64,000 bases of DNA from a virus (Duplodnaviria > Caudoviricetes). Shown here in pieces: positions 1 to 64,000 of the stretch; positions within the stretch are counted from its first letter, which is position 1, and every line of letters starts with the position of its first letter. The notes under the pieces were generated by a model that did no database searches, had not been told where the DNA came from, and worked only from the letters and a program-made list of their open reading frames with translations. Both the position numbers and the translations under genes were made by a program. The stretch covers positions 1 through 64,000 of IMG/VR virus record IMGVR_UViG_3300026161_000447. One strand, given 5' to 3'.

Positions 1-251
1 TCGTCGTCGTCGTCGTCGTCGTCCTTGCTCCTGCTCTTCACGAACCTCGAGAGTGCCGACTTGAACCCCTGCTCATCCCCGGCGTCCAGAGCGTTCATTG
101 CATCCTCGTCGTCGACGAGTCCCGCCATGTCCTCGGGCGTGAAGTTGCTCGGGATGGCTTTCTCGAGTATCTCCCTCTCCTCGTCACCCATGGCGTCGAT
201 CTGATGCGGCTTCATGCCGATGCCCTTCAGCAGCTTGTCAAGCAGACTCAT
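1..251 (-). CDS. Acidic head protein (scaffold or capsid leader), 3'-truncated by window edge
   Basis: Not in the ORF track. Read manually: GGAGG SD, ATG at 251, MSLLDKLLKGIGMKPHQIDAMGDEEREILEKAIP...FVKSRSKDDDDDDD, open to position 1. Lies downstream of the prohead protease. Confidence 0.7.
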   Translation of the reverse strand, partial: MSLLDKLLKGIGMKPHQIDAMGDEEREILEKAIPSNFTPEDMAGLVDDEDAMNALDAGDEQGFKSALSRFVKSRSKDDDDDDD

Positions 252-329
252 GGTCCTATCCCTCCATGGGGGTTGATTTCCCAACTCATCGGCCTCAGCA
301 CCCTCCACGCCGTCATCCCCCGCGCCAGC

Positions 330-509
330 TCAATCGTCCTCGGGCTTCCGGCCCTCCCTTCGCCTTGCATACGCGGCAAGTGCCGACCGCCCACGGCGTC
401 TGCGTCGCCGGCGCTTGCCGGTCTCCGTCTGTGTGGCGCGCCCACCGGTGAACTCGGCGGCGTCTACCCCCGTGCCGGCGGCGAACATGGACTTGAGCAC
501 GCTCGCCAT
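330..509 (-). CDS. Small Arg-rich peptide (59 aa)
   Basis: ATG overlaps the protease stop (TGATG). Sequence MASVLKSMFAAGTGVDAAEFTGGRATQTETGKRRRRRRRGR... Confidence 0.55.
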   Translation of the reverse strand: MASVLKSMFAAGTGVDAAEFTGGRATQTETGKRRRRRRRGRSALAAYARRREGRKPEDD

Positions 510-1270
510 CACAACCACCCGTTCTCGTGCAGTGCTTGGCGCAACCGACCCGAGGGCGGGGCATTGCGGGGACCGAATGCCGCCCTGCCCAGCGCCTCGA
601 ACAGCGCCTTGCTGACCGTGACCCTGTCGTTCTCCACTGTCTGCGGTAGACCGGGGGCGATGAGGATCTCCGGCTCCTGCGGAAGGTCTTGCAGCATCTC
701 CGGCAGGGCCTCGTCGGAGATGCCGATCTGCTCCAAGGCCGCGGAGATGCTCTTGGTGATGAGGCGGCAGACGGAGTTGGCGTTGACAGGCTGGGGTGTG
801 ATGGCGATGCGGTTGACAAACATGCTGTCGAGCTCGCCTGTGCTCTTCCGCATAGCAATGCCGTCCAGGGAGTAGCCCAGGCGGGCTCTGCTGCGGAACC
901 GCCTGTGGGCGATGACGAGGTCCTGGTGGTTGTCCTCTCCTTCTAGCAGCGGATAGACGGTGCCCCAGACGGCGGTGCCGCCCTTCTCGATGCGGGTGTC
1001 GAAGCGTTCCGCCGCCTGCTGGGGCGTGACATACTCCACGCCCAGGACCTCGCCGATGTCTTCCGGGCGATGGTCCCAGTTGAACTTGCCGTAGCGGCTG
1101 AGGTACGGGTAGCTCTTCATCAGCAACTGCTGCGAGATGCTGTCGGCTTCGAGGTCCAGGCTCTCGTCGCTGGCAATGCCGTGGTGCCTCAGCTCCCCGG
1201 TATCCATGTCTGGCATGGACTTGATGATGGGAACAATCAGCCGGAAGGCCGTACTGGGCATGGGTCTCAC
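509..1270 (-). CDS. Prohead (capsid maturation) protease, HK97/herpes-assemblin-like fold
   Basis: ASDESLDLEADSI, FNWDH (His), GYSLDG (Ser) and IAITPQPVN match the usual motif order. Located in the head operon. Confidence 0.8.
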   Translation of the reverse strand: MRPMPSTAFRLIVPIIKSMPDMDTGELRHHGIASDESLDLEADSISQQLLMKSYPYLSRYGKFNWDHRPEDIGEVLGVEYVTPQQAAERFDTRIEKGGTAVWGTVYPLLEGEDNHQDLVIAHRRFRSRARLGYSLDGIAMRKSTGELDSMFVNRIAITPQPVNANSVCRLITKSISAALEQIGISDEALPEMLQDLPQEPEILIAPGLPQTVENDRVTVSKALFEALGRAAFGPRNAPPSGRLRQALHENGWL

Positions 1271-1285
1271 CTACCCCGGAATCGA

Positions 1286-1315
1286 GAAAGCCCCGCCTGG
1301 GTAGGCGGGGCTTTC
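1286..1315 (-). terminator. Intrinsic terminator-like hairpin
   Basis: Perfect 13-bp stem GAAAGCCCCGCCT/AGGCGGGGCTTTC with a 4-nt loop. Intergenic, T-rich exit on the minus strand. Confidence 0.65.
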
Positions 1316-1337
1316 AGTCGGTCGTGTGCTGTTATGT

Positions 1338-1649
1338 CTACTGCTCGGCGTCGCCGAGCGCCTTCTCCGCCCTCAACTGCCCGAGCTCGGCGTCGCCCAC
1401 CGTCTCGACGGCGCGCTTGTAGATGCGAGCATAGCGTTCCATGCGCTCGTCGTCTGGCATGCCGGCGTCCACCCACTTCTGCAGGACGGGCTCGAGTTTC
1501 TTCATGAGTGCCCGGGCCTTGGCGGCCTTGGCGGCGCCGTCCTTCGCGATCTGCTGCAGGTTCTGCGTTGCGCGCTCAGCCAGCGCCGCATGCCTGGCGA
1601 GTTCCTGATGGAGCCGCTGAGGAACGCCTTTCAGGTCTGCAGTTGCCAC
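1338..1649 (-). CDS. Hypothetical helical protein (103 aa)
   Basis: Start overlaps the stop of the SNF2 gene. Sequence looks amphipathic-helical. Confidence 0.7.
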   Translation of the reverse strand: MATADLKGVPQRLHQELARHAALAERATQNLQQIAKDGAAKAAKARALMKKLEPVLQKWVDAGMPDDERMERYARIYKRAVETVGDAELGQLRAEKALGDAEQ

Positions 1650-4600
1650 TAGGCTCCCCCCAGATGTTCGGCGAAGATGCTGTAGAGCCCAGACTCATCG
1701 AGAGCGACAAGGGACTGCGTAAGGTCCTGTTGCTTCTTCTTGCTCTCGATGCGCTCCTGGGCCGTCTTCTCGTAGGGCGTGTTCGTCCGTATGTTGTAGA
1801 CGGTCACGTCCCGCGTCTGCCCGTTGCGGAATTCTCTGGCGATGCGCTGTCGGTGGCAGGCGTAGGTATCCGTGGCGTCCCAGTTGACGAGGACACTGGC
1901 GCCCTGCATGTTCAGCCCGAAGTTCGCGGCGTCACTGCAGATCACGTGCTTGATCGGCGAGTTCGGGTCGGCAAGCTGCTTGGCGATGGCATTGCGCTTG
2001 GCCGATGGCACGCTGGCGTCGATGACTGCGTACTCCCCCTCTTGCAGGCCGAGGCCGTCAATGATGGTCTTGTGGGAGTAGCCGTTGTGGGCAAAGATCA
2101 CCGCCCGCTCCCCGGGGTGGTTCGCCAGTGCGTCCCGCAAGAGCCCGACCTTCGGGTGGTCGGTGGTCTCGAGGTTGTTGACGGTGCGCTTGTGCTCCTG
2201 GTCGCGCGCCAGTGGGTTGACCTTCTGGCCGGCCTTGCGGGCGTCGAGGTAGGCCTTCTCCGTCGTCCGGTAGGCCTCGGCCTGCTGTGGGCTCAGGTCG
2301 GCGGTGAGTGTGTGCTCCCGGCAGCGGATAGGCTCGGCGCCGGCCTTCCCCGGCCGCAGCTCAAAGACCGTCTTCCCGCCCTCGTCCTTCTCGATGCTCA
2401 GTGTGATACCCGTGGCTACCCCTGACAGCCGCTGCTGCAGGGAGCGCTTGAGGCCCTCGTCAAACATGCCGCGGCTGGTGGCCAGCTTGCCGTAGCGGGC
2501 CATGAATTCCTTGCGCGTGCCGAGACACCCGGGCTGCAGCCAGTCGGCCAGCGAGTGCAGCTCGCTCAAGTCGTTCTTCACCGGCGTGCCGGTGTTATGC
2601 ACAACCAGACCGTTGGCGACGAAAGTCTCTGAGTGCCGAACTGACAGGTCATAGACCGTTGTCTCATGACATTCCTCGATCTCTCTGACGGGGACGGCAA
2701 TGGCCCCCTGTACAGGAGATGACGTGCACAGGAGATAGCTCACCGTGGCCTGACTGATCCCGAGCAGCTCAGCGGCAGTCTTCTGTGTCCCCCCACTCTC
2801 GATATGATCTATCGCCGCTTGTCTTCGCTCTCGCGACCGTTCGACGCGGTTCTGCTGTCGGTCGCCAGCACATGGCAAATGGAAGACAAGCCTGTGCGAT
2901 GGCCGGTGGTTGCGGAACGCTGGGCGCGCGTCTTCTCCGTGTCTGCTCTCGTAGTACCGACCGTACTGACCAAATGCCTTGAGGAGTTCCCTGATGTCCC
3001 ATGTTAGCATCTTGCTGGTCGTCGTGTAGGTGATTGCTCCGGGTTCGCGTTCCTCGTAGTGTCCATCGCTATCAGCCAGCCCGCGGAGAACCAGCGACTT
3101 AGCCTCATTGCTCCACGAGAAGACCTCTGGAGGAAGCCGCTTGGTATGCGCGCGCTGCCCGCCAAACCATCCCCAGAAAAGGTCGCCAAGTGGCCGGCTA
3201 CTGATCCTGATGTTCACGCAACCCCGGAATGGTCGAGTGTCATATGAGAGGTCAAAGTGCTCCTTGAGCCCATCCAGGTACTGCGTGGCGTCCTGGATGT
3301 CCTTGGTGGCCACAGCAATACCAAGGCGCCGGTCCTTGCCTATCCATCCATCGCCAGCGACCAATCCAACCAGGTAGGCGATAGCAGTCACCGGGACTAT
3401 GCACCGAGCCGAGTGGTTCCCTTTGCCGCGAGTTGACGCAACGCGCCCCGGGATGATCTGCGGGGCTAGATCGGAGGCTCTAGACAACGGGAGGTACGGA
3501 CCCGCCGGGCTCTGGTTCAGGTAGTTGTACCGCCTCCAACCCTTCTCGTGAGCATTGATCGCATCTGCGTAGTCACCATAGGCCGTGTACTTCTCGTGAG
3601 GCAGATGCTCCCTCAGGTCCAAGCAGGAGACTCCCTCGTCATCCATTGACGTGTCCAGTAGCAGCTTGTCGCCCTTCTGCACATCCGATCCGTTGACCAG
3701 AAGCACATCACGGCCACGAACCACATAGACCGAGTGGTCTTCAGTGACTGTGATCGAGTGCCCGTAGCGGGTGCTGATTCTGAACGTGCGCTTCCTGCAA
3801 GCGTACTTCTGGATCGCGTAGACGGGAGCCCAACACATGGCCTGGGTGGCAGGGTCATAGGAGCGGACCTCGCACAGGTCATCCTCGATGATCTGGTCGT
3901 GACGCATACCGAATCTGGATGCCATGTCCTCGATGCTGATGACTTCGTGGGTGCCGTCCGGCCATCGAACATGGAGCACCGAGTCACCGGCCACGCTCAT
4001 GAGCATCTTGTAAGGCATGTCTAGCTCGCGGGCCTTCTGCGATCTTAGGCTGCCCTTCGTGTCGTTGGCTTTGCCGCGGGTCGTGAAGTAGTGCGCCTCG
4101 TCGACGGCCATGCAGTCAAAGCCCGCGGCCTTGATGGCCTCGAAGTCATTGCGGAGGGCGTCATGGGTGATGACCGTGATGAGCTGGTCACCGGCGTAGG
4201 CGGCGTTCCTCTTCTCTTTGCTCATGCCGGAGGCAATGACGTAGTTCCCTTGGTGCTCGGGAGCTAGGAACTTCTTGATCTCGTCGCCGAACTGGGCGCC
4301 AACGGTCGCCGGCACTACGACCAGCGCCTTCTTGACCTTGCCCTGCGCGGCCAGGTGGCTGATACCACACAAGGCGACGGCTGTCTTGCCCGACCCCGCT
4401 TCGTCCGTGACGAGGATGTTCTTCTGCCGGTCCCAGAGCTTGATGTTCCCTTGCTGGTGGGGCTGGAGGATGATGTCGTCGCTTTGGCCCTCCACCGACC
4501 ACGGATTGCCCTGCTCGTCCTCCCAGCCTTCGTCCCACGACCGGCGCTTGATCTCCTGCACCTCGGCGTCGGCCTGGTATTGCTCGATGTCCTGCTCGTG

Positions 4601-6295
4601 GTACAGGTCGCGAATACCCTCGGGCGTGATGTGCAGCTCCCAGCCGCTTTCGCCCTTGCGAACGCTGTGCGTGAGGCGGTCGGCGGTGTTGACAAGCCCG
4701 AGCTCGCGGGCCTTGTCCCGCGTTCCGGCCTCCGATGACCGCCCGGGGACAACGAGCTTCGCCGGTGTTCCGCGCTCCAGGTGCAGGGCCACCTGGGCGG
4801 CGGTCTCGAGACTGCCCAGTGCGCGGCCGAGGATGCGGTCGGCTTCGTTTCGATACTGCAGGACCTTGGCATTCGCCTGCGCGGCGTTCAGTAGCCCCTG
4901 GCCTTTGGCGGCCTCGATCATGGCGTCGGCGCGGTCTGCCAGTTCCATGCTGGCCTTCACCGCCGCCCCCGCTGTGGCGGCGCTTTGGGTGCCGATGAAC
5001 TCCCGGAGGGCCGCGGCCGCCTTGTCGGGCGAACCCGTCTTCTCCGCGATGTACTGGGCGATCACCTGTGCGGCGCCCGCGGTACCCAGCTCCTGTGCAG
5101 TCTTCGAGTCGAGGACCGTACTGCCGCAGGCCGCGGCGGCAAGGCCCGCCCCGGCGTCGGCGGCCCCCTGCAGGACGTGCTTGGTCATGGCGCTATTGGG
5201 GTCGCTCGTGGCGTCCAGGAGCGCCTTGTTCGCCCTGATCTTCTCGGCCTCCAGGTGCCGGTCCGCGAAGTACTGCGACTGCTCTTCCGCCGACAGCGGC
5301 TTGTAGTGCAGCTCCAGCGCGCGGGCCGCGGCTTCCCCACCCTTGTTCAGCGCGCGCTTCAGGCTGCGCTCGTGGCCGATGGCGTTGGCCTCCTCAGCTA
5401 CAAGGCTCTTGATCTCCGTGAACTGCTCGGGGGTCAACGGCAGCTTGGCCGGCTTGGACTTGCCGTCTCCTGCGGCGGAGACGGTGGGGGGCTCGGCGGG
5501 CTGGCCGGTCAGCGCCTCGATGCCGGCCGCCTCGTTGACCTGGGAGATGGCGTCGTCGATGGCCTTGTCCGCCGCTTCCTTGCGGCGTTGCTCGTGCTGT
5601 TTGAGTGCCTGCTGGACGAAGTCCTTCTGGCCCGCCTCGCTGGTGTTCAGGCGCTTTGCTTCCGCTATCGCCTTGGCCTCCAGCTCCTTGCGCTCGTCCT
5701 CGCTGATGTCGGGAACGCCGCCAATGATCTCGCTGACTCGCTCCCGCAGTTCACGCTTCGCCTTCTTTGTCTGATCGGTGGCCTCGGCGAGCTTGGCCTC
5801 CTGCTTCGCCCGCTCCTCTTCCGACAGCTCCGGCTTCTTCCTCTTCTTACGGTCCTTCTTTGCTTCGTCCGCGTCCTTATTGTCCTTCTTGAAGCGGGTG
5901 AAGTTCATGCTGCCGCCGGCGCCCCCGACGACTACGTACTCATCACCCAGGTCCTGCACAAGCACCGGCTTGCCGGGTTCGGCGTTGTTCGGGTGTACGG
6001 TGACCCACTTCAAGCCCATCTCGCGGATCTCGGTGTTCGTGAAGTGAGGCTTGACTTTCTTGATGGGGTCGGCCTTGAGCAGTCGTTCCGGCATGGGCTC
6101 GTTGGGGACGTACACGCCGTAGGTGTCGGCTATCGTCTCGCAGAAGCGGGCGGCCTTGCGGACACGGCGCGGGATAGCCGGTCGCCCCTTCCTCACCTGC
6201 TCCGGCAGCAGACCCGTGGCCTTCCCCAGGCCGACGAGGTATTTGATGAACTGCCGGTCGCTGGCCGTCAGGCCGAGTAGATCGCGTTCGCTCAC
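1649..6295 (-). CDS. Large SNF2-family helicase-like protein with an intein, encoded in the head operon
   Basis: GTG start at 6295 overlaps the upstream stop (GTGA); the track start at 6550 is an overextension. Motifs: LQPHQ, DEAGSGKT (Walker A), AVDEAH (Walker B), MLM/TGTP (motif III, split by the intein), DAANFGLNMQ and RQRIAREFRNGQ. Confidence 0.9.
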   Translation of the reverse strand: MSERDLLGLTASDRQFIKYLVGLGKATGLLPEQVRKGRPAIPRRVRKAARFCETIADTYGVYVPNEPMPERLLKADPIKKVKPHFTNTEIREMGLKWVTVHPNNAEPGKPVLVQDLGDEYVVVGGAGGSMNFTRFKKDNKDADEAKKDRKKRKKPELSEEERAKQEAKLAEATDQTKKAKRELRERVSEIIGGVPDISEDERKELEAKAIAEAKRLNTSEAGQKDFVQQALKQHEQRRKEAADKAIDDAISQVNEAAGIEALTGQPAEPPTVSAAGDGKSKPAKLPLTPEQFTEIKSLVAEEANAIGHERSLKRALNKGGEAAARALELHYKPLSAEEQSQYFADRHLEAEKIRANKALLDATSDPNSAMTKHVLQGAADAGAGLAAAACGSTVLDSKTAQELGTAGAAQVIAQYIAEKTGSPDKAAAALREFIGTQSAATAGAAVKASMELADRADAMIEAAKGQGLLNAAQANAKVLQYRNEADRILGRALGSLETAAQVALHLERGTPAKLVVPGRSSEAGTRDKARELGLVNTADRLTHSVRKGESGWELHITPEGIRDLYHEQDIEQYQADAEVQEIKRRSWDEGWEDEQGNPWSVEGQSDDIILQPHQQGNIKLWDRQKNILVTDEAGSGKTAVALCGISHLAAQGKVKKALVVVPATVGAQFGDEIKKFLAPEHQGNYVIASGMSKEKRNAAYAGDQLITVITHDALRNDFEAIKAAGFDCMAVDEAHYFTTRGKANDTKGSLRSQKARELDMPYKMLMSVAGDSVLHVRWPDGTHEVISIEDMASRFGMRHDQIIEDDLCEVRSYDPATQAMCWAPVYAIQKYACRKRTFRISTRYGHSITVTEDHSVYVVRGRDVLLVNGSDVQKGDKLLLDTSMDDEGVSCLDLREHLPHEKYTAYGDYADAINAHEKGWRRYNYLNQSPAGPYLPLSRASDLAPQIIPGRVASTRGKGNHSARCIVPVTAIAYLVGLVAGDGWIGKDRRLGIAVATKDIQDATQYLDGLKEHFDLSYDTRPFRGCVNIRISSRPLGDLFWGWFGGQRAHTKRLPPEVFSWSNEAKSLVLRGLADSDGHYEEREPGAITYTTTSKMLTWDIRELLKAFGQYGRYYESRHGEDARPAFRNHRPSHRLVFHLPCAGDRQQNRVERSRERRQAAIDHIESGGTQKTAAELLGISQATVSYLLCTSSPVQGAIAVPVREIEECHETTVYDLSVRHSETFVANGLVVHNTGTPVKNDLSELHSLADWLQPGCLGTRKEFMARYGKLATSRGMFDEGLKRSLQQRLSGVATGITLSIEKDEGGKTVFELRPGKAGAEPIRCREHTLTADLSPQQAEAYRTTEKAYLDARKAGQKVNPLARDQEHKRTVNNLETTDHPKVGLLRDALANHPGERAVIFAHNGYSHKTIIDGLGLQEGEYAVIDASVPSAKRNAIAKQLADPNSPIKHVICSDAANFGLNMQGASVLVNWDATDTYACHRQRIAREFRNGQTRDVTVYNIRTNTPYEKTAQERIESKKKQQDLTQSLVALDESGLYSIFAEHLGGA
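2594..3997 (-). mobile_element. Intein (468 aa) with LAGLIDADG homing endonuclease and an extra HTH
   Basis: Begins SVAGDS, ends ANGLVVHN followed by Thr. Removal restores YKMLM-TGTPVKN. LAGLIDADG-like helices YLVGLVAGDG and LRGLADSDG. HTH-like TQKTAAELLGISQATVSYL. Confidence 0.92.
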
Positions 6296-9200
6296 TGTGC
6301 ATTCCCCCCGAAGGCCAGCAAGAAGCTCTTGCCCATGTTCCTGGCGGTCTTCCAGGGGTCGATGGACAGGCGGCCGCCGTTGGCCTCGAAGTCGTCTATC
6401 ACCGCGGGCAGGATGTAGCTCTGGCGGCAGACGGCGGGTGTGTGCCCGAGGCGTTCGGCGGTGGCGGCGACAGCCTGCTTCACTCGCTGCTTGATCTCCT
6501 TCTTGGCCAGGGGCTGCCGGCTGCTGAGGCGCTTGAGCTCCTCGAAGCACAGGCGCGTCGCGTGGTAGGTGCGGAAGTCCTTGGCCGAGACCCCGTAGTC
6601 TCGGAGCCAGTCGTTGACGTGGTTGGCGCGGATCGGGTACTGACGGCCATCCCGGTGGTACCAGAACAGACGGTCACCCGGCGCGTCGCTTGCGAGGTGG
6701 GCGATGAAGTCCGCGAGGTCAGGGTCGGTGGTTGCCGTATCCCATGGCACCTGCTTCTTGCCCGTGAACTGGAAGCGGATCGTGGCGCCATCCACGGTCA
6801 CATGCTCGGGGCTCAGGGTCGTCACGCCGTAGGTGCCGTGCTTCTCCGCGTACTCATCGGTGCCGATACGAAAGCAGCAGCGGTCGATCAGTGCGACGAT
6901 GGCAGCCACGACCTTGCTCTGGGGGGTGTCCCCCTGCGCCAGATCGGACTTGACGGCCTCGACGATGCGGGGTAGCTGCTTCGCGAGGTGTGCGACGCGC
7001 CGGAACTTCTCGGCCTTGGCCGCCGCGAGCGTCTCCTCGTCGTACTGGTACTGCACATTACCCTTCGGGGTCGTGACCTTCGCGACGGCCTTTGACCGCT
7101 GCGCGCGATACGCTGGCTGGACGCGCACGCCAGTCCTGGTTCGCTGAGTGCTGCCGCGGACCGAGGTGGTGTCGGTGGCCTTCTGCAGGGCCGACAGGGC
7201 CTTCTGCAGCGTGTCGCCGGCCCGCACGGCCGCGAACAGCTCGTCGAACGCGGCCTTCAGCAGCTTGCGTTCCTCACCCCTCGGGTAAGGTCGCAGTTCC
7301 GCGTCACTGTCCTTCCCTACGTATACTAGGTAGTTGTTCTCCCTGCGCTTCTCTTTCATCAGGTCTAGCAGGTAGGTCTCAAAGGCCCGGGCGAACATCT
7401 CGTGGGGCCGGGTCCAGTAGCCCTTTGCCTTCCCGCCCTGTTGGATGATTGATGCGGAGTAGAACTGCGAGTCAGAGCTGGACACCGTGACGGACTTGGC
7501 CTTGGTCTTCTTGCAGATGTAGTTCACCATCTGCTGCCGTGCCTCATCGGTGAAGCGGTAGCGTTTGTCGATGAGATCGACGGCGGCCTGGGCATTGTTG
7601 CCAGCACTCTTCAGGTAGTAGTCGTAGGTCCCGTGCTTCTCTGGAACCTCGGCATCTGTCGGCTTGAGTTCAACGCGACCGGTACCGTGGTAGATCAGCT
7701 TCATGACCTTGCCGCAGGCATCGAGCACAGGCGTCGCGCCCCGGGAATGCGAGAGGTACTGTCCATTGGTCCCAGTCTCGAACTGGCCCACAATGTGGTC
7801 GAAGAAGTGGGCCCACTCATGGCCGAGGGTCCCCGCACCACCCATCTTCGTGAGGTTGATGACGACCTTTCCCGGCTCATAGTGCGCAGCGGCTTTGCCG
7901 GTCCCGCGGGCCCCGAACGCCAGGGCTAGCCGGCCGTTCAATGAGAGGTCAGTGGCGGAGATTCCCAGCAGATCGGCCATGTCCTGGAAGGCCTCTGCAC
8001 ACCGGTCTACATGGATACGGGAAGCATCATGGTCCATCCAGTTCCCGAACTCGACCCCTCGCAGGCCAAACCGCTTGAGGTAGTCATCGGGGCGGCGAAT
8101 GTGGATGGCCTTGCCGCCCTTGCGCTCATACCCCGTGGGTACTGTGCGCTCCCATCGCTGCTGGGTCTCGGTGACCTCCTCAGCCGACTTCGTGCGCTGC
8201 TTGGGCACGAACTTCCCGTCGACAACCTTCCCCGCCCATTCCTCGGCTCGTGCCGCAGCTTCCTCGGGGGTGAGCTGGCGGTGCTTGCCGTCTATCGTGC
8301 CGTAGGCGTGGAAGTCCTGACCGTCTTCTGCCGACACGTAGGTGTGTTTCCAACTGTAGAAGGTCAGGTCCCGCTTAGCCTTGCCGTCCAGCCACTTCAG
8401 CAGGACGGGGGTATGGACTAGGGCCGTGGCCAGAGCGACTTGGTATTCAGTCGGTGGCGGAGGAGGCTCCTTGATGAACTGCGCCCCAGCCGCTTTCCAC
8501 TTCTCGTAATGGACCCATTTCGAGGTTGCCCTCAGTTCCTGGGAGATGCCCTCCAGGCGCTCCCTCAGCTCCTTGCTGGACGTGGCCCCCTCCACGAAGT
8601 CGCGTAGCATCGTGACCGCGCGGAAGTAGTTGAGCCGGTCGGAAGCCGACAAAGAGTCGAACTTCGCGGGTATGCAGCTATAGACAGTCATGGCGCCCAT
8701 GATGAACACGTTCGACCGCCCGGCTGCACGCATGCTCTCCACGGTTGGCGCCGGCCAGATCGTGGCGCGGTTGCAGGTGCGTCGCGCTGCGTCGGGGTCC
8801 TCGGATTCCAGCTTCTTGAGGTTAGCCTCAGTCGGGTTGTTGGCGAAGCGATCTCGGGCATTGGCGATGTCCTTGCGGGCGCCGCCGATCTTCTCGCCAA
8901 CGTCCTTGTAGGTCCGCTCCGACTTGCCCGTGGCTTTGACGGCCATGCGCTCTGCTAAGGCATTGAGGGCGTCGGCCATGCTCGCGAACTCGCCCAGGCG
9001 AGAGTAGCGTGACTGCCCCTCGGGCCGCACGCGCACGAGGTACTTGGCGCCGGGCTTTGTGATCTCCGCTTGCCCGGACTCGAGCAGCTTGTGGATGCGA
9101 TCCATCTGCCGCTGCGTGAGCCCGGCTGTGTTGCGGACCTTGACGGCGTCTGCCTTCGGCGCCGCCTTCTTCCTCGTCTCTGTGTGTGCTGGTTGCACGA

Positions 9201-10725
9201 CGACCTTGCCGGTCTTCTGCCGCAAGGCACGGGTCTTGACCGTCACCTTCTGAGTGGGTCCTCCGTCCTTGACAGCCTTCCTCAAGGCCAACGCGAAGCT
9301 CTTGGCAAGACCCTTGACCTTCCCGCGCGTGATGTGTGTCTGCGGGACGCCCCGGAACTCGTCGTGCTTCTTGATCGTGGCCGTGATGTTGTAGGTCTTC
9401 CCCTCCTCGCCGGGCTCGTTGCTGGCAAACCACGTGAACTCATTGCCGTCGTCATCGAGGAGCTTCGTGATGTAGACGATGCCGTAGTTGCCGTCGTAGG
9501 GCTTCACGCTGGTGATCTTCAGCTTGAAGTCACGGCGTTCGCCGATGGCGCCCACATGCTGTGATCCCTTGCCAGCCGCGATGTCCTTCGCGCGCCGCTC
9601 GCTCTCCTTCTCCCGGTCGTACAGGGGGATTAGGGACGCCGCTATGCCGATCTCATCGGCACCGATGACGTCCTCCTTGCACAGCAGGCGCAGGTTCATC
9701 AGGTAGTTGGTATTCGCCCACTTCTCGGGCTTCTTGCGTATCCAGGAGAGTGCCGCCTTCGCCTTCCTGAGCGCCTTCTCGGGCACAGGCTCTGTACGTT
9801 GGTGCTTAGGGGGGAACATCCAATCAGCGGCGGCGTCCGCCGTCGCGTAGTCGCCGAACTGCGCCTCTGCGCGCGATGTCCACCCATGTCTTTCTATGCT
9901 GGCCACGACATACCCCAGGTACTTCTCGATGCTGAAGTACTTGTTTGCCGGAAGCTCATCATTGTCCCAATACGCTGTGTCGCCGTCGTCACCCCAGTCC
10001 TCCACTTCTTTGACGAACTCAGCGATGGCAGCGAGGAAGTCGGCAAACCTGGCGGGGTCCCCGTGACCCATGAAGTCCTTGAGGCACGATCTGCCGACCT
10101 GCTTGTACTCCCCTGTCTCTGTACTGCGGATGATGTAGGTGGCATTGCGCTTGCGCTTCGTGCCGCAGTGGTCGCAGGTCATGTCGGCCTTGCGGTACTT
10201 GCGGGGTATTTCCTGGTCTCCGATTGCGAAGACCATGTTGCCGGAGGTCAGCGGCTTGAGGGCCGCTACGAACTGCCAGTCTGCATAGCGAGGCTCTGGC
10301 CCATTGACAGTCACCTCGACAAGACCGCGCCACAGGTCTTCAACAAAGCGGGTCTGCAGTTTGACCTTCTTCGTCTCTCCCAGTTCGAGCGTGATGGGGT
10401 CGGTGCCGATGCGCTTAGCCCTCTTGTTGAGGTCGTTGATCTTGGCCTGAAGCTTGGGCAGGTCGTCTTCGTTGATCCAGACCTTCGCTGGCTTCGGGGC
10501 CTCAACGGGGCTCGCTGCCTTCAGGCTGGCCCGGGGCTTGGCCAAGGCCTTCTCTGCGCTTGGCTTCGTGTCGGCCTTGGGCTTCGGCGCGGCCTTCTTG
10601 CGCGTCTCGGTGTGAGCGCGCTGCGTGACCACTTTCCCCGACGCAAGGTGCCGGGTCCTCGCGCGCACAGGGACCTTCTGCGTGGGGCCATCCGACTTGG
10701 TGAAGCGCAGCAAGAAGCTACCCAT
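6292..10725 (-). CDS. Large polyvalent protein: Cys-containing/OB-like domain + LPD5/LPD1-like zincin region + C-terminal type IB topoisomerase
   Basis: DVGEKIGGARKD, RGVEFGNW, GAGTLGHEWAHFFDH (HExxH) and YWTRPHEMFARAFE resemble LPD5/LPD1. Topo IB pentad present: FRIG, TGKK, KDFRT, LGHT, RQSY. Confidence 0.85.
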   Translation of the reverse strand: MGSFLLRFTKSDGPTQKVPVRARTRHLASGKVVTQRAHTETRKKAAPKPKADTKPSAEKALAKPRASLKAASPVEAPKPAKVWINEDDLPKLQAKINDLNKRAKRIGTDPITLELGETKKVKLQTRFVEDLWRGLVEVTVNGPEPRYADWQFVAALKPLTSGNMVFAIGDQEIPRKYRKADMTCDHCGTKRKRNATYIIRSTETGEYKQVGRSCLKDFMGHGDPARFADFLAAIAEFVKEVEDWGDDGDTAYWDNDELPANKYFSIEKYLGYVVASIERHGWTSRAEAQFGDYATADAAADWMFPPKHQRTEPVPEKALRKAKAALSWIRKKPEKWANTNYLMNLRLLCKEDVIGADEIGIAASLIPLYDREKESERRAKDIAAGKGSQHVGAIGERRDFKLKITSVKPYDGNYGIVYITKLLDDDGNEFTWFASNEPGEEGKTYNITATIKKHDEFRGVPQTHITRGKVKGLAKSFALALRKAVKDGGPTQKVTVKTRALRQKTGKVVVQPAHTETRKKAAPKADAVKVRNTAGLTQRQMDRIHKLLESGQAEITKPGAKYLVRVRPEGQSRYSRLGEFASMADALNALAERMAVKATGKSERTYKDVGEKIGGARKDIANARDRFANNPTEANLKKLESEDPDAARRTCNRATIWPAPTVESMRAAGRSNVFIMGAMTVYSCIPAKFDSLSASDRLNYFRAVTMLRDFVEGATSSKELRERLEGISQELRATSKWVHYEKWKAAGAQFIKEPPPPPTEYQVALATALVHTPVLLKWLDGKAKRDLTFYSWKHTYVSAEDGQDFHAYGTIDGKHRQLTPEEAAARAEEWAGKVVDGKFVPKQRTKSAEEVTETQQRWERTVPTGYERKGGKAIHIRRPDDYLKRFGLRGVEFGNWMDHDASRIHVDRCAEAFQDMADLLGISATDLSLNGRLALAFGARGTGKAAAHYEPGKVVINLTKMGGAGTLGHEWAHFFDHIVGQFETGTNGQYLSHSRGATPVLDACGKVMKLIYHGTGRVELKPTDAEVPEKHGTYDYYLKSAGNNAQAAVDLIDKRYRFTDEARQQMVNYICKKTKAKSVTVSSSDSQFYSASIIQQGGKAKGYWTRPHEMFARAFETYLLDLMKEKRRENNYLVYVGKDSDAELRPYPRGEERKLLKAAFDELFAAVRAGDTLQKALSALQKATDTTSVRGSTQRTRTGVRVQPAYRAQRSKAVAKVTTPKGNVQYQYDEETLAAAKAEKFRRVAHLAKQLPRIVEAVKSDLAQGDTPQSKVVAAIVALIDRCCFRIGTDEYAEKHGTYGVTTLSPEHVTVDGATIRFQFTGKKQVPWDTATTDPDLADFIAHLASDAPGDRLFWYHRDGRQYPIRANHVNDWLRDYGVSAKDFRTYHATRLCFEELKRLSSRQPLAKKEIKQRVKQAVAATAERLGHTPAVCRQSYILPAVIDDFEANGGRLSIDPWKTARNMGKSFLLAFGGNAQ

Positions 10726-10745
10726 GGCGCAATCCCTCGGCGTGG

Positions 10746-13700
10746 TCAGAACAAGGACGTCGTCTGCGGTGCGACCTCCGGCTCATCTTGCTCGTCATCG
10801 AAGACAGGCCGTCGCAGCACCCGGCGCTTCGTCGCCTCGATAGCCTCGTGGGCCAGCAACCGTCGCTCAACGGTGTCCCTGAGTTCCTCGAACGTGGATA
10901 GGGCGCCGTCGATCTGGGCGAGTGCTACCTCCAAGTCGGTGGGGGTGAAGGCGTCCACCGTGAACTCTGCCTTCCGCTCGTTGTAAGTCTTCTCCAGCAC
11001 ATCGCGCACGGCATCGAGGATGTGGTTCAGCTTCGCCTTCTGCTCCTGTCGGCGCACCTGCTTCTCCCCGCCGGTTGTCTCCTCGTCGTCGAACATGCTA
11101 CGCTGTTGGTTGGCGCGGATGTACTCTGTCGCCATTCCGCCGAGAACGCTGGCCGTTAGGCCATTGGCCCGCGCGTGGCGGGCCATGCGCACCATGTGCA
11201 GCTCTCGCTCGCGGCGGACCTTCGGGTCGCGCACCGAACTGTCGATGGTCGGGTCCACCAGCCGTAACAGGGAGTGGGCATGGGCGGGCGTCAGGTGCCC
11301 GCGGTCAACCATCTCCTTGACCTCACCCGGGAGGTCGTTGAGCACGATGTAGTAGTTGACTCGGTCACGCTTCTTTCCCGTCTTCCTCGCGACGTAGGCC
11401 CTGCCAAGGGCTTCGAGCTTGTCCTGTACCTCGAAGTCTCGGAAGTTGGAGCCCCTCCACTCCTTGCGGCGCTTGGCCCGCGCGATCTCCCCATCCGCGA
11501 GCTGGCGGTAGGCCGTGGCTTCCTCTGTGGGCGAGACATTCTGGCGATTGAGGTTCTCGATCACCTGCTCGGCCAATGCATCCTCGTCAGAGACACCCTC
11601 GCGGACCACCGCACGGATGGTCTTCATGCCGTTCATCTTGATGGCGCGATACCGCCGCTCCCCGGCGATGATCTGGTACTGGACCTTCCCCGCTCCGTCG
11701 ACCGGCTTGACCACGATGGGGGTAACGTTGCCGCCGGTCTGCCGAATGCTGTCCGCTAGCTCCTGCATCTCCCTCTGCGCGAAGTGCTTCCGATGCTGGT
11801 TCGGGTCCGGCTGCACCTTTGCGATGGATATCTCGACGATCTGCTCGGAAGCCGGTGCTTGCGTCCTCGCCGGCTCGGCGTCGGCTTTCTTGCGCGTCGC
11901 CCTGTGCGGACGGACGGTCACCACCTGGCCGCTCTCCGTGCGGCGCGTGGAGCCCTTCACGTTGACCTTCTGTTTGGCGCCGGAGGCCGTCGACTTGCCG
12001 ACGTGGTAGATGCGGAGCATCTCCTGTGTAAGCCCCGAATCCCTCTCCAGATCGTCGGGAACCGCGTCTCGCCGCTGCTGGGCCAGTGCCATCGCCTGAA
12101 AGAGCTTGACCGCGGAAGCCTTGTCTCTGATGATCCTCATCTCGACGTCGTGGTGGTAGGCAGTAGACGGTATCGCGCGGCCGTTGGCAGCCGCGTCTCT
12201 GACCACTCTCCCTGCTGTCTTCAGCCCGACCTCCTGACCCACGATGTAGACGGGGCGAGCCATTCCTTTGAACTGGGCCATGGCAATCGCGGGCCTTGCC
12301 TCGGCAATCACATCCTTGGGGTCCGGTCCGTAGTACACCGTCCCATGCTCGAACTCGAACCTCCCTTCTTTGGCGTCCTCAATACGTTTCCTGTCAGCGA
12401 TGCGCTGCTGTTCCCGCTCTCGCTCCTTGACGATCATCTCATCGTAGGAAAGCCAGTTGCCGGGGGAGACTGGCCTCCGGGAGTTCAGGGCATTGGCGCG
12501 CGCCTCCTCGGCAAGCCGCTTGACGTCCTCGTCCTTGGGGTTGGAGAGGATGTTCTCCGTGAGCCATTGAGCAAACTGCTTGCGGGTCTGCCCGAGGAAC
12601 TCCGCTCTTCTTGCTGCCACTTCCTCTGGTGTCCTGGCTTTGCGCTTCCTCGGCTTGCTGGATGCCGGGGCTGGCTTGGGCTCTGCCTTCTTTCTCGTTG
12701 CCGTGTGTTGCTTCACGGTCGTCGTCTTACCGGACTTGGTGCGCCGAGTGCTGGCCTTGACAGGGACCTTCTGCGTTCCAGACTTGCGGAAGACCATGCG
12801 GAATGACCGGAACAGGCTCATCTGCGGCTGTTCGTCTGCAGCGAGAGGCTCCTGCTCGACGTCGAAGAGCTTCGCCTGTTTGCGCTCGAGACGGTACCGC
12901 GCGTCGCCGCCTGGGGTGCGCTCTGGGGTGACCTCATACTCGTCGCCCATACTCAGGAACTGTTCTTCAAGATCCCGAGTGATCTTCAGGGGGCTGAACA
13001 CGGCGCCATACCTGGAGACCAGCCAGCCGAGAAGTCTCTGGTGCACATCCATGTTCTCAAACCAAACCGACGTGAGCGAGTCGGTGACGTGCGCCCCATC
13101 GTTCTCGATCTCCACGCGCAGGGACGCCACATGGTTGCCGGCCTCGGCGTAGATGGCGAAGTCCTGCTTGGGGCCATTGCCGAAGCGACGAACCAACAGG
13201 TCTCCACTCTTGGGGCTCTTGAGCGTGAAGCGCTCTGTCTCCGGGTGCCTCTTCTCCATCGCGTCGGCCATCATGGCATTACGCTGCGTGGCCGTATGCG
13301 GATTGCGCCTCTTGGGCCGTGCTCGGGTATCCTTGCGCCATGAGGATGCGACCTGGACCGTCTTGCCGGCGACGGTGCGTGTGTGGGCCTTGACGCGCCC
13401 CTTGCGGATGGGCTCGAGGTCGCGGAGGAGGACGCGAGCACCGCCGTCCGTGCGGCACCAGGTGCCCAGGGACTTGCCGACTCGCTCCGGGTCCACCTCC
13501 CGATCTCGCTTGCGGGACGGTCTAGCGGGATCGGGGTTGTCCTCGTCTATGCCCCAGAACGGGCCGATAGCGCGGTATGCCATCTCGTCGTAGAGTAGAT
13601 TCTGCCTCTGGCGATGGCGTCGCCACTGGTCGGGGGTAAGGCTCTTCTTGTTCCACCCCTCTTCTTGGTGCTCTCCCCACAGGCGCAGTATCTGCTTGTC

Positions 13701-14852
13701 ACTCATCCTGCGCAGACCGGGTATATCCTCAGTTACTGGCTTGTCGGACATAGGCCCATAGAATATCGGCTTGCCGTCGCGACCGATGGCCTGCTTGGGC
13801 TTCGCGTCCTTGCGGTGCTCCACATGGGCCCTGACCTGGACAGTCTCCCCACTCTTCGTGCGGCGCGTAGAGGCCTTCTTCTGCACGACAGCCTTCGCCA
13901 GAACTGAAAAGCCCCGCCGGGTGGCGGGGCGAGGGGTCTTGCGGAAGGCGAGTAGTGGTCCCGGACTCAGTCCCTTGTACATGCTGGCCTCTTGCGGGTC
14001 GAAGGTACCCACGTTGCCGACCGCCTTGATCTGCTCGGGTTTCAAAGCAACCACCTCAACGTTCTCCCTGTCGTCACGCCAAGCCATCACACCATCGTAG
14101 CCTGCCGCGCGCAGTGAGGCCGTGAACTCTCCTGGCGAGTTGATGAACCCTCCGCCTGTGAGTCTGGCCCCGACGCTGCGTACTCGGTCGCGGGTCTCGG
14201 CGGCACCTTCATGCGTCCTGAAGTCGATGACGAAGGGGCGCTTGATGCTGATGTAGCACTCGTAGACGCGCATGTGGGTGCCGCCCAGCTTCTGTGAGTA
14301 CAGGTCCGCTTCCTCACGACTGGAGGTGAAGTAGAACCCAGTACCGTAGAACCCGGCGTCGCTGGTGGTGCCGATCAAATGGGGGTCGAAGCTGTCGAAC
14401 TCCCCGCGAGGCGTCCCGTGGTACAGTACAAGCGGGACCATCGCCTCGGGCTCACCCGTCTCGGGGTCGACGACCTTGGAGGCGTGTTCGGGATCGTGCT
14501 CCCAGTCACCGAACCACGCCTTGAAGGCCTGCGAGCGGGTGCCATTGGCCTGGTAGTCTGCCACCGGGTCGTAGCCGGTCTGTGGATTCTCGTGCTTGTC
14601 GCCCTTCCTGCGGTGCTCGCGCACCTGGACTGTCTTCCCCGACGGCAGCCGGCGGCTGTGGGCCTTGACCGTGGACTTGGCTACTGGGAAGGCGAGGCCA
14701 AATCCTCGGCGCTGGGCGAGGTTGCGCTCTGCTCCAGCGTCAGACGGATCTGCCGGTCTCTCAACGCCCTTCGAATGGTATCGAACGAGGCTGCCTCGCC
14801 GCTCGCGACCCGCAGATTCACTCTCTCCTGCCGGTCGCGGCGAATGACACAC
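10746..14852 (-). CDS. Large polyvalent protein: H-Y-E ADP-ribosyltransferase (ART-PolyVal-like) + possible GNAT-like domain + ParB/Srx domain; true start uncertain
   Basis: FKAWFGDWE..ASKVVD..GEP..LYHGT, GFYF, GYDG and EVVA. ParB motifs PDPNQHRKHF, IIAGERRYRA and IENLNRQ. Confidence 0.85.
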   Translation of the reverse strand: MCHSPRPAGESESAGRERRGSLVRYHSKGVERPADPSDAGAERNLAQRRGFGLAFPVAKSTVKAHSRRLPSGKTVQVREHRRKGDKHENPQTGYDPVADYQANGTRSQAFKAWFGDWEHDPEHASKVVDPETGEPEAMVPLVLYHGTPRGEFDSFDPHLIGTTSDAGFYGTGFYFTSSREEADLYSQKLGGTHMRVYECYISIKRPFVIDFRTHEGAAETRDRVRSVGARLTGGGFINSPGEFTASLRAAGYDGVMAWRDDRENVEVVALKPEQIKAVGNVGTFDPQEASMYKGLSPGPLLAFRKTPRPATRRGFSVLAKAVVQKKASTRRTKSGETVQVRAHVEHRKDAKPKQAIGRDGKPIFYGPMSDKPVTEDIPGLRRMSDKQILRLWGEHQEEGWNKKSLTPDQWRRHRQRQNLLYDEMAYRAIGPFWGIDEDNPDPARPSRKRDREVDPERVGKSLGTWCRTDGGARVLLRDLEPIRKGRVKAHTRTVAGKTVQVASSWRKDTRARPKRRNPHTATQRNAMMADAMEKRHPETERFTLKSPKSGDLLVRRFGNGPKQDFAIYAEAGNHVASLRVEIENDGAHVTDSLTSVWFENMDVHQRLLGWLVSRYGAVFSPLKITRDLEEQFLSMGDEYEVTPERTPGGDARYRLERKQAKLFDVEQEPLAADEQPQMSLFRSFRMVFRKSGTQKVPVKASTRRTKSGKTTTVKQHTATRKKAEPKPAPASSKPRKRKARTPEEVAARRAEFLGQTRKQFAQWLTENILSNPKDEDVKRLAEEARANALNSRRPVSPGNWLSYDEMIVKEREREQQRIADRKRIEDAKEGRFEFEHGTVYYGPDPKDVIAEARPAIAMAQFKGMARPVYIVGQEVGLKTAGRVVRDAAANGRAIPSTAYHHDVEMRIIRDKASAVKLFQAMALAQQRRDAVPDDLERDSGLTQEMLRIYHVGKSTASGAKQKVNVKGSTRRTESGQVVTVRPHRATRKKADAEPARTQAPASEQIVEISIAKVQPDPNQHRKHFAQREMQELADSIRQTGGNVTPIVVKPVDGAGKVQYQIIAGERRYRAIKMNGMKTIRAVVREGVSDEDALAEQVIENLNRQNVSPTEEATAYRQLADGEIARAKRRKEWRGSNFRDFEVQDKLEALGRAYVARKTGKKRDRVNYYIVLNDLPGEVKEMVDRGHLTPAHAHSLLRLVDPTIDSSVRDPKVRRERELHMVRMARHARANGLTASVLGGMATEYIRANQQRSMFDDEETTGGEKQVRRQEQKAKLNHILDAVRDVLEKTYNERKAEFTVDAFTPTDLEVALAQIDGALSTFEELRDTVERRLLAHEAIEATKRRVLRRPVFDDEQDEPEVAPQTTSLF

Positions 14853-15112
14853 CCGCCCTCCAGAACGATGCTGCGTTCCTCGCGACGGCGGTTCTTGGCA
14901 GTTAGGGGCGCCTTGACTAGCTCGCTCTTCTTGCGGGGATCAACAGTCCCCAGCAGCCGCGCATAGCGCCGCGCAAACTGTCCTTCATTCCCCTTCTCTA
15001 TAGATCGAGGCTGGTCTTCCCAGTTGTTTCTGCTCTTGCGGAACGACAGCAGGAACCCCTTCTTCACGCCCTTCGCCCGCCGGTAGCCTGTCTTCACGAG
15101 GTTGTTTGGCAT
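14681..15112 (-). CDS. Head-operon protein (143 aa), possibly the frameshifted N-terminus of the ART/ParB protein
   Basis: ATG immediately after the MuF stop. Carries KKGFLLSFRKS and WEDQPR..GQF. Overlaps the next ORF by about 170 nt. Confidence 0.6.
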   Translation of the reverse strand: MPNNLVKTGYRRAKGVKKGFLLSFRKSRNNWEDQPRSIEKGNEGQFARRYARLLGTVDPRKKSELVKAPLTAKNRRREERSIVLEGGCVIRRDRQERVNLRVASGEAASFDTIRRALRDRQIRLTLEQSATSPSAEDLASPSQ

Positions 15113-16132
15113 CTATTTCTCCCGGCCGGCATGGCGGTGCTCGGTGCGCGCCGCCTTCTTCGCATAGCCCTTGCGCCGCTTCTGCTTTGCCTGGCGGTGC
15201 ACTACAATCCCGCCGTCCACTCCGGTCCCCGTGCCCGTGAAGTCCTTGTGCTCGAGGCTCTCGAAGGGAAACCTCGCCTCGCCGAAGCGCGGCTTTCCCT
15301 CCGGGCGCTCCACCGGCACGAGCCGGCAGTGGCAGCGCGTCGTGCACGCGAGCTTGCCGCTCTGGGGGGTAACGGCCATCGTCGCCAGCTCCCGCGCCGA
15401 GTAGACGCCATTCCCCCACCGGCCACCGGCCCCGATCTGCTCCACCTGCCCGGGCGTCAGCAGGAACCTGCCCGTCAGCTTGCTCTTCGATCCCGCCAAG
15501 TACGAGCAGTCGATGCAGGTCTCACTGCCCTTCATCGTCCACTTGAGGTACCTGTCCGCCGAGAGGTCGGCGTAGACGAAGCCCTGCCAGTAGAGCTCCT
15601 CAAGGGCGTTGACGTACAGATCCGCGCGCTTCCTGTACTCCATCGAGCCCTCTCTGTGCTCGATGTCTGTCAGGAAATTGTCGGCGTAGGCGTTCTCATT
15701 CAGCCTCTGCCGGCGGACGATCTTCTTCTCGTTGGGGAGCAGGCCGCGCTCCGACGTGTTTGCGCCGCCGGCGCGCAGCCCACACTCGAAGGCCGACAGG
15801 TAGGACCTGTCGAGAAGGGCGTTGACCTGCGCGACCGACCGCCTGTGCGTGCGCTTGATGAGCTGCTCAAGGTGGTAGCGTGAGGACGACGACATGCCGT
15901 CGTCGGCGCGCAGGATTGTCGCCGTGCGGATCAGGTCGTCGACGCCGCCGAAGATTGCGTGGACCTGGACGCGGAAGCTGCGCTTCAGGGCCTCGAAGTC
16001 CCGGCGCCCCCATCCCCGCTTACCCTTTGGGAGTGGGGCCTTCAGGGCCTTCTCTATCGCTTCGGCGAAGGCGCCAATCGCCGCCTCGTCGGCAACACCC
16101 GGGGGGACGTGTAGCCTCGCCAATACCGTCAC
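15113..16132 (-). CDS. MuF / SPP1 gp7-like head morphogenesis protein
   Basis: Directly after the portal (GTGA overlap). CIDC and CTTRCHCRL cysteine motifs resemble the MuF C-terminus. Confidence 0.7.
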   Translation of the reverse strand: MTVLARLHVPPGVADEAAIGAFAEAIEKALKAPLPKGKRGWGRRDFEALKRSFRVQVHAIFGGVDDLIRTATILRADDGMSSSSRYHLEQLIKRTHRRSVAQVNALLDRSYLSAFECGLRAGGANTSERGLLPNEKKIVRRQRLNENAYADNFLTDIEHREGSMEYRKRADLYVNALEELYWQGFVYADLSADRYLKWTMKGSETCIDCSYLAGSKSKLTGRFLLTPGQVEQIGAGGRWGNGVYSARELATMAVTPQSGKLACTTRCHCRLVPVERPEGKPRFGEARFPFESLEHKDFTGTGTGVDGGIVVHRQAKQKRRKGYAKKAARTEHRHAGREK

Positions 16133-18045
16133 CGGCGACCACGAGGCCGGACCACGACCTCCAGCACCTTGCCCACGGCCTTCCCGAATGGCTGCGCCTG
16201 CCCCCCGTCACCGCCGGGGTCCTCGTCTTCGCCCTCGTCGCCCGCCGGCTGCTGGCCCTGCGCCTTCTGCCACTGCCTGACCTGCATCATGTCCTGGAAC
16301 TGCTGGGGCGGCCCCGCCTGCTGGGCGTCTTGCCACTGTTGCGCCTCGTCTTGAGGCGGCGACAGGTCGGCTTCGTGTTCCGCCTGCCAGATCATCTGCA
16401 GCCCGGCGTTCACCGGCGCGTTGGGCCACATGGCCCACTTGCCGTCCTTGTTCTCGTAGATGCGTTCCACGAGGTCCTTGCAGCGGTCCTCGTAGCGGGC
16501 CACGTCGGGGTAGTTGTCGGTGACATACCGGTCGATCTTCTGATAGAGCTCGCGGTCGATGGGGTCTTTGATCGGCCGCATGTCTCTCCGCGCCCGCACC
16601 TCGTTGACCGTCAGAACGCCCGACTGCAGGTCCTGCTCGTCGTACTGGCGCTCCTTCTCCTCGTCGGTGGGGACAAGGTTGCGCCAGCGGAAGCGGTACG
16701 GGCCGACGCCACTGCTGTCGGCGAAGAACCGCATGACGACGCGGCGGTTGATGAGGTCTTCAACCGCCGCCATGATCGAGAAGAAACCCTTGGACCGTTG
16801 CTGCCGGACCCTCTCGTCGCCACCCGTGCCCGTCTGCATGCCGCCGACTGTCAGGAATGCCTGGAAGTTCACGTCCTCGGCCGCTACGTGGTAGAGGCTG
16901 CAGGCGACGGCCATCAGGAACGACAGCCAGTTCTTCCAGTACATGTCCTGCTTCTCTGTCTGGCGGAAGGGCGTGTACGTGAGCTTCGCGTCGGGGGCTC
17001 CGAACAGCACCGGCAGGCGGTTGAGCTTGTCATTGCCGGAGCCCGGCTTCGTCAGTTCCCAGAGGAATGTCTCGAGCCACTCGGTGTTCCAGTCGCCCGT
17101 GGCCGAGACCAGGCCGGGGGGCACCGCATTGGTGGTGAAGTAGTTAACGTTGTGTTCGACGGCCGTCATCATCCCCGACACGATCTCCACCAGGCTTGCG
17201 AGTTCCGGCCAGCCGTACCCAGCGTGCGCGAGGTCGGCCTTGCCATTGCGCACGAGTGGCAGGACCTCGTCCCACGTGTACTCATTTGCCGGCCGGTTCA
17301 GTTCGTCGAGTTCGACGAACTCTACGCGCTTGCCGCGGCGGTACTGGGGCTTGTAGCCCACGTCGGGGATATTGCCCCACTGGTCTTTCCACTGCTGCTT
17401 CGGTGTCTGGTCGGCGAATCGCACCGTCGCCGCGTCCATCGCGCGCATGAATGCCACGGGGTACATGTTGGCGTTATTGGCGGGCTCCACGCGAATGCAC
17501 GACCAGTCCAGCGTCAGACTGTCGCTCAGTACCTTCTGCAGCAAGACGGAGAAGCGGTCGCCCTCCTCCTGCTGGTCGCCGCTCCAGACGCCCACGGCGT
17601 TGTCCTGCTGGCGGCGGTACTGGACGCCGCCGTGGACGAGTATCTCCGTGATCTGCTCCATGCGCTTGCGGTCTTTTGCCGTGGGAGCCCCGGCCTCGTC
17701 GGCCATGTAGACCTCGAAGCCCTTGTCGTCCCGCGTCATCGTGGGCTTCGCGTAAGTGGCGGCCTCCATGATGATCGCCGAGTGTATGGCCCTGACGAGC
17801 GGCGTCTCGGCCATCTTGCGCAGGAAGTCGGAGGTCTTCTTCGTGGCGCCTTCGATGTCGCGGACACCACGGTACAGGCCCTGCCGGTAGAGCATGGGCA
17901 AAAGCTGGCGAGGCGTCCCCACAGGCCGTTGGCCGCCGAACAGGCCCTTGATGACCTCTTCCTCCACCATCCTGCGCAGGTCGGTGGGGGCTGTCGGCAC
18001 CAGGCTTGTCGGCACCAGGATGTTCCCGCGCTTCTCGTAAGCCAT
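16129..18045 (-). CDS. Portal protein (HK97-like)
   Basis: Likely start MAYEKRG at 18045. YFTTNAVPPGLV and LTVNEVRARRDMRPI motifs. Follows the terminase. Confidence 0.88.
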   Translation of the reverse strand: MAYEKRGNILVPTSLVPTAPTDLRRMVEEEVIKGLFGGQRPVGTPRQLLPMLYRQGLYRGVRDIEGATKKTSDFLRKMAETPLVRAIHSAIIMEAATYAKPTMTRDDKGFEVYMADEAGAPTAKDRKRMEQITEILVHGGVQYRRQQDNAVGVWSGDQQEEGDRFSVLLQKVLSDSLTLDWSCIRVEPANNANMYPVAFMRAMDAATVRFADQTPKQQWKDQWGNIPDVGYKPQYRRGKRVEFVELDELNRPANEYTWDEVLPLVRNGKADLAHAGYGWPELASLVEIVSGMMTAVEHNVNYFTTNAVPPGLVSATGDWNTEWLETFLWELTKPGSGNDKLNRLPVLFGAPDAKLTYTPFRQTEKQDMYWKNWLSFLMAVACSLYHVAAEDVNFQAFLTVGGMQTGTGGDERVRQQRSKGFFSIMAAVEDLINRRVVMRFFADSSGVGPYRFRWRNLVPTDEEKERQYDEQDLQSGVLTVNEVRARRDMRPIKDPIDRELYQKIDRYVTDNYPDVARYEDRCKDLVERIYENKDGKWAMWPNAPVNAGLQMIWQAEHEADLSPPQDEAQQWQDAQQAGPPQQFQDMMQVRQWQKAQGQQPAGDEGEDEDPGGDGGQAQPFGKAVGKVLEVVVRPRGRR

Positions 18046-18047
18046 GC

Positions 18048-19691
18048 TCAGTCCTCGATGCCCTGCCGGAACGATCTGAACCGTTGCGCGAGCCACGCCT
18101 TCCGCTCCGCCGCCTGGGCGTCTTTCGCAGACTTGTCCATCGGCGGCTCTTCCTCTGGGTCCCAGGGCCGAACCTCGATTTCCTGTTCGACGCCCGTGTC
18201 GGCGTTGATCGCCTTGATCCTGCCCACCGGGTGCTTGATGTCGGACGGCATCGGCCCCCGGTACTGCCACAGGCCGAGCTGCGCGTGCATCGCCAATGAC
18301 AACGACCAGAAGCGGTCGGCGTGCCCGAGCTCGTCGTCGCGGTCGCCGCTGAAGACGATGTTGTTTGCCGCCGTGACGATCCGCCGTACGCTGTGCAGGT
18401 CCCTCTGGAGGTCGCGGTCTGGGGGAATGACCACCGCCTGGGACTGGAACTGCTGGCGCATCGCCGTCGCCAGTTCGGCCTTCGAGGGCGCGGTCATGGT
18501 CAGGCCGCGCCACTTGATGCTGTGTGAGTGGAGGTTTTCGGCAAGCTGCATGCCCATGCCGGTCTCGTCAATGCAGCCCATGCGGATGATGGGCGTGACG
18601 TCCTTGAGCAAGGCCTCCTGGTCGGCGAAGCGCGTCTGGGGCAGGATGAGAATCGCGAAGCAGACGAAGACGCCGCCCACCAGTTCCAAGAGCGTCAGCA
18701 CGGCCAGGTCCGACTTGCGCGCCACGTCGTAGCCCGCGTAGACCGGCCCGCTGGCCTGACGCGCCAGGAGCTTCGGCAACGCCTGTAGCGCCTCATCGTA
18801 GCTGTTGGCGACGACGTAGTTCATCTCGCCGTCGCCCGTGCAGCCGACGATCTCCTCCCACTTGAGCCACGAGAGGTTGTCGTCGGCATACGCCAGCTCG
18901 AACTCAACCTGGAACGACTCGAGCGGCATGTTCCGATAGAGGAACATGAGGCGCTCGCTACCGAAGCGCTCCACGCGCTCCTGGGTCTGCATACCAGGAG
19001 CGGCTTCCCGTGCGGTGGCGATGTCCGTGCACATGCCCCGCACATGCCACCACGGCACCCACATGCGCACGTAGTCCGGGTACTTCGCGGGCTCTTCCAT
19101 CAGCTCGTAGTGGAAGCCCCCGAGGACCCATGGCGACGACCCGCAGACGATTGAGCCCTTGCGGGTGATGCCCGGCACCGCCGCGTTGTAGATGAGCTGC
19201 GGCTTCTGGTAGTGCGCCACCTCGTCGAGACGGTGATTTGCTCCCGGACGGCCGCGGGGAGGGGTGCAGGCGTGGCTGCGGATACGGCTGCCGGTCGTTG
19301 TCTCGAGTTCCCCGCGGTTGTCGGTGGACCACTTGGCCACCCGGACGTCCGGGTGCAGGCATTCGTTGATCTGCCGGGCGTACCTGATCTTCTCCTCAGC
19401 CTCGTCTTTGTTGATCGAGACGATGTTCGTCAGGCTGCCGGGAACGAGGACAGCGCGCGCTATCGCCTCGGCGGCGAGGAGAAAGCTGAAACCGCACTGC
19501 CGGGTTTTCGTGATGGCTAGTGGCGGTTGCTTGCCCTTGCGACAGAGGTTCAGGTAGTCAAGCTGGAAGTCTTCCCAGGTGGCCTGCTCGTCGCCCGTTG
19601 CGCCCTCAAGGTCCAGGAGGTTCTCGACCAGGAACTTGCAGATGGCGCTTTGCGCCCGGCCGTGTGCCGCCAGGAGTTCCTCGTCGGTCAC
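18048..19691 (-). CDS. terL: Terminase large subunit
   Basis: ITKTRQCGFS (Walker A), RLDEVAH (Walker B), AGYDVARKSD and HADRFWS (RNase H-like nuclease). Confidence 0.93.
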   Translation of the reverse strand: MTDEELLAAHGRAQSAICKFLVENLLDLEGATGDEQATWEDFQLDYLNLCRKGKQPPLAITKTRQCGFSFLLAAEAIARAVLVPGSLTNIVSINKDEAEEKIRYARQINECLHPDVRVAKWSTDNRGELETTTGSRIRSHACTPPRGRPGANHRLDEVAHYQKPQLIYNAAVPGITRKGSIVCGSSPWVLGGFHYELMEEPAKYPDYVRMWVPWWHVRGMCTDIATAREAAPGMQTQERVERFGSERLMFLYRNMPLESFQVEFELAYADDNLSWLKWEEIVGCTGDGEMNYVVANSYDEALQALPKLLARQASGPVYAGYDVARKSDLAVLTLLELVGGVFVCFAILILPQTRFADQEALLKDVTPIIRMGCIDETGMGMQLAENLHSHSIKWRGLTMTAPSKAELATAMRQQFQSQAVVIPPDRDLQRDLHSVRRIVTAANNIVFSGDRDDELGHADRFWSLSLAMHAQLGLWQYRGPMPSDIKHPVGRIKAINADTGVEQEIEVRPWDPEEEPPMDKSAKDAQAAERKAWLAQRFRSFRQGIED

Positions 19692-20161
19692 TGTTCGTCC
19701 GGGTCCTTGTAGTGGCTCAGGATGAGCTTGCGGCGAGAGTAGGTTTCCTCCACCACGCCCTCCTCGGCAGTGCTCACGATCTGCCGGCTGAGCTCCTGGT
19801 GGCGCTTGTCCATCATGATCCCGAAGGTGATGGCCTCGGTCTTGCGTCCGATGGGGTCTTTGGCGCCACCGATGGCGTCAAGCTGGGCCAAGAGCGTCGC
19901 ATGGACTTTGTTGTCGAGCTCCACCTGCTGCTCCAGCAGACGCTTCGCGCGCTCTTCGGGAGCCTGCTCGGCAGCGATGGCCGCCGCCTGCCTGCGGACG
20001 TCCTCGCGGTAGTCCAGCCAGTGCTCGGCGCCCGCGTGACGCCTCAGCGTGCTCAGGGAGAGCCCCTGCGAGGTCGCGAAGTCCTTCAGCGTCATGTCGC
20101 ACTGGCCGAACTGGACCTTCAGGCCCTCCCAGTCTGTCTTCGCGTCGTCGGCCTTTCCCAT
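19688..20161 (-). CDS. Terminase small subunit (putative)
   Basis: N-terminal HTH (TLKDFATSQGLSLSTLRRHAGAEHW). Coupled to terL. Confidence 0.7.
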   Translation of the reverse strand: MGKADDAKTDWEGLKVQFGQCDMTLKDFATSQGLSLSTLRRHAGAEHWLDYREDVRRQAAAIAAEQAPEERAKRLLEQQVELDNKVHATLLAQLDAIGGAKDPIGRKTEAITFGIMMDKRHQELSRQIVSTAEEGVVEETYSRRKLILSHYKDPDEQ

Positions 20162-20166
20162 TGCAG

Positions 20167-20403
20167 TCAGTCCATGCTGTCGCGGCGGCGATTGCGCATC
20201 AGAAGCTCGATCTCGTGCTGGTGACGCTCCGCCGAGAGTTCCTCGCGTGTTCGGGGGACGAGCTCGTGGTCTCCGGTGAGGCAAGCCTCATACTCGGCGG
20301 GGACGCTGACAGACGGCGGGCTCTCATCGGGCTCGTCGAGGATGGCGTCGACTTCGGCGACGAGTTCCTCGAGGCCCCGGGCGATCTCGCGGAGTGTCGG
20401 CAT
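20167..20403 (-). CDS. Hypothetical protein (78 aa), first gene of the late operon
   Basis: ORF between the structured leader and the small terminase gene. Confidence 0.55.
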   Translation of the reverse strand: MPTLREIARGLEELVAEVDAILDEPDESPPSVSVPAEYEACLTGDHELVPRTREELSAERHQHEIELLMRNRRRDSMD

Positions 20404-20648
20404 CGGCTCACCACCACCAGAACTGCCAAAGCCCCCGGCCGTGATGACCGGTGGCTGGGTATGCGCCCCGCCCGGCGAAGGGCGGGGTCGAGGAGGAACG
20501 GCTGACGGCTGCCCGGTGCGGTGGGCAATGTGGAGGCGTCCCGTGTATACGGCTACGGTCCGTGACGGCGCCCGCGGGGTTGCGGGCAGAACTACAACGT
20601 GCCCACGCCGGTAACCGGGTAGGCACGATGATAGCTCAGGCTGCGGGG

Positions 20649-20676
20649 ATTATACCCAGTTACGCGGCCTTGTCAA
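20649..20676 (-). promoter_or_regulatory. Consensus sigma70-type promoter for the packaging/head operon
   Basis: TTGACA (20676-20671), 16-nt spacer, TATAAT (20654-20649). Confidence 0.8.
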
Positions 20677-21133
20677 CACCGGGCGCCTCGTCATCATCAT
20701 CCGGCCACCCTCGTTCGTCGGCTTCCAAGGCCCTGCGAAGGGCCTTCTCCGCAATGTTGACGGCCAAGCAGAGGTTCATGAGCCGCTGTGCCATGCCGTC
20801 ACCGGGAATGCCCTGGTCGCGCTCAAAGCCGCTCTGGGACTCCCGTGACGACAGTAGGTCACCGGCGCGGATACCCAGGATCGTGTCCACTCGGTCGGCC
20901 AGCTTGTCGGCCGTCTTCGCCAGGCGTTTGGCGGCCTTGACGGCGTCGGCGGCCGTGGTCAGCATGCGGGCAACGCCTGGCGCCTTTGCCTGGCGCCTCT
21001 CGCGCTTGCGTCGTTGCCACTCGTGGTCGGTGAGGCCCTCGCGCAGCCTCGGTCCCACTGTCGGCGCCCTCTCAAACTCCCCCAGCCTGTTCGGGTCCCG
21101 CAGTTGGCGGTCGGTGTCGGGGTCGCGCCGCAT
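20660..21133 (-). CDS. Hypothetical protein (157 aa)
   Basis: GGAGG SD before ATG at 21133. Its 3' end overlaps the late promoter. Confidence 0.65.
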   Translation of the reverse strand: MRRDPDTDRQLRDPNRLGEFERAPTVGPRLREGLTDHEWQRRKRERRQAKAPGVARMLTTAADAVKAAKRLAKTADKLADRVDTILGIRAGDLLSSRESQSGFERDQGIPGDGMAQRLMNLCLAVNIAEKALRRALEADERGWPDDDDEAPGVDKAA

Positions 21134-21144
21134 GGCCTGCCTCC

Positions 21145-21357
21145 CTATGCTGCGTTCTGCCGGCTCTCGTCGTCGCCGGCTCCATCTGCATCGTCTGCGC
21201 TTGCGGAAGGGGCGGGCATGCGCGATCCCTCCTTGTAGTGCGGGCAGTCCGTGCCACATCCGTCCTCCCTGGTGGGCTTCCTGATCTGCCGCACTGGGCA
21301 ATAGGGCATCCGCAGCCTCCCCCGGAGCATCAGGTACCGGCAGCTTACCTCTGCCAT
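21145..21357 (-). CDS. Small Cys-containing hypothetical protein
   Basis: SD-preceded ATG, four cysteines, ends NAA. Confidence 0.5.
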   Translation of the reverse strand: MAEVSCRYLMLRGRLRMPYCPVRQIRKPTREDGCGTDCPHYKEGSRMPAPSASADDADGAGDDESRQNAA

Positions 21358-21369
21358 GGTCGTTCCCCC

Positions 21370-21654
21370 TCAGGCGGCCTTCGCACGGACGTCCAGCATG
21401 GGCTCAAATGACTGGCTGCGGATGTGGATGTAGCCGTACAGCACGCCCGTCTTGCCGTGCACCCTCAGCACACCGGGCCGGTCGATGAACACGTACGCCT
21501 GTTGTGGCAACTTCGCCAGCACCCAACAGAGCCTGGACCACTTGTGGTTGAGACCATAGGCCTTCAGTGCAGCGCGGAGGGCGGCGACTGTCCGCGGCCT
21601 GGTCTCCGCACCCTCGACATCGAGTTCATCGGTTTGGGACTTACTCGTCGCCAT
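21370..21654 (-). CDS. Hypothetical protein (94 aa)
   Basis: AGGAAGG SD before ATG at 21654. Operon-coupled. Confidence 0.55.
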   Translation of the reverse strand: MATSKSQTDELDVEGAETRPRTVAALRAALKAYGLNHKWSRLCWVLAKLPQQAYVFIDRPGVLRVHGKTGVLYGYIHIRSQSFEPMLDVRAKAA

Positions 21655-22177
21655 TGGCGTGTGCCTTCCTTCTTGCCAGCTTTCCCTGCAGGAATTCTTG
21701 CCATGCACAGGCAAGGCAATGCTGGGCCGTGAACTCGTCGACCCAGTCGCCGAGGAGGGCAACGGCCTCCCGCGACGAGATCGGCAGGCACCTGTCGAGC
21801 GCCGTGGGCGCTGGCATTGGCATCTTGGTCTCTGCCGCGCGCTTGCCGGTTGTGAGCGAGAAGCTCTTGACGCTGTAGCTCCTGCCGTCCACGGGCTCCG
21901 GCCTCCTCGGCAGCACGGGCTCAAGCCGCCCACGATTGCCAACCTTGAGGCCCAAACCCCCGGTCTGCTCGAGTCCCCCCAAGGCCAGGGCCGTCGCGGC
22001 CTTCCCGCGCTCCCATTCCTGGAGGATCTCCAGCAGTTGCGGTTCACACTGGACCTCCAGCGTGAGCTTCAGCCCGCACTCGCGCCTCATGCGCAATCGC
22101 ATGCTCGTCTCGCCGGCTGCCGGCAGTACGAGCTCGCAGCCGTCCGCGCCGCTCACTACGTCAGGCAGCTTGTCCAT
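21641..22177 (-). CDS. Hypothetical protein
   Basis: GGAGG SD before ATG at 22177. Operon-coupled. Confidence 0.55.
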   Translation of the reverse strand: MDKLPDVVSGADGCELVLPAAGETSMRLRMRRECGLKLTLEVQCEPQLLEILQEWERGKAATALALGGLEQTGGLGLKVGNRGRLEPVLPRRPEPVDGRSYSVKSFSLTTGKRAAETKMPMPAPTALDRCLPISSREAVALLGDWVDEFTAQHCLACAWQEFLQGKLARRKAHANGDE

Positions 22178-22179
22178 GC

Positions 22180-22455
22180 TCAGCCTCCCACTCCCGGCGC
22201 GCGCACCTTTGCCCACTGAATTGTGACATACTCGAATACTGCGCCTACCGCCAGCCTCCGGATCACGTACTCAGTCTCCGGGAGCTGGACGGCAGTCTCG
22301 AGGTTGATCCCGTCGCGCCTGCCAAACGTCTCCTCGGTACCATCTGGCCAGACAACGGTGGCCTCGGTGGCTATGACGTAGATGCCATCGAGCGGGTCTG
22401 TCAGCTCCTGCTTGACGTAAACCACGAACTCGTTGCCCGGTGTCTCAGACGGCAT
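22180..22455 (-). CDS. Hypothetical protein (91 aa)
   Basis: Globular-looking composition, fills the gap between neighbours. Confidence 0.6.
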   Translation of the reverse strand: MPSETPGNEFVVYVKQELTDPLDGIYVIATEATVVWPDGTEETFGRRDGINLETAVQLPETEYVIRRLAVGAVFEYVTIQWAKVRAPGVGG

Positions 22456-22457
22456 GC

Positions 22458-22994
22458 TCAGCCTCCAGCTCCTTGCGGGGCGTCGGTGTACTTGAATTCA
22501 ATGGCCTCCATGGTACCCAGCTCACGGGCGAACGATACCAGGGACCGCATGTCGTTGAGGACGGATGGGTGTGGCGGCGTGACTGCCATCGTCTCGAGTC
22601 CCTTGCGCATCAGGTCTCGCACTTGGGGATCGATGCCGCAACCTGCCTCGCGCAGGAGGGCGTTACTCACCTCAACGGCCGCCCCCACCAAGTTCCGGGT
22701 GGGATGCCAGAAGACGCGAACACCCGCCGACATACCCTCAGCCAACACGAGCGGAGCGTCTGCGATGACCGAGGTGTCGAAGTCGCCCACCCACCCCGTG
22801 AACGGCCTCAGGTGCGCCACGCGAGAGCCGTAGCGTGCCGTCACACCCGCTATGCGCCAGAAGACAACCCACCATCGGCTCTCCCGAACTCCAGTTGAGA
22901 AGCGGAACATGGAGTCTGCCCTCGCATCTGGCGGTTTCAGTCCCCACATGAGCGCGATCTGGAGCAGGTCAAGGAAGCTCAGCCTGTCAGGCAT
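22458..22994 (-). CDS. Hypothetical protein
   Basis: GGAGG SD before ATG at 22994 (MPDRLSFLDLLQ). Confidence 0.6.
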   Translation of the reverse strand: MPDRLSFLDLLQIALMWGLKPPDARADSMFRFSTGVRESRWWVVFWRIAGVTARYGSRVAHLRPFTGWVGDFDTSVIADAPLVLAEGMSAGVRVFWHPTRNLVGAAVEVSNALLREAGCGIDPQVRDLMRKGLETMAVTPPHPSVLNDMRSLVSFARELGTMEAIEFKYTDAPQGAGG

Positions 22995-23356
22995 GTTCAC
23001 CCTCCCGCGAGACCACGATGTGCTCTGTCGCTGCCGTCCGTAGCCTTGGCCTCCTTCAGCAGTGCGAAGAGCCGTGGCTCCAGTCGGCGGAGTTCCATCC
23101 ACGTTGGGCGTCTCCCGAGGCGTCTGCCGAAACAGCTCGGCTGCCCCTGCGCCAGTATTCCGGCCCCTGAGACCGTCCTCAGTTCAGACTTACCCACCTT
23201 TGCACCCCCGAAGCTATGCAGACCTGAGCGCTCGCAGGGAATGCCCCGTCCTGAAGCCCTGTGGCACCACGTTCTCTCCGCAGGGCCACTTCCGCCCCAC
23301 CCATCGGAAACGCCCTTTCGGGCGCTCAGGGGCGCTACTTTACATAAGTCAGCGCA

Positions 23357-23809
23357 TTATGCTGCCTCTGGCGTCTCAACGCCAGTCAGCGCGATCAGCT
23401 CAGGGCAGGAGCGGTCCCCCTCGTCGTCCTCAAACACACACAGCGCCTCGGCGCCGAGAAACCTGAACTTGAACTGGTTCAGCGTCACGATCACAGGAAC
23501 CCCGGACAGCCGCACCATCACCAGCGCGTCGCCGATCTCGGCATGTACCGGCACGTAGACCGCGAAGGCAAGCAGCGAGTGCTTCTCCGCCTGCTCGAGC
23601 GCATCCCGCAGAAGCGTCCACAGCCCCCGCGGCCCCGCCGGCCAGGCCTTTGACTTCACCTCCCCAATCCACGTCCGGCCCTCGCTGTCCTCCACGTGGA
23701 TGTCGTGGTCTTCCTTCCAGTCCCTGGCCGCCTGCTCGCCCGCCAAGTAGCGCACGACGCGCGTCTCTACGCGCTTGCTTCTCACAAGCCGGCTCTTCCT
23801 CGTCGCCAT
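23357..23809 (-). CDS. PD-(D/E)xK nuclease, possibly a Holliday-junction resolvase
   Basis: N-terminal K..E.RV helix, then HDIHV...IGEVKS. Confidence 0.6.
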   Translation of the reverse strand: MATRKSRLVRSKRVETRVVRYLAGEQAARDWKEDHDIHVEDSEGRTWIGEVKSKAWPAGPRGLWTLLRDALEQAEKHSLLAFAVYVPVHAEIGDALVMVRLSGVPVIVTLNQFKFRFLGAEALCVFEDDEGDRSCPELIALTGVETPEAA

Positions 23810-23812
23810 GGT

Positions 23813-24562
23813 CTACGCCGCCTCCCCTACTGGGCCGTCCGTGGGCTCTGTCTCATCATGCCCCTCCGCCAGCTCCCCGAGTTCCTTGCCCGACATCTCC
23901 ACCAACCGCTCCGTCGCCCGCTCGAAGGCCGCGCCGTCCATCGTCACCGACTTGTCGCCGTAGCTGAGCGTTACGCTCGTGCCGTCCGCTATCTTGTCTG
24001 CTGCGCCGAGTATCTTCTCCAGTTCCCTCTCCCCGCGCTCGAGGTAGTCCTTGAGCCCCTCGGCGTCCAACCCTGGAAGCTGGAGCTGCATGGCCGCCGC
24101 CATCGTCCTGAGGCGGTTGCTGTACAGCCCGTGCCTCTCCACCACCCCCCAAAACTCCTGCAGGTCGTGGCCGACCACCGCCGGGCCGGGCTCACAGTGG
24201 CAGAGCTCGTGGTCGACCGTCGCCCACCGCTGCTCCTCCGTCATCGCCAACCACTCGCCGACGTTGACTTCGACCATGAAATGCGGGGCCTTCACCTCCG
24301 CCCCCAGCTCGGTGACGAGGACCTGCGTCTTCTCGTTGACGACGCTGACCTTCGCCGCGCAGACGGCGCCCTTCTCACGCAGCGTCTTGCTCGTCCACAG
24401 CCAGACGAAGCGCAAATCGTCCAACACGGTCCTGTGGCGTTCCACCTGCTCGCGAAGCTGCTTCTCGATCCACCGCGGCTCATCCGCAAGCACATAGACC
24501 ACCGTGTCCCCCCAGCCGTCGACCAGCTTCACGTCCTTCGCCTGCACGTAGTCAGGGGCCAT
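23813..24562 (-). CDS. Putative phage metallopeptidase
   Basis: VDHELCH (HExxH) followed by HDLQEFWGVVERHG. Confidence 0.75.
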   Translation of the reverse strand: MAPDYVQAKDVKLVDGWGDTVVYVLADEPRWIEKQLREQVERHRTVLDDLRFVWLWTSKTLREKGAVCAAKVSVVNEKTQVLVTELGAEVKAPHFMVEVNVGEWLAMTEEQRWATVDHELCHCEPGPAVVGHDLQEFWGVVERHGLYSNRLRTMAAAMQLQLPGLDAEGLKDYLERGERELEKILGAADKIADGTSVTLSYGDKSVTMDGAAFERATERLVEMSGKELGELAEGHDETEPTDGPVGEAA

Positions 24563-24683
24563 AAGTTTGGTTTTCCTTTCTTTTGGCGCCCGAGACGTAC
24601 CGTGTATCGCCGCCCCAGGCACCCAAAGTGTTCTGGTCACATTATGTAACCACGTTACGCAGCCCGCACGCTTCGCATCTCGT

Positions 24684-26942
24684 CTACGCAGCCCATGGGT
24701 CCTCACTCTCGTCTGGAGCAGCCGGTACTTCACCTGGCTCCAGGCCCTGCGTTTTTGCCATCTCCAGCATCTCCCACTGCTCTGGACCGTAGATACGCCT
24801 GCAGTCGAAATCCGCCTGGCACAGGGTTGGCTTGAACGGCCGCTTGTTCCTGCACTTGTCGCAGAAGATCAGCACTTCGCTCGACTGCTGCTGTTCATGC
24901 AGCGCGTCACCTGGCCTTCCGCGCTCGATCTCGACAACCAGGCTTGCCGCGTCTCTCCACCCCGTGGCGTGCTTCTCCGTGTGGCGCTTGTCCTGCTGTA
25001 TCGTGACCTGGCTGGGGACGATGATCGGTGCACCGATCTCCCCAGCGAGGTTGGCGATACGGTTTGCGCAGTCCTCAAGCCTCTGGGTGAAGTTGTCACC
25101 GTCTCCGCCTCGGACACGCTGTGCATAGTCAACAAGGACGAACAGCACCTGCTTCTCCATCGCGTGATTTCGGATGTCGATCTCCAGATCGCCGAGTTGG
25201 TTGATCCTGTCGCTTATCTTCAGCGGTAGCTCGGGCCATCGAGCGTATGCTCTCCCCAGTCGGCGGTCCATGCTATCGCCTTCCTTGCCCCACCTCATGC
25301 GCGCGCCCCCCTCGCTCACGAACCTCTCGGGCAGATAGCCGTCCCACTGCAGGAACCGTCGGAACACGCTGAACTCAGTGTCCTCCAGCAGGTACACGAG
25401 CCCAACGACGTCCTGTCGTCCGATGTAGGCCGCGGAGCTCTCGAACACACACTGGAGCGAGAGCGTTGTCTTCCCAAAGCCGCTCTGCCCCTTGACGAGC
25501 ACGAGCTGCTGGTCGGCGATCCCGCGTATCGCCTTATCGATCTCCCATATCCCCGTTCTCGCCCCGGACAGCTCGTATGGCTGGTACCTCAGCCGCTCCG
25601 AACGCTCGATATGGTCGACAGACCTGTCAAAGACCGGCTCAGCCGTGCGCGTCCCCTGCAGGTTTCCGACGATCTCCCGGAGCTGCACCTGCGCCGTCTC
25701 CAGGGCGCGCCTGCCCTCTTTGCTCGACGTCAGCCTCCGCCCCAGCTTCTGGACCTCGCGGGCCAATGCCGCCTCGCGCAAGGACAGGGCATGCTGTCTC
25801 AGCGTCGCCCTATCGGGCACCCTATCGGCGTAGAGCCTCAGCATTCCCGGTGACAGGTCTGGGAACCGCGTCTCGAGCCTTGCCGCTACCAGCGTGGCGT
25901 CAACAACCCCCGCCTCCGCCTGCAGCAGCCCGATGGTCTCGAAGATCGCCCTGTGCCCGGGGACCGAGAAGTCCGTCGCCCGGACGTTGACCAAGCACCA
26001 CGACCGCAGCACCCCGTCCCCCAGCATCGCGCCGACAACGAGGCGCTCCTGGTCTTCCAGCGCCGGTGACACCTCCTCCGGCTCATCCTCTGCCACAGGC
26101 ATCAGCTCAGCGTTCTCCAAGAGCTCTCCGATGTCGCCGGCGAAGTCCGCCGCGTCGCCTTTCTCCGGCGCTTCGGGCCACTTGACGACCAGTGGGCTAC
26201 AGCCCAGGTCCTGGAGAGCCGTACCCAGCTTGCGCATGTGGTCTCGGCCTGCCGGGTCGTTGTCTGCCCACAGGTAGACAGCGTGTCCCAACAGAGGCTC
26301 CAACCTCTCCCCAGTCGGAGTAGCACCCGCGCCATACGTGCCGACAGCCAAGTACCCCTGCGCCGTCACAGCATCACACGCTTTCTCACCCTCGGTGACG
26401 ATCACACTGCAGCTCTCGTCCGCCGCGATCAGCGCCGGCAGGTTGTACAATGGCAGCATGTTGACGCCGACTTCTCCCAGGCCCTTGCGCCCATTCCTCT
26501 CCCACCACATGCTCTTTCGGCCGTCCTCAAAGTCCAGCCTCACGTGCTCGGCAACGAGACGCCCGTCGGCCTCTCTCGCTCCCCAGCGCCTCTCCTGCAC
26601 CACCTTCCGCCTGCGCTCTGGTACATGGGTCGGAACGCTTGCCGGGTCGAGGCCGTAGACACTTGCCGCGAACTCCAATGCCGCCGGGAAGTCACAGCCG
26701 CGGACGCTCTGCACCAGGTCGAAGACATCACCGGCCTTTCCGTCGTCGCCGAAACGCTTCCACAGCCCCTGAAGCTTGCCGCCGATCAGCAGGCTCGCCT
26801 CAGTTTCGCTCCCATCGAAGCACCAGACGGACTGCGGGATCTTGCTCTTGCGCTCGTCGACCCTGAGCCCCAAGGCCGTGACGATGGGCATGGGGTCTCT
26901 GGCGAACGCCAGCTTGACGTCATCCGGCCCGCTTGTACTCAT
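24684..26942 (-). CDS. Primase (TOPRIM)-DnaB-like helicase fusion
   Basis: TOPRIM motifs VTEGEKAC and WADNDPAG. DnaB N-domain (ERLVVGAML, HRAIF). GQSGFGKT, LVDY and SQV helicase motifs. Confidence 0.85.
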   Translation of the reverse strand: MSTSGPDDVKLAFARDPMPIVTALGLRVDERKSKIPQSVWCFDGSETEASLLIGGKLQGLWKRFGDDGKAGDVFDLVQSVRGCDFPAALEFAASVYGLDPASVPTHVPERRRKVVQERRWGAREADGRLVAEHVRLDFEDGRKSMWWERNGRKGLGEVGVNMLPLYNLPALIAADESCSVIVTEGEKACDAVTAQGYLAVGTYGAGATPTGERLEPLLGHAVYLWADNDPAGRDHMRKLGTALQDLGCSPLVVKWPEAPEKGDAADFAGDIGELLENAELMPVAEDEPEEVSPALEDQERLVVGAMLGDGVLRSWCLVNVRATDFSVPGHRAIFETIGLLQAEAGVVDATLVAARLETRFPDLSPGMLRLYADRVPDRATLRQHALSLREAALAREVQKLGRRLTSSKEGRRALETAQVQLREIVGNLQGTRTAEPVFDRSVDHIERSERLRYQPYELSGARTGIWEIDKAIRGIADQQLVLVKGQSGFGKTTLSLQCVFESSAAYIGRQDVVGLVYLLEDTEFSVFRRFLQWDGYLPERFVSEGGARMRWGKEGDSMDRRLGRAYARWPELPLKISDRINQLGDLEIDIRNHAMEKQVLFVLVDYAQRVRGGDGDNFTQRLEDCANRIANLAGEIGAPIIVPSQVTIQQDKRHTEKHATGWRDAASLVVEIERGRPGDALHEQQQSSEVLIFCDKCRNKRPFKPTLCQADFDCRRIYGPEQWEMLEMAKTQGLEPGEVPAAPDESEDPWAA

Positions 26943-28011
26943 TCAGCTTCGCCTCCAGTATCGCACTGCAGCGCACGTCCCGGTTGTCGTAGTTGAGCCA
27001 GAATGCCGCCCCCAGTTGCTCCGCCACCGCGTTCGGTATGCCGTCGGGGACCTTGGCGCGCCACTGGTCTTCGCGTTTGGCCTTCCCGCCGATCTCGGGG
27101 AAGAGGCGCAGGAAGTACGCGTCAGGGAACCTGTCACCGGCTTTTGGCGGGTCACGGCTGATGCGCCTGACGACCTCGCTTGGCCCACAGACGTCGGGGT
27201 AGTCCTGGCAGAAGGCCGCGGCGGTCTGGACCCACTCGCCGCTGTTGCGTCGCCGTCCCGCCGGTGACGCCAGGACGGCCCTGGCGACGTCTGCCGTCTG
27301 CTCGTCAGAGCAATTCCCGGGGGGCGCCGTTTGGCCGTCCGTGGGCTCCGGAGCGTCAGTCCCGCCACCTCGCGTGCGCGCGCGCTCCCCGCCGTTGCCG
27401 TACTTCCTTTCCCTTCCCTTCCCTTCAGGCGCAACTTCTGGCAACTCCTGGCAAGTGTTGATATGAGTTGCCAACTCAACTGCTCCACCTACCAACTGAA
27501 TGGAGCCAGTCATCTCCAACTGCCGGTCTATCCGCTCCCTCTCGTCCACAGAGAGCACCATGTACCACCTAGCGGCAACGGTGTTCCAGGCACGTGTTTT
27601 TCCATGTTGCTGCTTGTACAGAGCCAGTATCTTGTCCATCTGCTCCCACGACGTCAGGGGGGTCTGATCGTCTCTGGGAGGCTCTGGAAGAGAGCTCGGA
27701 GTCCGCTGGTTGCTGTCGATGATCTGTCGCTTGAACCACGACCTCAGGAACCCAAACTGGCCATCCCCGTAACACCTCACCACACCTATCCGCTCAAGAT
27801 CCTGGATCGACTTCTCGACATCCTCCACGTCGACGGGGTCAAGCCTGTTGAACACCAGTTCCAGTAGTGCGAAGGGGGACACCTCGAAGCGTCCCTCGTC
27901 ATCTGCAATGTCTGTGATGAGGGCAGCCAGCAGGAACCTGGTGTGCATCGGGAGCGGCCTCAGCTTCGGGTCCCTCCAAAATTCCTCGTCGAGCGTTCTG
28001 TGCCGAGACAT
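26920..28011 (-). CDS. Replication initiator / replisome organiser
   Basis: RTLDEEFWRDPKL...ADDEGR N-terminus, winged-helix-like region and low-complexity linker. Directly upstream of the helicase. Confidence 0.7.
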   Translation of the reverse strand: MSRHRTLDEEFWRDPKLRPLPMHTRFLLAALITDIADDEGRFEVSPFALLELVFNRLDPVDVEDVEKSIQDLERIGVVRCYGDGQFGFLRSWFKRQIIDSNQRTPSSLPEPPRDDQTPLTSWEQMDKILALYKQQHGKTRAWNTVAARWYMVLSVDERERIDRQLEMTGSIQLVGGAVELATHINTCQELPEVAPEGKGRERKYGNGGERARTRGGGTDAPEPTDGQTAPPGNCSDEQTADVARAVLASPAGRRRNSGEWVQTAAAFCQDYPDVCGPSEVVRRISRDPPKAGDRFPDAYFLRLFPEIGGKAKREDQWRAKVPDGIPNAVAEQLGAAFWLNYDNRDVRCSAILEAKLNEYKRAG

Positions 28012-28020
28012 TGCCAACTC

Positions 28021-28584
28021 CTATGCTGCAGCCTTGTCGAACCGCTTCCCCCGCGCGAGCTCGTAGGCACGCACTATGCGTGCGTCCTGCGCCGGGTCCC
28101 GTGCTATCTCGTCGTACAACGTGTGCTCGCCACCGGGGTGATGTAGGCCCCACTCGCCGATCACGAACTGCTCGCACTGACTACACCACCCCCACTCCGC
28201 CATGACGTCACAGCTTCCATCTGGCGAAACCCAGCCAAACCCCTCAGTGACGACCCCTGACCTGAGCTTCCTGATCGGCCACAGCTCATACGTCAGCACG
28301 AACACCAGCGAGTCCGTCTCTCTCGCAAGCTTCCTGCACAACTCGAACTCGCGCTGCCCTACGGCACACAGCATGGGCTTGACCTCGATCCAACACCGCT
28401 GATGGGGAAGCCAGAAGTCCGGCAGGTAGGGCGTCCCGTCGAGTCCGAACGCCTCTGGCTCGTACTCAAACGGGATCCCCAGCTCGTCCATGAACACCGC
28501 CCACCTGGCCTCCAGGCGCGAGCGGAACCGGTATCCCAGGTAGGTTGTGGGGATTGGCGTAATGCCCCAGCGGTCGTCCCCCAT
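28021..28584 (-). CDS. Phage PD-(D/E)xK endonuclease
   Basis: FRSRLEARWA, YEPE, YLPDFWL and IEVKP motifs. Confidence 0.8.
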   Translation of the reverse strand: MGDDRWGITPIPTTYLGYRFRSRLEARWAVFMDELGIPFEYEPEAFGLDGTPYLPDFWLPHQRCWIEVKPMLCAVGQREFELCRKLARETDSLVFVLTYELWPIRKLRSGVVTEGFGWVSPDGSCDVMAEWGWCSQCEQFVIGEWGLHHPGGEHTLYDEIARDPAQDARIVRAYELARGKRFDKAAA

Positions 28585-28592
28585 GTCTCCTC

Positions 28593-28859
28593 CTAACAGA
28601 GTCTCCCAAGTGTGAACGCCGACATCGCGAGTACCACCAGATCCGCCGACTGCGCGGCCGATAGCGCGCCATAGATTTCCAGGTAGAGGCTGCCGCCCGC
28701 GCCGCTCACCCTCACGTCCGTCTCCCCCAGGTCTCCGGCTTCGAGCACGTGAAGTCCCTTCAGTTTGTCCAAGACCGCGAAGTCAATGCGTGCCGCCTGC
28801 GCGTCATCGTGAATGACCGACCAACCACCAGCAAACGTGAGTGTGGTACAATGGGCCAT
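28593..28859 (-). CDS. Hypothetical protein (88 aa)
   Basis: AAGGAG SD before ATG at 28859, downstream of a structured leader. Confidence 0.5.
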   Translation of the reverse strand: MAHCTTLTFAGGWSVIHDDAQAARIDFAVLDKLKGLHVLEAGDLGETDVRVSGAGGSLYLEIYGALSAAQSADLVVLAMSAFTLGRLC

Positions 28860-29081
28860 GTCGACGCAGCTCCTTGCGTCGGCCACGCCCCGGGGTGGTG
28901 ACGACACCGCCGGGGCTTTGCCGTGTCACCGGAGCCAGAACACAAAGCGGCCCCGGCTTTGGTTGCGCTCTCTGGGGAGAGGTCGCGCAGGCCGTAGGCC
29001 GGGGCCGAACTTGATGGACTGTGAAGGCGTGCTTGTAGAACCACGAACGGCCTGCGACTACCTCTCCCCAGAGGTGTCGCC

Positions 29082-29110
29082 ATCGTACCACCGGCCGTCA
29101 GGGGCGTCAA
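29082..29110 (-). promoter_or_regulatory. Sigma70-type promoter upstream of the replication genes
   Basis: TTGACG, 17-nt spacer ending TGG, TACGAT. Intergenic. Confidence 0.6.
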
Positions 29111-29189
29111 GCACGTCATTCGCGGCCCTCTTATTGGCAGTTATTCCTGCCTACATTGCTGGTACTCTCTGATGCCTGTACGTGCTGCT

Positions 29190-30803
29190 TTAGGCGCTCT
29201 TGCGCCGCCGTCCCTGTTTCACCAGGCCGTCCATGACGGCTCCCACGATCTCCCTGCGGTTTGCCAGTGCCGCGTACACCCGTTCGTCAATCGTATTCGC
29301 CGCCAACAGGTGGTAGACAAAGACCGCCGACTGCTGACCCGGGCGGTCCGTGCGCTTGAGGCTCTGCTCGTAGTCCTTCAGGCTGAATGTGACGGAGAAG
29401 TAGATCGAGTAGTGGGCACGTGAGGCGTCGATGCCCTCGCCTCCCGCCTGTATCTGCACCGCCAGATCGAGGACGTCGCCGGCCTGCCAGGCGGCGAGGT
29501 CGTTGCGTCGACCGCTGAGCTCACCACACTTGCGGCCGAGCTTCTCGCAGACTGCGTTGATGACCTGGAGGTCGTGGACGAACCGGCAGAAGATCACCAC
29601 GGGCTCGTCGGCGGGGATATCGGAGAGGACGTCGGCAAGGAGCTCGGCCTTCTCGTCCCCGAGCTCGATGATCTCCGTCTCACCCTCGTCGTCCTTCGCG
29701 GGGAGAAAGCCGTTGGCGATCTGGGCGCAGCGCGTGAGCTTGGCGAAGACACACGCGGTGTCTACGGATCGCCCGTCCCCGATCTCGACACGCAGTTCCG
29801 TCTCCGCCTGGTCGTGTGCCCTGCGAGCCTTCGCTCCCAGGAGGCACAGGCGCTCCATGTGCGTGACGGGCGGCAGGTCGACGACATCGCGCGTCATGAC
29901 GCGGCACGTCCAGGGCTCGATAGCCGCCTGCGCCTGGTCGACGTCCTTGTATCTGGCAACGGCCGTGCGCATGAAGGCCGTCTTCGGGTCCTGCAGCATC
30001 TCGTCAATGCGCCGATGCCCCAGGTACTCAAGGGCCTGGGCCGTCGGCTGGACGTGGCCGGACCGTTCCAGGCATGCGACGGCCGGCTCACCGAAGCGGT
30101 CGACAGCCGCCGCCCGCTCGTCGGGGGTGAAGGGTGGCTTCAGGGCATTGAGGAGGTCGAGCATCTTGCGACCGAAGGGCCGTGGGTTCTCCCGCATGTC
30201 CTGCTCCTTCGTGACGACGAAACGGCGTCTGAATGCCCAGAAGTCGGTGCCGAAGATGTCCCTGTTGATGACCTCAAACTGCGGGAACAGATCGAGGACA
30301 CTGTGGGGCATGGGCGTCCCTGAAAGGCAGAGGCGATGGGGTACTTTCCTGGCAGTAGTTCTTGCCACTTCCGACTGCCTGCCGTCCGCGGCCTTGATCC
30401 GGTGGCATTCGTCGTAGACCACGAGATCCCATGGCAAGCCGGCGAGGGTCGACGCCATCGGCTCGCGGATCGTGCTCTCGTAGTTGAGCGCCACTGCGAG
30501 CCCTAGGTCGTCGACGTCGGCGCAGAGGAAGCTGGCACCGACCTTGGCGGCGCGGTCCTTGACGGTCCCCTCGTCAAGTGGCAGCACCAGCCAGTTGCTG
30601 AGGCCGCACTTGGCGAACTCCTTGGGCCACACGCGGATCACGGACTTCGGGCACATGATCAGCAGCCGGCGGCACCGCCACTTGACTGCAAGCGCCAGGG
30701 CGGTGCGCGACTTGCCGGCGCCCATGTCGAAGGCCAGCATGCCGCTGCCCAGCGGGCCGAGCTTGTCGACGGCCTGTTGCTGGTGCTCCCACAGGTCGAT
30801 CAA
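29190..30803 (-). CDS. Second SNF2-family helicase (no intein)
   Basis: WEHQ, FDMGAGKS, YDECH, LSGTP, AGGEGID and QSLKRTDRPGQ. TTG start after a GGAGG SD. Confidence 0.88.
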   Translation of the reverse strand: MIDLWEHQQQAVDKLGPLGSGMLAFDMGAGKSRTALALAVKWRCRRLLIMCPKSVIRVWPKEFAKCGLSNWLVLPLDEGTVKDRAAKVGASFLCADVDDLGLAVALNYESTIREPMASTLAGLPWDLVVYDECHRIKAADGRQSEVARTTARKVPHRLCLSGTPMPHSVLDLFPQFEVINRDIFGTDFWAFRRRFVVTKEQDMRENPRPFGRKMLDLLNALKPPFTPDERAAAVDRFGEPAVACLERSGHVQPTAQALEYLGHRRIDEMLQDPKTAFMRTAVARYKDVDQAQAAIEPWTCRVMTRDVVDLPPVTHMERLCLLGAKARRAHDQAETELRVEIGDGRSVDTACVFAKLTRCAQIANGFLPAKDDEGETEIIELGDEKAELLADVLSDIPADEPVVIFCRFVHDLQVINAVCEKLGRKCGELSGRRNDLAAWQAGDVLDLAVQIQAGGEGIDASRAHYSIYFSVTFSLKDYEQSLKRTDRPGQQSAVFVYHLLAANTIDERVYAALANRREIVGAVMDGLVKQGRRRKSA

Positions 30804-30804
30804 G

Positions 30805-31080
30805 CTAGAACCCTCCAAAGACGTCGTCGTCGTCATCGCCCGCCTGGCCTGGCTCCTCCACGCGCTCGACCTTCACCGGCCCGTGCTCCCGCAGGTGCGC
30901 CTTCACCAGCCGCTTGCCGAAGTCAAGCGCCGCCGTGTAGCTGCCCTCGAACTCTTCGCTGATGCCGAGGGCGTCGCAGGTGACGTGGTGCGTCCGGCCG
31001 AAGCTGGTCACGTCAACCGGGTAGGGGTCTGGGTCCGCCTTCTGGCTATTGATGCCGTACCGCTCAGCGAGTTTGCCCAT
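30805..31080 (-). CDS. Hypothetical protein (91 aa)
   Basis: GGAGG SD, operon-coupled. Confidence 0.55.
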   Translation of the reverse strand: MGKLAERYGINSQKADPDPYPVDVTSFGRTHHVTCDALGISEEFEGSYTAALDFGKRLVKAHLREHGPVKVERVEEPGQAGDDDDDVFGGF

Positions 31081-31294
31081 CTCGCGCCTCCCTCTCGGCC
31101 TGCAGCGCGGCGAGGGCCTTGCGCGTCACCGCAAGCTCCTCGCGGAGGGCGTCTCGTTCCTCGGCGATGCTGAGCACGTGACCGGCGATCCCCTCTGCCT
31201 CGGCGTGCTGGTAATCTCGAATGGGGTGCGCGCAGGCTCTGAGCACTTGCTTGCGAATGCGGTCCCAGAGCTCGTTGTGCTCGTCAGTTGCCAT
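31064..31294 (-). CDS. Hypothetical coiled-coil protein
   Basis: Operon-coupled, helical composition. Confidence 0.5.
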   Translation of the reverse strand: MATDEHNELWDRIRKQVLRACAHPIRDYQHAEAEGIAGHVLSIAEERDALREELAVTRKALAALQAEREARDGQTR

Positions 31295-31862
31295 GGGTTG
31301 CACCCGCCTCCAGCGCCGCCCGGCCCTCCGCCGTGATGAACCAGCGAGCCCACCGCGACCTCGGGATTGGCGGGATGTCCACGAGCCTCGGCTCCCGCAG
31401 CATCAGCCCGCCCAGCGCACACCGCTCGTCACCCGTCCACATGCTGTCAGACAGCCCCCCGCCCGGCTGCCTCGCCAGCCGCTGCAGCACCGCCACTTCG
31501 AGCTGGTCCAGCGCCGGCGAAGTGCCCGTCGCCCCAGTGCGCTCCGCCCGCATCCTCAGCGCCGTCTCCGCCAGCCGCAGATTGCTTGGCTGCGTCTCCA
31601 TCGCATCGGCCACGATGGTGTCCTGCACCCAGTGCTGCAGGGCAGTCAGAACCACCTGGCCCCACTCGGTCAGCGTGATCCCGTCGCCGTCGCCGTCGTC
31701 GACCGCGAAGCCCTTGATCTTGATGTCGTTGAGCACGCGGCGGCGGTCGTCTCCGAGCGTGAGCATACTCAGCCCGTGCAACAGAGCGTCCAGGTCCATG
31801 GCGTTGTGGCCGGTCAGCTCTGGGACGGCTGCTACTAGCGTCTCGGTTGGTGTCTGTGTCAT
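31284..31862 (-). CDS. Hypothetical protein with winged-helix-like segments
   Basis: GITLTEWG and WFITAEGRAAL resemble winged-helix wings. Confidence 0.55.
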   Translation of the reverse strand: MTQTPTETLVAAVPELTGHNAMDLDALLHGLSMLTLGDDRRRVLNDIKIKGFAVDDGDGDGITLTEWGQVVLTALQHWVQDTIVADAMETQPSNLRLAETALRMRAERTGATGTSPALDQLEVAVLQRLARQPGGGLSDSMWTGDERCALGGLMLREPRLVDIPPIPRSRWARWFITAEGRAALEAGATHGN

Positions 31863-31866
31863 GGTC

Positions 31867-32337
31867 TCAGCGCTCCCCTCTCACTGCAACCGTCCCTCTC
31901 ACAACCACCCACCCGTCCACCCTCGCCTGCCCCTGCGTCGGCCACCAGGTGTCAACCCACGTCCCGCCCAGCCTCTCGGCATTGTGGTCGTTGGCTGCCG
32001 ACCCCGTGTCCAGCACCTGCCGCAGACCCGCCTGCGGCGTCCACAGCCACGTGTACTGCGCCAGGCGGTTGCTGGCCGCCGTGCGCATGCTGCACCGCTG
32101 GTCGTGCCCGTCGTAGCGTCCGGACGGCTCTGTGCCGTAGTAGGCGGTCAGCACGAGGGCACGAGGGCGGCCGTCCGCGACGATGGCCGCGTACCCCTTG
32201 GTCTGCCACTCGCTGAGGCTGCCGTAGTGGCCCGCCAGGGCCTTGACCGCGCACCGCATCGCAGGGTCGGCGGGAAGATCGGGTGGGGCTGTCGGCAGGG
32301 CGTAGATCAGCGCCGCAATGGCGATCTGTGCTATCAT
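31867..32337 (-). CDS. Secreted 3D-domain-like (double-psi barrel) protein
   Basis: Hydrophobic N-terminus; LTAYY, RTAA, QVLDTG and WVDTW motifs. Confidence 0.55.
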   Translation of the reverse strand: MIAQIAIAALIYALPTAPPDLPADPAMRCAVKALAGHYGSLSEWQTKGYAAIVADGRPRALVLTAYYGTEPSGRYDGHDQRCSMRTAASNRLAQYTWLWTPQAGLRQVLDTGSAANDHNAERLGGTWVDTWWPTQGQARVDGWVVVRGTVAVRGER

Positions 32338-32409
32338 CGTCCTGCTACCTCTCTGGTGGTGTTGGGCTTGGGCCCCGCCCCCGGCCAAGGTCAGCGGGGC
32401 CCGCTTGCT

Positions 32410-33081
32410 CTATGCCTTCTCAGCATCCGCGCAACTGGCGCAGAGCGCGCTCTCCGTGCTGTCCAGCGCGACGCCGTCGCAGCCGTCGCCCGCGCAGGGC
32501 TCGGCGTAGGTCAGCCCGAGTGTGTCTGCAGCCTCGTCTGCCGCGTCGCGCAGCCACCAGATGGCGCGCGCCTGCTCCTCCGGGGTCTCCTGTACGATGG
32601 CGTAGGCGACGAGCGTCTCGCGGGTGATGGTCGGGTGAGCCCTTTCTGCGGCGCGCTTGTGCTCCGCCTCGATCAGTCGTCCGCGCAGGACGTTCTGCAT
32701 CTCGACAAGCTCCGCCACGCGGAGCTTCAGGGCGTCGCGCTCCACCGCTCCTGCGAGCACGACGTCCATGGCGCGCTTGAGCGTCTCGATGATGGTCTCG
32801 ACGGTGCCCTCGTCGCCACAGGGGTCGGTCAGGTCATAGATGGCCTGCTGCAGGTCCGCGAGGGTCCGGGCGGTGTCGGGCGTCGTGGCGCGGGCCTGCA
32901 GCGTGAGTAGCTCCGCCAGCGCGTGGTCGCGTTGCTCCTGCAGCTCAGTGAGCCTGCGGGCGATGGCCTCGCTCTCCGCGAATACGGCCTCTCCAGAGAG
33001 TTCGCGGGTATGCCGGATGTGGTGGGCTGTGTGCCACCAGATGTCGTTGTAGTGTTTGACCTCGGCTGGTGTCTCGCTCAC
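32410..33081 (-). CDS. Hypothetical coiled-coil protein with C-terminal Cys cluster
   Basis: GTG start after GAGGAG. Ends CAGDGCDG...CASC. Confidence 0.55.
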   Translation of the reverse strand: MSETPAEVKHYNDIWWHTAHHIRHTRELSGEAVFAESEAIARRLTELQEQRDHALAELLTLQARATTPDTARTLADLQQAIYDLTDPCGDEGTVETIIETLKRAMDVVLAGAVERDALKLRVAELVEMQNVLRGRLIEAEHKRAAERAHPTITRETLVAYAIVQETPEEQARAIWWLRDAADEAADTLGLTYAEPCAGDGCDGVALDSTESALCASCADAEKA

Positions 33082-33154
33082 CTCAGCATCTCCTCGCCCA
33101 TCGCTCACGCAGGCCTCGCAGCGGAGCGGCTGGTCGTCGCCGTACCGCAAGAAC

Positions 33155-35203
33155 TCACGCCGCCTTCCTCCCCTCGTCGCCCCCCGGCAGCAACGTGGCG
33201 GCGCCGTGGCCGACCATCCCGCCACTCACCCAGTACACGGCTATCCCGGACCCTGTCGGGTACTGCGTCGGCAGGGCCCCCGCCTCGACATACTCGCGCG
33301 GCGTGCACGTCACCAGTGCACGGACGCCGCTGCCGTACAGCATGGCCAGTAGTGGGCTGAGGTTGTGCATGTCGAGCATGTCGGCGCCATCGACCACCAC
33401 CAGCGGCCAGCTCGTGAGCCCTGCGAACGCCACCTGGCAGGCCACTCCCACTCGGTACTGCTCGCTGTCGGAAAGGGCGACGACGGGTGTCGCCTGCTGA
33501 TCCCCGGCCTTGCGCACCGCAAGCTCGAACTCCGCGCCGGGTTCGGCCTCCAGCGTGAAGCCCCAGGGCTCCAGCGCGTCGTTGATCGGCTCCAACACGC
33601 GGCCGATGCTCTCGGCCATCGCCTCCGCCGGCAACCCCGCGGGTTCGAGCCGCTTGACCAGCGCATCCAGCACGTGCCAGACGCGCTCCGCCTCCTGTAG
33701 CTTGGTCTCCGTGTCGTCGGCCGTCTCCGCCCCGGCCTCGGCCTTCGCCGCCGCCTGTACGGCTGCGTCCAGCGCCGCCTGCGCCGCCTGCATCGAGGCC
33801 TCCGCCTCGTCCCTGGCCTCCGTCAACCCCTCGATGTCGGGCTCTTCGAGGCTGTCGGCTGCCGCCTGTGCCGACGTGAGCGAGGTCTTGGCCTTCGCCA
33901 GGCCCTCCTTCCGTTCGCTGACGGCACGCTCGAGATCGCTCTTCTGCTGCTCGTGGCCCTTCCAGGCGTCCCGCAGGTTCTCGGCATTGCCCGCCGCCAG
34001 GCCCGCCTGCGCCGCCGCCGTGTCCGCCTCTCTGATCTCTCGAGCCAGGTCGTCGCGCTTGGCGCTGAGCTCAGCCAGCCCCTCTCGCGCACGGGCCACC
34101 GCCGCCTCCCGGTCGGTCGCCGACAGCGGGCACTCCACCGTCGGCAGCACGGCACAGCCGGTGCCTTCGGCGGCCGCGAAGGCCTCGATCTGGGGGCCGA
34201 GGGTCTCGACTTGCCCACGGACCCTCGCGGCCTCCTCACGCAGGGCACTGACGGCCTTCGCCGCCTCTGTCGCCGCCTCTCGAAGACCCCCGATCTCCTC
34301 GTCTGTCGGCCGCGGCCTCTCAGGCGGCTTGATTCCCTTGAGCTGCACCACCGACCGACCCAACAGCTCCTCCCAGCGCGCGACCTCCGCCTCTGAATCC
34401 TCCACGGCCTTGGCCGCCGCGCCGTTAGCCTGCTGGGACTTCTCGGCCGCCTTCAGAGCCCCGACGGCGTCCATGTACGCCCTGCTGGCCGCGTCCCTGG
34501 CGGTCGTCAGTGCCCCGATGTCCGCCGCGGGCTCGGCGGCCTGCGTCGAGGCCTGGGCCTCGGCCGCCTCCAGCACCTTCTGCAGCGCGTCTCGCTTCCC
34601 GTTCGCCTCCGTCCGGCGCTTGTACGCCGCCTCCTTGAGCATCGTCAGCAGCCCGCTGCCCGTCAGCGTCGTGGCCAGTTCGTCTTCGAGCAGGGCCAAC
34701 TGCTCGTCATTGAGCTTTGCTCTCACCCACGAGGCGTCGACGTCCGCGCCGTCGACCAAGCCGAACAGGAGGGACTGCTGGTCCTTCGCCGGCAGCGCGA
34801 GGAACGCGCCCGGCGAGAGCATGCAGTCGAGCACATCCGCCCTCGGCAGCAACGCCGTCAGCTCCGCCGCCGCGTCCTTGTCCGGGAGGTCGCTGACCAG
34901 CCGGCCCTTGCTTCCCGGCTCGATGCGCCGGCTGATCGCCCCACGGTCGGTCTCGAGGGTGATCTCCGCGGCGCGCGAACCGTGGCGGACCAGCCGCCCC
35001 GAGAGGTTGCCGTTCTTCTGGGTGTAGCGGCAGTAGCCCTGGAGAACGTACTGGACGGAAGCCGCGACCGTCGTCTTGCCCTCCCCATTGTGGCCGAGGA
35101 GGAGGGTGAGGGCCTGCGGCTCGATGACCGCCTCACGCACGCCGCGCACGTTGCGGACGCTGATGCTTCTGATCTTCGTGATCTGGCTGGTCTTGGCCAT
35201 CAC
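33155..35203 (-). CDS. SMC/Rad50/SbcC-like ATPase
   Basis: RNVRG, GHNGEGKTT, long coiled coil with central C-x7-C, LSDSEQ signature, VVVDGAD Walker B. Confidence 0.85.
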   Translation of the reverse strand: MMAKTSQITKIRSISVRNVRGVREAVIEPQALTLLLGHNGEGKTTVAASVQYVLQGYCRYTQKNGNLSGRLVRHGSRAAEITLETDRGAISRRIEPGSKGRLVSDLPDKDAAAELTALLPRADVLDCMLSPGAFLALPAKDQQSLLFGLVDGADVDASWVRAKLNDEQLALLEDELATTLTGSGLLTMLKEAAYKRRTEANGKRDALQKVLEAAEAQASTQAAEPAADIGALTTARDAASRAYMDAVGALKAAEKSQQANGAAAKAVEDSEAEVARWEELLGRSVVQLKGIKPPERPRPTDEEIGGLREAATEAAKAVSALREEAARVRGQVETLGPQIEAFAAAEGTGCAVLPTVECPLSATDREAAVARAREGLAELSAKRDDLAREIREADTAAAQAGLAAGNAENLRDAWKGHEQQKSDLERAVSERKEGLAKAKTSLTSAQAAADSLEEPDIEGLTEARDEAEASMQAAQAALDAAVQAAAKAEAGAETADDTETKLQEAERVWHVLDALVKRLEPAGLPAEAMAESIGRVLEPINDALEPWGFTLEAEPGAEFELAVRKAGDQQATPVVALSDSEQYRVGVACQVAFAGLTSWPLVVVDGADMLDMHNLSPLLAMLYGSGVRALVTCTPREYVEAGALPTQYPTGSGIAVYWVSGGMVGHGAATLLPGGDEGRKAA

Positions 35204-36651
35204 CTGAACCCCCCAAACGACGCCTGGCCGCCGTTGCCACTCGCCGCCGGCTGCGCGGCCGGTGCGTCCGTAGCCGCTGGCGCCTGCGCCGGTGTAGCGC
35301 CCTTGGCCGACTGGCTCTCACCCGCCGCCTTCGCCCGTGTCTTCTTGCCGTTTCCGCCGCCGCTCTCCGCCGCGGCTGCTGTCTCCCACGTCTTCAGCAT
35401 CGCCTTCAGACCGTCCACCGCCTGCGCTGCCCGCTCCCCGTCAAGTTCGGTGAAGAACGCCACTCCGAACTGCTTCAAAGCCATCTTCTCCACTACGTCA
35501 GGCACCTTGCCCATGCCGGCGGCCTGCTCGAGCAGTGCCGCCCAGGCGTCGACCTGGCCGGACGTCGGCCCCGCCTTTGTGCCGTCTGCCTCTTCGGGCT
35601 GGCCCTGCGACCACTGCTCAATAGCCTTCCGCAGCCCCTCGATGGCCTCCGTCGCCTGTTCCTCCGCCAGGTCCTCAAAACGGCTCTGCCCCAGGGCGCC
35701 GCAGACCTTGCTCTCGACGTCCGCGGCATCCGCGCCCAAAGCCACCGCCTGCTCCACGAGCTCCGCCCACTGTGCCCTCTGCTCGAGGCTCGCCGCCGGC
35801 GGCGCGGCGTTCGGGTACAAGCCCTCGGGCTGGCTCTCGTCCACGTCCACGTCCACGTCCACGTCGACCTCGCCCTCCTCAGCCTCGTCCCACGAGGCAC
35901 TGGGGGCAGGAAGCGCCGCGGGCGGCGCCACTCGCCCGCCAGAGAGCTGGCGGCGTTCGGCGGCAATGGCGGCGTGAAGCTGCTTCGCATCGTCAAAGCT
36001 CAGTTGAGGTGGGATCAAGTTCAGGAGTGCCTTCGTGACGGTTTTCAGGAACGGCTTGCCTTCCCTATCAACCCCCGTGTAGGTGATGGCCTCCGGGATC
36101 CGCGCCAGGCGGAACTGGACACGCAGGATGTCCTGGGGATTGCCCGTGATGTCGACGACGCGCTGCAGCGCCATCTCGTAGGCGTCGTAGACCTTGTTTA
36201 TGCCGTGGAAGCTACCTGTGTCGATCTGGAAAACGCCGAAGATGCTGACCTTCGGCAATATCACCATCAGGTTGCCGACCTCCGTGCAGCGTTTCTCCAG
36301 GAAGTGAGGGCAGTCTTTGTAGTGGCAGGCGATCTCCTCGAACCCGCCCGTCGCGCTGTTGAATGCCACGGCGGTGTTCCCGTCGCCCCGGCACAGCAGG
36401 CGGTCGGTTCCGTACCGCTTGAGGCTCACGGGAAACCACTCGGCGATGTCGACACACGGCACCATGACGTCGAGTTCCGTGGGCTTGGCGCCGTAGACAT
36501 CGGCGACCCCCGGTGCGTCGGCGAGATCGAAATGCGGCAGGTCGCGCGGGTACTCTTTGCCGTCCTTGACCGCCTTCTCACCCAAGCCGATCTTCCCCAG
36601 GCGAGGCAGTCTCTTGCGCCGGAAGCCCTCGATCATTGATCCGATACTCAT
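35200..36651 (-). CDS. Phage recombination protein (recombination-directionality-factor-like / Gp3-like family, as recalled)
   Basis: RLPRLGKIGLG..YP, LCRGDG, four-Cys cluster and GVFQIDTGS. Sits between the exonuclease and the SMC-like gene. Confidence 0.6.
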   Translation of the reverse strand: MSIGSMIEGFRRKRLPRLGKIGLGEKAVKDGKEYPRDLPHFDLADAPGVADVYGAKPTELDVMVPCVDIAEWFPVSLKRYGTDRLLCRGDGNTAVAFNSATGGFEEIACHYKDCPHFLEKRCTEVGNLMVILPKVSIFGVFQIDTGSFHGINKVYDAYEMALQRVVDITGNPQDILRVQFRLARIPEAITYTGVDREGKPFLKTVTKALLNLIPPQLSFDDAKQLHAAIAAERRQLSGGRVAPPAALPAPSASWDEAEEGEVDVDVDVDVDESQPEGLYPNAAPPAASLEQRAQWAELVEQAVALGADAADVESKVCGALGQSRFEDLAEEQATEAIEGLRKAIEQWSQGQPEEADGTKAGPTSGQVDAWAALLEQAAGMGKVPDVVEKMALKQFGVAFFTELDGERAAQAVDGLKAMLKTWETAAAAESGGGNGKKTRAKAAGESQSAKGATPAQAPAATDAPAAQPAASGNGGQASFGGFR

Positions 36652-37469
36652 GCCGCTCTCCTACTCTGCCCCGCAGGGCAGGCGTCTTTGAAGTCACAGT
36701 AGTTGCAGCCATAGCGGTTGTTGGTGTTGGGCGGGAAGTCGCCGCGGGCGATGGCCGCCGCCACCGGCAGCACCACACTCTCAATCACCTGCTGGTTGAA
36801 GAGGTCATCACGCACGGTCCGGACCGCCTTCCGCAGACCCACGCCCACGATCTCCATGGCGTCCTCCGGCTTGCCGAACATCTGCCGGTAGGCCCACGAG
36901 TAGAGCGTGAGCTGCAGGTCACTGTCCATGTCGCGCGGGAGGTGCTTGCCGCTCTTGCAGTCGCTGACGACCGTCAGTCCCTGGTGGCGATAGAGCCGGT
37001 CCCACGTGCCCTGGAGCTCTATGTCCGTCCCGGGGACCGTCTGCCGCCAGCGCTCCTCGGTGGCAATCGAGATCTGTCCCTCCTGCCACCGCAGATACCA
37101 TGGCAGGCCCCGCGTGGCGAGCGTCTCGACGCGGCTAATCGCCTCCCCACGCCCGTTCCGCCGCGTGTGGGGCGCCACCCGCACCCACAGGTCCCGCAGT
37201 AGCTGCCCGGCCTCGGCGGCGTCGTCGGGCGTCCACCGCTCGGCGTGGGCCTTGCGCAGCACCTCGTGCACGCATGACCCGACGAGCATTGCCGGTGACT
37301 TTGGAACCTCGATCTTTGCCACGTACTGAAGTTCGTAGGACTTTGGGCAGTCACGATAGGTGTCGATCTTGCTGGCGCCGAGGATGTCGCTCTCGGTGTG
37401 GTAGGTGTGGATCATGCCCTCGACGGCCTGGCTAAGCTCCATCTCGTAGGTGGCGGTGGGTGGAGTCAT
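36648..37469 (-). CDS. RecB/Cas4-like PD-(D/E)xK exonuclease
   Basis: SKIDTYRDCP, GSCVHEVL, GTWDR, SDCKSG, QLTLY and CNYCDFKDAC (Fe-S-type cysteines). Confidence 0.85.
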   Translation of the reverse strand: MTPPTATYEMELSQAVEGMIHTYHTESDILGASKIDTYRDCPKSYELQYVAKIEVPKSPAMLVGSCVHEVLRKAHAERWTPDDAAEAGQLLRDLWVRVAPHTRRNGRGEAISRVETLATRGLPWYLRWQEGQISIATEERWRQTVPGTDIELQGTWDRLYRHQGLTVVSDCKSGKHLPRDMDSDLQLTLYSWAYRQMFGKPEDAMEIVGVGLRKAVRTVRDDLFNQQVIESVVLPVAAAIARGDFPPNTNNRYGCNYCDFKDACPAGQSRRAA

Positions 37470-37750
37470 GCCACCAGCCTCCGCTCCGCCTGGACAACCG
37501 CGGCCTCCGCCCTCTCACGCTCGAAGAGCAGCCTCTGCTCCTCCGCCGCCTCGAGCATGCGCTCCGCAAGCTCCCAGCCGTCGGCCGTCAGCCACCCCAG
37601 GTGGTGTGCCGTCTCGATCAGCCCCGGCGCCGACATCGTGGGCAGAGGCCTGCTCCGGAGGTCCGCCGGCCTCTCGGCCGTCGCCTTCCGGGCGCGGAGC
37701 ATCATAACCGCCAGCATCTCGTCGGTAGACACGGCGAGTGCACTCATCAT
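37466..37750 (-). CDS. Hypothetical protein
   Basis: ATGA coupling on both sides. Confidence 0.5.
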   Translation of the reverse strand: MMSALAVSTDEMLAVMMLRARKATAERPADLRSRPLPTMSAPGLIETAHHLGWLTADGWELAERMLEAAEEQRLLFERERAEAAVVQAERRLVA

Positions 37751-38202
37751 GCCGCCTCCACCAGGACCCGCCACTTGTCGCGCGGGTTGATCTCTGCGGC
37801 CGCCAGCTCGTCGCAGGTGAAGTACGCACAGTCAACCGCCAGCACAGCAGGAAGGTCGGCCGCGAGTGCCACCCAGGTCTCGGGGTTCTGCAGATCGGCG
37901 TTCGCCATGGATGCGGCGTGCCTGCCGTACCGCCGGTGGTCACGGACCTGCTCCCACACCCAGCCGTCGATGTCAAGGCGAAGCTTGAACCGCGTGAGCA
38001 TCCGCGTGCCGTAGGCCCTGAAAGTCCCGTGCTCGTCGAGGATCAGCTTGTCGATGCAGACCCACTCGATGTTGTGGGCGCCGGAGATCGGGCCGTAGTG
38101 GGCCGCATGGTCGGCGTCGGGGAGAAAAGACATCAGGACGGAATCGTCGAGTTCGTGGGGCAGGTGGTCAATGGCCGTGTTACGCAGTTCGTGCCAGTCC
38201 AC
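37747..38202 (-). CDS. Hypothetical protein (151 aa)
   Basis: Globular composition, operon-coupled. Confidence 0.6.
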   Translation of the reverse strand: MDWHELRNTAIDHLPHELDDSVLMSFLPDADHAAHYGPISGAHNIEWVCIDKLILDEHGTFRAYGTRMLTRFKLRLDIDGWVWEQVRDHRRYGRHAASMANADLQNPETWVALAADLPAVLAVDCAYFTCDELAAAEINPRDKWRVLVEAA

Positions 38203-38454
38203 GGCTGGTCACCACCTTGCTGTTGAGGTGCCGAGCGTAGCCGGCCATCGCCAATGACTCGAGGGCGCCGACAATCGCCCGCGTCTCAGGGGAGTCCGCA
38301 TCGCGGAGGATCCGCTGGCATTCGTCCGCGACGTCGTCTGCTGCCTCCGCCGGCGCCAGTCTGCCGAGGACGCCATCGAGCAGGACATCGAGGCAGCAGC
38401 AGTTGCCGTCTTGTGTTCGCGCGTGGTCCATGCTACAATCACCGCCGTTCTCTT

Positions 38455-38805
38455 CTATGCCGTAGCGTTGTCTCGGGCCCGCCCCGCCAGGCGGGCTCGC
38501 TGCTTTTCCGTCAAGACCAGCCCCGTCAGTGCGTTCAGCCTCTCGAGGTCATCTGTGTCGACCCCGGCCGTCGCCTGCTGAGCCAGCCACTCCGTGAACC
38601 GGACGATCTTGGTTGGCGACGGGCTCCGCATGATCTCCCGCCACTTGTGCAGCGTCAGCCTCAACATGAAGCGCTGACCCTGCAGCTCTCTCGCGCCATC
38701 GCGGATGATGTCCAGCGCCTCCTCCGCGGCGTCCCTTGTTACCGCCGCCCCCTTCGGCAGTTTGCCCCCGGACGTGCCGGGCTTCCACTGCCCCTTCACT
38801 CCCAC
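38455..38805 (-). CDS. Hypothetical protein (116 aa)
   Basis: GAGGAGG SD before GTG at 38805. Confidence 0.55.
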   Translation of the reverse strand: MGVKGQWKPGTSGGKLPKGAAVTRDAAEEALDIIRDGARELQGQRFMLRLTLHKWREIMRSPSPTKIVRFTEWLAQQATAGVDTDDLERLNALTGLVLTEKQRARLAGRARDNATA

Positions 38806-39587
38806 TTGCCTCCTCTCCACGACTCTCTGATCTGTTTCGACCGCTCCGCCCACTGACGGAGCCATTCCTCGTTGTCGCGCCGGATACGCTCGCGGCGCCT
38901 GTAGTCGGCTATCGTCCTCGCGATCCCCATTGTCATCAGCAGAGCGGCCACAACCCACAGCATCTACCCCACCACCCTCATGCCTTCGGATGTGACCTCC
39001 ACCGGTACGATGCGCGTGGTGTCCGGCAGGGAGAGCACGTCGACCAGCATCTGTCGCGCGCCCTGCATCTCCTGCACGCGGCTGAAGCTCGGCTCGGCGT
39101 CCAGCACCTGCAGGGAATGACGGTAGGGCTCCCAGGCGGCCCGCTGGATGTCAAGCAGCGTCGGCGTCGGCTGTTGCAGCGTCTGTGTCGTCGGCATCGG
39201 CCTCACCGTCCTCGATCACGGCGGCGGCGAAGGCCGCCGGCGCCAGGTTGCGGAACGCGCCGGCCACGAGGTCCGCCGAGGCCAGCCACTGCGCGCTCGT
39301 GTACTGGCCTACTACCCCGTCCGCCTTCTGTTCTTTCCGCAGTTCCATAGCTCTCACCGGTCTGTGTTTGCTGCGCCCCGGCCACGTGGAATAAGCCGGG
39401 GCGCCATGGTTGCAGTTCGGGTCCCCTCCCCTCACGCGCTGGTCCGACGGCTCGCAGTCATATGTCCCATCACCTGCCTCTCACTCCCGACGGACTCTGT
39501 GGAGGGGGCCGTCGCGGCCCCGCCTACGATCTGGTTCCACCTGGCCCCCTCCTGCGACGGTGCGTCACACGCCCCAGCGGGGGAGTA

Positions 39588-40280
39588 TCATCGAGTGGCG
39601 TCGGGCGCCTCCTGGCTCAGTTCGCGCGCCCTACCGACGAAGTAGCGGACCCAGCAATCCCTGCAATCGCCGTCGCCGCGGCCGCAGATGTCCCCGTCGG
39701 GCTCGCCGTAGCAGCCGTAGGACCGCTTCCCCTCCTCGGACAGTAGGTCTGCGTTGCGTGGGCAGGTGCTTGCCCACCTGCCATCAACAAGGTCTGCGAC
39801 GGCGATCCGCAGCGCCACCATGAACGTCGCCGCCTGCTCGCGGTGCCAGTCGCGGACCCCCTGTAGCATGGCCGACGTCGCCGGCAGTGTTCTCGCCAGC
39901 AGTTCGTCGAACGCCGCCCAGCCGTCACCTTGCGCGTCGTTGGCCTGCATCAGCAGGGACTGCCGCCAGCAGTCCACAGGGGTGCAGCCGCCCGCCGCGT
40001 GCTGCTCGCAGTCGTCGGCGTTGTCGTGTGGGCAGGGCTTGAGCCCAGCCAGGCCCTGGCAGGCCAGCTCCACGGCCCTTGCCAGCGTCTCGGCCGGCGG
40101 CGGCGTCTCCACGAGGCCCGCCACGTACTCAGGCGACTCAGAGACGAGCACGTAGTTCTTGCCGGAGTAGGTGATGCACGTCCCCTCGCTGTTCGTGATG
40201 CCCGCGATACTCGTGGCCAGGTCCAGCCTTTCCCAAGTCGGTTCGCCGGTGGTCTTTACCGTCAGCTTCGCGAGTCGCAT
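39588..40280 (-). CDS. Hypothetical Cys-rich protein with two similar Cys clusters
   Basis: CPHDNADDC..C..DCW and CPRN..C..C..C.DCW motifs. GGAGG SD. Confidence 0.65.
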   Translation of the reverse strand: MRLAKLTVKTTGEPTWERLDLATSIAGITNSEGTCITYSGKNYVLVSESPEYVAGLVETPPPAETLARAVELACQGLAGLKPCPHDNADDCEQHAAGGCTPVDCWRQSLLMQANDAQGDGWAAFDELLARTLPATSAMLQGVRDWHREQAATFMVALRIAVADLVDGRWASTCPRNADLLSEEGKRSYGCYGEPDGDICGRGDGDCRDCWVRYFVGRARELSQEAPDATR

Positions 40281-40312
40281 CGTTCGCCTCCGCGGGTAGG
40301 TGGTGGTGCTCG

Positions 40313-40361
40313 AAAAAGCCGGGCGGTGGGGCGCTGTTCCCTGTGGGAGACCACCGCCCGG
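40313..40361 (-). terminator. Intrinsic terminator in the early-left operon
   Basis: 11-bp stem CCGGGCGGTGG/CCACCGCCCGG followed by CTTTTT on the minus strand. Confidence 0.65.
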
Positions 40362-40568
40362 GCGCCCTTGGCAGCCCTGCTGATGCGTGGGGGGAGGGCA
40401 GGGTGCCGTTGGGCGACTTTGCCGGCCGCGGCCCTTGCCCGCGACCGGTGCGACAGGTTGTCAAGCCTCCGGCGGCGTGGACAGCCTGGCCAGTAGCTCA
40501 TCCGCGCTGAGGGCGATGTTGATGGACCGGAGCTTCTGGAGCTATCAGTAAGTGGCTATCAGACACCG

Positions 40569-40862
40569 TCAGTTGCTCCCTGCAGGTTCACCAGCAGCAC
40601 TGCCAGCGCATGGCGGCGCACATGCAGCAGCAATGATCTCCCCGTAGCGCTTCATGCTCTCCGCACTCGGGGCCCCGAGGAGGCGCTGCTTGACCTCCTC
40701 GCAGCTCTCCTCGGGGTCCACTCGCAGGCCTCCCTCCAGGAACACCCTGGCGCCTTGGATGCCGTCAGTGACCATCACTACCTGCGCCACCGCGATCAGA
40801 CATGGCCGGCCGTTGCTCGTCAGCTCCACAAACGGCTCGCTCCCGAATGGCCTCTGCATCAT
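40569..40862 (-). CDS. Hypothetical small beta-rich protein
   Basis: ATGA-coupled to the cro-like gene. Confidence 0.6.
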   Translation of the reverse strand: MMQRPFGSEPFVELTSNGRPCLIAVAQVVMVTDGIQGARVFLEGGLRVDPEESCEEVKQRLLGAPSAESMKRYGEIIAAACAPPCAGSAAGEPAGSN

Positions 40863-41137
40863 GCCGCCTCCTTGTCGTCTGTCTCCGGCTCCTGCCCCTC
40901 GCCCTGCCCGTCCCGCGCCGCCTCCGCCTCCCCGCGTAGTCGCGTGAACTCATCAGTACGGTCTGCCAGCATCTCGTCGATCGTCTTCAGAAGCTTCTCG
41001 GCTATCCACGCAGGCATCTCACGCCGTCCGCTCTCATACGTGGAGAGTGCGCTGTTGTGCATGTCGGCGGCATCTGCAAGGTCGCTCTGCTTGATACCGG
41101 CCGCCTCGCGCAGTCGCCTGAGCAACTCTCCGTTCAT
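40859..41137 (-). CDS. Cro-like XRE-family HTH regulator
   Basis: LRRLREAAGIKQSDLADAADMHNSALSTYESG. Divergent from the repressor. Confidence 0.85.
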   Translation of the reverse strand: MNGELLRRLREAAGIKQSDLADAADMHNSALSTYESGRREMPAWIAEKLLKTIDEMLADRTDEFTRLRGEAEAARDGQGEGQEPETDDKEAA

Positions 41138-41166
41138 TTAAGCAACCCTCCGTATCACTACCCGGC

Positions 41167-41195
41167 AGTATAGCAACCTTAGGTTGCCATGTCAA
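41167..41195 (-). promoter_or_regulatory. Lytic promoter with an operator palindrome in its spacer
   Basis: TTGACA (41195-41190), 17 nt, TATACT (41172-41167). The spacer contains GCAACC-TTA-GGTTGC (41173-41187). Confidence 0.8.
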
Positions 41196-41248
41196 CAACT
41201 TTTCTTCCCGCTTCTTTGCGGTCCATACTCTACCGCTTCGTCAATAGA

Positions 41249-41254
41249 TATAAT
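41249..41254 (+). promoter_or_regulatory. -10 box of the repressor promoter (probably a leaderless transcript)
   Basis: TATAAT ends 5 nt before the repressor ATG at 41260. No SD in between. Confidence 0.6.
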
Positions 41255-41259
41255 GGGGT

Positions 41260-42024
41260 ATGCGAACGCTTGGGAGGCGCATTGCAGGGGCGAGAATCGA
41301 GGCCGGGCTTTCTCAGGCGGAGCTTGGATCTGCGGCTGGCGGAGTGAGCGCGGCTGCCGTCTACAAGTGGGAAGCCGACAAGGCTGAGCCTGATCTGTCC
41401 AAACTCCGTAGCATCGCCAACGCCACCGGAAAGCCACTGTCATACTTCACAGAAGATACGGACCCCGATCAGTCCGCCGTGTCCATCGCCGGCGTGCCCG
41501 TCAGTGGCCCCGCCGACAAGCTCGCGGCCATCGTCGCCGCCCTCGATGCCCAGAAGGCCCGCGAACCCGACCTCAGCAAAGACCCGGCGATCGTCAACAG
41601 GCTGCGACCCAACGACCGCCACAAGGGCGCTCTCGATCTGCTGGACATCGTGGACCGCGGGGAGTTCGAAGCCAGGTTCAAGTTCGCCCTCGAGCCCCCC
41701 GAGGAGATCGCGCTCCGCACCGTCGGCCGCTCCGGCAAGGCCATCGAGACCGTCGAAGAAGCGATGGGGCTGGTCTTGCGCTGGCGGGGGGAGCGCCTGG
41801 GGCAGGCCCCGGACCTCGCGGGCCTGGAGCCCGGTGTGCTACTCCTGCTCGAAGACGACGGCCTCATCGCCGCCCTGGACATCACCGACCACGAGCAGGA
41901 TGCACTCCGCAGGGCGCGTTGCGGGGGCCTTGTAGCTACAGCGGACGCCGCCATTCTCCTCCTGCGCGCAATCCGAGCGGGGATACAGCGGGCACGGCAG
42001 GACCGTCAGGACACCGATGACTAG
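41260..42024 (+). CDS. CI-like XRE-family repressor
   Basis: LGRRIAGARIEAGLSQAELG...VYKWEADKAEP. No S24 peptidase motifs seen in the C-terminal part. Confidence 0.85.
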   Translation: MRTLGRRIAGARIEAGLSQAELGSAAGGVSAAAVYKWEADKAEPDLSKLRSIANATGKPLSYFTEDTDPDQSAVSIAGVPVSGPADKLAAIVAALDAQKAREPDLSKDPAIVNRLRPNDRHKGALDLLDIVDRGEFEARFKFALEPPEEIALRTVGRSGKAIETVEEAMGLVLRWRGERLGQAPDLAGLEPGVLLLLEDDGLIAALDITDHEQDALRRARCGGLVATADAAILLLRAIRAGIQRARQDRQDTDD

Positions 42025-42328
42025 CGGACGCACGACGGGGCCGATGCATTCCAACATTCCCACCTCCCGTGTTAACGCCGCTATAGAATACCATGAGCAA
42101 ATCCTGAGTTGTCTCGCGCAACAGACTCTTTACGTCATGCGAAAACCCCAGGGGATCACAACCGCAGCGATCCGCAAGCGCCTGGGCACCGACCTCTCGC
42201 CCGAGGAAGTCGTCTGGCTGCGCACCTACGACGGCGCCCCCTGCGACACACTGGACAAAGCCGTCAGCCTCGTCCTCCTCTGGCGCGAGTGGCAGCAGAT
42301 GGACAAGCAACGCCCAAGAAGGAAGTGA
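42017..42328 (+). CDS. Hypothetical protein co-transcribed with the repressor
   Basis: Overlaps the repressor stop. Confidence 0.5.
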   Translation: MTSGRTTGPMHSNIPTSRVNAAIEYHEQILSCLAQQTLYVMRKPQGITTAAIRKRLGTDLSPEEVVWLRTYDGAPCDTLDKAVSLVLLWREWQQMDKQRPRRK

Positions 42329-42329
42329 T

Positions 42330-42671
42330 ATGGTGAGCTCAGACCACCTGTCGTTCATGTTCACCAGAGCCGAAGAGACGCCATTGCTGCCTGCCAACGG
42401 GGCCTGGGGCGGCATCACACCAGATGGTATGGTCAGTGCCTGGTTCTTCATGGATTTCCCCGGGCTTCCCCTCGAACTTCGGGCTCCTGTAGCGGAGAGC
42501 GACGGTGCTCTGGTGCATCTGGCGTCGGCTCCGGAGAGCGACGAGCCCCCGCATATCGAGCGGCGTGTGATGTGCGCGCTCGTCATGTCGCCAGAGAAGG
42601 CGAGGGAGATCGGCGCATGGCTCATTCAGCAGGCGGAGGAGTCGGACGCTCGTCGGGAACAGCGGGAGTAG
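42330..42671 (+). CDS. Conserved-looking hypothetical protein (DUF3467-like, tentative)
   Basis: ANGAWGGITPDG and LVMSPEKAREIGAWL. Confidence 0.6.
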   Translation: MVSSDHLSFMFTRAEETPLLPANGAWGGITPDGMVSAWFFMDFPGLPLELRAPVAESDGALVHLASAPESDEPPHIERRVMCALVMSPEKAREIGAWLIQQAEESDARREQRE

Positions 42672-42739
42672 CCCAGCTATCCGTGGCATTGCGACGCCAG
42701 CCCACCGATGCTACAATCCCCCTCAAGCGCAGCGCCTCC

Positions 42740-43000
42740 ATGAGCCGGAGGCAATCACTGCCGACGAGGGGCGCCTTCAGCATGCCAACCACGTTCGTCG
42801 ACTACCTCGACATACCCGTCGTCGACCTGCGCAGCGACCTTCCAATCGCGCAGCTACTCGATGAAGTCACCACGTATGTCTGCGCACACCCCGGTGCTGC
42901 GCCCTCCGAGATCGCCTTCGCGCTGGATATCTCCTTCGACGATGCGGACCGCGCCGTGGCGGAGCTCGCGGACAGGGGGGTGCTGCGCCCTGGACTATGA
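42740..43000 (+). CDS. Small winged-helix protein
   Basis: HPGAAPSEIAFALDISFDDADRAVAELADRGVL. Confidence 0.55.
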   Translation: MSRRQSLPTRGAFSMPTTFVDYLDIPVVDLRSDLPIAQLLDEVTTYVCAHPGAAPSEIAFALDISFDDADRAVAELADRGVLRPGL

Positions 43001-43147
43001 ACACCTGCGCGACCGGGCAACATTCAAACGCGCCCCCCCGCAGACGAAGGCGAAGCCCCAGTCCGCACAGCAGACGCTCCTGGACGGTGACGACGAGACC
43101 CCCGACGGCTAGCCCAATCAGCCTCCACAACAGAGTAGAGCAAAGAC

Positions 43148-43174
43148 AGAGCACCGGCTAACCACCGGTGCTCT
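43148..43174 (+). terminator. Terminator closing the immunity operon
   Basis: 10-bp stem AGAGCACCGG/CCGGTGCTCT followed by CTTCGTTT. Confidence 0.65.
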
Positions 43175-43210
43175 CTTCGTTTGGCGTCCACAGGTGCCAG
43201 AAATTAGTGC

Positions 43211-43240
43211 TTGACATTATTATATGAAATGGTTTATACT
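43211..43240 (+). promoter_or_regulatory. Strong AT-rich promoter for the rightward small-gene cluster
   Basis: TTGACA, 18-nt AT-rich spacer, TATACT, in an otherwise GC-rich genome. Confidence 0.75.
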
Positions 43241-43425
43241 ATAGGTAATGAAGCAGAGAGTACATTGACAAGCACGCAGCGCCCTCAACTCCCCCGCGAC
43301 GGGGCGCGCGGAATAGACGAGGAGGCGCGGCGGGCGAACCCGGCCGCATAAGACCTCGGACACACAACGGTATCTTCAACGTGGGGGCGTCCCCGGGCGC
43401 CCCCCACCCCCGAGGAGGGATCACC

Positions 43426-43650
43426 ATGCAGGGCGATGCATCTGCCGTCTACGAGGCTCCGGTGGGGCGGACGATGATGGGGCGTGTGGTCCAGTCCGCC
43501 CACGGGTACGAAGCACAGCTCGTCTGCCACGACCAGGTGGTAGAGCGGTGCCGGAACAACGTCAGGGAACGCAGAGCATTGACGCTTGACGAGGCCATGG
43601 CCCAGGTTGGTGCGTGGCATGAGCACGAGGTGCGATGCGGCCATGGATAG
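43426..43650 (+). CDS. Hypothetical protein
   Basis: GAGGAGG SD. First gene of the rightward cluster. Confidence 0.55.
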   Translation: MQGDASAVYEAPVGRTMMGRVVQSAHGYEAQLVCHDQVVERCRNNVRERRALTLDEAMAQVGAWHEHEVRCGHG

Positions 43651-43837
43651 CACAGCGAGGAGAGTCGAGCGCATCGCCATGGTGAGGGCCATGCGCGCAG
43701 ACTACTGCCCGCGGTGCAGGCACAAGGCGTGCGCGCACTTCCGGGCGACCGTCAAGCGGTCTCTGCGCAGAGCTCTCGCAGGTGGCGATCACACCCGGGG
43801 CCCGGTGATTGGCCGGGCCCCATCCAACGAGGGGTGA
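43643..43837 (+). CDS. Small Cys-cluster protein
   Basis: CPRCRHKACAH motif, GAGG SD. Confidence 0.45.
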   Translation: MDSTARRVERIAMVRAMRADYCPRCRHKACAHFRATVKRSLRRALAGGDHTRGPVIGRAPSNEG

Positions 43838-43842
43838 GGCCG

Positions 43843-44040
43843 ATGGAGGCGGCGTTGCAGGCAATCATCGACGAGGCAGTCTGGTGGCGCAACAAGGGCG
43901 GGGAGTTGGCGGCGGCTCGCGCCCTCGGGCTCTCCACGGGAGCCGTCGCAACCGCCCGTGCCCTCGGCCACCACGCACTCGCCTACGAAATGCAGAAGCG
44001 GTACGACGACACCACGGACCGACGGCAAACAAGGGAGTGA
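43843..44040 (+). CDS. Hypothetical protein
   Basis: SD-preceded ATG, operon-coupled. Confidence 0.5.
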   Translation: MEAALQAIIDEAVWWRNKGGELAAARALGLSTGAVATARALGHHALAYEMQKRYDDTTDRRQTRE

Positions 44041-44378
44041 TTGACGTGGCAGCCACGAAAGCGTGGGAGGTAGAGTTCGTGTGCCGTGAGGACGGCGATA
44101 TCCTCGCCGTCGCCGATCCGCACCCCGAGGACCCGCACACCATCGCCGTGTCCGACGAGGCGGAGAAGGCGGTCTTCGACAGTGCGCAGACTGCCAGGGT
44201 GGTGGCGGGCATCGCCGGAACCGTCCCCTACGCTGGCGTCTTCGTCGCCGGCGACGACGAGGAGCCGGATGTCCGCGCACTACTCGCGCGGTCGGTTGAC
44301 GTGCGGGGTTACGACGTTCAGCGTGCCACCCGCTACGACAGCGGCATCTTTGTGCCCAACGCATTCATCGACGCCTGA
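44037..44378 (+). CDS. Acidic hypothetical protein
   Basis: GTGA overlap with the previous gene. Confidence 0.55.
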   Translation: MIDVAATKAWEVEFVCREDGDILAVADPHPEDPHTIAVSDEAEKAVFDSAQTARVVAGIAGTVPYAGVFVAGDDEEPDVRALLARSVDVRGYDVQRATRYDSGIFVPNAFIDA

Positions 44379-44403
44379 CCGACACCGACAGGAGTGAGTT
44401 CAG

Positions 44404-44826
44404 GTGACAGCACAGGAACTCATAGATCGAGAGCGCGGCGCCGGAAAGCGCATGGTCGCCAAGCGCCCGGGTCGCTGCGAGCACTGGCCGATGCTCATCA
44501 GCCCCAGGCGCGCCGAAGCTGACCAGGAGCCCTGGCCGGCAATCAGGGCCACTTGCCACGCGCCGTTCGCCGCCGGCGACCAGATCGTCTGGTGCGGCGT
44601 GTGGCGCCAGGCCTTCACCCCCGCCGGCTGGGAGCTGGAGTGCATCCAGCGCGCGTTTGAAATGGCGTCCCCGGACACCGCGCCAGCCGACATGCTCGAG
44701 CCCGGCGCGGTCTTCGAGGGCGATGAGTGCATTACCCCCGAGCGGTCTGCCGAACTACGCGACGAGCTCCGCGCCATGTACATTGAGACTTGGCGCGGTC
44801 AACAGGAGACAGGAAATGGGAACTGA
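44404..44826 (+). CDS. Hypothetical protein with Cys/His motifs
   Basis: AGGAG SD. RPGRCEH...CH..FAAGDQIVW motif. Confidence 0.6.
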   Translation: MTAQELIDRERGAGKRMVAKRPGRCEHWPMLISPRRAEADQEPWPAIRATCHAPFAAGDQIVWCGVWRQAFTPAGWELECIQRAFEMASPDTAPADMLEPGAVFEGDECITPERSAELRDELRAMYIETWRGQQETGNGN

Positions 44827-45256
44827 CGCCGACGCCAAGACCGAGTTCCGCGCCGATGGCTCCACATGGACGTGTGAGCGCGAGGGAGGCCTGCTGGTGC
44901 GCATTGCCGGCACCTGCACCGACGAGAACATGGCGGACGTGCGCGACGAGATGCTCCGTCTCGTCGACGACGCGGTCGAGGTGCTGGAAGGGCGGTTCAT
45001 AGGCATCGACCGCGACTGCTACGAGAAGCCCGCGCTGTTGTGGCAGCACATGCTGCACGCCTGGCGGATGAGTGACTTCCCTGAGCCGCTCACCGTCCAG
45101 GACGTCGACGGCTACTCCAACCGCCTGGAGGACCGCGGCGTCGGCATGGTGGAGGGGGCGAAGACGCGCTGGGGGCGTGCCCACTGCATGTGGGTGGGCC
45201 TGTCCCCCGACCAGCAGGCTGCAATGGTGGCAGCATTCAACGCCATCAGAGACTGA
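44816..45256 (+). CDS. Hypothetical protein
   Basis: AGGAG SD, overlaps the previous stop. Confidence 0.6.
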   Translation: MGTDADAKTEFRADGSTWTCEREGGLLVRIAGTCTDENMADVRDEMLRLVDDAVEVLEGRFIGIDRDCYEKPALLWQHMLHAWRMSDFPEPLTVQDVDGYSNRLEDRGVGMVEGAKTRWGRAHCMWVGLSPDQQAAMVAAFNAIRD

Positions 45257-45343
45257 CAGGCTCCCCGGTCCGCATCACCGCGGACCGGGGTTGCGAGACA
45301 GGGCACAGAACAGCCCCCACGGGGGCAATGGGAGGCGGCAGGC

Positions 45344-45673
45344 ATGCCGACGACAGTCAAGGTCACGCGCAGGAGCCGCAACGTCGGGTTTGGCTGGACC
45401 AACGCTGTGGAGCAGACGCCATCAGGCCTTGTCGTCGCGGACTTCGACGAGCCCGACACTGTCGGCACACCGCGCCAGTGCGTGGAGGAGTACCTCCACG
45501 CGGCGAAGCTCAACTCCGGCAACGACTGGCGCCCGGCGTGGTTCGTCGGAGGTCGCCGAGTGGTCGCCGCCAACGGCAGCGCCATTGGCATCAGCAGTGC
45601 ATTCTGCGACCTCGTCGAGTTCCCGGACATGTGCGACGACATCGACGTGGAGCTGGAACACCCCGAAGTGTAG
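45344..45673 (+). CDS. Hypothetical protein (109 aa)
   Basis: GGAGG SD. Confidence 0.6.
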   Translation: MPTTVKVTRRSRNVGFGWTNAVEQTPSGLVVADFDEPDTVGTPRQCVEEYLHAAKLNSGNDWRPAWFVGGRRVVAANGSAIGISSAFCDLVEFPDMCDDIDVELEHPEV

Positions 45674-45683
45674 GAGGAGAGCC

Positions 45684-46070
45684 ATGCCGCAGATTGCCAA
45701 GCTCTACTACGCCCCGGCCGTCCCCAACCACTGGGTGGCCGAGGACACCGACGGCGCCTTGTGGCTGCTGCCGGTGTCCCCGCTGTCGCCCCGCGCGTGG
45801 GAGGCCCGTAGGCCCTACCACGGGAACTACGAGCTCACACCCGTAGTCCCCCAGAGCATCAAGGACCACTACCAGCCGCAGTCGGCGCACAAGCTCCTGC
45901 GCGTGGGCGGGGCCGCCGCCCGCGCCGACTGCAGCGACGTCACGATACGCACCGCGGCCGACCGCGGGGACTTGCCGGTTGCGTCCTACATCGGCAAGCG
46001 CCGGGAACGCCGATTCCGGCCGGAAGACGTCGACGCCTGGATGGCTGGCAAGCGGGGTGACGACCAGTGA
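45684..46070 (+). CDS. Protein with a C-terminal excisionase/MerR-like HTH
   Basis: AGGAGGAG SD. LLRVGGAAARADCSDVTIRTAADRGDLP...RRFRPEDVDAWM. Confidence 0.7.
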   Translation: MPQIAKLYYAPAVPNHWVAEDTDGALWLLPVSPLSPRAWEARRPYHGNYELTPVVPQSIKDHYQPQSAHKLLRVGGAAARADCSDVTIRTAADRGDLPVASYIGKRRERRFRPEDVDAWMAGKRGDDQ

Positions 46071-46660
46071 GCATTGTCATCGAACGCTCGGGAAGCTACA
46101 TCACTGTCGTAGCCCCCTTCCACCCCGCGTGGAAGGCCGCGGCCCGCGACCTCGGCGGCCGCTGGCTTGCCAAGCAGAGGGCCTGGGAGTTCGACATCCG
46201 CGACGAGCCCCGCGTTCGCGAGGTCCTCGTCGACATCTACGGGACCACCGGTGACGACGCGCCCGAGCTCGTGGACGTGGAATATGAGCTGTCCACCAGC
46301 GAGGGCAGTCGGCAGACGCTCTACGCAGTTGGCCGCGAGCTTGCGCACCGCCCCGGACGCGATAACCCCGTGCGGCTCGGGAACAAGGTCGGCGTCCTCC
46401 GCGGAGGGTTCCCGGCAAACGGCGGAAGCCGTAATGGCCCCAAGCTCGAGCCGTTTGCGGGTACGGTGCTGATCGTCCGCGACGTCCCTCGCCGCCTGGC
46501 CGACGAGGTCGTGACCACCGGTCAGATCACGATCCTTGACGCAACGACCGCCGCCGGGCCGCGAAAGGCCCCGCCGGCGGTAGACCGCAAGGTCTTGGCC
46601 GCAGAGCGCGAGAGGCTCCTCCGCCGTCTGGCGGAGATCGAGAAGCTGTTGGGCGAGTAG
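46067..46660 (+). CDS. Hypothetical phage protein
   Basis: VVAPFHP...LGGRW....AWEF motif of a kind seen in mobile-element proteins. GTGA coupling. Confidence 0.7.
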   Translation: MSIVIERSGSYITVVAPFHPAWKAAARDLGGRWLAKQRAWEFDIRDEPRVREVLVDIYGTTGDDAPELVDVEYELSTSEGSRQTLYAVGRELAHRPGRDNPVRLGNKVGVLRGGFPANGGSRNGPKLEPFAGTVLIVRDVPRRLADEVVTTGQITILDATTAAGPRKAPPAVDRKVLAAERERLLRRLAEIEKLLGE

Positions 46661-46685
46661 ACAACAAGAGCCGCCCGGAGGCGGC

Positions 46686-47030
46686 ATGGAGGGGCATACC
46701 ATGAAGGCCACAGAGTACAAAGAGCCGGAATGGCAGGAGCTGATCGCCGCGAAGACCGAGTTCGCTATCGACGCGCCGGGCGACTGGTGGCCGCACGCCT
46801 ACTGCCTCTGGCGGATGTTCGCGACCGTCTACGCCGAGGCGGGGGCCGTCACGGTCGAGGCCGTGGACGCCTACTGCCTTAAGCACTACGGCCACGGTGA
46901 TGGCCTGGAGGACCCCGTGGCACAGGGCGTCGAGGAGTGGGTGCAACGCGCGTTGGGACCCGACGGAACGGCCAGCGCAGGCCACCTGCGCGCCGCCTAC
47001 GCTGAGTGGCTCGCACACAGGGGGCAATAG
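46686..47030 (+). CDS. Hypothetical protein
   Basis: SD-preceded ATG. Confidence 0.6.
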   Translation: MEGHTMKATEYKEPEWQELIAAKTEFAIDAPGDWWPHAYCLWRMFATVYAEAGAVTVEAVDAYCLKHYGHGDGLEDPVAQGVEEWVQRALGPDGTASAGHLRAAYAEWLAHRGQ

Positions 47031-47032
47031 CT

Positions 47033-47776
47033 ATGGCCGACTCACTGCACCCTAGACTCGCCCTCTGGGTGCGCCACGCGCTGGAGGCTCCAATGGCGCA
47101 GGCCACCGTGAACCTCTGGAACACCGACAACATGAGCCAGTGGTTCCACGAGCTGCAGGTACGGGGGTTCCGTGCCTATTGGGCTCAGAGTGGCGCATGG
47201 ATTGCCAACCACTGCAGCATCGCCGACTTCGGGCAATGCCTCCGCGGACTGAATATCACTATCCCCCTCGGCTATGCCCGGAGCACCAGCCCCGCTGACA
47301 TCTGGCTGGCGTGGATTCACGAGGGGCTCTTCTTGATGGCCGAGACCAGCGAGGCCGTCCTCCGCGAGCTTATCGGCACTTGCCTGCGCTTCCCCGTCGT
47401 GGACGCAGGCGAACACGAGGTCATCGTCGACGAGGCGTTTGTCGACGAGGTCTGCGGCCACTTCCGCTTCAGCGAGAAGCCGCCCCTCACCGGCATCGAG
47501 ATCGCGGAGGGGACCCGCGACGCCGACCCACGGTGGACGCGCTACAACGTGTTCATGACCTTCGGCGACGGCCGATGCGAGCAGTCCACGCCCATTGCCA
47601 TCAACCGCGCGGCGCGCATGGCCGTCAGCGGCCGCGTGCCCGTGGTCGTCGACGACACCACCCGCCATGACATCGACGCCTGGCTCGAGGCACTACCGGA
47701 GGAGCACCGGGCCTGGTACCACCAGCCCCCGGCGTGGACGCGCACGCCACCGGCCGTCGACTGGGTGTGCCACTGA
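47033..47776 (+). CDS. Hypothetical protein (247 aa)
   Basis: Coupled to the integrase by TGATG. Confidence 0.65.
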   Translation: MADSLHPRLALWVRHALEAPMAQATVNLWNTDNMSQWFHELQVRGFRAYWAQSGAWIANHCSIADFGQCLRGLNITIPLGYARSTSPADIWLAWIHEGLFLMAETSEAVLRELIGTCLRFPVVDAGEHEVIVDEAFVDEVCGHFRFSEKPPLTGIEIAEGTRDADPRWTRYNVFMTFGDGRCEQSTPIAINRAARMAVSGRVPVVVDDTTRHDIDAWLEALPEEHRAWYHQPPAWTRTPPAVDWVCH

Positions 47777-49257
47777 TGTTCCGCGTCTACACCTATGTTC
47801 GCGTCAGTACCCGTGAGCAGGCCGAGGAGGGCGCCTCCCTTGACGCCCAGGAGGCCGCCTGCCGGGCCTATGCCCTTGACCTCGGCGCTACGAGCATCGA
47901 GGTCTTCCGCGACGAGGGCAAGTCCGGCTCGAGCCTCAAGCGGCCGGCGATGCAGGAACTCATCCGGGGCGTCAGAGACGGCGGTTGCGAAGCCGTGGTC
48001 GTCTGGAAGCTCGACCGCCTAAGCCGCTCCGTCGCCGACTGGAGCTACCTGTTCCGGCTCCTCACCGAGCACCAGGTGGGCTTCGCGTCGGCGACGGAGC
48101 GCATCGACGCCACGACGCCCTTCGGCAAGGCCATGCTCTCGATCCTCTCCGTCTTCGCCGAGCTCTTCTTGGACATCCTGCGGGAGAACGTGCGGTCGGC
48201 GCTGGCGCACATCGCCGGCACCGGCCGCCGCCCCACGGGCGTCGTCTATGGCTACCGCCGCCAGGACGGCCACCTCGTGTCTGACCCGCACCAGGCGGAG
48301 ATCGTCCGCGAGGTCTTCCGCCGCTTCGTCGCCGGCGAGTCGATGGCCGCCATCGGCCGCGACCTCCAGGCCCGACGTGTTGACACCAAGCGCAAGGGCA
48401 AGTTCTGGGATGCCACGGCCATCCGCGACATCCTCCGCAATCCCGTGTATGCCGGGAAGATCACCCACAGGGGGGAGGTGCTTGAGGGCACGCATGAGGC
48501 ACTGGTGTCGGACGACGAGTGGGAGAACGCGAGGGCACTGCGCGAGGGGCGCGCCCGCAATCGCGGCCAGGCGGTAGCGCACTTCAGTGCCCTGTGCCGT
48601 TGCGGCCTCTGCGGGGGCTACATGGCGGCGATGACGGTGCAGCGCTCGAAACGTGACGGCTCGCACCTGGACTACTACCTCAACTGCGGGGAGCGGTTCC
48701 GCGTGCCGCCCTCCGACCGCCACCCCGGTGTGGGTATCGCCGAACTCAAGCTGTCGGCTGTGCTCTGGCGCCACACGGAACTGCTGCTGCAGTCGCGAGA
48801 CCTCTCCGCGGCCGTCAGGCAGCAACACTCCGAGCACGACGATGACAGCAAGGCCATCGAGCGGCGCATCGCCGACCTGGACGAGCTTTGCCGGCAGAAC
48901 CTCGCCATGTACCGTCAGAAGCTCCTGAGCTTCGAGGCCCTGCAGGCCGAAAACGGGCCGTACATCGAGGAGCAGGAACGCCTGAAGGTATTGCTCTCGG
49001 AGAGGGGAAGGCAACAGGCGGCCAGTCTGCAGCAGGCGGCGGCCGTGCGGCCGAGGAGTGTCGCGGGTTTCGTGAAGCAGATGAGGGGGAGGCCCGTCGA
49101 GGAGCAAGTGCTGTTCTTAGGAGCGCTGTACCGACAGGTGGACGTCTACCGAGGCCACATCGTGATCCACTACCAGGGCGACATCCTGCCAGCGGCCACC
49201 CGCTCCACCGCCTTCCGCTATGCCCCACGGCTGGGCATCACGGACGTCGGCTTCTAG
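47776..49257 (+). CDS. int: Large serine recombinase (integrase)
   Basis: YVRVST (catalytic Ser), DEGKSG...RP, VWKLDRLSR, recombinase domain (LRNPVYAG), Zn ribbon CGLCGG and coiled coil. Confidence 0.95.
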   Translation: MFRVYTYVRVSTREQAEEGASLDAQEAACRAYALDLGATSIEVFRDEGKSGSSLKRPAMQELIRGVRDGGCEAVVVWKLDRLSRSVADWSYLFRLLTEHQVGFASATERIDATTPFGKAMLSILSVFAELFLDILRENVRSALAHIAGTGRRPTGVVYGYRRQDGHLVSDPHQAEIVREVFRRFVAGESMAAIGRDLQARRVDTKRKGKFWDATAIRDILRNPVYAGKITHRGEVLEGTHEALVSDDEWENARALREGRARNRGQAVAHFSALCRCGLCGGYMAAMTVQRSKRDGSHLDYYLNCGERFRVPPSDRHPGVGIAELKLSAVLWRHTELLLQSRDLSAAVRQQHSEHDDDSKAIERRIADLDELCRQNLAMYRQKLLSFEALQAENGPYIEEQERLKVLLSERGRQQAASLQQAAAVRPRSVAGFVKQMRGRPVEEQVLFLGALYRQVDVYRGHIVIHYQGDILPAATRSTAFRYAPRLGITDVGF

Positions 49258-49263
49258 GCAACC

Positions 49264-49313
49264 TGTATGCAGTGCTCGTGGAACTCGTTCCACATCCACA
49301 AGCACTGCATACA
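49264..49313. other. Candidate attP site
   Basis: 50-bp imperfect inverted repeat: 13-bp perfect outer arms TGTATGCAGTGCT/AGCACTGCATACA, then GTGGA/TCCAC, with a central TT. Lies 6 nt after the integrase stop. Confidence 0.7.
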
Positions 49314-49337
49314 AAGGGCGCGAGCCCCTGGGGCCCT

Positions 49338-50087
49338 TCACCTCACATAGACCTTGTTCCCGCTCTTCAGCATGGAGGCGTTGACCACATGCCCCAGGCC
49401 CGTCAGCAGGGCCCGGACGTCCGTGGTCACGAGCTTGCCGTCGTCGCCGACGTAGCCCTCGGCCAGCAGCCGGCCGTCGGCGTGCAGTATCCTCACCGTC
49501 GAGCTCGGCAGTGCCCTGGCGGCCTTTGCCGCCGTCTCCTGCCACAGGTCGTACCCCTCGCAGGTCCGCCCCTCCAGCAGACAGCAAGTCACGTCAGTCG
49601 CCTCGAAGTGCATCGGGTCCAGGTACTCCGGAGCCCAGATGCCCCCCCACGTGAAACCCCATTGGAAGAACACGCGAGACAGCTCGGTGAGAGCGGAGGA
49701 CACCTGGTCGGGCTTGCAGTGGTAGTTCGTGCCTGGGCCGCGGACGTCCTTGCCGCCCTGGCGGACCTGTGAGACGTTGAGGTCCATGGCCACGCCCCAC
49801 GAGTGCGGGGAGAGTGCCGAACTGCCCCTGACGGTGCGGTAACAGTAGGTGCCACCGTAATCCCCGACGTCGACGAGCTTCGGGAGGCCGAGATCGCGGA
49901 TGTCGGAGAAGACGCCGACATAGGCGTCGGCGACGCGCCGGTGCACACTCACCGGTCTGTCGAGCACGGGGAGCCTGACCGTCGTGAGGTGGTCATCGCC
50001 GGGTGGCCCGAACCACTCGGTCATCGCCTTGTTGCGGGTCAGCGGCCGGGGGAGCCCGCGGCGGCCATCATCTGTGTATACCGGCAT
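49338..50087 (-). CDS. Endolysin, M15-family peptidase with a C-terminal binding domain
   Basis: YGGTYCYR, SPHSWGVAMDLN and WGGIW...DPMHFE. AAGGAG SD before ATG at 50087. Confidence 0.9.
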   Translation of the reverse strand: MPVYTDDGRRGLPRPLTRNKAMTEWFGPPGDDHLTTVRLPVLDRPVSVHRRVADAYVGVFSDIRDLGLPKLVDVGDYGGTYCYRTVRGSSALSPHSWGVAMDLNVSQVRQGGKDVRGPGTNYHCKPDQVSSALTELSRVFFQWGFTWGGIWAPEYLDPMHFEATDVTCCLLEGRTCEGYDLWQETAAKAARALPSSTVRILHADGRLLAEGYVGDDGKLVTTDVRALLTGLGHVVNASMLKSGNKVYVR

Positions 50088-50445
50088 TGGTCTCAACTCC
50101 TTCCATGCCCATCTCCTCACCGGCGCGCCGGCCCCTCAGAAGCACCTCCACGTCCGGCGCTGGCCCCTCGGTGGCATTGCGCACCGCCGCCGTGAGCCGC
50201 AGGCAGAGCGCCTCGCGGTCGGTGCCCTCAGGCACGGTGACCGTGATCCGGCCGTACACGCTCCGGTCCCCGGACGGGACCCCCGGCGTGCCCGTTAGTT
50301 TCGGGTACCACCAACGTGCAGACCATGGTGCGTCCCCCAGCACCTCGGCGACGACGGCCTCGATGGTGCCGGGTACGCGGTGGAGGTTGCTGTCCGGGCT
50401 GCACTGCTCGACGGTGGCGCGTGGGTCGGCGAAGGTCCAGTTCAT
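50068..50445 (-). CDS. Hypothetical protein
   Basis: GGAGG SD, ATGA coupling to the methyltransferase. Confidence 0.55.
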   Translation of the reverse strand: MNWTFADPRATVEQCSPDSNLHRVPGTIEAVVAEVLGDAPWSARWWYPKLTGTPGVPSGDRSVYGRITVTVPEGTDREALCLRLTAAVRNATEGPAPDVEVLLRGRRAGEEMGMEGVETNAGIHR

Positions 50446-51488
50446 GTTGCTGCCTCCAGGTCGAGCGCGGGCTGGTGGGCGCGGCGGGCGGCTGCTATGC
50501 GGGCCTCGGCGATGGCGACGTACTCCGGCTCCCGCTCGATGCCGATGAAGTGGCGGCCGGTCTCGACGCAGGCGACCTCCGCAGACCCCAAGCCAGAGCA
50601 CGGGACCACGACGGTGTCATTCTCGTTGCTGCTGGCCTGGATGATCCGGCGCATGATCTCCAGCGGCTTCTGCGCCACGTGGGCCGTCTGCCCGTTGACC
50701 TTCACCCGCTCAGCACCGGCGCATATCGGCACGTCCCAAACATCGGTCACCCCCTGCTGCGGGTTGAATGTGTAGCGGAGGTCCTCGTACTCTCGGCGGA
50801 GGTCCTCCCAGGGTCGCACGAGGTACGGACCGGACCCGTTGCTGCGAGAGTTGAAGAGATCGCGGAGCCATTGATAGTTGTCTGCAGTTGGGCAGGCCCA
50901 TTGCGAGCGCAGAAACCAGTGCCTGGCCATGCCCGTGATAGTGCGCGTCCCCGTGCGCTGCTGGAATGCCTCGGCTATGTCGCGCACCGACACCCCCGCC
51001 CTCTCTCGCTCCGCATTGAGGTACGCCCGGATGGTGTTGTCTTCTCGCGTCACTCCGTCCCATGCGAGGGCGCTGATGTCTACCCGCTCGCGGGCGTAGT
51101 ACAGGCCGTGCTCCGTGGTGACCGGCCACATGCGCCCGTTGTCGTAGCTGTAGCGGTACCCTGGCTTCGTCCACGTGACCGCCTGCCTGTAGGCCCACCC
51201 TCCGCCCATCGCGTCCAGGTCCACCTTGAGCGCCGCCAGCGACTCGAACGTGCCGAACACATACATGCTGCAGTTGTCCCGGAGCACGCGCGACAGTTGC
51301 TCCCAGAGCGGTCGGTACCACTCGCGAAAGGCGTCCCATGAGTCGAACTTGTCCCAGTCGGCCTTGCGCATGTTGTAGGGACCGTCAACGATGGCGAGCA
51401 CGGCGCACCCGTCCGGCAACAGGCGCAGGGTCTCGACGGCATCGCCGCACACCACGGTATCCAGCCACCTACTCAGGTCTGCTGTCAC
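50442..51488 (-). CDS. Beta-class DNA amino-methyltransferase with an inserted HTH-like domain
   Basis: VCGDA, IVDGPYN (DPPY variant), HVAQKP, VVPCSGLGS (FxGxG variant) and FIGIERE. Confidence 0.85.
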   Translation of the reverse strand: MTADLSRWLDTVVCGDAVETLRLLPDGCAVLAIVDGPYNMRKADWDKFDSWDAFREWYRPLWEQLSRVLRDNCSMYVFGTFESLAALKVDLDAMGGGWAYRQAVTWTKPGYRYSYDNGRMWPVTTEHGLYYARERVDISALAWDGVTREDNTIRAYLNAERERAGVSVRDIAEAFQQRTGTRTITGMARHWFLRSQWACPTADNYQWLRDLFNSRSNGSGPYLVRPWEDLRREYEDLRYTFNPQQGVTDVWDVPICAGAERVKVNGQTAHVAQKPLEIMRRIIQASSNENDTVVVPCSGLGSAEVACVETGRHFIGIEREPEYVAIAEARIAAARRAHQPALDLEAAT

Positions 51489-52189
51489 TCTGCAGTCGCC
51501 TCCTGGATGTCAAGCGCGGGCTGGTGGGCACGGCGGGCGGCGGCTATGCGCTGCTCTGCGATGGCACAGTACCCGGCGTCGCGCTCGATGCCGATGAAGT
51601 GACGGCCGGTCTCGACGCAGGCAACGGCCGTGGTGCCGCTGCCCAGGAACGGGTCGAGGACGGTGCCGCCTTCGGGACATGCCAGCGCGACAAGCCACCG
51701 CACAACCGACAGGGGCTTTTGGTGCGGATGCCCGGCTGCTTCAGTGTCGCGATTCGCACGAGGCGCCGAGGCTGTGCGATAGTCGGGACCACCGATGGGC
51801 TGCAGTTTGCCGTGCGCCAATATCGGTTCGAATCCATAGGACATCTGCCCACCAAACCTTGGCCGTGGGTCTGGCTTAACCCACAGGCACAGGCGCGCTC
51901 CAGGGAGCGCCTCCGATGCCGATACCAGACGCAACTGAGGGAGGAACATGATGATGGTTGGCGCAATGCGCTTCGCCTCACTCAGCCACTCGGTGCTCCA
52001 CTCATCCCAGTCCTCGCGCTCCAGGTGGGCGCTACAGTCAGACCCCGCTCCACACACCCCGCGTCGCCATGCTCCGGTGCCATATGGCGGGTCTGCGACT
52101 ACCGCGTCCACGCTTCTGTCCGGCAACTCCCTCAGCACGTCGATGCAGTCACCGCACACCACGCGATCCAGGTAGGCGTCAAGGCTCAT
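51485..52189 (-). CDS. Beta-class DNA amino-methyltransferase
   Basis: VCGDC, ADPPYG, HPHQKP, LDPFLGSGTT and FIGIERD. Confidence 0.92.
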   Translation of the reverse strand: MSLDAYLDRVVCGDCIDVLRELPDRSVDAVVADPPYGTGAWRRGVCGAGSDCSAHLEREDWDEWSTEWLSEAKRIAPTIIMFLPQLRLVSASEALPGARLCLWVKPDPRPRFGGQMSYGFEPILAHGKLQPIGGPDYRTASAPRANRDTEAAGHPHQKPLSVVRWLVALACPEGGTVLDPFLGSGTTAVACVETGRHFIGIERDAGYCAIAEQRIAAARRAHQPALDIQEATAE

Positions 52190-52535
52190 CGGTTCCTCCC
52201 AGGTGTCGTCTGTTTGCAGCCTCCCGCAACGGCGCGAAGGCCTCCAGCAGCCGGTGGGCCTCGGCGACCTCCTCCGGCGTGTACATCTGCTCGCCGCGTG
52301 CACGGGCGGCGCGGAGGGCCTTGAGCTTGCGGGTGAAGGCGTCGGAGGGCGCCTCCGGCGTCGCCAACCTCCGCGCACCGTACAGCGCCTCCAGGTACCT
52401 GCGCGGGTCTACCACCCCCGCCATGGTGCAGGCGGCGAGATGCTCGGCGTCGCCGAGCTCGCGGTCACGCATTGTGCACACCGTCCCCGACCAGTCTTGC
52501 GAGAGGCGGCGGGCTACTGCTGCTCGGTAGGGCAT
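52179..52535 (-). CDS. Hypothetical protein
   Basis: Fills the gap in the operon. Start uncertain. Confidence 0.45.
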   Translation of the reverse strand: MPYRAAVARRLSQDWSGTVCTMRDRELGDAEHLAACTMAGVVDPRRYLEALYGARRLATPEAPSDAFTRKLKALRAARARGEQMYTPEEVAEAHRLLEAFAPLREAANRRHLGGTDEP

Positions 52536-53128
52536 GGCCTGCTCCTCACCCGTCGCTCCAACCACGCACGCCACCCCATGCGGCAGGGACGCTCGCTCTT
52601 GTCTCCGTCGTCGGGCCCCAACGTGCAGTGGCGGTACTCGGAGTAGCTCTGCATCGGGCACGTGGTGCAGCCCCCGTCGCTCACAAGGTCGATGAGCTCT
52701 TGCAGGCAGGCGGCGTCCGTCTGGCGTTGCTCGGCGGTGGCCTGCAGGACAGGGGTGTCGCCGGTGGCCTCGGCGGCGAGGAGGGCATCGAGGCGTCGGT
52801 GGTAGGCGGTGCCGCTGACCGTGGTAGGCGGTGCGTACTCACCGTCCGTGCTGCTCGCGCTGTAGGTCTCTGGCGGGTCGTGGCACTCCTGCGGCGCGCA
52901 CTCGTCCATCAGGTCGGTGAGTTCCTGCAGGTCTCGGAGCGCCGAGGCCTCCTCCGGGTGATCGCGCTCAAAGCGGTCGAGGATGGTGCGGCCTCGGTTG
53001 GCGAGGGTGGGCTCCTGCACCGGCATGGCGTACCACGGCCCGCCCTCCGGCGCGTTCGTGGTCAGCGTGTAGGGCACAGGCGCCGGTGGGTTGCCGTTGG
53101 CGTCGAGGACCTGGAGGTAGTTACTCAC
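52514..53128 (-). CDS. Hypothetical protein with C-terminal Cys cluster
   Basis: GTGA coupling; CTTCP...C...C. Confidence 0.55.
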   Translation of the reverse strand: MSNYLQVLDANGNPPAPVPYTLTTNAPEGGPWYAMPVQEPTLANRGRTILDRFERDHPEEASALRDLQELTDLMDECAPQECHDPPETYSASSTDGEYAPPTTVSGTAYHRRLDALLAAEATGDTPVLQATAEQRQTDAACLQELIDLVSDGGCTTCPMQSYSEYRHCTLGPDDGDKSERPCRMGWRAWLERRVRSRPCPTEQQ

Positions 53129-53502
53129 CACAGCCTCACCCCGTATCGCAGATACCCGAGCACCTCGCGCGCGGTCCCGTCCGTGGGCTGCGTGAGCGTC
53201 GCGCCGATGCGTAGCCCGTCGTCTGTCTGCCACTTCTGCAGGCTCACGCTGGCGCCGATGGCCTCGTCGCCACCGACGGTCAGCGCGTCGACGAATGCAA
53301 GATGCTCGCCAAGCACCGGGACCCACTTGGGTAGCGTGGTGCCGATGCTGACAGAGAGCCCGAGGTCCACGGTGCTGTTGAGTGCAGTCACGCTGCCGCC
53401 TTCGACGACGAGGGCCGGTGGCTCTGGCTCCGAAACGTCAGCCGCCCCGGCTGCGGTAGCCGAGGCGGCGAGGAGAGACAGAAGGAGCAGAGCGGTGCGC
53501 AC
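53125..53502 (-). CDS. Signal-peptide-bearing beta-strand protein in the lysis region
   Basis: MRTALLLLSLLAASATAAGA-A signal, about six amphipathic strands, C-terminal YLRYGVRLW. Confidence 0.7.
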   Translation of the reverse strand: MRTALLLLSLLAASATAAGAADVSEPEPPALVVEGGSVTALNSTVDLGLSVSIGTTLPKWVPVLGEHLAFVDALTVGGDEAIGASVSLQKWQTDDGLRIGATLTQPTDGTAREVLGYLRYGVRLW

Positions 53503-53987
53503 TACTCATCACCGCCCGGCCTGTCGGCGTGGAAGGATTCCCGTAGGCTGCCAATCTTGTCTGCGAAGCCAATGGCCTCGGCGACGGCGGTTGCTGGCGC
53601 GGAGAGGGCCGCGAGCTGTGCTTCCAGGGCGGCGATGCGGGCGTTGGCGGCAGTGAGCTCGTTGGTGAGTGTGGCGACCTTGCCCATTGTCGTATCGCGG
53701 ACGGCCAGTGCTACCTCGATGTCCTTGGCGTCGATGCGAAGGCGCTTCGCGAGCGGTTGGTCCAAGGCCCACTCAAGTTTCTGCCAGCCGGCTGCTCCGG
53801 ACAATTCGCGGTCTGCCGCTTCGATGAGTTTCAGTGCCACTGGGCCGAGTAGAGGGACCTTCTGGCTGGCCGCCCAAGCGCGGAGGGCGTCAAGCCCACC
53901 GGCCTTCCAGGCTCCGATGAGCACCGCCGCCAATGCCAGCACGAGGCGCACCACGAAGTCCGTCATTTCTTGTGTCCACCATTCCAT
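53502..53987 (-). CDS. Holin-like protein (LL-H-like)
   Basis: One N-terminal TM helix, IEAAD..G..GWQKLEWAL..IEVAL, then a coiled coil. Confidence 0.6.
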   Translation of the reverse strand: MEWWTQEMTDFVVRLVLALAAVLIGAWKAGGLDALRAWAASQKVPLLGPVALKLIEAADRELSGAAGWQKLEWALDQPLAKRLRIDAKDIEVALAVRDTTMGKVATLTNELTAANARIAALEAQLAALSAPATAVAEAIGFADKIGSLRESFHADRPGGDE

Positions 53988-54025
53988 GATCTACACCCCT
54001 CTTGCCGGTGTCCCCGGCTAGTGAT

Positions 54026-54316
54026 CTACTGCCCGCCGACCCTCTCCGAGAGCCGGTCGATCTTGATCTCGATGCGGTCCAAGCGCTTCTCGATCCCCGC
54101 CATCTGCTCATCGTGCAGTTCCCGCTGGACGTATGTCCCGTCCAGCTCCACTCTCGTGTGGTGCACATTGCAGTCGCGGGTATGCGAGTCTACACGTGTC
54201 CATGCTGCTGCCCCGCCCACGAGCAATAGGACGAGCGTGAGAATGAAGGGTGGCGAAACCAGGGCTCGCCACCAACCTGAGTAGCCGTTGCCGTTCGTGC
54301 TGCCGTTCGCTGCCAT
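54026..54316 (-). CDS. Single-TM coiled-coil membrane protein (lysis-associated)
   Basis: TM segment PFILTLVLLLVGGAAAW and C-terminal IEKRLDRIEIKIDRL. Confidence 0.65.
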   Translation of the reverse strand: MAANGSTNGNGYSGWWRALVSPPFILTLVLLLVGGAAAWTRVDSHTRDCNVHHTRVELDGTYVQRELHDEQMAGIEKRLDRIEIKIDRLSERVGGQ

Positions 54317-54388
54317 GTGCGGTTGCCCCCAGAACTGGCGAAGCCCGCCGAAGTGGCGGGCCGCGGGGTCGTGCGTCTCGTTGTATCG

Positions 54389-54772
54389 CTACGCGTCCAG
54401 GTGTCGATGCAGGGGCTCGCCTGGCGGCGCCACCACCTCCCATGCGGTCTGCCCGTCTGTCGCCCGCCACAGCCACAGCCCGGGCTCCTCGCGCCGCACC
54501 CATCGCAGGCTGGTCTCCGATGTCACAGCCCCAGTCGCAAGGCCCTTGCGGGTGATGAGAGACTGCCCGCACACCAGCCGGCAGCCGTCCGCCTCCAGCG
54601 CCACCGCCACGTGGCCGAGCATCACAGCCGCCACGGTGATCCTGCGCCCGCTCTCGGCTGCGAGGCGCTCTAGGGCCGCCCAGGGGCTGCAGTCGTCGGC
54701 GCGCAGGGCAGGCTCCGTCATGGTCCAGCCCGTACCGTCGTCCAGCGTCGCCAGCCAGCCGTCGAGTGCCAC
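54389..54772 (-). CDS. Hypothetical protein
   Basis: Immediately follows the upstream stop. Confidence 0.55.
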   Translation of the reverse strand: MALDGWLATLDDGTGWTMTEPALRADDCSPWAALERLAAESGRRITVAAVMLGHVAVALEADGCRLVCGQSLITRKGLATGAVTSETSLRWVRREEPGLWLWRATDGQTAWEVVAPPGEPLHRHLDA

Positions 54773-54773
54773 G

Positions 54774-55349
54774 CTACACCAACTCCACTGCGACCTTGAG
54801 TGTGCCGCTCAGGCTGCCCCGCGCCGTTGGTACCACGCTGATGGCAAAGTACAGGTCGTGCGTGGCGGCCGATGCGCTGGTGCCCAGGTCGAGGGCAGCC
54901 GCGCTCCCGCCGATGTCCGACCACGATGCCCCGCCTTGCTTGACTCCGTAGGCGGTGAAGCCCGTGGGCGCGTTGGCTTCCGCTGCCCCGTAGACCCAGG
55001 CTTCCGCTGCTGTCACCTCGCCATTGGTCGGGTCGCAGACCACGTGCGCATTGATGCACTCGGTGGTCAGCAGGTTGGCGACGTCCTCTGTCTCGCCGCC
55101 GTCGATCTGGCAGGTTCCGGCGGCCACGTAGGCGACATTGTGCGCGTGGGCGACGTCGCACACATCCACCCCGCCATCGGTCTCGACGTGCATCCCGCCG
55201 TTGGCGTCGCCGACGAGTATCCGCCCGGAACTGGTAGGGTCGTGGGCCCCTGCCTTCTGGAACCTCAATACGTCCGTGGCCCCCATCGCCTCCCACGCCA
55301 CACCCGATCCGCTGTTGATGTTGAGTCTGAGACTCACGCTGTCGGCCAT
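54774..55349 (-). CDS. Putative tail-associated beta-rich structural protein
   Basis: Beta-sandwich-like Gly/Ala/Thr-rich composition within the tail operon. Confidence 0.6.
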   Translation of the reverse strand: MADSVSLRLNINSGSGVAWEAMGATDVLRFQKAGAHDPTSSGRILVGDANGGMHVETDGGVDVCDVAHAHNVAYVAAGTCQIDGGETEDVANLLTTECINAHVVCDPTNGEVTAAEAWVYGAAEANAPTGFTAYGVKQGGASWSDIGGSAAALDLGTSASAATHDLYFAISVVPTARGSLSGTLKVAVELV

Positions 55350-55353
55350 ATCA

Positions 55354-55734
55354 TCACTCCTCGTCTACCAGGATTGTCGGCACAACAGTCACCGCCCCCC
55401 TGAGAACTGCAATGACGGCCCCTCCGATGAACAGCGTGCTACCGGCTGGGAACGTCACCTCCACCTCGTAGGTGTAGTCACCGGGTAGCCAGTCGTCTGT
55501 GCTTGAGCTCTCGGCGCGGGCAATGAACTTGCCGTCCAGGGGCTCGTGGGGCGTGACCGGCGATGGCCCGACGACGGCGTCTCCGGCGTCGTCGACGAGC
55601 GTGAAGGTCACCGTGCAGTCTGTGAGGTTCACCGGCGCGCCGTTGTGCCACAGCTCCACTGGGATGTAGAGCGTCTTGCCCTGTACTAACCGCACGCCGC
55701 GGTCAAGCGGCAGGTCCTCGAAGTTGACCCTCAT
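55354..55734 (-). CDS. BppU-N-like baseplate/fibre adaptor
   Basis: VQGKT, PVNLTDCTVTF, GDYTYEVEV and GAVTV pattern. Confidence 0.6.
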   Translation of the reverse strand: MRVNFEDLPLDRGVRLVQGKTLYIPVELWHNGAPVNLTDCTVTFTLVDDAGDAVVGPSPVTPHEPLDGKFIARAESSSTDDWLPGDYTYEVEVTFPAGSTLFIGGAVIAVLRGAVTVVPTILVDEE

Positions 55735-57737
55735 GGCTCACCCCGGATGTCGATGGTGATTGCCCGGCTTCGGATGTCAATGTGGCCGGGTGGGCGGATG
55801 TCGACGGTCAGGTTAGCGGCCCGGATGTCGACCCGTGGGTCCTGCCAGCGGATGTCGACGGCAATCCAGTCGACGTCGTCGCCCCACGCCCATAGGTACA
55901 GTGGGCGCGAGGCGCTGGCGATGGCTGCCGCGTAGCCGCCTAGCGGGCGGGTAACGACTGCCTGCGTTGCCGCCGTGATCCGCGTGCAGATCTCCGCCGT
56001 GGCCTCCTGCAGCACCCACAGCGCCAGCGCCCGCGAGACGCTGGCTCGGCGGTCACTGACGTCCGCCCACAACACGACATCCCGGGCGACCGTAGCCTCG
56101 GCCGACGCCCAGGCCAGTGCCTGGCGGTCTATGGCCGTGAGCGTCGCCGCCAGGGTCGTCAGATCGCGCTCTGTTGCCGGCGACGTAGCTCCGTACAGCA
56201 CCAGCGCCCGCGCCGCAGACGAGAGCGCCCCGGCCGAGAGCTGCAGGACGCGCGTGAGCGATGCCTGCTCCCCGGCCTCGAGGGAGACCGCCCGCGAGAC
56301 CTGGGCTTGTGCTCCGGAGTATGCCAGCAGGGCGCGCGTGATGCTGCTGCCCGCCCCGGCCGCCAGCGCGAGGTCGCGCTCAGCGTCGACACCTGCCCCA
56401 CCGTCTAGCAGGATGCCGCGCTCCGCCTGGTCTGTGGTCCCTGCGTAGGCCAGGAGGTCACGCGTGGTGTCCGTGACCTGTCCGGCGATCGCTGCGACGT
56501 CGGCCTCGGCGCTTGGTCCCGTGGCGGCCGTGAGCGCCACGTCCGCCGATGCCGAGGAGACCCCCGCGGCGATGACTGCGAGTGCCCGCTCCGCCTGCGG
56601 TGCTGTAGCCCCGATGGCAGCCAATGCCCGCTCCGCCTGGGCGCTTGCCGCCGCATAGGCGACGAGGTCCGCTGTGACCTCCTCGGGAGCCCCGGCCTGC
56701 AGCAGCACCGCGCGTGCGGCGGGTACTGCCTGCCCGCCATAGAGAGCCACCAGCCGTGAGACGGTGAGCGGCTCGCCCGTAGCGTACAGCGCGAGTGCCC
56801 GCTCTGCTGCCAGCACCGCCCCGGCCTCGGCCGCAAGCCCCTGCTCCGTGGTCGGAGCCGTGGCTGCGATGGCTGCCATCGCCCTGCTCGCTGTCTCGGT
56901 GCCCTGCGCGTAGAGCGCGAGGTCGCGGTCGACGGCGGAAACCGCTGCAGCGTAGGCGACGAGGTCGGCTGTGACCTCCTCGGGTGCCCCGGCCTGCAGC
57001 AGCACCGCGCGCGCGGCGGCCACTGCCTGCCCGCCGTACACCGCCACCAGCCGCGAGACCGTGAGCGGATCACCCGTAGCGTACAGCGCGAGTGCCCGCT
57101 CTGCGTCCGCTCCCGCCCCGGCCTCGGCTGCTATCCCGCGCTCCGTGGTCGGAGCCGTGGCTGCGATGGCTGCGAGCGCCATGCTCACCGACTCCGTGTC
57201 CTGCGCGTAGAGCGCGAGATCGCGGTCGACGGCGGAAACCGCTGCAGCGTAGGCGACGAGGTCGGCTGTGACCTCCTCGGGTGCCCCGGCCTGCAGCAGC
57301 AGCGCGTGCATGGCGGACACTGCCTGACCACCGTAGGCAGCCACCAGCCGCGAGACCGTGAGCGGCTCACCCGTAGCGTACAGCGCGAGTGCCCGCTCTG
57401 CTGCCAGCACCGCCCCGGCCTCGGCCGCAAGCCCCTGCTCCGTGGTCGGAGCCGTGGCTGCGATGGCTGCCATCGCCCTGCTTACCGCCTCTGTGTCCTG
57501 GGCGTAGAGCGCGAGGTCGCGGTCTACGGCGGAGACTGCCGCTGCGTAGGCGGCGAGGTCGCGGGCGAGCGTGGACGCGGCCCCGGCATTGACTGCCAGC
57601 GAGCGGCTGGAGGTGACGGTGGCGGCGGAGTAGAGGACCGTGGTGGTCGAGGCCGTGACCTGCCGCGTTGCCGCCGGTCCTTGCCGTCTCCGTGGCTCAT
57701 CAAACAGCAGGAACGCCTCGCGCCTCAGGAGTCCCAT
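55731..57737 (-). CDS. Ala-rich fibre/shaft protein built from 14-residue repeats
   Basis: Continuous ~14-aa periodicity with three near-identical 99-aa super-repeats. Confidence 0.75.
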   Translation of the reverse strand: MGLLRREAFLLFDEPRRRQGPAATRQVTASTTTVLYSAATVTSSRSLAVNAGAASTLARDLAAYAAAVSAVDRDLALYAQDTEAVSRAMAAIAATAPTTEQGLAAEAGAVLAAERALALYATGEPLTVSRLVAAYGGQAVSAMHALLLQAGAPEEVTADLVAYAAAVSAVDRDLALYAQDTESVSMALAAIAATAPTTERGIAAEAGAGADAERALALYATGDPLTVSRLVAVYGGQAVAAARAVLLQAGAPEEVTADLVAYAAAVSAVDRDLALYAQGTETASRAMAAIAATAPTTEQGLAAEAGAVLAAERALALYATGEPLTVSRLVALYGGQAVPAARAVLLQAGAPEEVTADLVAYAAASAQAERALAAIGATAPQAERALAVIAAGVSSASADVALTAATGPSAEADVAAIAGQVTDTTRDLLAYAGTTDQAERGILLDGGAGVDAERDLALAAGAGSSITRALLAYSGAQAQVSRAVSLEAGEQASLTRVLQLSAGALSSAARALVLYGATSPATERDLTTLAATLTAIDRQALAWASAEATVARDVVLWADVSDRRASVSRALALWVLQEATAEICTRITAATQAVVTRPLGGYAAAIASASRPLYLWAWGDDVDWIAVDIRWQDPRVDIRAANLTVDIRPPGHIDIRSRAITIDIRGEP
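56660..57560 (-). repeat. Three tandem 297-bp repeats
   Basis: GTGACCTCCTCGG recurs at 56674, 56971 and 57268 (period 297 nt). Confidence 0.9.
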
Positions 57738-58744
57738 CAGCTATCCCTGCCCACGATCTGGTACCACGTGCGGGTTGCGCCACCAATGGTCGCGCTCGCC
57801 TTGACCACGTAGGCCGCCCCGTCGACCATGCGGTTGGTCGTCTCGTCGTAGCGCCACATGCCGAGCGATGCGATCTGCGTCATTGCGGACTCGGCTACGA
57901 GGTCCCCTCCGTCCGCTACCTTGATGACCTGCACCTTTGGGTCGGTGATCCCGGCGGTGATCGGCTGGCTGTTGAGGTACCAGACCACCACATAGCGGTC
58001 TGCCCCCGCCCCGTCGTCGTCGATCACGTCGACCTTGGCCTGGTAGGTGTTGGTGTCATCCGCGAGGGCCGCCGCGTCGATGGCGTCGTCGGCGATGCTG
58101 GCCGCGGTGATGCCACCGGATGCGACGCTACCAACAGCGCCGGCGACACTCGCCACCGCCCCCACGTTGACCTGATTCGCAGCCGGGCCCGCCAAATAGC
58201 CGACCGTAAAGTCGGTGCCGTTAGCGGGGTTCGTCTCCCAGTTCGGCGCCACTGACGCGACCTTGGTGCTCCCGTTGTAGTCCGTGATGATCCGCGCCTG
58301 CCCTGCGCCGGTGTGGTCATCGGTGCGGACGATCATGCCGTTGTAGTAGTCGTTGACGGCGCTGGCGTTGGCGTCCAGCGTGATGGTCCCGTTGGCCCCG
58401 GCCTGGGCTGTCCCAGTCCGCACCGCCACAATACGCTGGGGTCGGATGTCGAGCATCAGCGTCACGCAGTTGGCCGACTTGACTTGCACCAACACGTCGT
58501 CGGCCGTCATCTCCGCCGCCGTCAGCGTGATGTACCCGAGCGCCGAGTCGGTGGCGCCCCCGACCTCCTTGGCCAGCGTGACCTCGTTGGTGGCGTCCGC
58601 GAAGGTCCCGTTGTCCTTGCTTACCTCGGTGTCGAGGCTCGTTGGGGCCAGGCTGGTGCCGTCGCTCTTCCGGAAGGCGCAGCGCAGGCTGAACAGGGCG
58701 CCGTAGATCGGCGGGAGCTGGCTGTGGGTCACGCTGTTTGCCAC
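57737..58744 (-). CDS. Putative tail structural protein
   Basis: Thr/Ala/Asp-rich beta composition within the tail operon. Confidence 0.65.
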   Translation of the reverse strand: MANSVTHSQLPPIYGALFSLRCAFRKSDGTSLAPTSLDTEVSKDNGTFADATNEVTLAKEVGGATDSALGYITLTAAEMTADDVLVQVKSANCVTLMLDIRPQRIVAVRTGTAQAGANGTITLDANASAVNDYYNGMIVRTDDHTGAGQARIITDYNGSTKVASVAPNWETNPANGTDFTVGYLAGPAANQVNVGAVASVAGAVGSVASGGITAASIADDAIDAAALADDTNTYQAKVDVIDDDGAGADRYVVVWYLNSQPITAGITDPKVQVIKVADGGDLVAESAMTQIASLGMWRYDETTNRMVDGAAYVVKASATIGGATRTWYQIVGRDS

Positions 58745-60277
58745 TCAAAACACCTCCACGCCGGGGGCGTTGCGATAGAAGTCCGCCATGAACAGGCGCA
58801 TGGGCAGGCCGGTGGCCGGCACGGTGATCGAGGCGGCCAGCATTGGTGGCACCGTGCCAGGGCCATAGTCGTAGAAGTACACACGCGCCATCTTTGACGA
58901 GATCTGTCCACGTGTCACTATGGCGAATGCATTGTTCTTTGCCCACCCTCCTCGGCCTACGACCTCGCCCAAGACTGCCGCGATGTCGGGTGACGCAGCA
59001 TACGCAGCACCCACACCGGTTGCCTGCCACGCCACCGAATTGGTCGTCAGCGTCATGCCGTTGTACGTGTCGGAGTTTGTGAATGTGTCGGCGTCATCGA
59101 CGTCCTCGCCGTATATGGTGAGCTGCGGATCATCGAAGGAAGCCGTATAGAACCGGAACGAGACGGAGGCGCTATCAACCGTCGAGCCCACGTCGATGGG
59201 TAGTGTCGTCCAGCGGAACGCCCCCACCCGCACGTTGGTCGAGTTGTTGAGATAGGCGTATTTGTTCGTCAGCGAGAAACCGGTGCTGGCGCTATTGGCG
59301 TCCGCATCATCGCTGCTGGCTCCCACGACCTCATCGGTAATGGCCGCGTCAACCAGCATCGGGTACTGGGCGGTCAGCAGGTCGGCATAGTCGACGCTCA
59401 CCAGCGCCAGCGAGTAGTCCCCTCGGCGCTCGAGCGTCAGGCCCGGCTGCCACCGCCGCGGCTCCTCGGCGTTATCCCACGCCTCCGGCTCCTGCAGCCA
59501 GTACGCCTGCCGCCCGTCTGGCCTCACTGCCGCGAAGCGCCCCGGCCTGTCAACGCTGGTGCCGACGTCGCTGAGCGAGAACCCGTCCGGCAACTCAGGC
59601 ACCCACAGATCGCGGAGGCTACTCGCCTCCGGCGTCGCTCCGCCCGTGCAGACCCCCATCGCCATCACCAGCTTGAGTCCGTCCGTGCTCATCAGCGCCG
59701 GCTTCTCTGGCCGCCGGTTGAGCCGCAGCACCTTCCGGCACCCGTCCGGTGTGCGGAGGTACCCGAAATCGATCCCCGTCCCGAATGCCCCCGGCCACCA
59801 GACGCTCCCGGTCTCGTCGGTCACCGGCGCGATTCCGGCCGTCGGCGTCGCCACCAGTCGCCGTGTCCTGTTGTTCTGCCAGTACAGGGCCAGCGGCGCC
59901 ATCCGGTACCAGGCCCCGGCTCGCCGGAACTCCCCCACGTAGTGGCGCTTGATGATCCCCAGGCGCCCCACGGGCAGCTCGTTGTACGCTCGGAACTGGT
60001 GCCCCGCCGTCTCGCAGGCCAGGTGCCAGGCCTCGCCCTTGACGGGCAGGAGGCTCATGTCGATATGCCGCCAGGGCTCATCAGAGTAGGGGTCCAGGCG
60101 GTACCTCGTCGGGCCGATGCCGCCGCCGACGCGGTAGCGCGGGCGGCCATCCGAGCTGTCCGCCAGGCGGAACACGCTGAACGCCCGGGTGTGCCGGTCG
60201 GGCTCCTCGCGCTCGCCGTCTCTCGGCAACATGATGTCGCAGCCCGATGCTGCGATGCGCTCGATCAGGGTCGCCAT
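58745..60277 (-). CDS. Putative tail tip / receptor-binding protein with a C-terminal beta-sandwich domain
   Basis: Likely start MATLIER. C-terminal SSDDAD...GAFRWTTLPI..GSTVDSASVSF resembles carbohydrate-binding jelly-roll domains. Confidence 0.6.
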   Translation of the reverse strand: MATLIERIAASGCDIMLPRDGEREEPDRHTRAFSVFRLADSSDGRPRYRVGGGIGPTRYRLDPYSDEPWRHIDMSLLPVKGEAWHLACETAGHQFRAYNELPVGRLGIIKRHYVGEFRRAGAWYRMAPLALYWQNNRTRRLVATPTAGIAPVTDETGSVWWPGAFGTGIDFGYLRTPDGCRKVLRLNRRPEKPALMSTDGLKLVMAMGVCTGGATPEASSLRDLWVPELPDGFSLSDVGTSVDRPGRFAAVRPDGRQAYWLQEPEAWDNAEEPRRWQPGLTLERRGDYSLALVSVDYADLLTAQYPMLVDAAITDEVVGASSDDADANSASTGFSLTNKYAYLNNSTNVRVGAFRWTTLPIDVGSTVDSASVSFRFYTASFDDPQLTIYGEDVDDADTFTNSDTYNGMTLTTNSVAWQATGVGAAYAASPDIAAVLGEVVGRGGWAKNNAFAIVTRGQISSKMARVYFYDYGPGTVPPMLAASITVPATGLPMRLFMADFYRNAPGVEVF

Positions 60278-60351
60278 CGGGCAAGCCTCCAGAACCACAA
60301 ACGGCTCCCTCGATGGGAGCCGCCAGATACTCGTCTGTCCGTCCGTCAGAT

Positions 60352-60729
60352 CTACGCCTGTGCCGCCAAGAGCCCCCTGCGCGTCCAGTTCATTGTCGCC
60401 GTATCGCCGCCCGTCTCCTCCTCCGCCTCACCCTCCAGCACATACTCCTCCGGGCTGCCCACGTAGGTAACCAGCACCCGGAACTTCCCCCCGGTTGTAC
60501 CGTCGAGAATCGGTGTCACGTGGAACGCCCCCTCGGCGTCAAACACCGGTAGCGGCCGGTCGGCGAACACCGCAAGCACCCCCGGGCGGTTGGTGCACTC
60601 ATCCGCCGAGTGGTCGACCTCGTATTGCAGGCTGTCGCCGGCGCTGGCGCCCGTCATGTCGACGGCAAGCGTGCCCGTCACCTCCGCTACCAGGTCGCCC
60701 TTGCCGATCTCGCAGTTCCAGATAGCCAT
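60352..60729 (-). CDS. Putative tail protein (125 aa)
   Basis: SD-preceded ATG, beta-rich. Confidence 0.6.
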   Translation of the reverse strand: MAIWNCEIGKGDLVAEVTGTLAVDMTGASAGDSLQYEVDHSADECTNRPGVLAVFADRPLPVFDAEGAFHVTPILDGTTGGKFRVLVTYVGSPEEYVLEGEAEEETGGDTATMNWTRRGLLAAQA

Positions 60730-60739
60730 TGGGGTCCCC

Positions 60740-63385
60740 CTAGATCGCGTAGAACTCGTAGGCCGCGCCGTCCATGTACCGCCCCACCAGGTGCGAGGTC
60801 GTCACCCGCAGGGCCCTGAACACGCTCTCGCCCGCGCCGAACACCCACAGGGCGCCGCCGAACACCACGAGCTGCGTGATGGCCGTCAAGTCCGCGAAGT
60901 CCTTGTAGAGCTGCCAAAGCCTCGTCGCGTGGTCGTAGCAGTAGAGCTCACCGCCATTGCCGCCCACCCACAGTCTCCCCTGGCTGTAGGCGACCGCCGC
61001 CGGCTCCGTCAGTGCCGTGGCCGTCGCGAAGAGGTCCCACGGCGGACCGGCGAAGACCTTTCCCCCACTGCCCGTCAGTGCGAACATGACCGTCCCCGCC
61101 GCCACCCCGGCGTTCACGTGGGCCTCGCCCGTCGTGAACTGCAGCGTCGTGCCCCTATACACCTTGCCGTCCGCCGTCCCCACCCACAGGGCGTCGGCTG
61201 CCGCCCACAGGCACCGGCAGCCGGCGAAGGCCGAACTCGCCAGCGTCAGGTCGTCGCCGTCAATCGCCCACAGGTGGCCGGCGCCCGCGGAGTTGTCCGT
61301 GCAGGCCCAGACCTTGCCGCCGCTGACCTCGATGTCCGTCATCTGGTGGGGATTGCGGCTGCTGACCTCGATGCCGTAGGGGGCGTCGGCGGCCGGCGCC
61401 CCCGCGCTGTCGAGCTCCTGCACGATCACCACCGGCTGCGGGCTCGCGTCGTCGGTGTTGGCGGCGATGTACAGCCGATCGCCCAAGACGCGAAAGCCCA
61501 CCCCCGTGTAGCCCGCGCACCACTCGCCCGTCAGGTCGTACCAGGTCGTTGGCGTCCCCGAGCCCGTCCAGGAGAGTATCTGCACCGGCGGCCCCGGCAG
61601 CATCAGAAGCACGCGGCTCTCACTCACAAGCTGGTGGTCGCAGATCGCCGCGTCGGTCAGAGCGTAGCTGTCCCAGGACACGAGTGGCGTGAACCGCACG
61701 GCCAGGCGGAGATCCTCGCAGGGCTCCCTCAAGAGCTGGAACCTGTCGGGGATGAGGCGCTGGCAGGCGTCGAAGCCCTCCCACTCACCCCCGATGCAGG
61801 CAAAGACGTCGATGGCGTAGTTCTCCTCCGGCGTCGCCCCCTGGGTCGTCGGCACGGTGGCGATGATCCGCCGGATCTTGTTGCCGCCCCCCACGATCTT
61901 CGCCACGTCCCGCTGCAGCTTGCGGTTTGCCTCCGAGGCCTTTGCACTCACCCACTGGCATTGGCTAAGGGCCAGGACGTTGGCGGTCGTGACCGTGATC
62001 GCCGTGCTGGCGACATTGCCGGAGGTGTCGGTGGCGGTGGCGGTGATTGTGTGCTCGCCGTTGACGAGGTTCCGGCTGTTGAGACTGTAGGCGCCCTGGA
62101 AGCCCGGCGCGCCCCCCGGCTGCCAGCTCTTGACGACCTTGGCGTCAACCGCGAGCTCCACGCGCAGGAGGCCCACGTTGTCGCCGGCGGTGACGTTGAC
62201 GCGCACATCGCCGGTCACCTCGGCTTCATCGGCCGGCTCCGTAATGCTCACGGTGGGGACCGTCGTGTCGGCGGCGACGCCGTTGTCCACCGTGACGATG
62301 ATGGCGTCTTCGCCCTCCAGGTCGCCGACGTTGGTGGCCTTGGCGGACAGGACGTGGTTGCCGTCGGACCACGTGGTGGTGTCAAAGCTGCCGGTGTAGC
62401 TGGCCTGGTGGCCGACAATCGGTCGGGTGGCGATGGGCGTGCTGTCCAGGTAGATCGTGAGTGTCTCAAGGTCGAGGAAGGCGTCTTCGGCGACTACGGT
62501 GATGGTGAGATCGCCGTCGACGGTAGCGCCGTTTGCGGGCGCCGCGAAATACACCTGAGGTGGGTACTGCTCGGGCGTCCCCGTGTCGTTGTTGACGTCT
62601 ACGGCCACCGAGTCGCTACCGTAGCCGGTGTAGCCGTCGGTCCTGTTGGCGAAGACCTCGATGTAGCCCAGGCCATCGGCGAAGGCCCGGGTGTCGACGG
62701 CGAAGGTGCCCTCGTATCTGCCGAGGCAGTCGACGTTGACCTCGCTCGTGAGGGGCTTGAGCACCCCCGGGTTGTCCTTGTCGGGGAGGAGTGTATGCTG
62801 GGTGATGCGGGCGGTGAAGGGCTGGTGGTCGAGGGCGATGACGGTGTAGGTGACGTTAACGCGGCCCGCGACCTCGGCGGCGATAGCCGGTGGCGTGATC
62901 TCCGGGCTGGTGATCTCGACGGTGATGTAGCTGAACTCGTGGCCGTTGCCCTCGGTGACGATGGGGGCGGGGGAGGCGCCGGTTCCCGCAGTCCACGGGT
63001 TTCCAGGAAGCGCGGCCCCCGTGGACCCAAAGTAAGCGTCGGACCCGGGTCCTAGGGAGGCCCCCAGTGACCACGCTCCGGCCATCGTGCTCCACGACAG
63101 CCAGTGGTTGTCATCGAGCTTGTAGCAGGGCTGGCCGTTGTAGGTCCCGGCCCCGCTGTAGATCCCGTTGTAGCCGGCGTCGCCGGCGCCGCTTACCACC
63201 CACATCGTTGCCATCGGCTGCGTCCTCTCGGGGTCTGGCTTCGGTGTACTGGTCTCGGCGGAGGGCTTCGCCTTCGCCCACACCGGCCGCAAGTTTCCGT
63301 CAGATGTTCTGGCAATGAGAAAGAACGGCGCGACCAGTGCGCACGCTACGAGGCAGTAGAGTAGCTGCTTCCGCATTATCACCAC
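60740..63385 (-). CDS. Multi-domain protein: N-terminal signal/anchor, three bacterial Ig-like domains, C-terminal beta-propeller-like repeats
   Basis: Ig-like motifs P.V.I..PA.GA.V.G, FDTTTWSDGNHVLSAKATN and LVNGEHTITATATD. Propeller-like blades in the last ~250 aa. Confidence 0.8.
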   Translation of the reverse strand: MVIMRKQLLYCLVACALVAPFFLIARTSDGNLRPVWAKAKPSAETSTPKPDPERTQPMATMWVVSGAGDAGYNGIYSGAGTYNGQPCYKLDDNHWLSWSTMAGAWSLGASLGPGSDAYFGSTGAALPGNPWTAGTGASPAPIVTEGNGHEFSYITVEITSPEITPPAIAAEVAGRVNVTYTVIALDHQPFTARITQHTLLPDKDNPGVLKPLTSEVNVDCLGRYEGTFAVDTRAFADGLGYIEVFANRTDGYTGYGSDSVAVDVNNDTGTPEQYPPQVYFAAPANGATVDGDLTITVVAEDAFLDLETLTIYLDSTPIATRPIVGHQASYTGSFDTTTWSDGNHVLSAKATNVGDLEGEDAIIVTVDNGVAADTTVPTVSITEPADEAEVTGDVRVNVTAGDNVGLLRVELAVDAKVVKSWQPGGAPGFQGAYSLNSRNLVNGEHTITATATDTSGNVASTAITVTTANVLALSQCQWVSAKASEANRKLQRDVAKIVGGGNKIRRIIATVPTTQGATPEENYAIDVFACIGGEWEGFDACQRLIPDRFQLLREPCEDLRLAVRFTPLVSWDSYALTDAAICDHQLVSESRVLLMLPGPPVQILSWTGSGTPTTWYDLTGEWCAGYTGVGFRVLGDRLYIAANTDDASPQPVVIVQELDSAGAPAADAPYGIEVSSRNPHQMTDIEVSGGKVWACTDNSAGAGHLWAIDGDDLTLASSAFAGCRCLWAAADALWVGTADGKVYRGTTLQFTTGEAHVNAGVAAGTVMFALTGSGGKVFAGPPWDLFATATALTEPAAVAYSQGRLWVGGNGGELYCYDHATRLWQLYKDFADLTAITQLVVFGGALWVFGAGESVFRALRVTTSHLVGRYMDGAAYEFYAI

Positions 63386-63446
63386 ACTCCTTGTGGATAT
63401 TCTACCACCAAGAGCATGGTGAGTGCGTGGTTAGTTCAGAACTGGA

Positions 63447-63477
63447 AAGCCCCCGTAGGATGATCCCCCGGGGGCTT
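63447..63477 (-). terminator. Terminator-like hairpin between tail genes
   Basis: AAGCCCCCG/CGGGGGCTT stem. TTTCC follows on the minus strand. Confidence 0.55.
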
Positions 63478-63518
63478 GGTTGATACGTCGGCTTCCTGGA
63501 AGTTCGTATCCACCCATC

Positions 63519-64000
63519 TTACCCCCACCCCACCCCAACCCCCGAGATCTTGCCGCTCACCTTCCGCGCCAGCACCCGCAGGTCAATCCCCGGCTGCTCA
63601 ATCGTCGTCTCGATTCCCCGCGCCACCCGCTGCGCCCGCCGGAACCGCGTCTCGCCGTGGGCGCTCACCGCAAGCTCCCACTCCGCGTCCTCGTCGTGTT
63701 CCTCGTAGTCCACAAGGACCGTGGTCGGCGCCTCATCGGGGACCGGTGGCGTGCACACCAGTAGTTCCTCGTCGACAACAACGCCCGTTCCCGGCAAGAG
63801 CGGGATCGTCAGCCATGTGCAGGCCCGGGCCGCCACCGCCACGTCCTCCACCGTCCGCGGCACGTAGTCATCGGCGATGGCTGTCACGTCGTAGACCGCC
63901 GCCGCAAGCGCCAGTGAGTACCAACCACCTGGTCCGCTCGTCGTGCTGGCCGGCGTCGCCACCGTCGCGCCCGCAACCCCCGCGCGTGTCCACTGGTCAA
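63519..64000 (-). CDS. Tail protein C-terminal part (5'-truncated by window edge)
   Basis: Frame is open to position 64000. GWYSLAL..AVYDVTAIADDY resembles a transthyretin-like/carboxypeptidase-regulatory fold. Confidence 0.6.
   Translation of the reverse strand, partial: DQWTRAGVAGATVATPASTTSGPGGWYSLALAAAVYDVTAIADDYVPRTVEDVAVAARACTWLTIPLLPGTGVVVDEELLVCTPPVPDEAPTTVLVDYEEHDEDAEWELAVSAHGETRFRRAQRVARGIETTIEQPGIDLRVLARKVSGKISGVGVGWG

Follow-up and report, generated by a model that had tools for sequence, protein, structure and literature searches.

A conserved basic tag and a candidate prohead-protease site at the module joints of two polyvalent proteins in the head operon of an uncultured phage

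Phages and conjugative elements encode polyvalent proteins (Iyer, Burroughs, Anand, de Souza, Aravind 2017, PMC5512222), giant multi-domain polypeptides whose genes lie beside those of the portal or MuF proteins and which are predicted to be delivered with DNA. Protein cargo of the capsid is also described in T4, in which the internal proteins IPI-III and Alt combine a capsid targeting sequence with cleavage by gp21, and in phiKZ and SPN3US, which have ejection proteins (PMC9026906, PMC10052503, PMC7411985). The LPD5/LPD1/LPD38 polyvalent protein of an Stx phage, phi24B gp47, is abundant in virions (bioRxiv 10.64898/2026.04.10.717836), which is independent experimental evidence for virion packaging of a polyvalent protein of LPD5/LPD1 type. 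Here we describe two giant head-operon proteins of an 86-kb uncultured phage, A and B, which are chains of approximately nine enzyme modules joined through a short basic tag and a candidate cleavage site.

The window analyzed is a stretch of 64,000 nucleotides (positions 1 to 64,000 of IMG/VR record IMGVR_UViG_3300026161_000447) from a genome of 86,075 bp, and it contains the head-assembly operon of a phage whose capsid module is SPO1/Dolphis-like. The operon order is terminase, portal, possible MuF-like protein, A, B, SNF2 protein, prohead protease, acidic scaffold and capsid, which places A and B in a virion gene context, directly after terminase and portal and ahead of protease, scaffold and capsid; the genes from portal to scaffold that are given with coordinates below are all on the minus strand. 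The portal protein (16129-18048; Pfam Phage_portal, phrog_12) lies in a reading frame open to 18513 with a likely start near 18048, and is 75% identical to the portal of a relative, L068, over residues 157-791. Adjoining it is the 339-aa P0010 (15113-16132), which has no Pfam, PHROG or NCBIfam match and is conserved ahead of the tagged arrays in L068 and L071. Its nearest named Atlas cluster is Phage_Mu_F (0.92, 133 shared features, a weak match), and its position and CxxC...CHCRLVP motif fit a MuF-like protein, an assignment to be taken as a lead only. Downstream of B is an SNF2 helicase (1649-6295) with a LAGLIDADG intein at approximately 2594-3997, whose GTG start overlaps the TGA stop of B.

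The 253-aa product of the gene at 509-1270 is confirmed, by similarity and by its modeled fold, as a prohead serine protease of predicted gp21/assemblin type. It matches annotated prohead proteases of SPO1-like phages in tblastn (best E 2e-6), its Atlas neighbours are S78/S77, and H67, S134, K17 and K173-S174 are all invariant. The best fold match of its model, which is of modest quality (mean pLDDT 59), is T4 gp21 (5JBL, E 3.7e-4), followed by a herpesvirus protease. The first-pass annotation had invoked K/S cleavage in capsids of the Twort/A511 type as a putative precedent; both protease and capsid are indeed SPO1/Herelle-like. The catalytic core is bracketed by PIIK/S and ITK/S (a slash marks the predicted scissile bond), as the first-pass annotation of this DNA had claimed. 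The protease gene precedes those of scaffold and capsid and is followed by a 59-aa ORF (330-509; MASVLKS/MFAAGTGVDAAEFTGG, then poly-Arg) that resembles the capsid N-arm; in L068 it forms one protein with the protease. The N-terminal part of the acidic scaffold (1-251) carries LLK/G and FVK/S, and its poly-Asp run spans the contig ends.

Polyprotein A (10746-14852) starts at a GTG at 14852, the sole in-frame start ahead of its first tag, with GGAGG upstream. In A each linker with its tag, the 34-aa core being given in brackets, precedes one module: A1 at 14583-14684 (14583-14684), with VAK/S in register with the hairpin, precedes ART-PolyVal; A2 at 13794-13901 (13794-13895; LAK/A) an unknown module; A3 at 13308-13409 (13308-13409; IRK/G) an unknown, possibly GNAT-like module; A4 at 12675-12791 (12675-12776; FRK/S) a further unknown module; and A5 at 11874-12002 (11874-11975; VGK/S) ParB. 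Polyprotein B (6292-10725) opens with a leader and tag B1 at 10582-10704 (10582-10683; MGSFLLRFTK/S), followed by a phrog_2319 module. Its linker with tag B2 at 9154-9285 (9154-9255; KSFALALRK/A) leads into a module with LPD, zincin and LPD1 parts that is homologous to the equivalent Stx-phage protein and carries a zincin-type HExxH (HEWAH) at residue 969, and B3 at 7075-7188 (7075-7176; LQK/A) lies approximately 20 aa ahead of Topo IB. Pfam identifies ART-PolyVal, ParB_N and HTH_ParB in A, and LPD1 and Topoisom_I in B, which also contains PHROG families common to phage proteins of 2,800-2,900 aa; four of the module names proposed earlier (ART, ParB, LPD1 and Topo IB) are thereby upheld, and the supposed Cys/OB-like module is instead phrog_2319. 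Each of the two polypeptides thus joins at least two unrelated effector-type domains, as polyvalent proteins do by definition.

Ahead of A is P0009 (14681-15112), a 143-aa leader module (MPNNLVKTG...KKGFLLSFRKS/) that probably represents the start of polyprotein A, now out of frame with it by -1. By GC3 the coding frame switches near 14720-14750, and in relatives P0009 and the A region form a single fused ORF (1678 aa in one; P0005 N-terminus). The idea that every module carries a tag does not hold, as neither P0009 nor the SNF2 protein has one and the ART-InPase joints of some relatives are likewise untagged.

The tag is a strongly basic motif of approximately 34 aa, with a consensus of about 30 residues (QKVxVKAxTRRxKSGKxVxVxxHxxxRKKA). 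All eight copies reported in the first-pass annotation were found, on the minus strand, five in A and three in B. An HMM built from these copies and run against the six-frame translation of the whole genome recovered the same eight only (39-55 bits per copy; next best match E 0.5). Each is preceded by precisely the tetrapeptide reported earlier (VAKS, LAKA, IRKG, FRKS, VGKS, FTKS, LRKA, LQKA). A joint has three parts: a conserved hydrophobic leader, (G/S)F-L-L-x-F-x-K; the site h-x-K/[SAG], in which h is hydrophobic; and, as the larger conserved element, a basic beta-hairpin after the site. The hairpin is the predicted fold of the tag, modeled confidently by AlphaFold for A4 (model residues 15-43, pLDDT 93-94). 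Pfam gave no match to the tag region, either with the window copies (E<=10) or with canonical copies (E<=1), NCBIfam gave none at E<=1, and PHROG matches in A and B fall on the flanking modules; the tag is thus covered by no family of these three collections and is unnamed. Similar tandem hairpins occur in secreted-looking bacterial chromosomal proteins; the hairpin as such is therefore no virion signal.

The tag profile was searched against 1.84 billion proteins, and 162 protein clusters were retrieved at E<=1e-3. Wherever their context was examined, they proved to be portal-proximal polyvalent proteins carrying 2-5 tags each, usually one of them N-terminal, and the domains of all examined large members that have a Pfam match are of polyvalent type (ART-PolyVal, InPase, Topo IB, SNF2, ParB, LPD1, ddrB-ParB, ATLF). 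Eight of nine foreign tag proteins start with the tag; L070 has seven consecutive portal-proximal genes, each with a tag at its start, and L077 and L078 have similar N-terminally tagged genes. The tag-bearing phages are all metagenomic: neither tblastn nor pattern searches recovered the tag from 50,697 cultured phage records, from plasmids or from 185,579 species genomes. The first-pass annotation had made its reading depend on tags lying at domain boundaries in homologues, and that is where they lie: tag position is exclusive to module boundaries, with zero overlap between 37 tags and 24 Pfam domains in 11 proteins. In close relatives (P0005-P0008, P0011, L068) modules are inserted, deleted or split exactly at tags, as with an ART module inserted between two tags of a B-type protein in P0007 and an LPD module missing exactly between tags in P0008, and gene starts and stops fall inside linkers. 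The tag thus marks the start of cargo modules in many other uncultured phages, and an h-x-K-[SAG] site lies within 18 aa upstream in 71% of 266 tag instances.

The site itself is concentrated where processing would be expected under a prohead-protease reading. The linkers of A and B, comprising 7% of the residues, hold 13 of the 24 h-x-K-[SAG] sites (binomial p 1e-9). The first-pass annotation had also noted the motif in other head proteins, and it is enriched in the protease (5 observed, 0.3 expected) and scaffold (7 and 1.1) of the window, in the protease (7 and 1.6) and scaffold (7 and 1.7) of L068 (p<=0.002), and in the scaffold of the cultured, tag-less phage Dolphis (9 and 1.5, p<=0.002); plain K-S dipeptides in tail genes number 4 with approximately 7 expected. 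It is conserved at capsid and protease N-termini, and in four lineages the protease tail mimics the capsid N-terminus directly after K/[SA]. Counting against a K-S code, the L068 capsid site beside the N-arm is D-S. The T4 code, L/I-x-E, is not the motif shared by cargo, scaffold and capsid, which here has Lys at P1. Taken together, these patterns support h-x-K-[SAG] as a predicted prohead-protease site in this phage, L068 and Dolphis.

By analogy with T4 internal proteins and the ejection proteins of phiKZ and SPN3US, we propose that A and B would be built into the procapsid core, where the prohead protease would cut after the Lys of h-x-K/[SAG] in their linkers; sites of this kind would also be its targets in the scaffold, in the capsid N-terminus and at either end of the protease itself. 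Each released enzyme would then begin with the basic hairpin, and we infer that the hairpin may tether cargo to the poly-acidic scaffold first and to packaged DNA later, which would let the enzymes exit together with the genome. The virion proteomics of phi24B gp47 lends support, by analogy only, to a putative physical delivery of A and B into the host with DNA. We hold the complete proposal of protease-cut, tag-bearing cargo polyproteins that are packaged and co-ejected to be probable on balance, if only just; the observation behind it is confirmed and the interpretation offered in the first-pass annotation is partly supported.

A competing explanation is that these polyvalent proteins stay intact, the hairpins serving as spacers between domains and binding nucleic acid or some other polyanion, h-x-K-[SA] being no more than the opening turn or strand of the motif, and shuffling reflecting linkers that tolerate recombination. 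Across the wider family K-[SA] stands in fixed register with the hairpin in 50% of tags, and it could therefore be a structural part of the tag and not a cut site. A small-protein subfamily (MKKEKxVKAHTRR...) has no h-x-K-[SAG] site, and some tags lie at the extreme N-terminus after 1-4 residues only, leaving little for protease recognition. There is precedent as well, since delivery without cleavage is described for N4 vRNAP and the plasmid ArdC/TraC1 polyvalent proteins (Iyer 2017, PMC5512222) and phi24B gp47 was reported as a single very large virion protein (bioRxiv 10.64898/2026.04.10.717836). The fold neighbours of the hairpin, weak and not significant (E>1), are dominated by HU/IHF DNA-wrapping arms and include the Tn5 clamp. 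Against an intact chain, many of the tagged modules, such as InPase, SAM lyase, zeta kinase and ART, are not DNA enzymes. An intact chain also would have no need of a tag on every module or at the N-terminus of separately encoded modules, genes split and fuse freely within the linkers, and scaffold, protease and capsid leaders are enriched in the site independently, even in a tag-less phage. In derived TQKV-type tags, moreover, K-V has replaced the in-register K-[SA] and an h-x-K-[SA] has newly arisen 2-8 residues upstream, which suggests separate selection on site and hairpin. We consider an uncleaved chain rather unlikely.

Cleavage of the linkers by a metallopeptidase in place of the prohead protease appears improbable. 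Candidates would be the HEWAH zincin within B or the product at 23813-24733 (PF18894 PhageMetallopep), and autoprocessing of polyvalent proteins by an MPTase, as in P1 DdrB, has been discussed (Iyer 2017, PMC5512222). Yet h-x-K/[SAG] marks the classic prohead-protease substrates, namely scaffold, protease ends and capsid leader; the signature is also present in Dolphis, whose 19-kb head-module locus has no annotated polyvalent protein or metallopeptidase; and no metallopeptidase domain is evident in many of the tag-bearing proteins and arrays. The exchange of modules at tags might alternatively make the repeats a DNA-level feature, such as recent duplications or recombination hot-spots for cassette exchange, with no peptide function. 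This reading is largely refuted and we give it very little credence: nucleotide identity among the eight tags is approximately 65% with no long identical stretches, indicating conservation as peptides, and the peptide is conserved across phages whose portals share approximately 26-32% identity with that of the window. Peptide-level conservation, the 162 clusters retrieved and the concentration of sites in the A and B linkers also exclude a chance origin of the tags.

The prohead-protease proposal can be extended, tentatively and with considerable doubt, to a portable two-part cargo address in a broad set of uncultured phages, in which a leader and site serve the protease and a retained hairpin docks to scaffold and then to DNA. 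If this were true, any module given the cassette, fused or as a separate gene, would be encapsidated, released separately and co-ejected, making this a natural plug-in system for injected effectors. The claim of a new system stands in part: the idea is not wholly new, since it brings prohead-protease processing of the T4 type together with the polyvalent proteins of Iyer 2017, and the tag falls outside the Pfam, NCBIfam and PHROG families.

Compared with known systems, A and B share with the polyvalent proteins of Iyer et al. their size, a domain repertoire (ART-PolyVal, LPD1, ParB, SNF2, Topo IB, InPase), portal-proximal genes and extensive shuffling. They differ in having a conserved site and hairpin at every joint and no fused MuF domain; the 2017 text (PMC5512222) does not use the term 'linker', describes no repeated inter-module tag and ascribes processing to an internal MPTase, whereas the site in A and B matches the other putative substrates of the prohead protease. 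MuF-fused polymorphic toxins, which are capsid-packaged, and phi24B gp47 are likewise portal-proximal effectors, but have a fused MuF or other domain and no repeated tag, and the phi24B capsid protein is without proteolytic processing. The beta-ribbon arms of HU/IHF resemble the tag as two-stranded, Arg/Lys-rich hairpins with a Gly-containing turn; the tag is a solitary hairpin without a dimeric body, and its DNA binding is putative. T4 provides a parallel to the proposed route, with cargo in the prohead core, a gp21-fold protease trimming at a motif with hydrophobic P3 and charged P1, scaffold and protease cut at the motif of the cargo, and basic cargo leaving with DNA. No sequence similarity was seen between the T4 system and A or B, P1 is Glu in T4 (L/I-x-E) and Lys here, and T4 cargo consists of single small proteins in place of a polyprotein of enzymes with predicted cleavage. 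The T4 capsid targeting sequence precedes the scissile bond and is discarded, whereas the tag follows the predicted bond and would be retained, as an address that would stay on the mature protein.

Polyprotein A (10746-14852, minus strand; ART-PolyVal and ParB) and polyprotein B (6292-10725, minus strand; a phrog_2319 module, LPD1 and Topo IB) contain five (A1-A5) and three (B1-B3) copies, respectively, of a basic tag of about 34 residues. The first-pass annotation had claimed eight such copies, each behind a tetrapeptide of the form hydrophobic-x-Lys-(Ser/Ala/Gly) (h-x-K-[SAG]), and all were found where it placed them with the tetrapeptides it named; an HMM of the eight, applied to six frames of the whole genome, returned only these, at 39-55 bits each. 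The copies are ~65% identical in DNA and lack long identical runs, so an explanation as DNA-level repeats was rejected and the tags are maintained as peptides rather than recently duplicated. In an AlphaFold2 model of the A4 linker and tag (25-sequence alignment), residues 15-43 form one long beta-hairpin (pLDDT 93-94) that turns at KSGK, and the leader upstream of K↓S (the arrow marks the presumed scissile bond) is of low confidence. Foldseek comparison of this 54-residue linker-plus-tag model with the PDB produced nothing significant; HU/IHF arms and the Tn5 DNA clamp account for most of the weak best hits, which are taken as a lead only.

Upstream of K-[SAG] lies another, shorter motif, (G/S)F-L-L-x-F, which recurs at the N-terminus of P0009, a 143-aa ORF (14681-15112, minus strand), and at both termini of B. 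The boundary between A and B is itself a linker, interrupted by a stop codon and a new start (...QTTSLF, stop codon, 20 nt, MGSFLLRFTKS); for comparison, an internal linker reads ...QMSLFRSFRMVFRKS. The earlier claim that every module is tagged holds at the eight joints but not for P0009, the SNF2 protein or the ART-InPase joints of relatives, which have no tag. P0009 overlaps A by 172 nt (14681-14852) with the frames offset by -1, and GC3 indicates that coding changes frame near 14720-14750; in relatives the two are one fused ORF, and the database gene call P0004 begins within tag A1. No slippery heptamer for a programmed -1 frameshift from P0009 into A is visible in the overlap, and the candidate causes of the offset are a genuine frameshift mutation, recoding and an assembly error. 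Within B, the phrog_2319 module is Cys-rich (residues 82-471; 9313-10482) and has free-standing counterparts among jumbo phages such as Ralstonia RsoM2USA, Salicola SCTP-2, Aeromonas PX29 and 250-kb Vibrio phages. The LPD module of B contains a zincin-type HEWAH motif (residues 969-973; about 7805-7819) and so is a possible metallopeptidase domain, similar to those that Iyer et al. name MPTase.

Association of the tags with domain boundaries in homologues, on which the first-pass annotation had staked its proposal, is borne out by close relatives that swap modules exactly at the tags. P0007, a B-type protein, has an ART module inserted between two tags, and the tag preceding this ART differs by one residue from tag A4 rather than being A1-like, which indicates that the tags recombine on both sides. 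P0008 has lost the LPD module in a deletion that spans tag to tag, and modules of A are replaced in P0005 and P0006. At L068, a related locus with a 78% identical capsid protein, the A gene stops just past tag A3 and a C-terminal remnant of the ParB module is a separate ORF downstream; such interchange of fused and split forms at linkers would be expected of chains that are in any case cut at those points.

These genes belong to the head operon of an IMG/VR virus contig of 86,075 bp and ~65% G+C, of which the window covers bases 1-64000. The minus strand encodes a small terminase with weak support (19688-20284), the large terminase (18048-19691), the portal (16129 to about 18048), the 339-aa P0010 (15113-16132), P0009, A and B, followed by an SNF2 helicase (1649-6295) whose GTG start at 6295 overlaps the TGA stop of B and whose intein (about 2594-3997; LAGLIDADG homing endonuclease and HTH) is missing from the 1112-aa L068 orthologue. 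Beyond this lie a 103-aa ORF, a 253-aa ORF (509-1270), a 59-aa ORF (330-509) and an acidic scaffold gene (1-251 and genome 85476-86075), all on the same strand, and the capsid gene (phrog_752; genome 83898-85397). Because the poly-Asp run of the scaffold exits at base 1 and resumes at the far contig end, the contig is circularly closed through this gene, and since the head module is complete, the CheckV completeness of 58% is probably an underestimate.

The 253-aa ORF is the prohead protease. By tblastn it resembles prohead proteases annotated in SPO1-like Bacillus phages (best E 2e-6), its Atlas neighbours carry Peptidase_S78 and S77, and His67 and Ser134 are invariant in eleven homologues; for a modest AlphaFold model (core pLDDT 70-85), T4 gp21 (5JBL) was the only significant fold match, followed by a herpesvirus protease. 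The capsid protein is related to those of SPO1-like (108 Bacillus phage records), Staphylococcus and Lactobacillus phages and of the cultured, tag-less Pseudomonas phage Dolphis. An earlier pointer to the Twort/A511-like group was therefore apt as to relationship, as protease and capsid both resemble SPO1-like phages; the full texts searched gave no record of K↓S cleavage in A511/Twort-like capsids. The protease C-terminal tail copies the capsid N-terminus directly after K↓[SA] in four lineages (this phage with L068 and L077; L078; Dolphis), and such a capsid-mimicking tail or short ORF is probably a device targeting the protease into the procapsid. The 59-aa ORF also copies the capsid N-arm (VLKS↓MFAAGTGVDAAEFTGG versus capsid LAKS↓IFTAGTGVDAASFTGG) and has a poly-Arg end; its counterpart in L068 (16737-16910) is joined in frame to the protease, and that in L077 (10831-13677) is extended into a tagged protein of 948 aa.

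The h-x-K-[SAG] motif behaves like a site of this protease, and cleavage there is predicted from its distribution. Compared with shuffles, it occurs 5 times in the protease (0.3 expected) and 7 times in the scaffold (1.1 expected) of this phage; the corresponding values were 7 versus 1.6 and 7 versus 1.7 in L068 and 9 versus 1.5 for the Dolphis scaffold (all p<=0.002), and plain K-S dipeptides in tail genes were slightly below expectation (4 versus about 7). Four scaffold sites are kept between this phage and L068 (LLKG and LLKS, FVKS and FMKS, VRKS and LQKS, VQKS and VHKS), as is the capsid leader RIIKS. Conservation extends to the two ends of the protease core, where 11 homologues all retain K17 and K173-S174. 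Of the 24 sites in A and B, 13 fall within 25 residues upstream of a tag, a space that represents 7% of the sequence (p 1e-9). The K-[SA] may instead be part of the hairpin motif itself; in tags of the TQKV type, drift has turned the in-register K-[SA] into K-V and a new copy of h-x-K-[SA] lies 2-8 residues upstream, which suggests that the site is selected separately from the hairpin. Processing could also be carried out by another enzyme, either through the zincin motif of B (HEWAH at residue 969) or by a PhageMetallopep (PF18894) protein encoded among the replication genes (23813-24733), beside a DnaB-type helicase (24684-26942) with a weak N-terminal DUF3854 match.

The tag extends well beyond this genome, as a 34-column profile run against 1.84 billion representatives retrieved 162 clusters at E<=1e-3, with the canonical form hhK[SA]xVKAHTRRTKSGKVVQVKEHxDxRxKK. 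All large members examined that have a Pfam match carry polyvalent-type domains; among 11 proteins, none of 37 tags overlapped any of 24 Pfam domains. Eight of nine foreign proteins open with the tag at residues 2-5, and L070 encodes seven successive post-portal genes, each with an N-terminal tag, a pattern also seen in L071, L077 and L078. Of 65 IMG/VR loci with ART-PolyVal, only L015 had a real tag copy, so polyvalent proteins do not carry the tag as a rule. No Pfam, NCBIfam or PHROG model was found to cover the tag, its motif strings did not occur in a full-text literature search, and the 2017 polyvalent-protein paper (PMC5512222) describes no repeated linker. The tag was not found in cultured phages, plasmids or species-representative genomes by tblastn of canonical tags and patterns, a weak negative given such short queries; searches with degenerate DNA patterns of HTRRTKSGK and KAHTRRTKSGK yielded nothing beyond chance matches in IMG/VR and none in genome contigs, and a related-locus search with P0002 gave no match. 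Small, secreted-looking bacterial chromosomal proteins hold tandem VKGYTRKTKSGK hairpins outside any phage context, so the hairpin as such is not exclusive to virions; P0048 (L076:6001-6327) and similar 90-135-aa bacterial proteins have apparent signal peptides and tandem VKGYTRKTKSGKxVxVKGYTRK hairpins.

The predicted packaging of the cargo is supported by phi24B gp47, an LPD5/LPD1 polyvalent protein that independent experiments found abundant in virions (bioRxiv 10.64898/2026.04.10.717836), and by the homology of the LPD module of B to the equivalent Stx-phage protein (VT2-Sakai). Charge patterns in the head proteins also favour packaging, as poly-Asp/Glu tracts of some length occur in the scaffold and poly-Arg in the tail of the protease; P0179, a distant prohead protease homologue, has a weak tag-like hairpin (AAHPRKLASGKVAQI, residues 301-332) in its basic C-terminal tail. 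Together these suggest that the cargo would be recruited electrostatically by the scaffold and then handed over to DNA.

Ever since polyvalent anti-defence proteins were described in 2017, their route into virions has been a standing question, and so has whether they function as a single chain or as individual enzymes. A conserved, recognisable site-plus-hairpin cassette makes this question directly testable and explains the free fusion, splitting and module swapping of these genes. It also allows virion-delivered cargo to be flagged when metagenomic phages are annotated, and a tag that proved sufficient for encapsidation would serve in laboratory systems as a compact means of loading phage capsids with proteins of choice. 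Polyvalent proteins and the processing of internal proteins by prohead proteases are known parts, and their combination with a retained, conserved hairpin tag of ~30 aa and a K-type site at module boundaries, across many uncultured phages, appears to be undescribed. The best reading of our analysis is a T4-like logic with a different code, in which cargo would be built into the procapsid, a gp21-fold protease would cut it after Lys at h-x-K↓[SAG], and every enzyme would be freed with the basic hairpin as its N-terminus.
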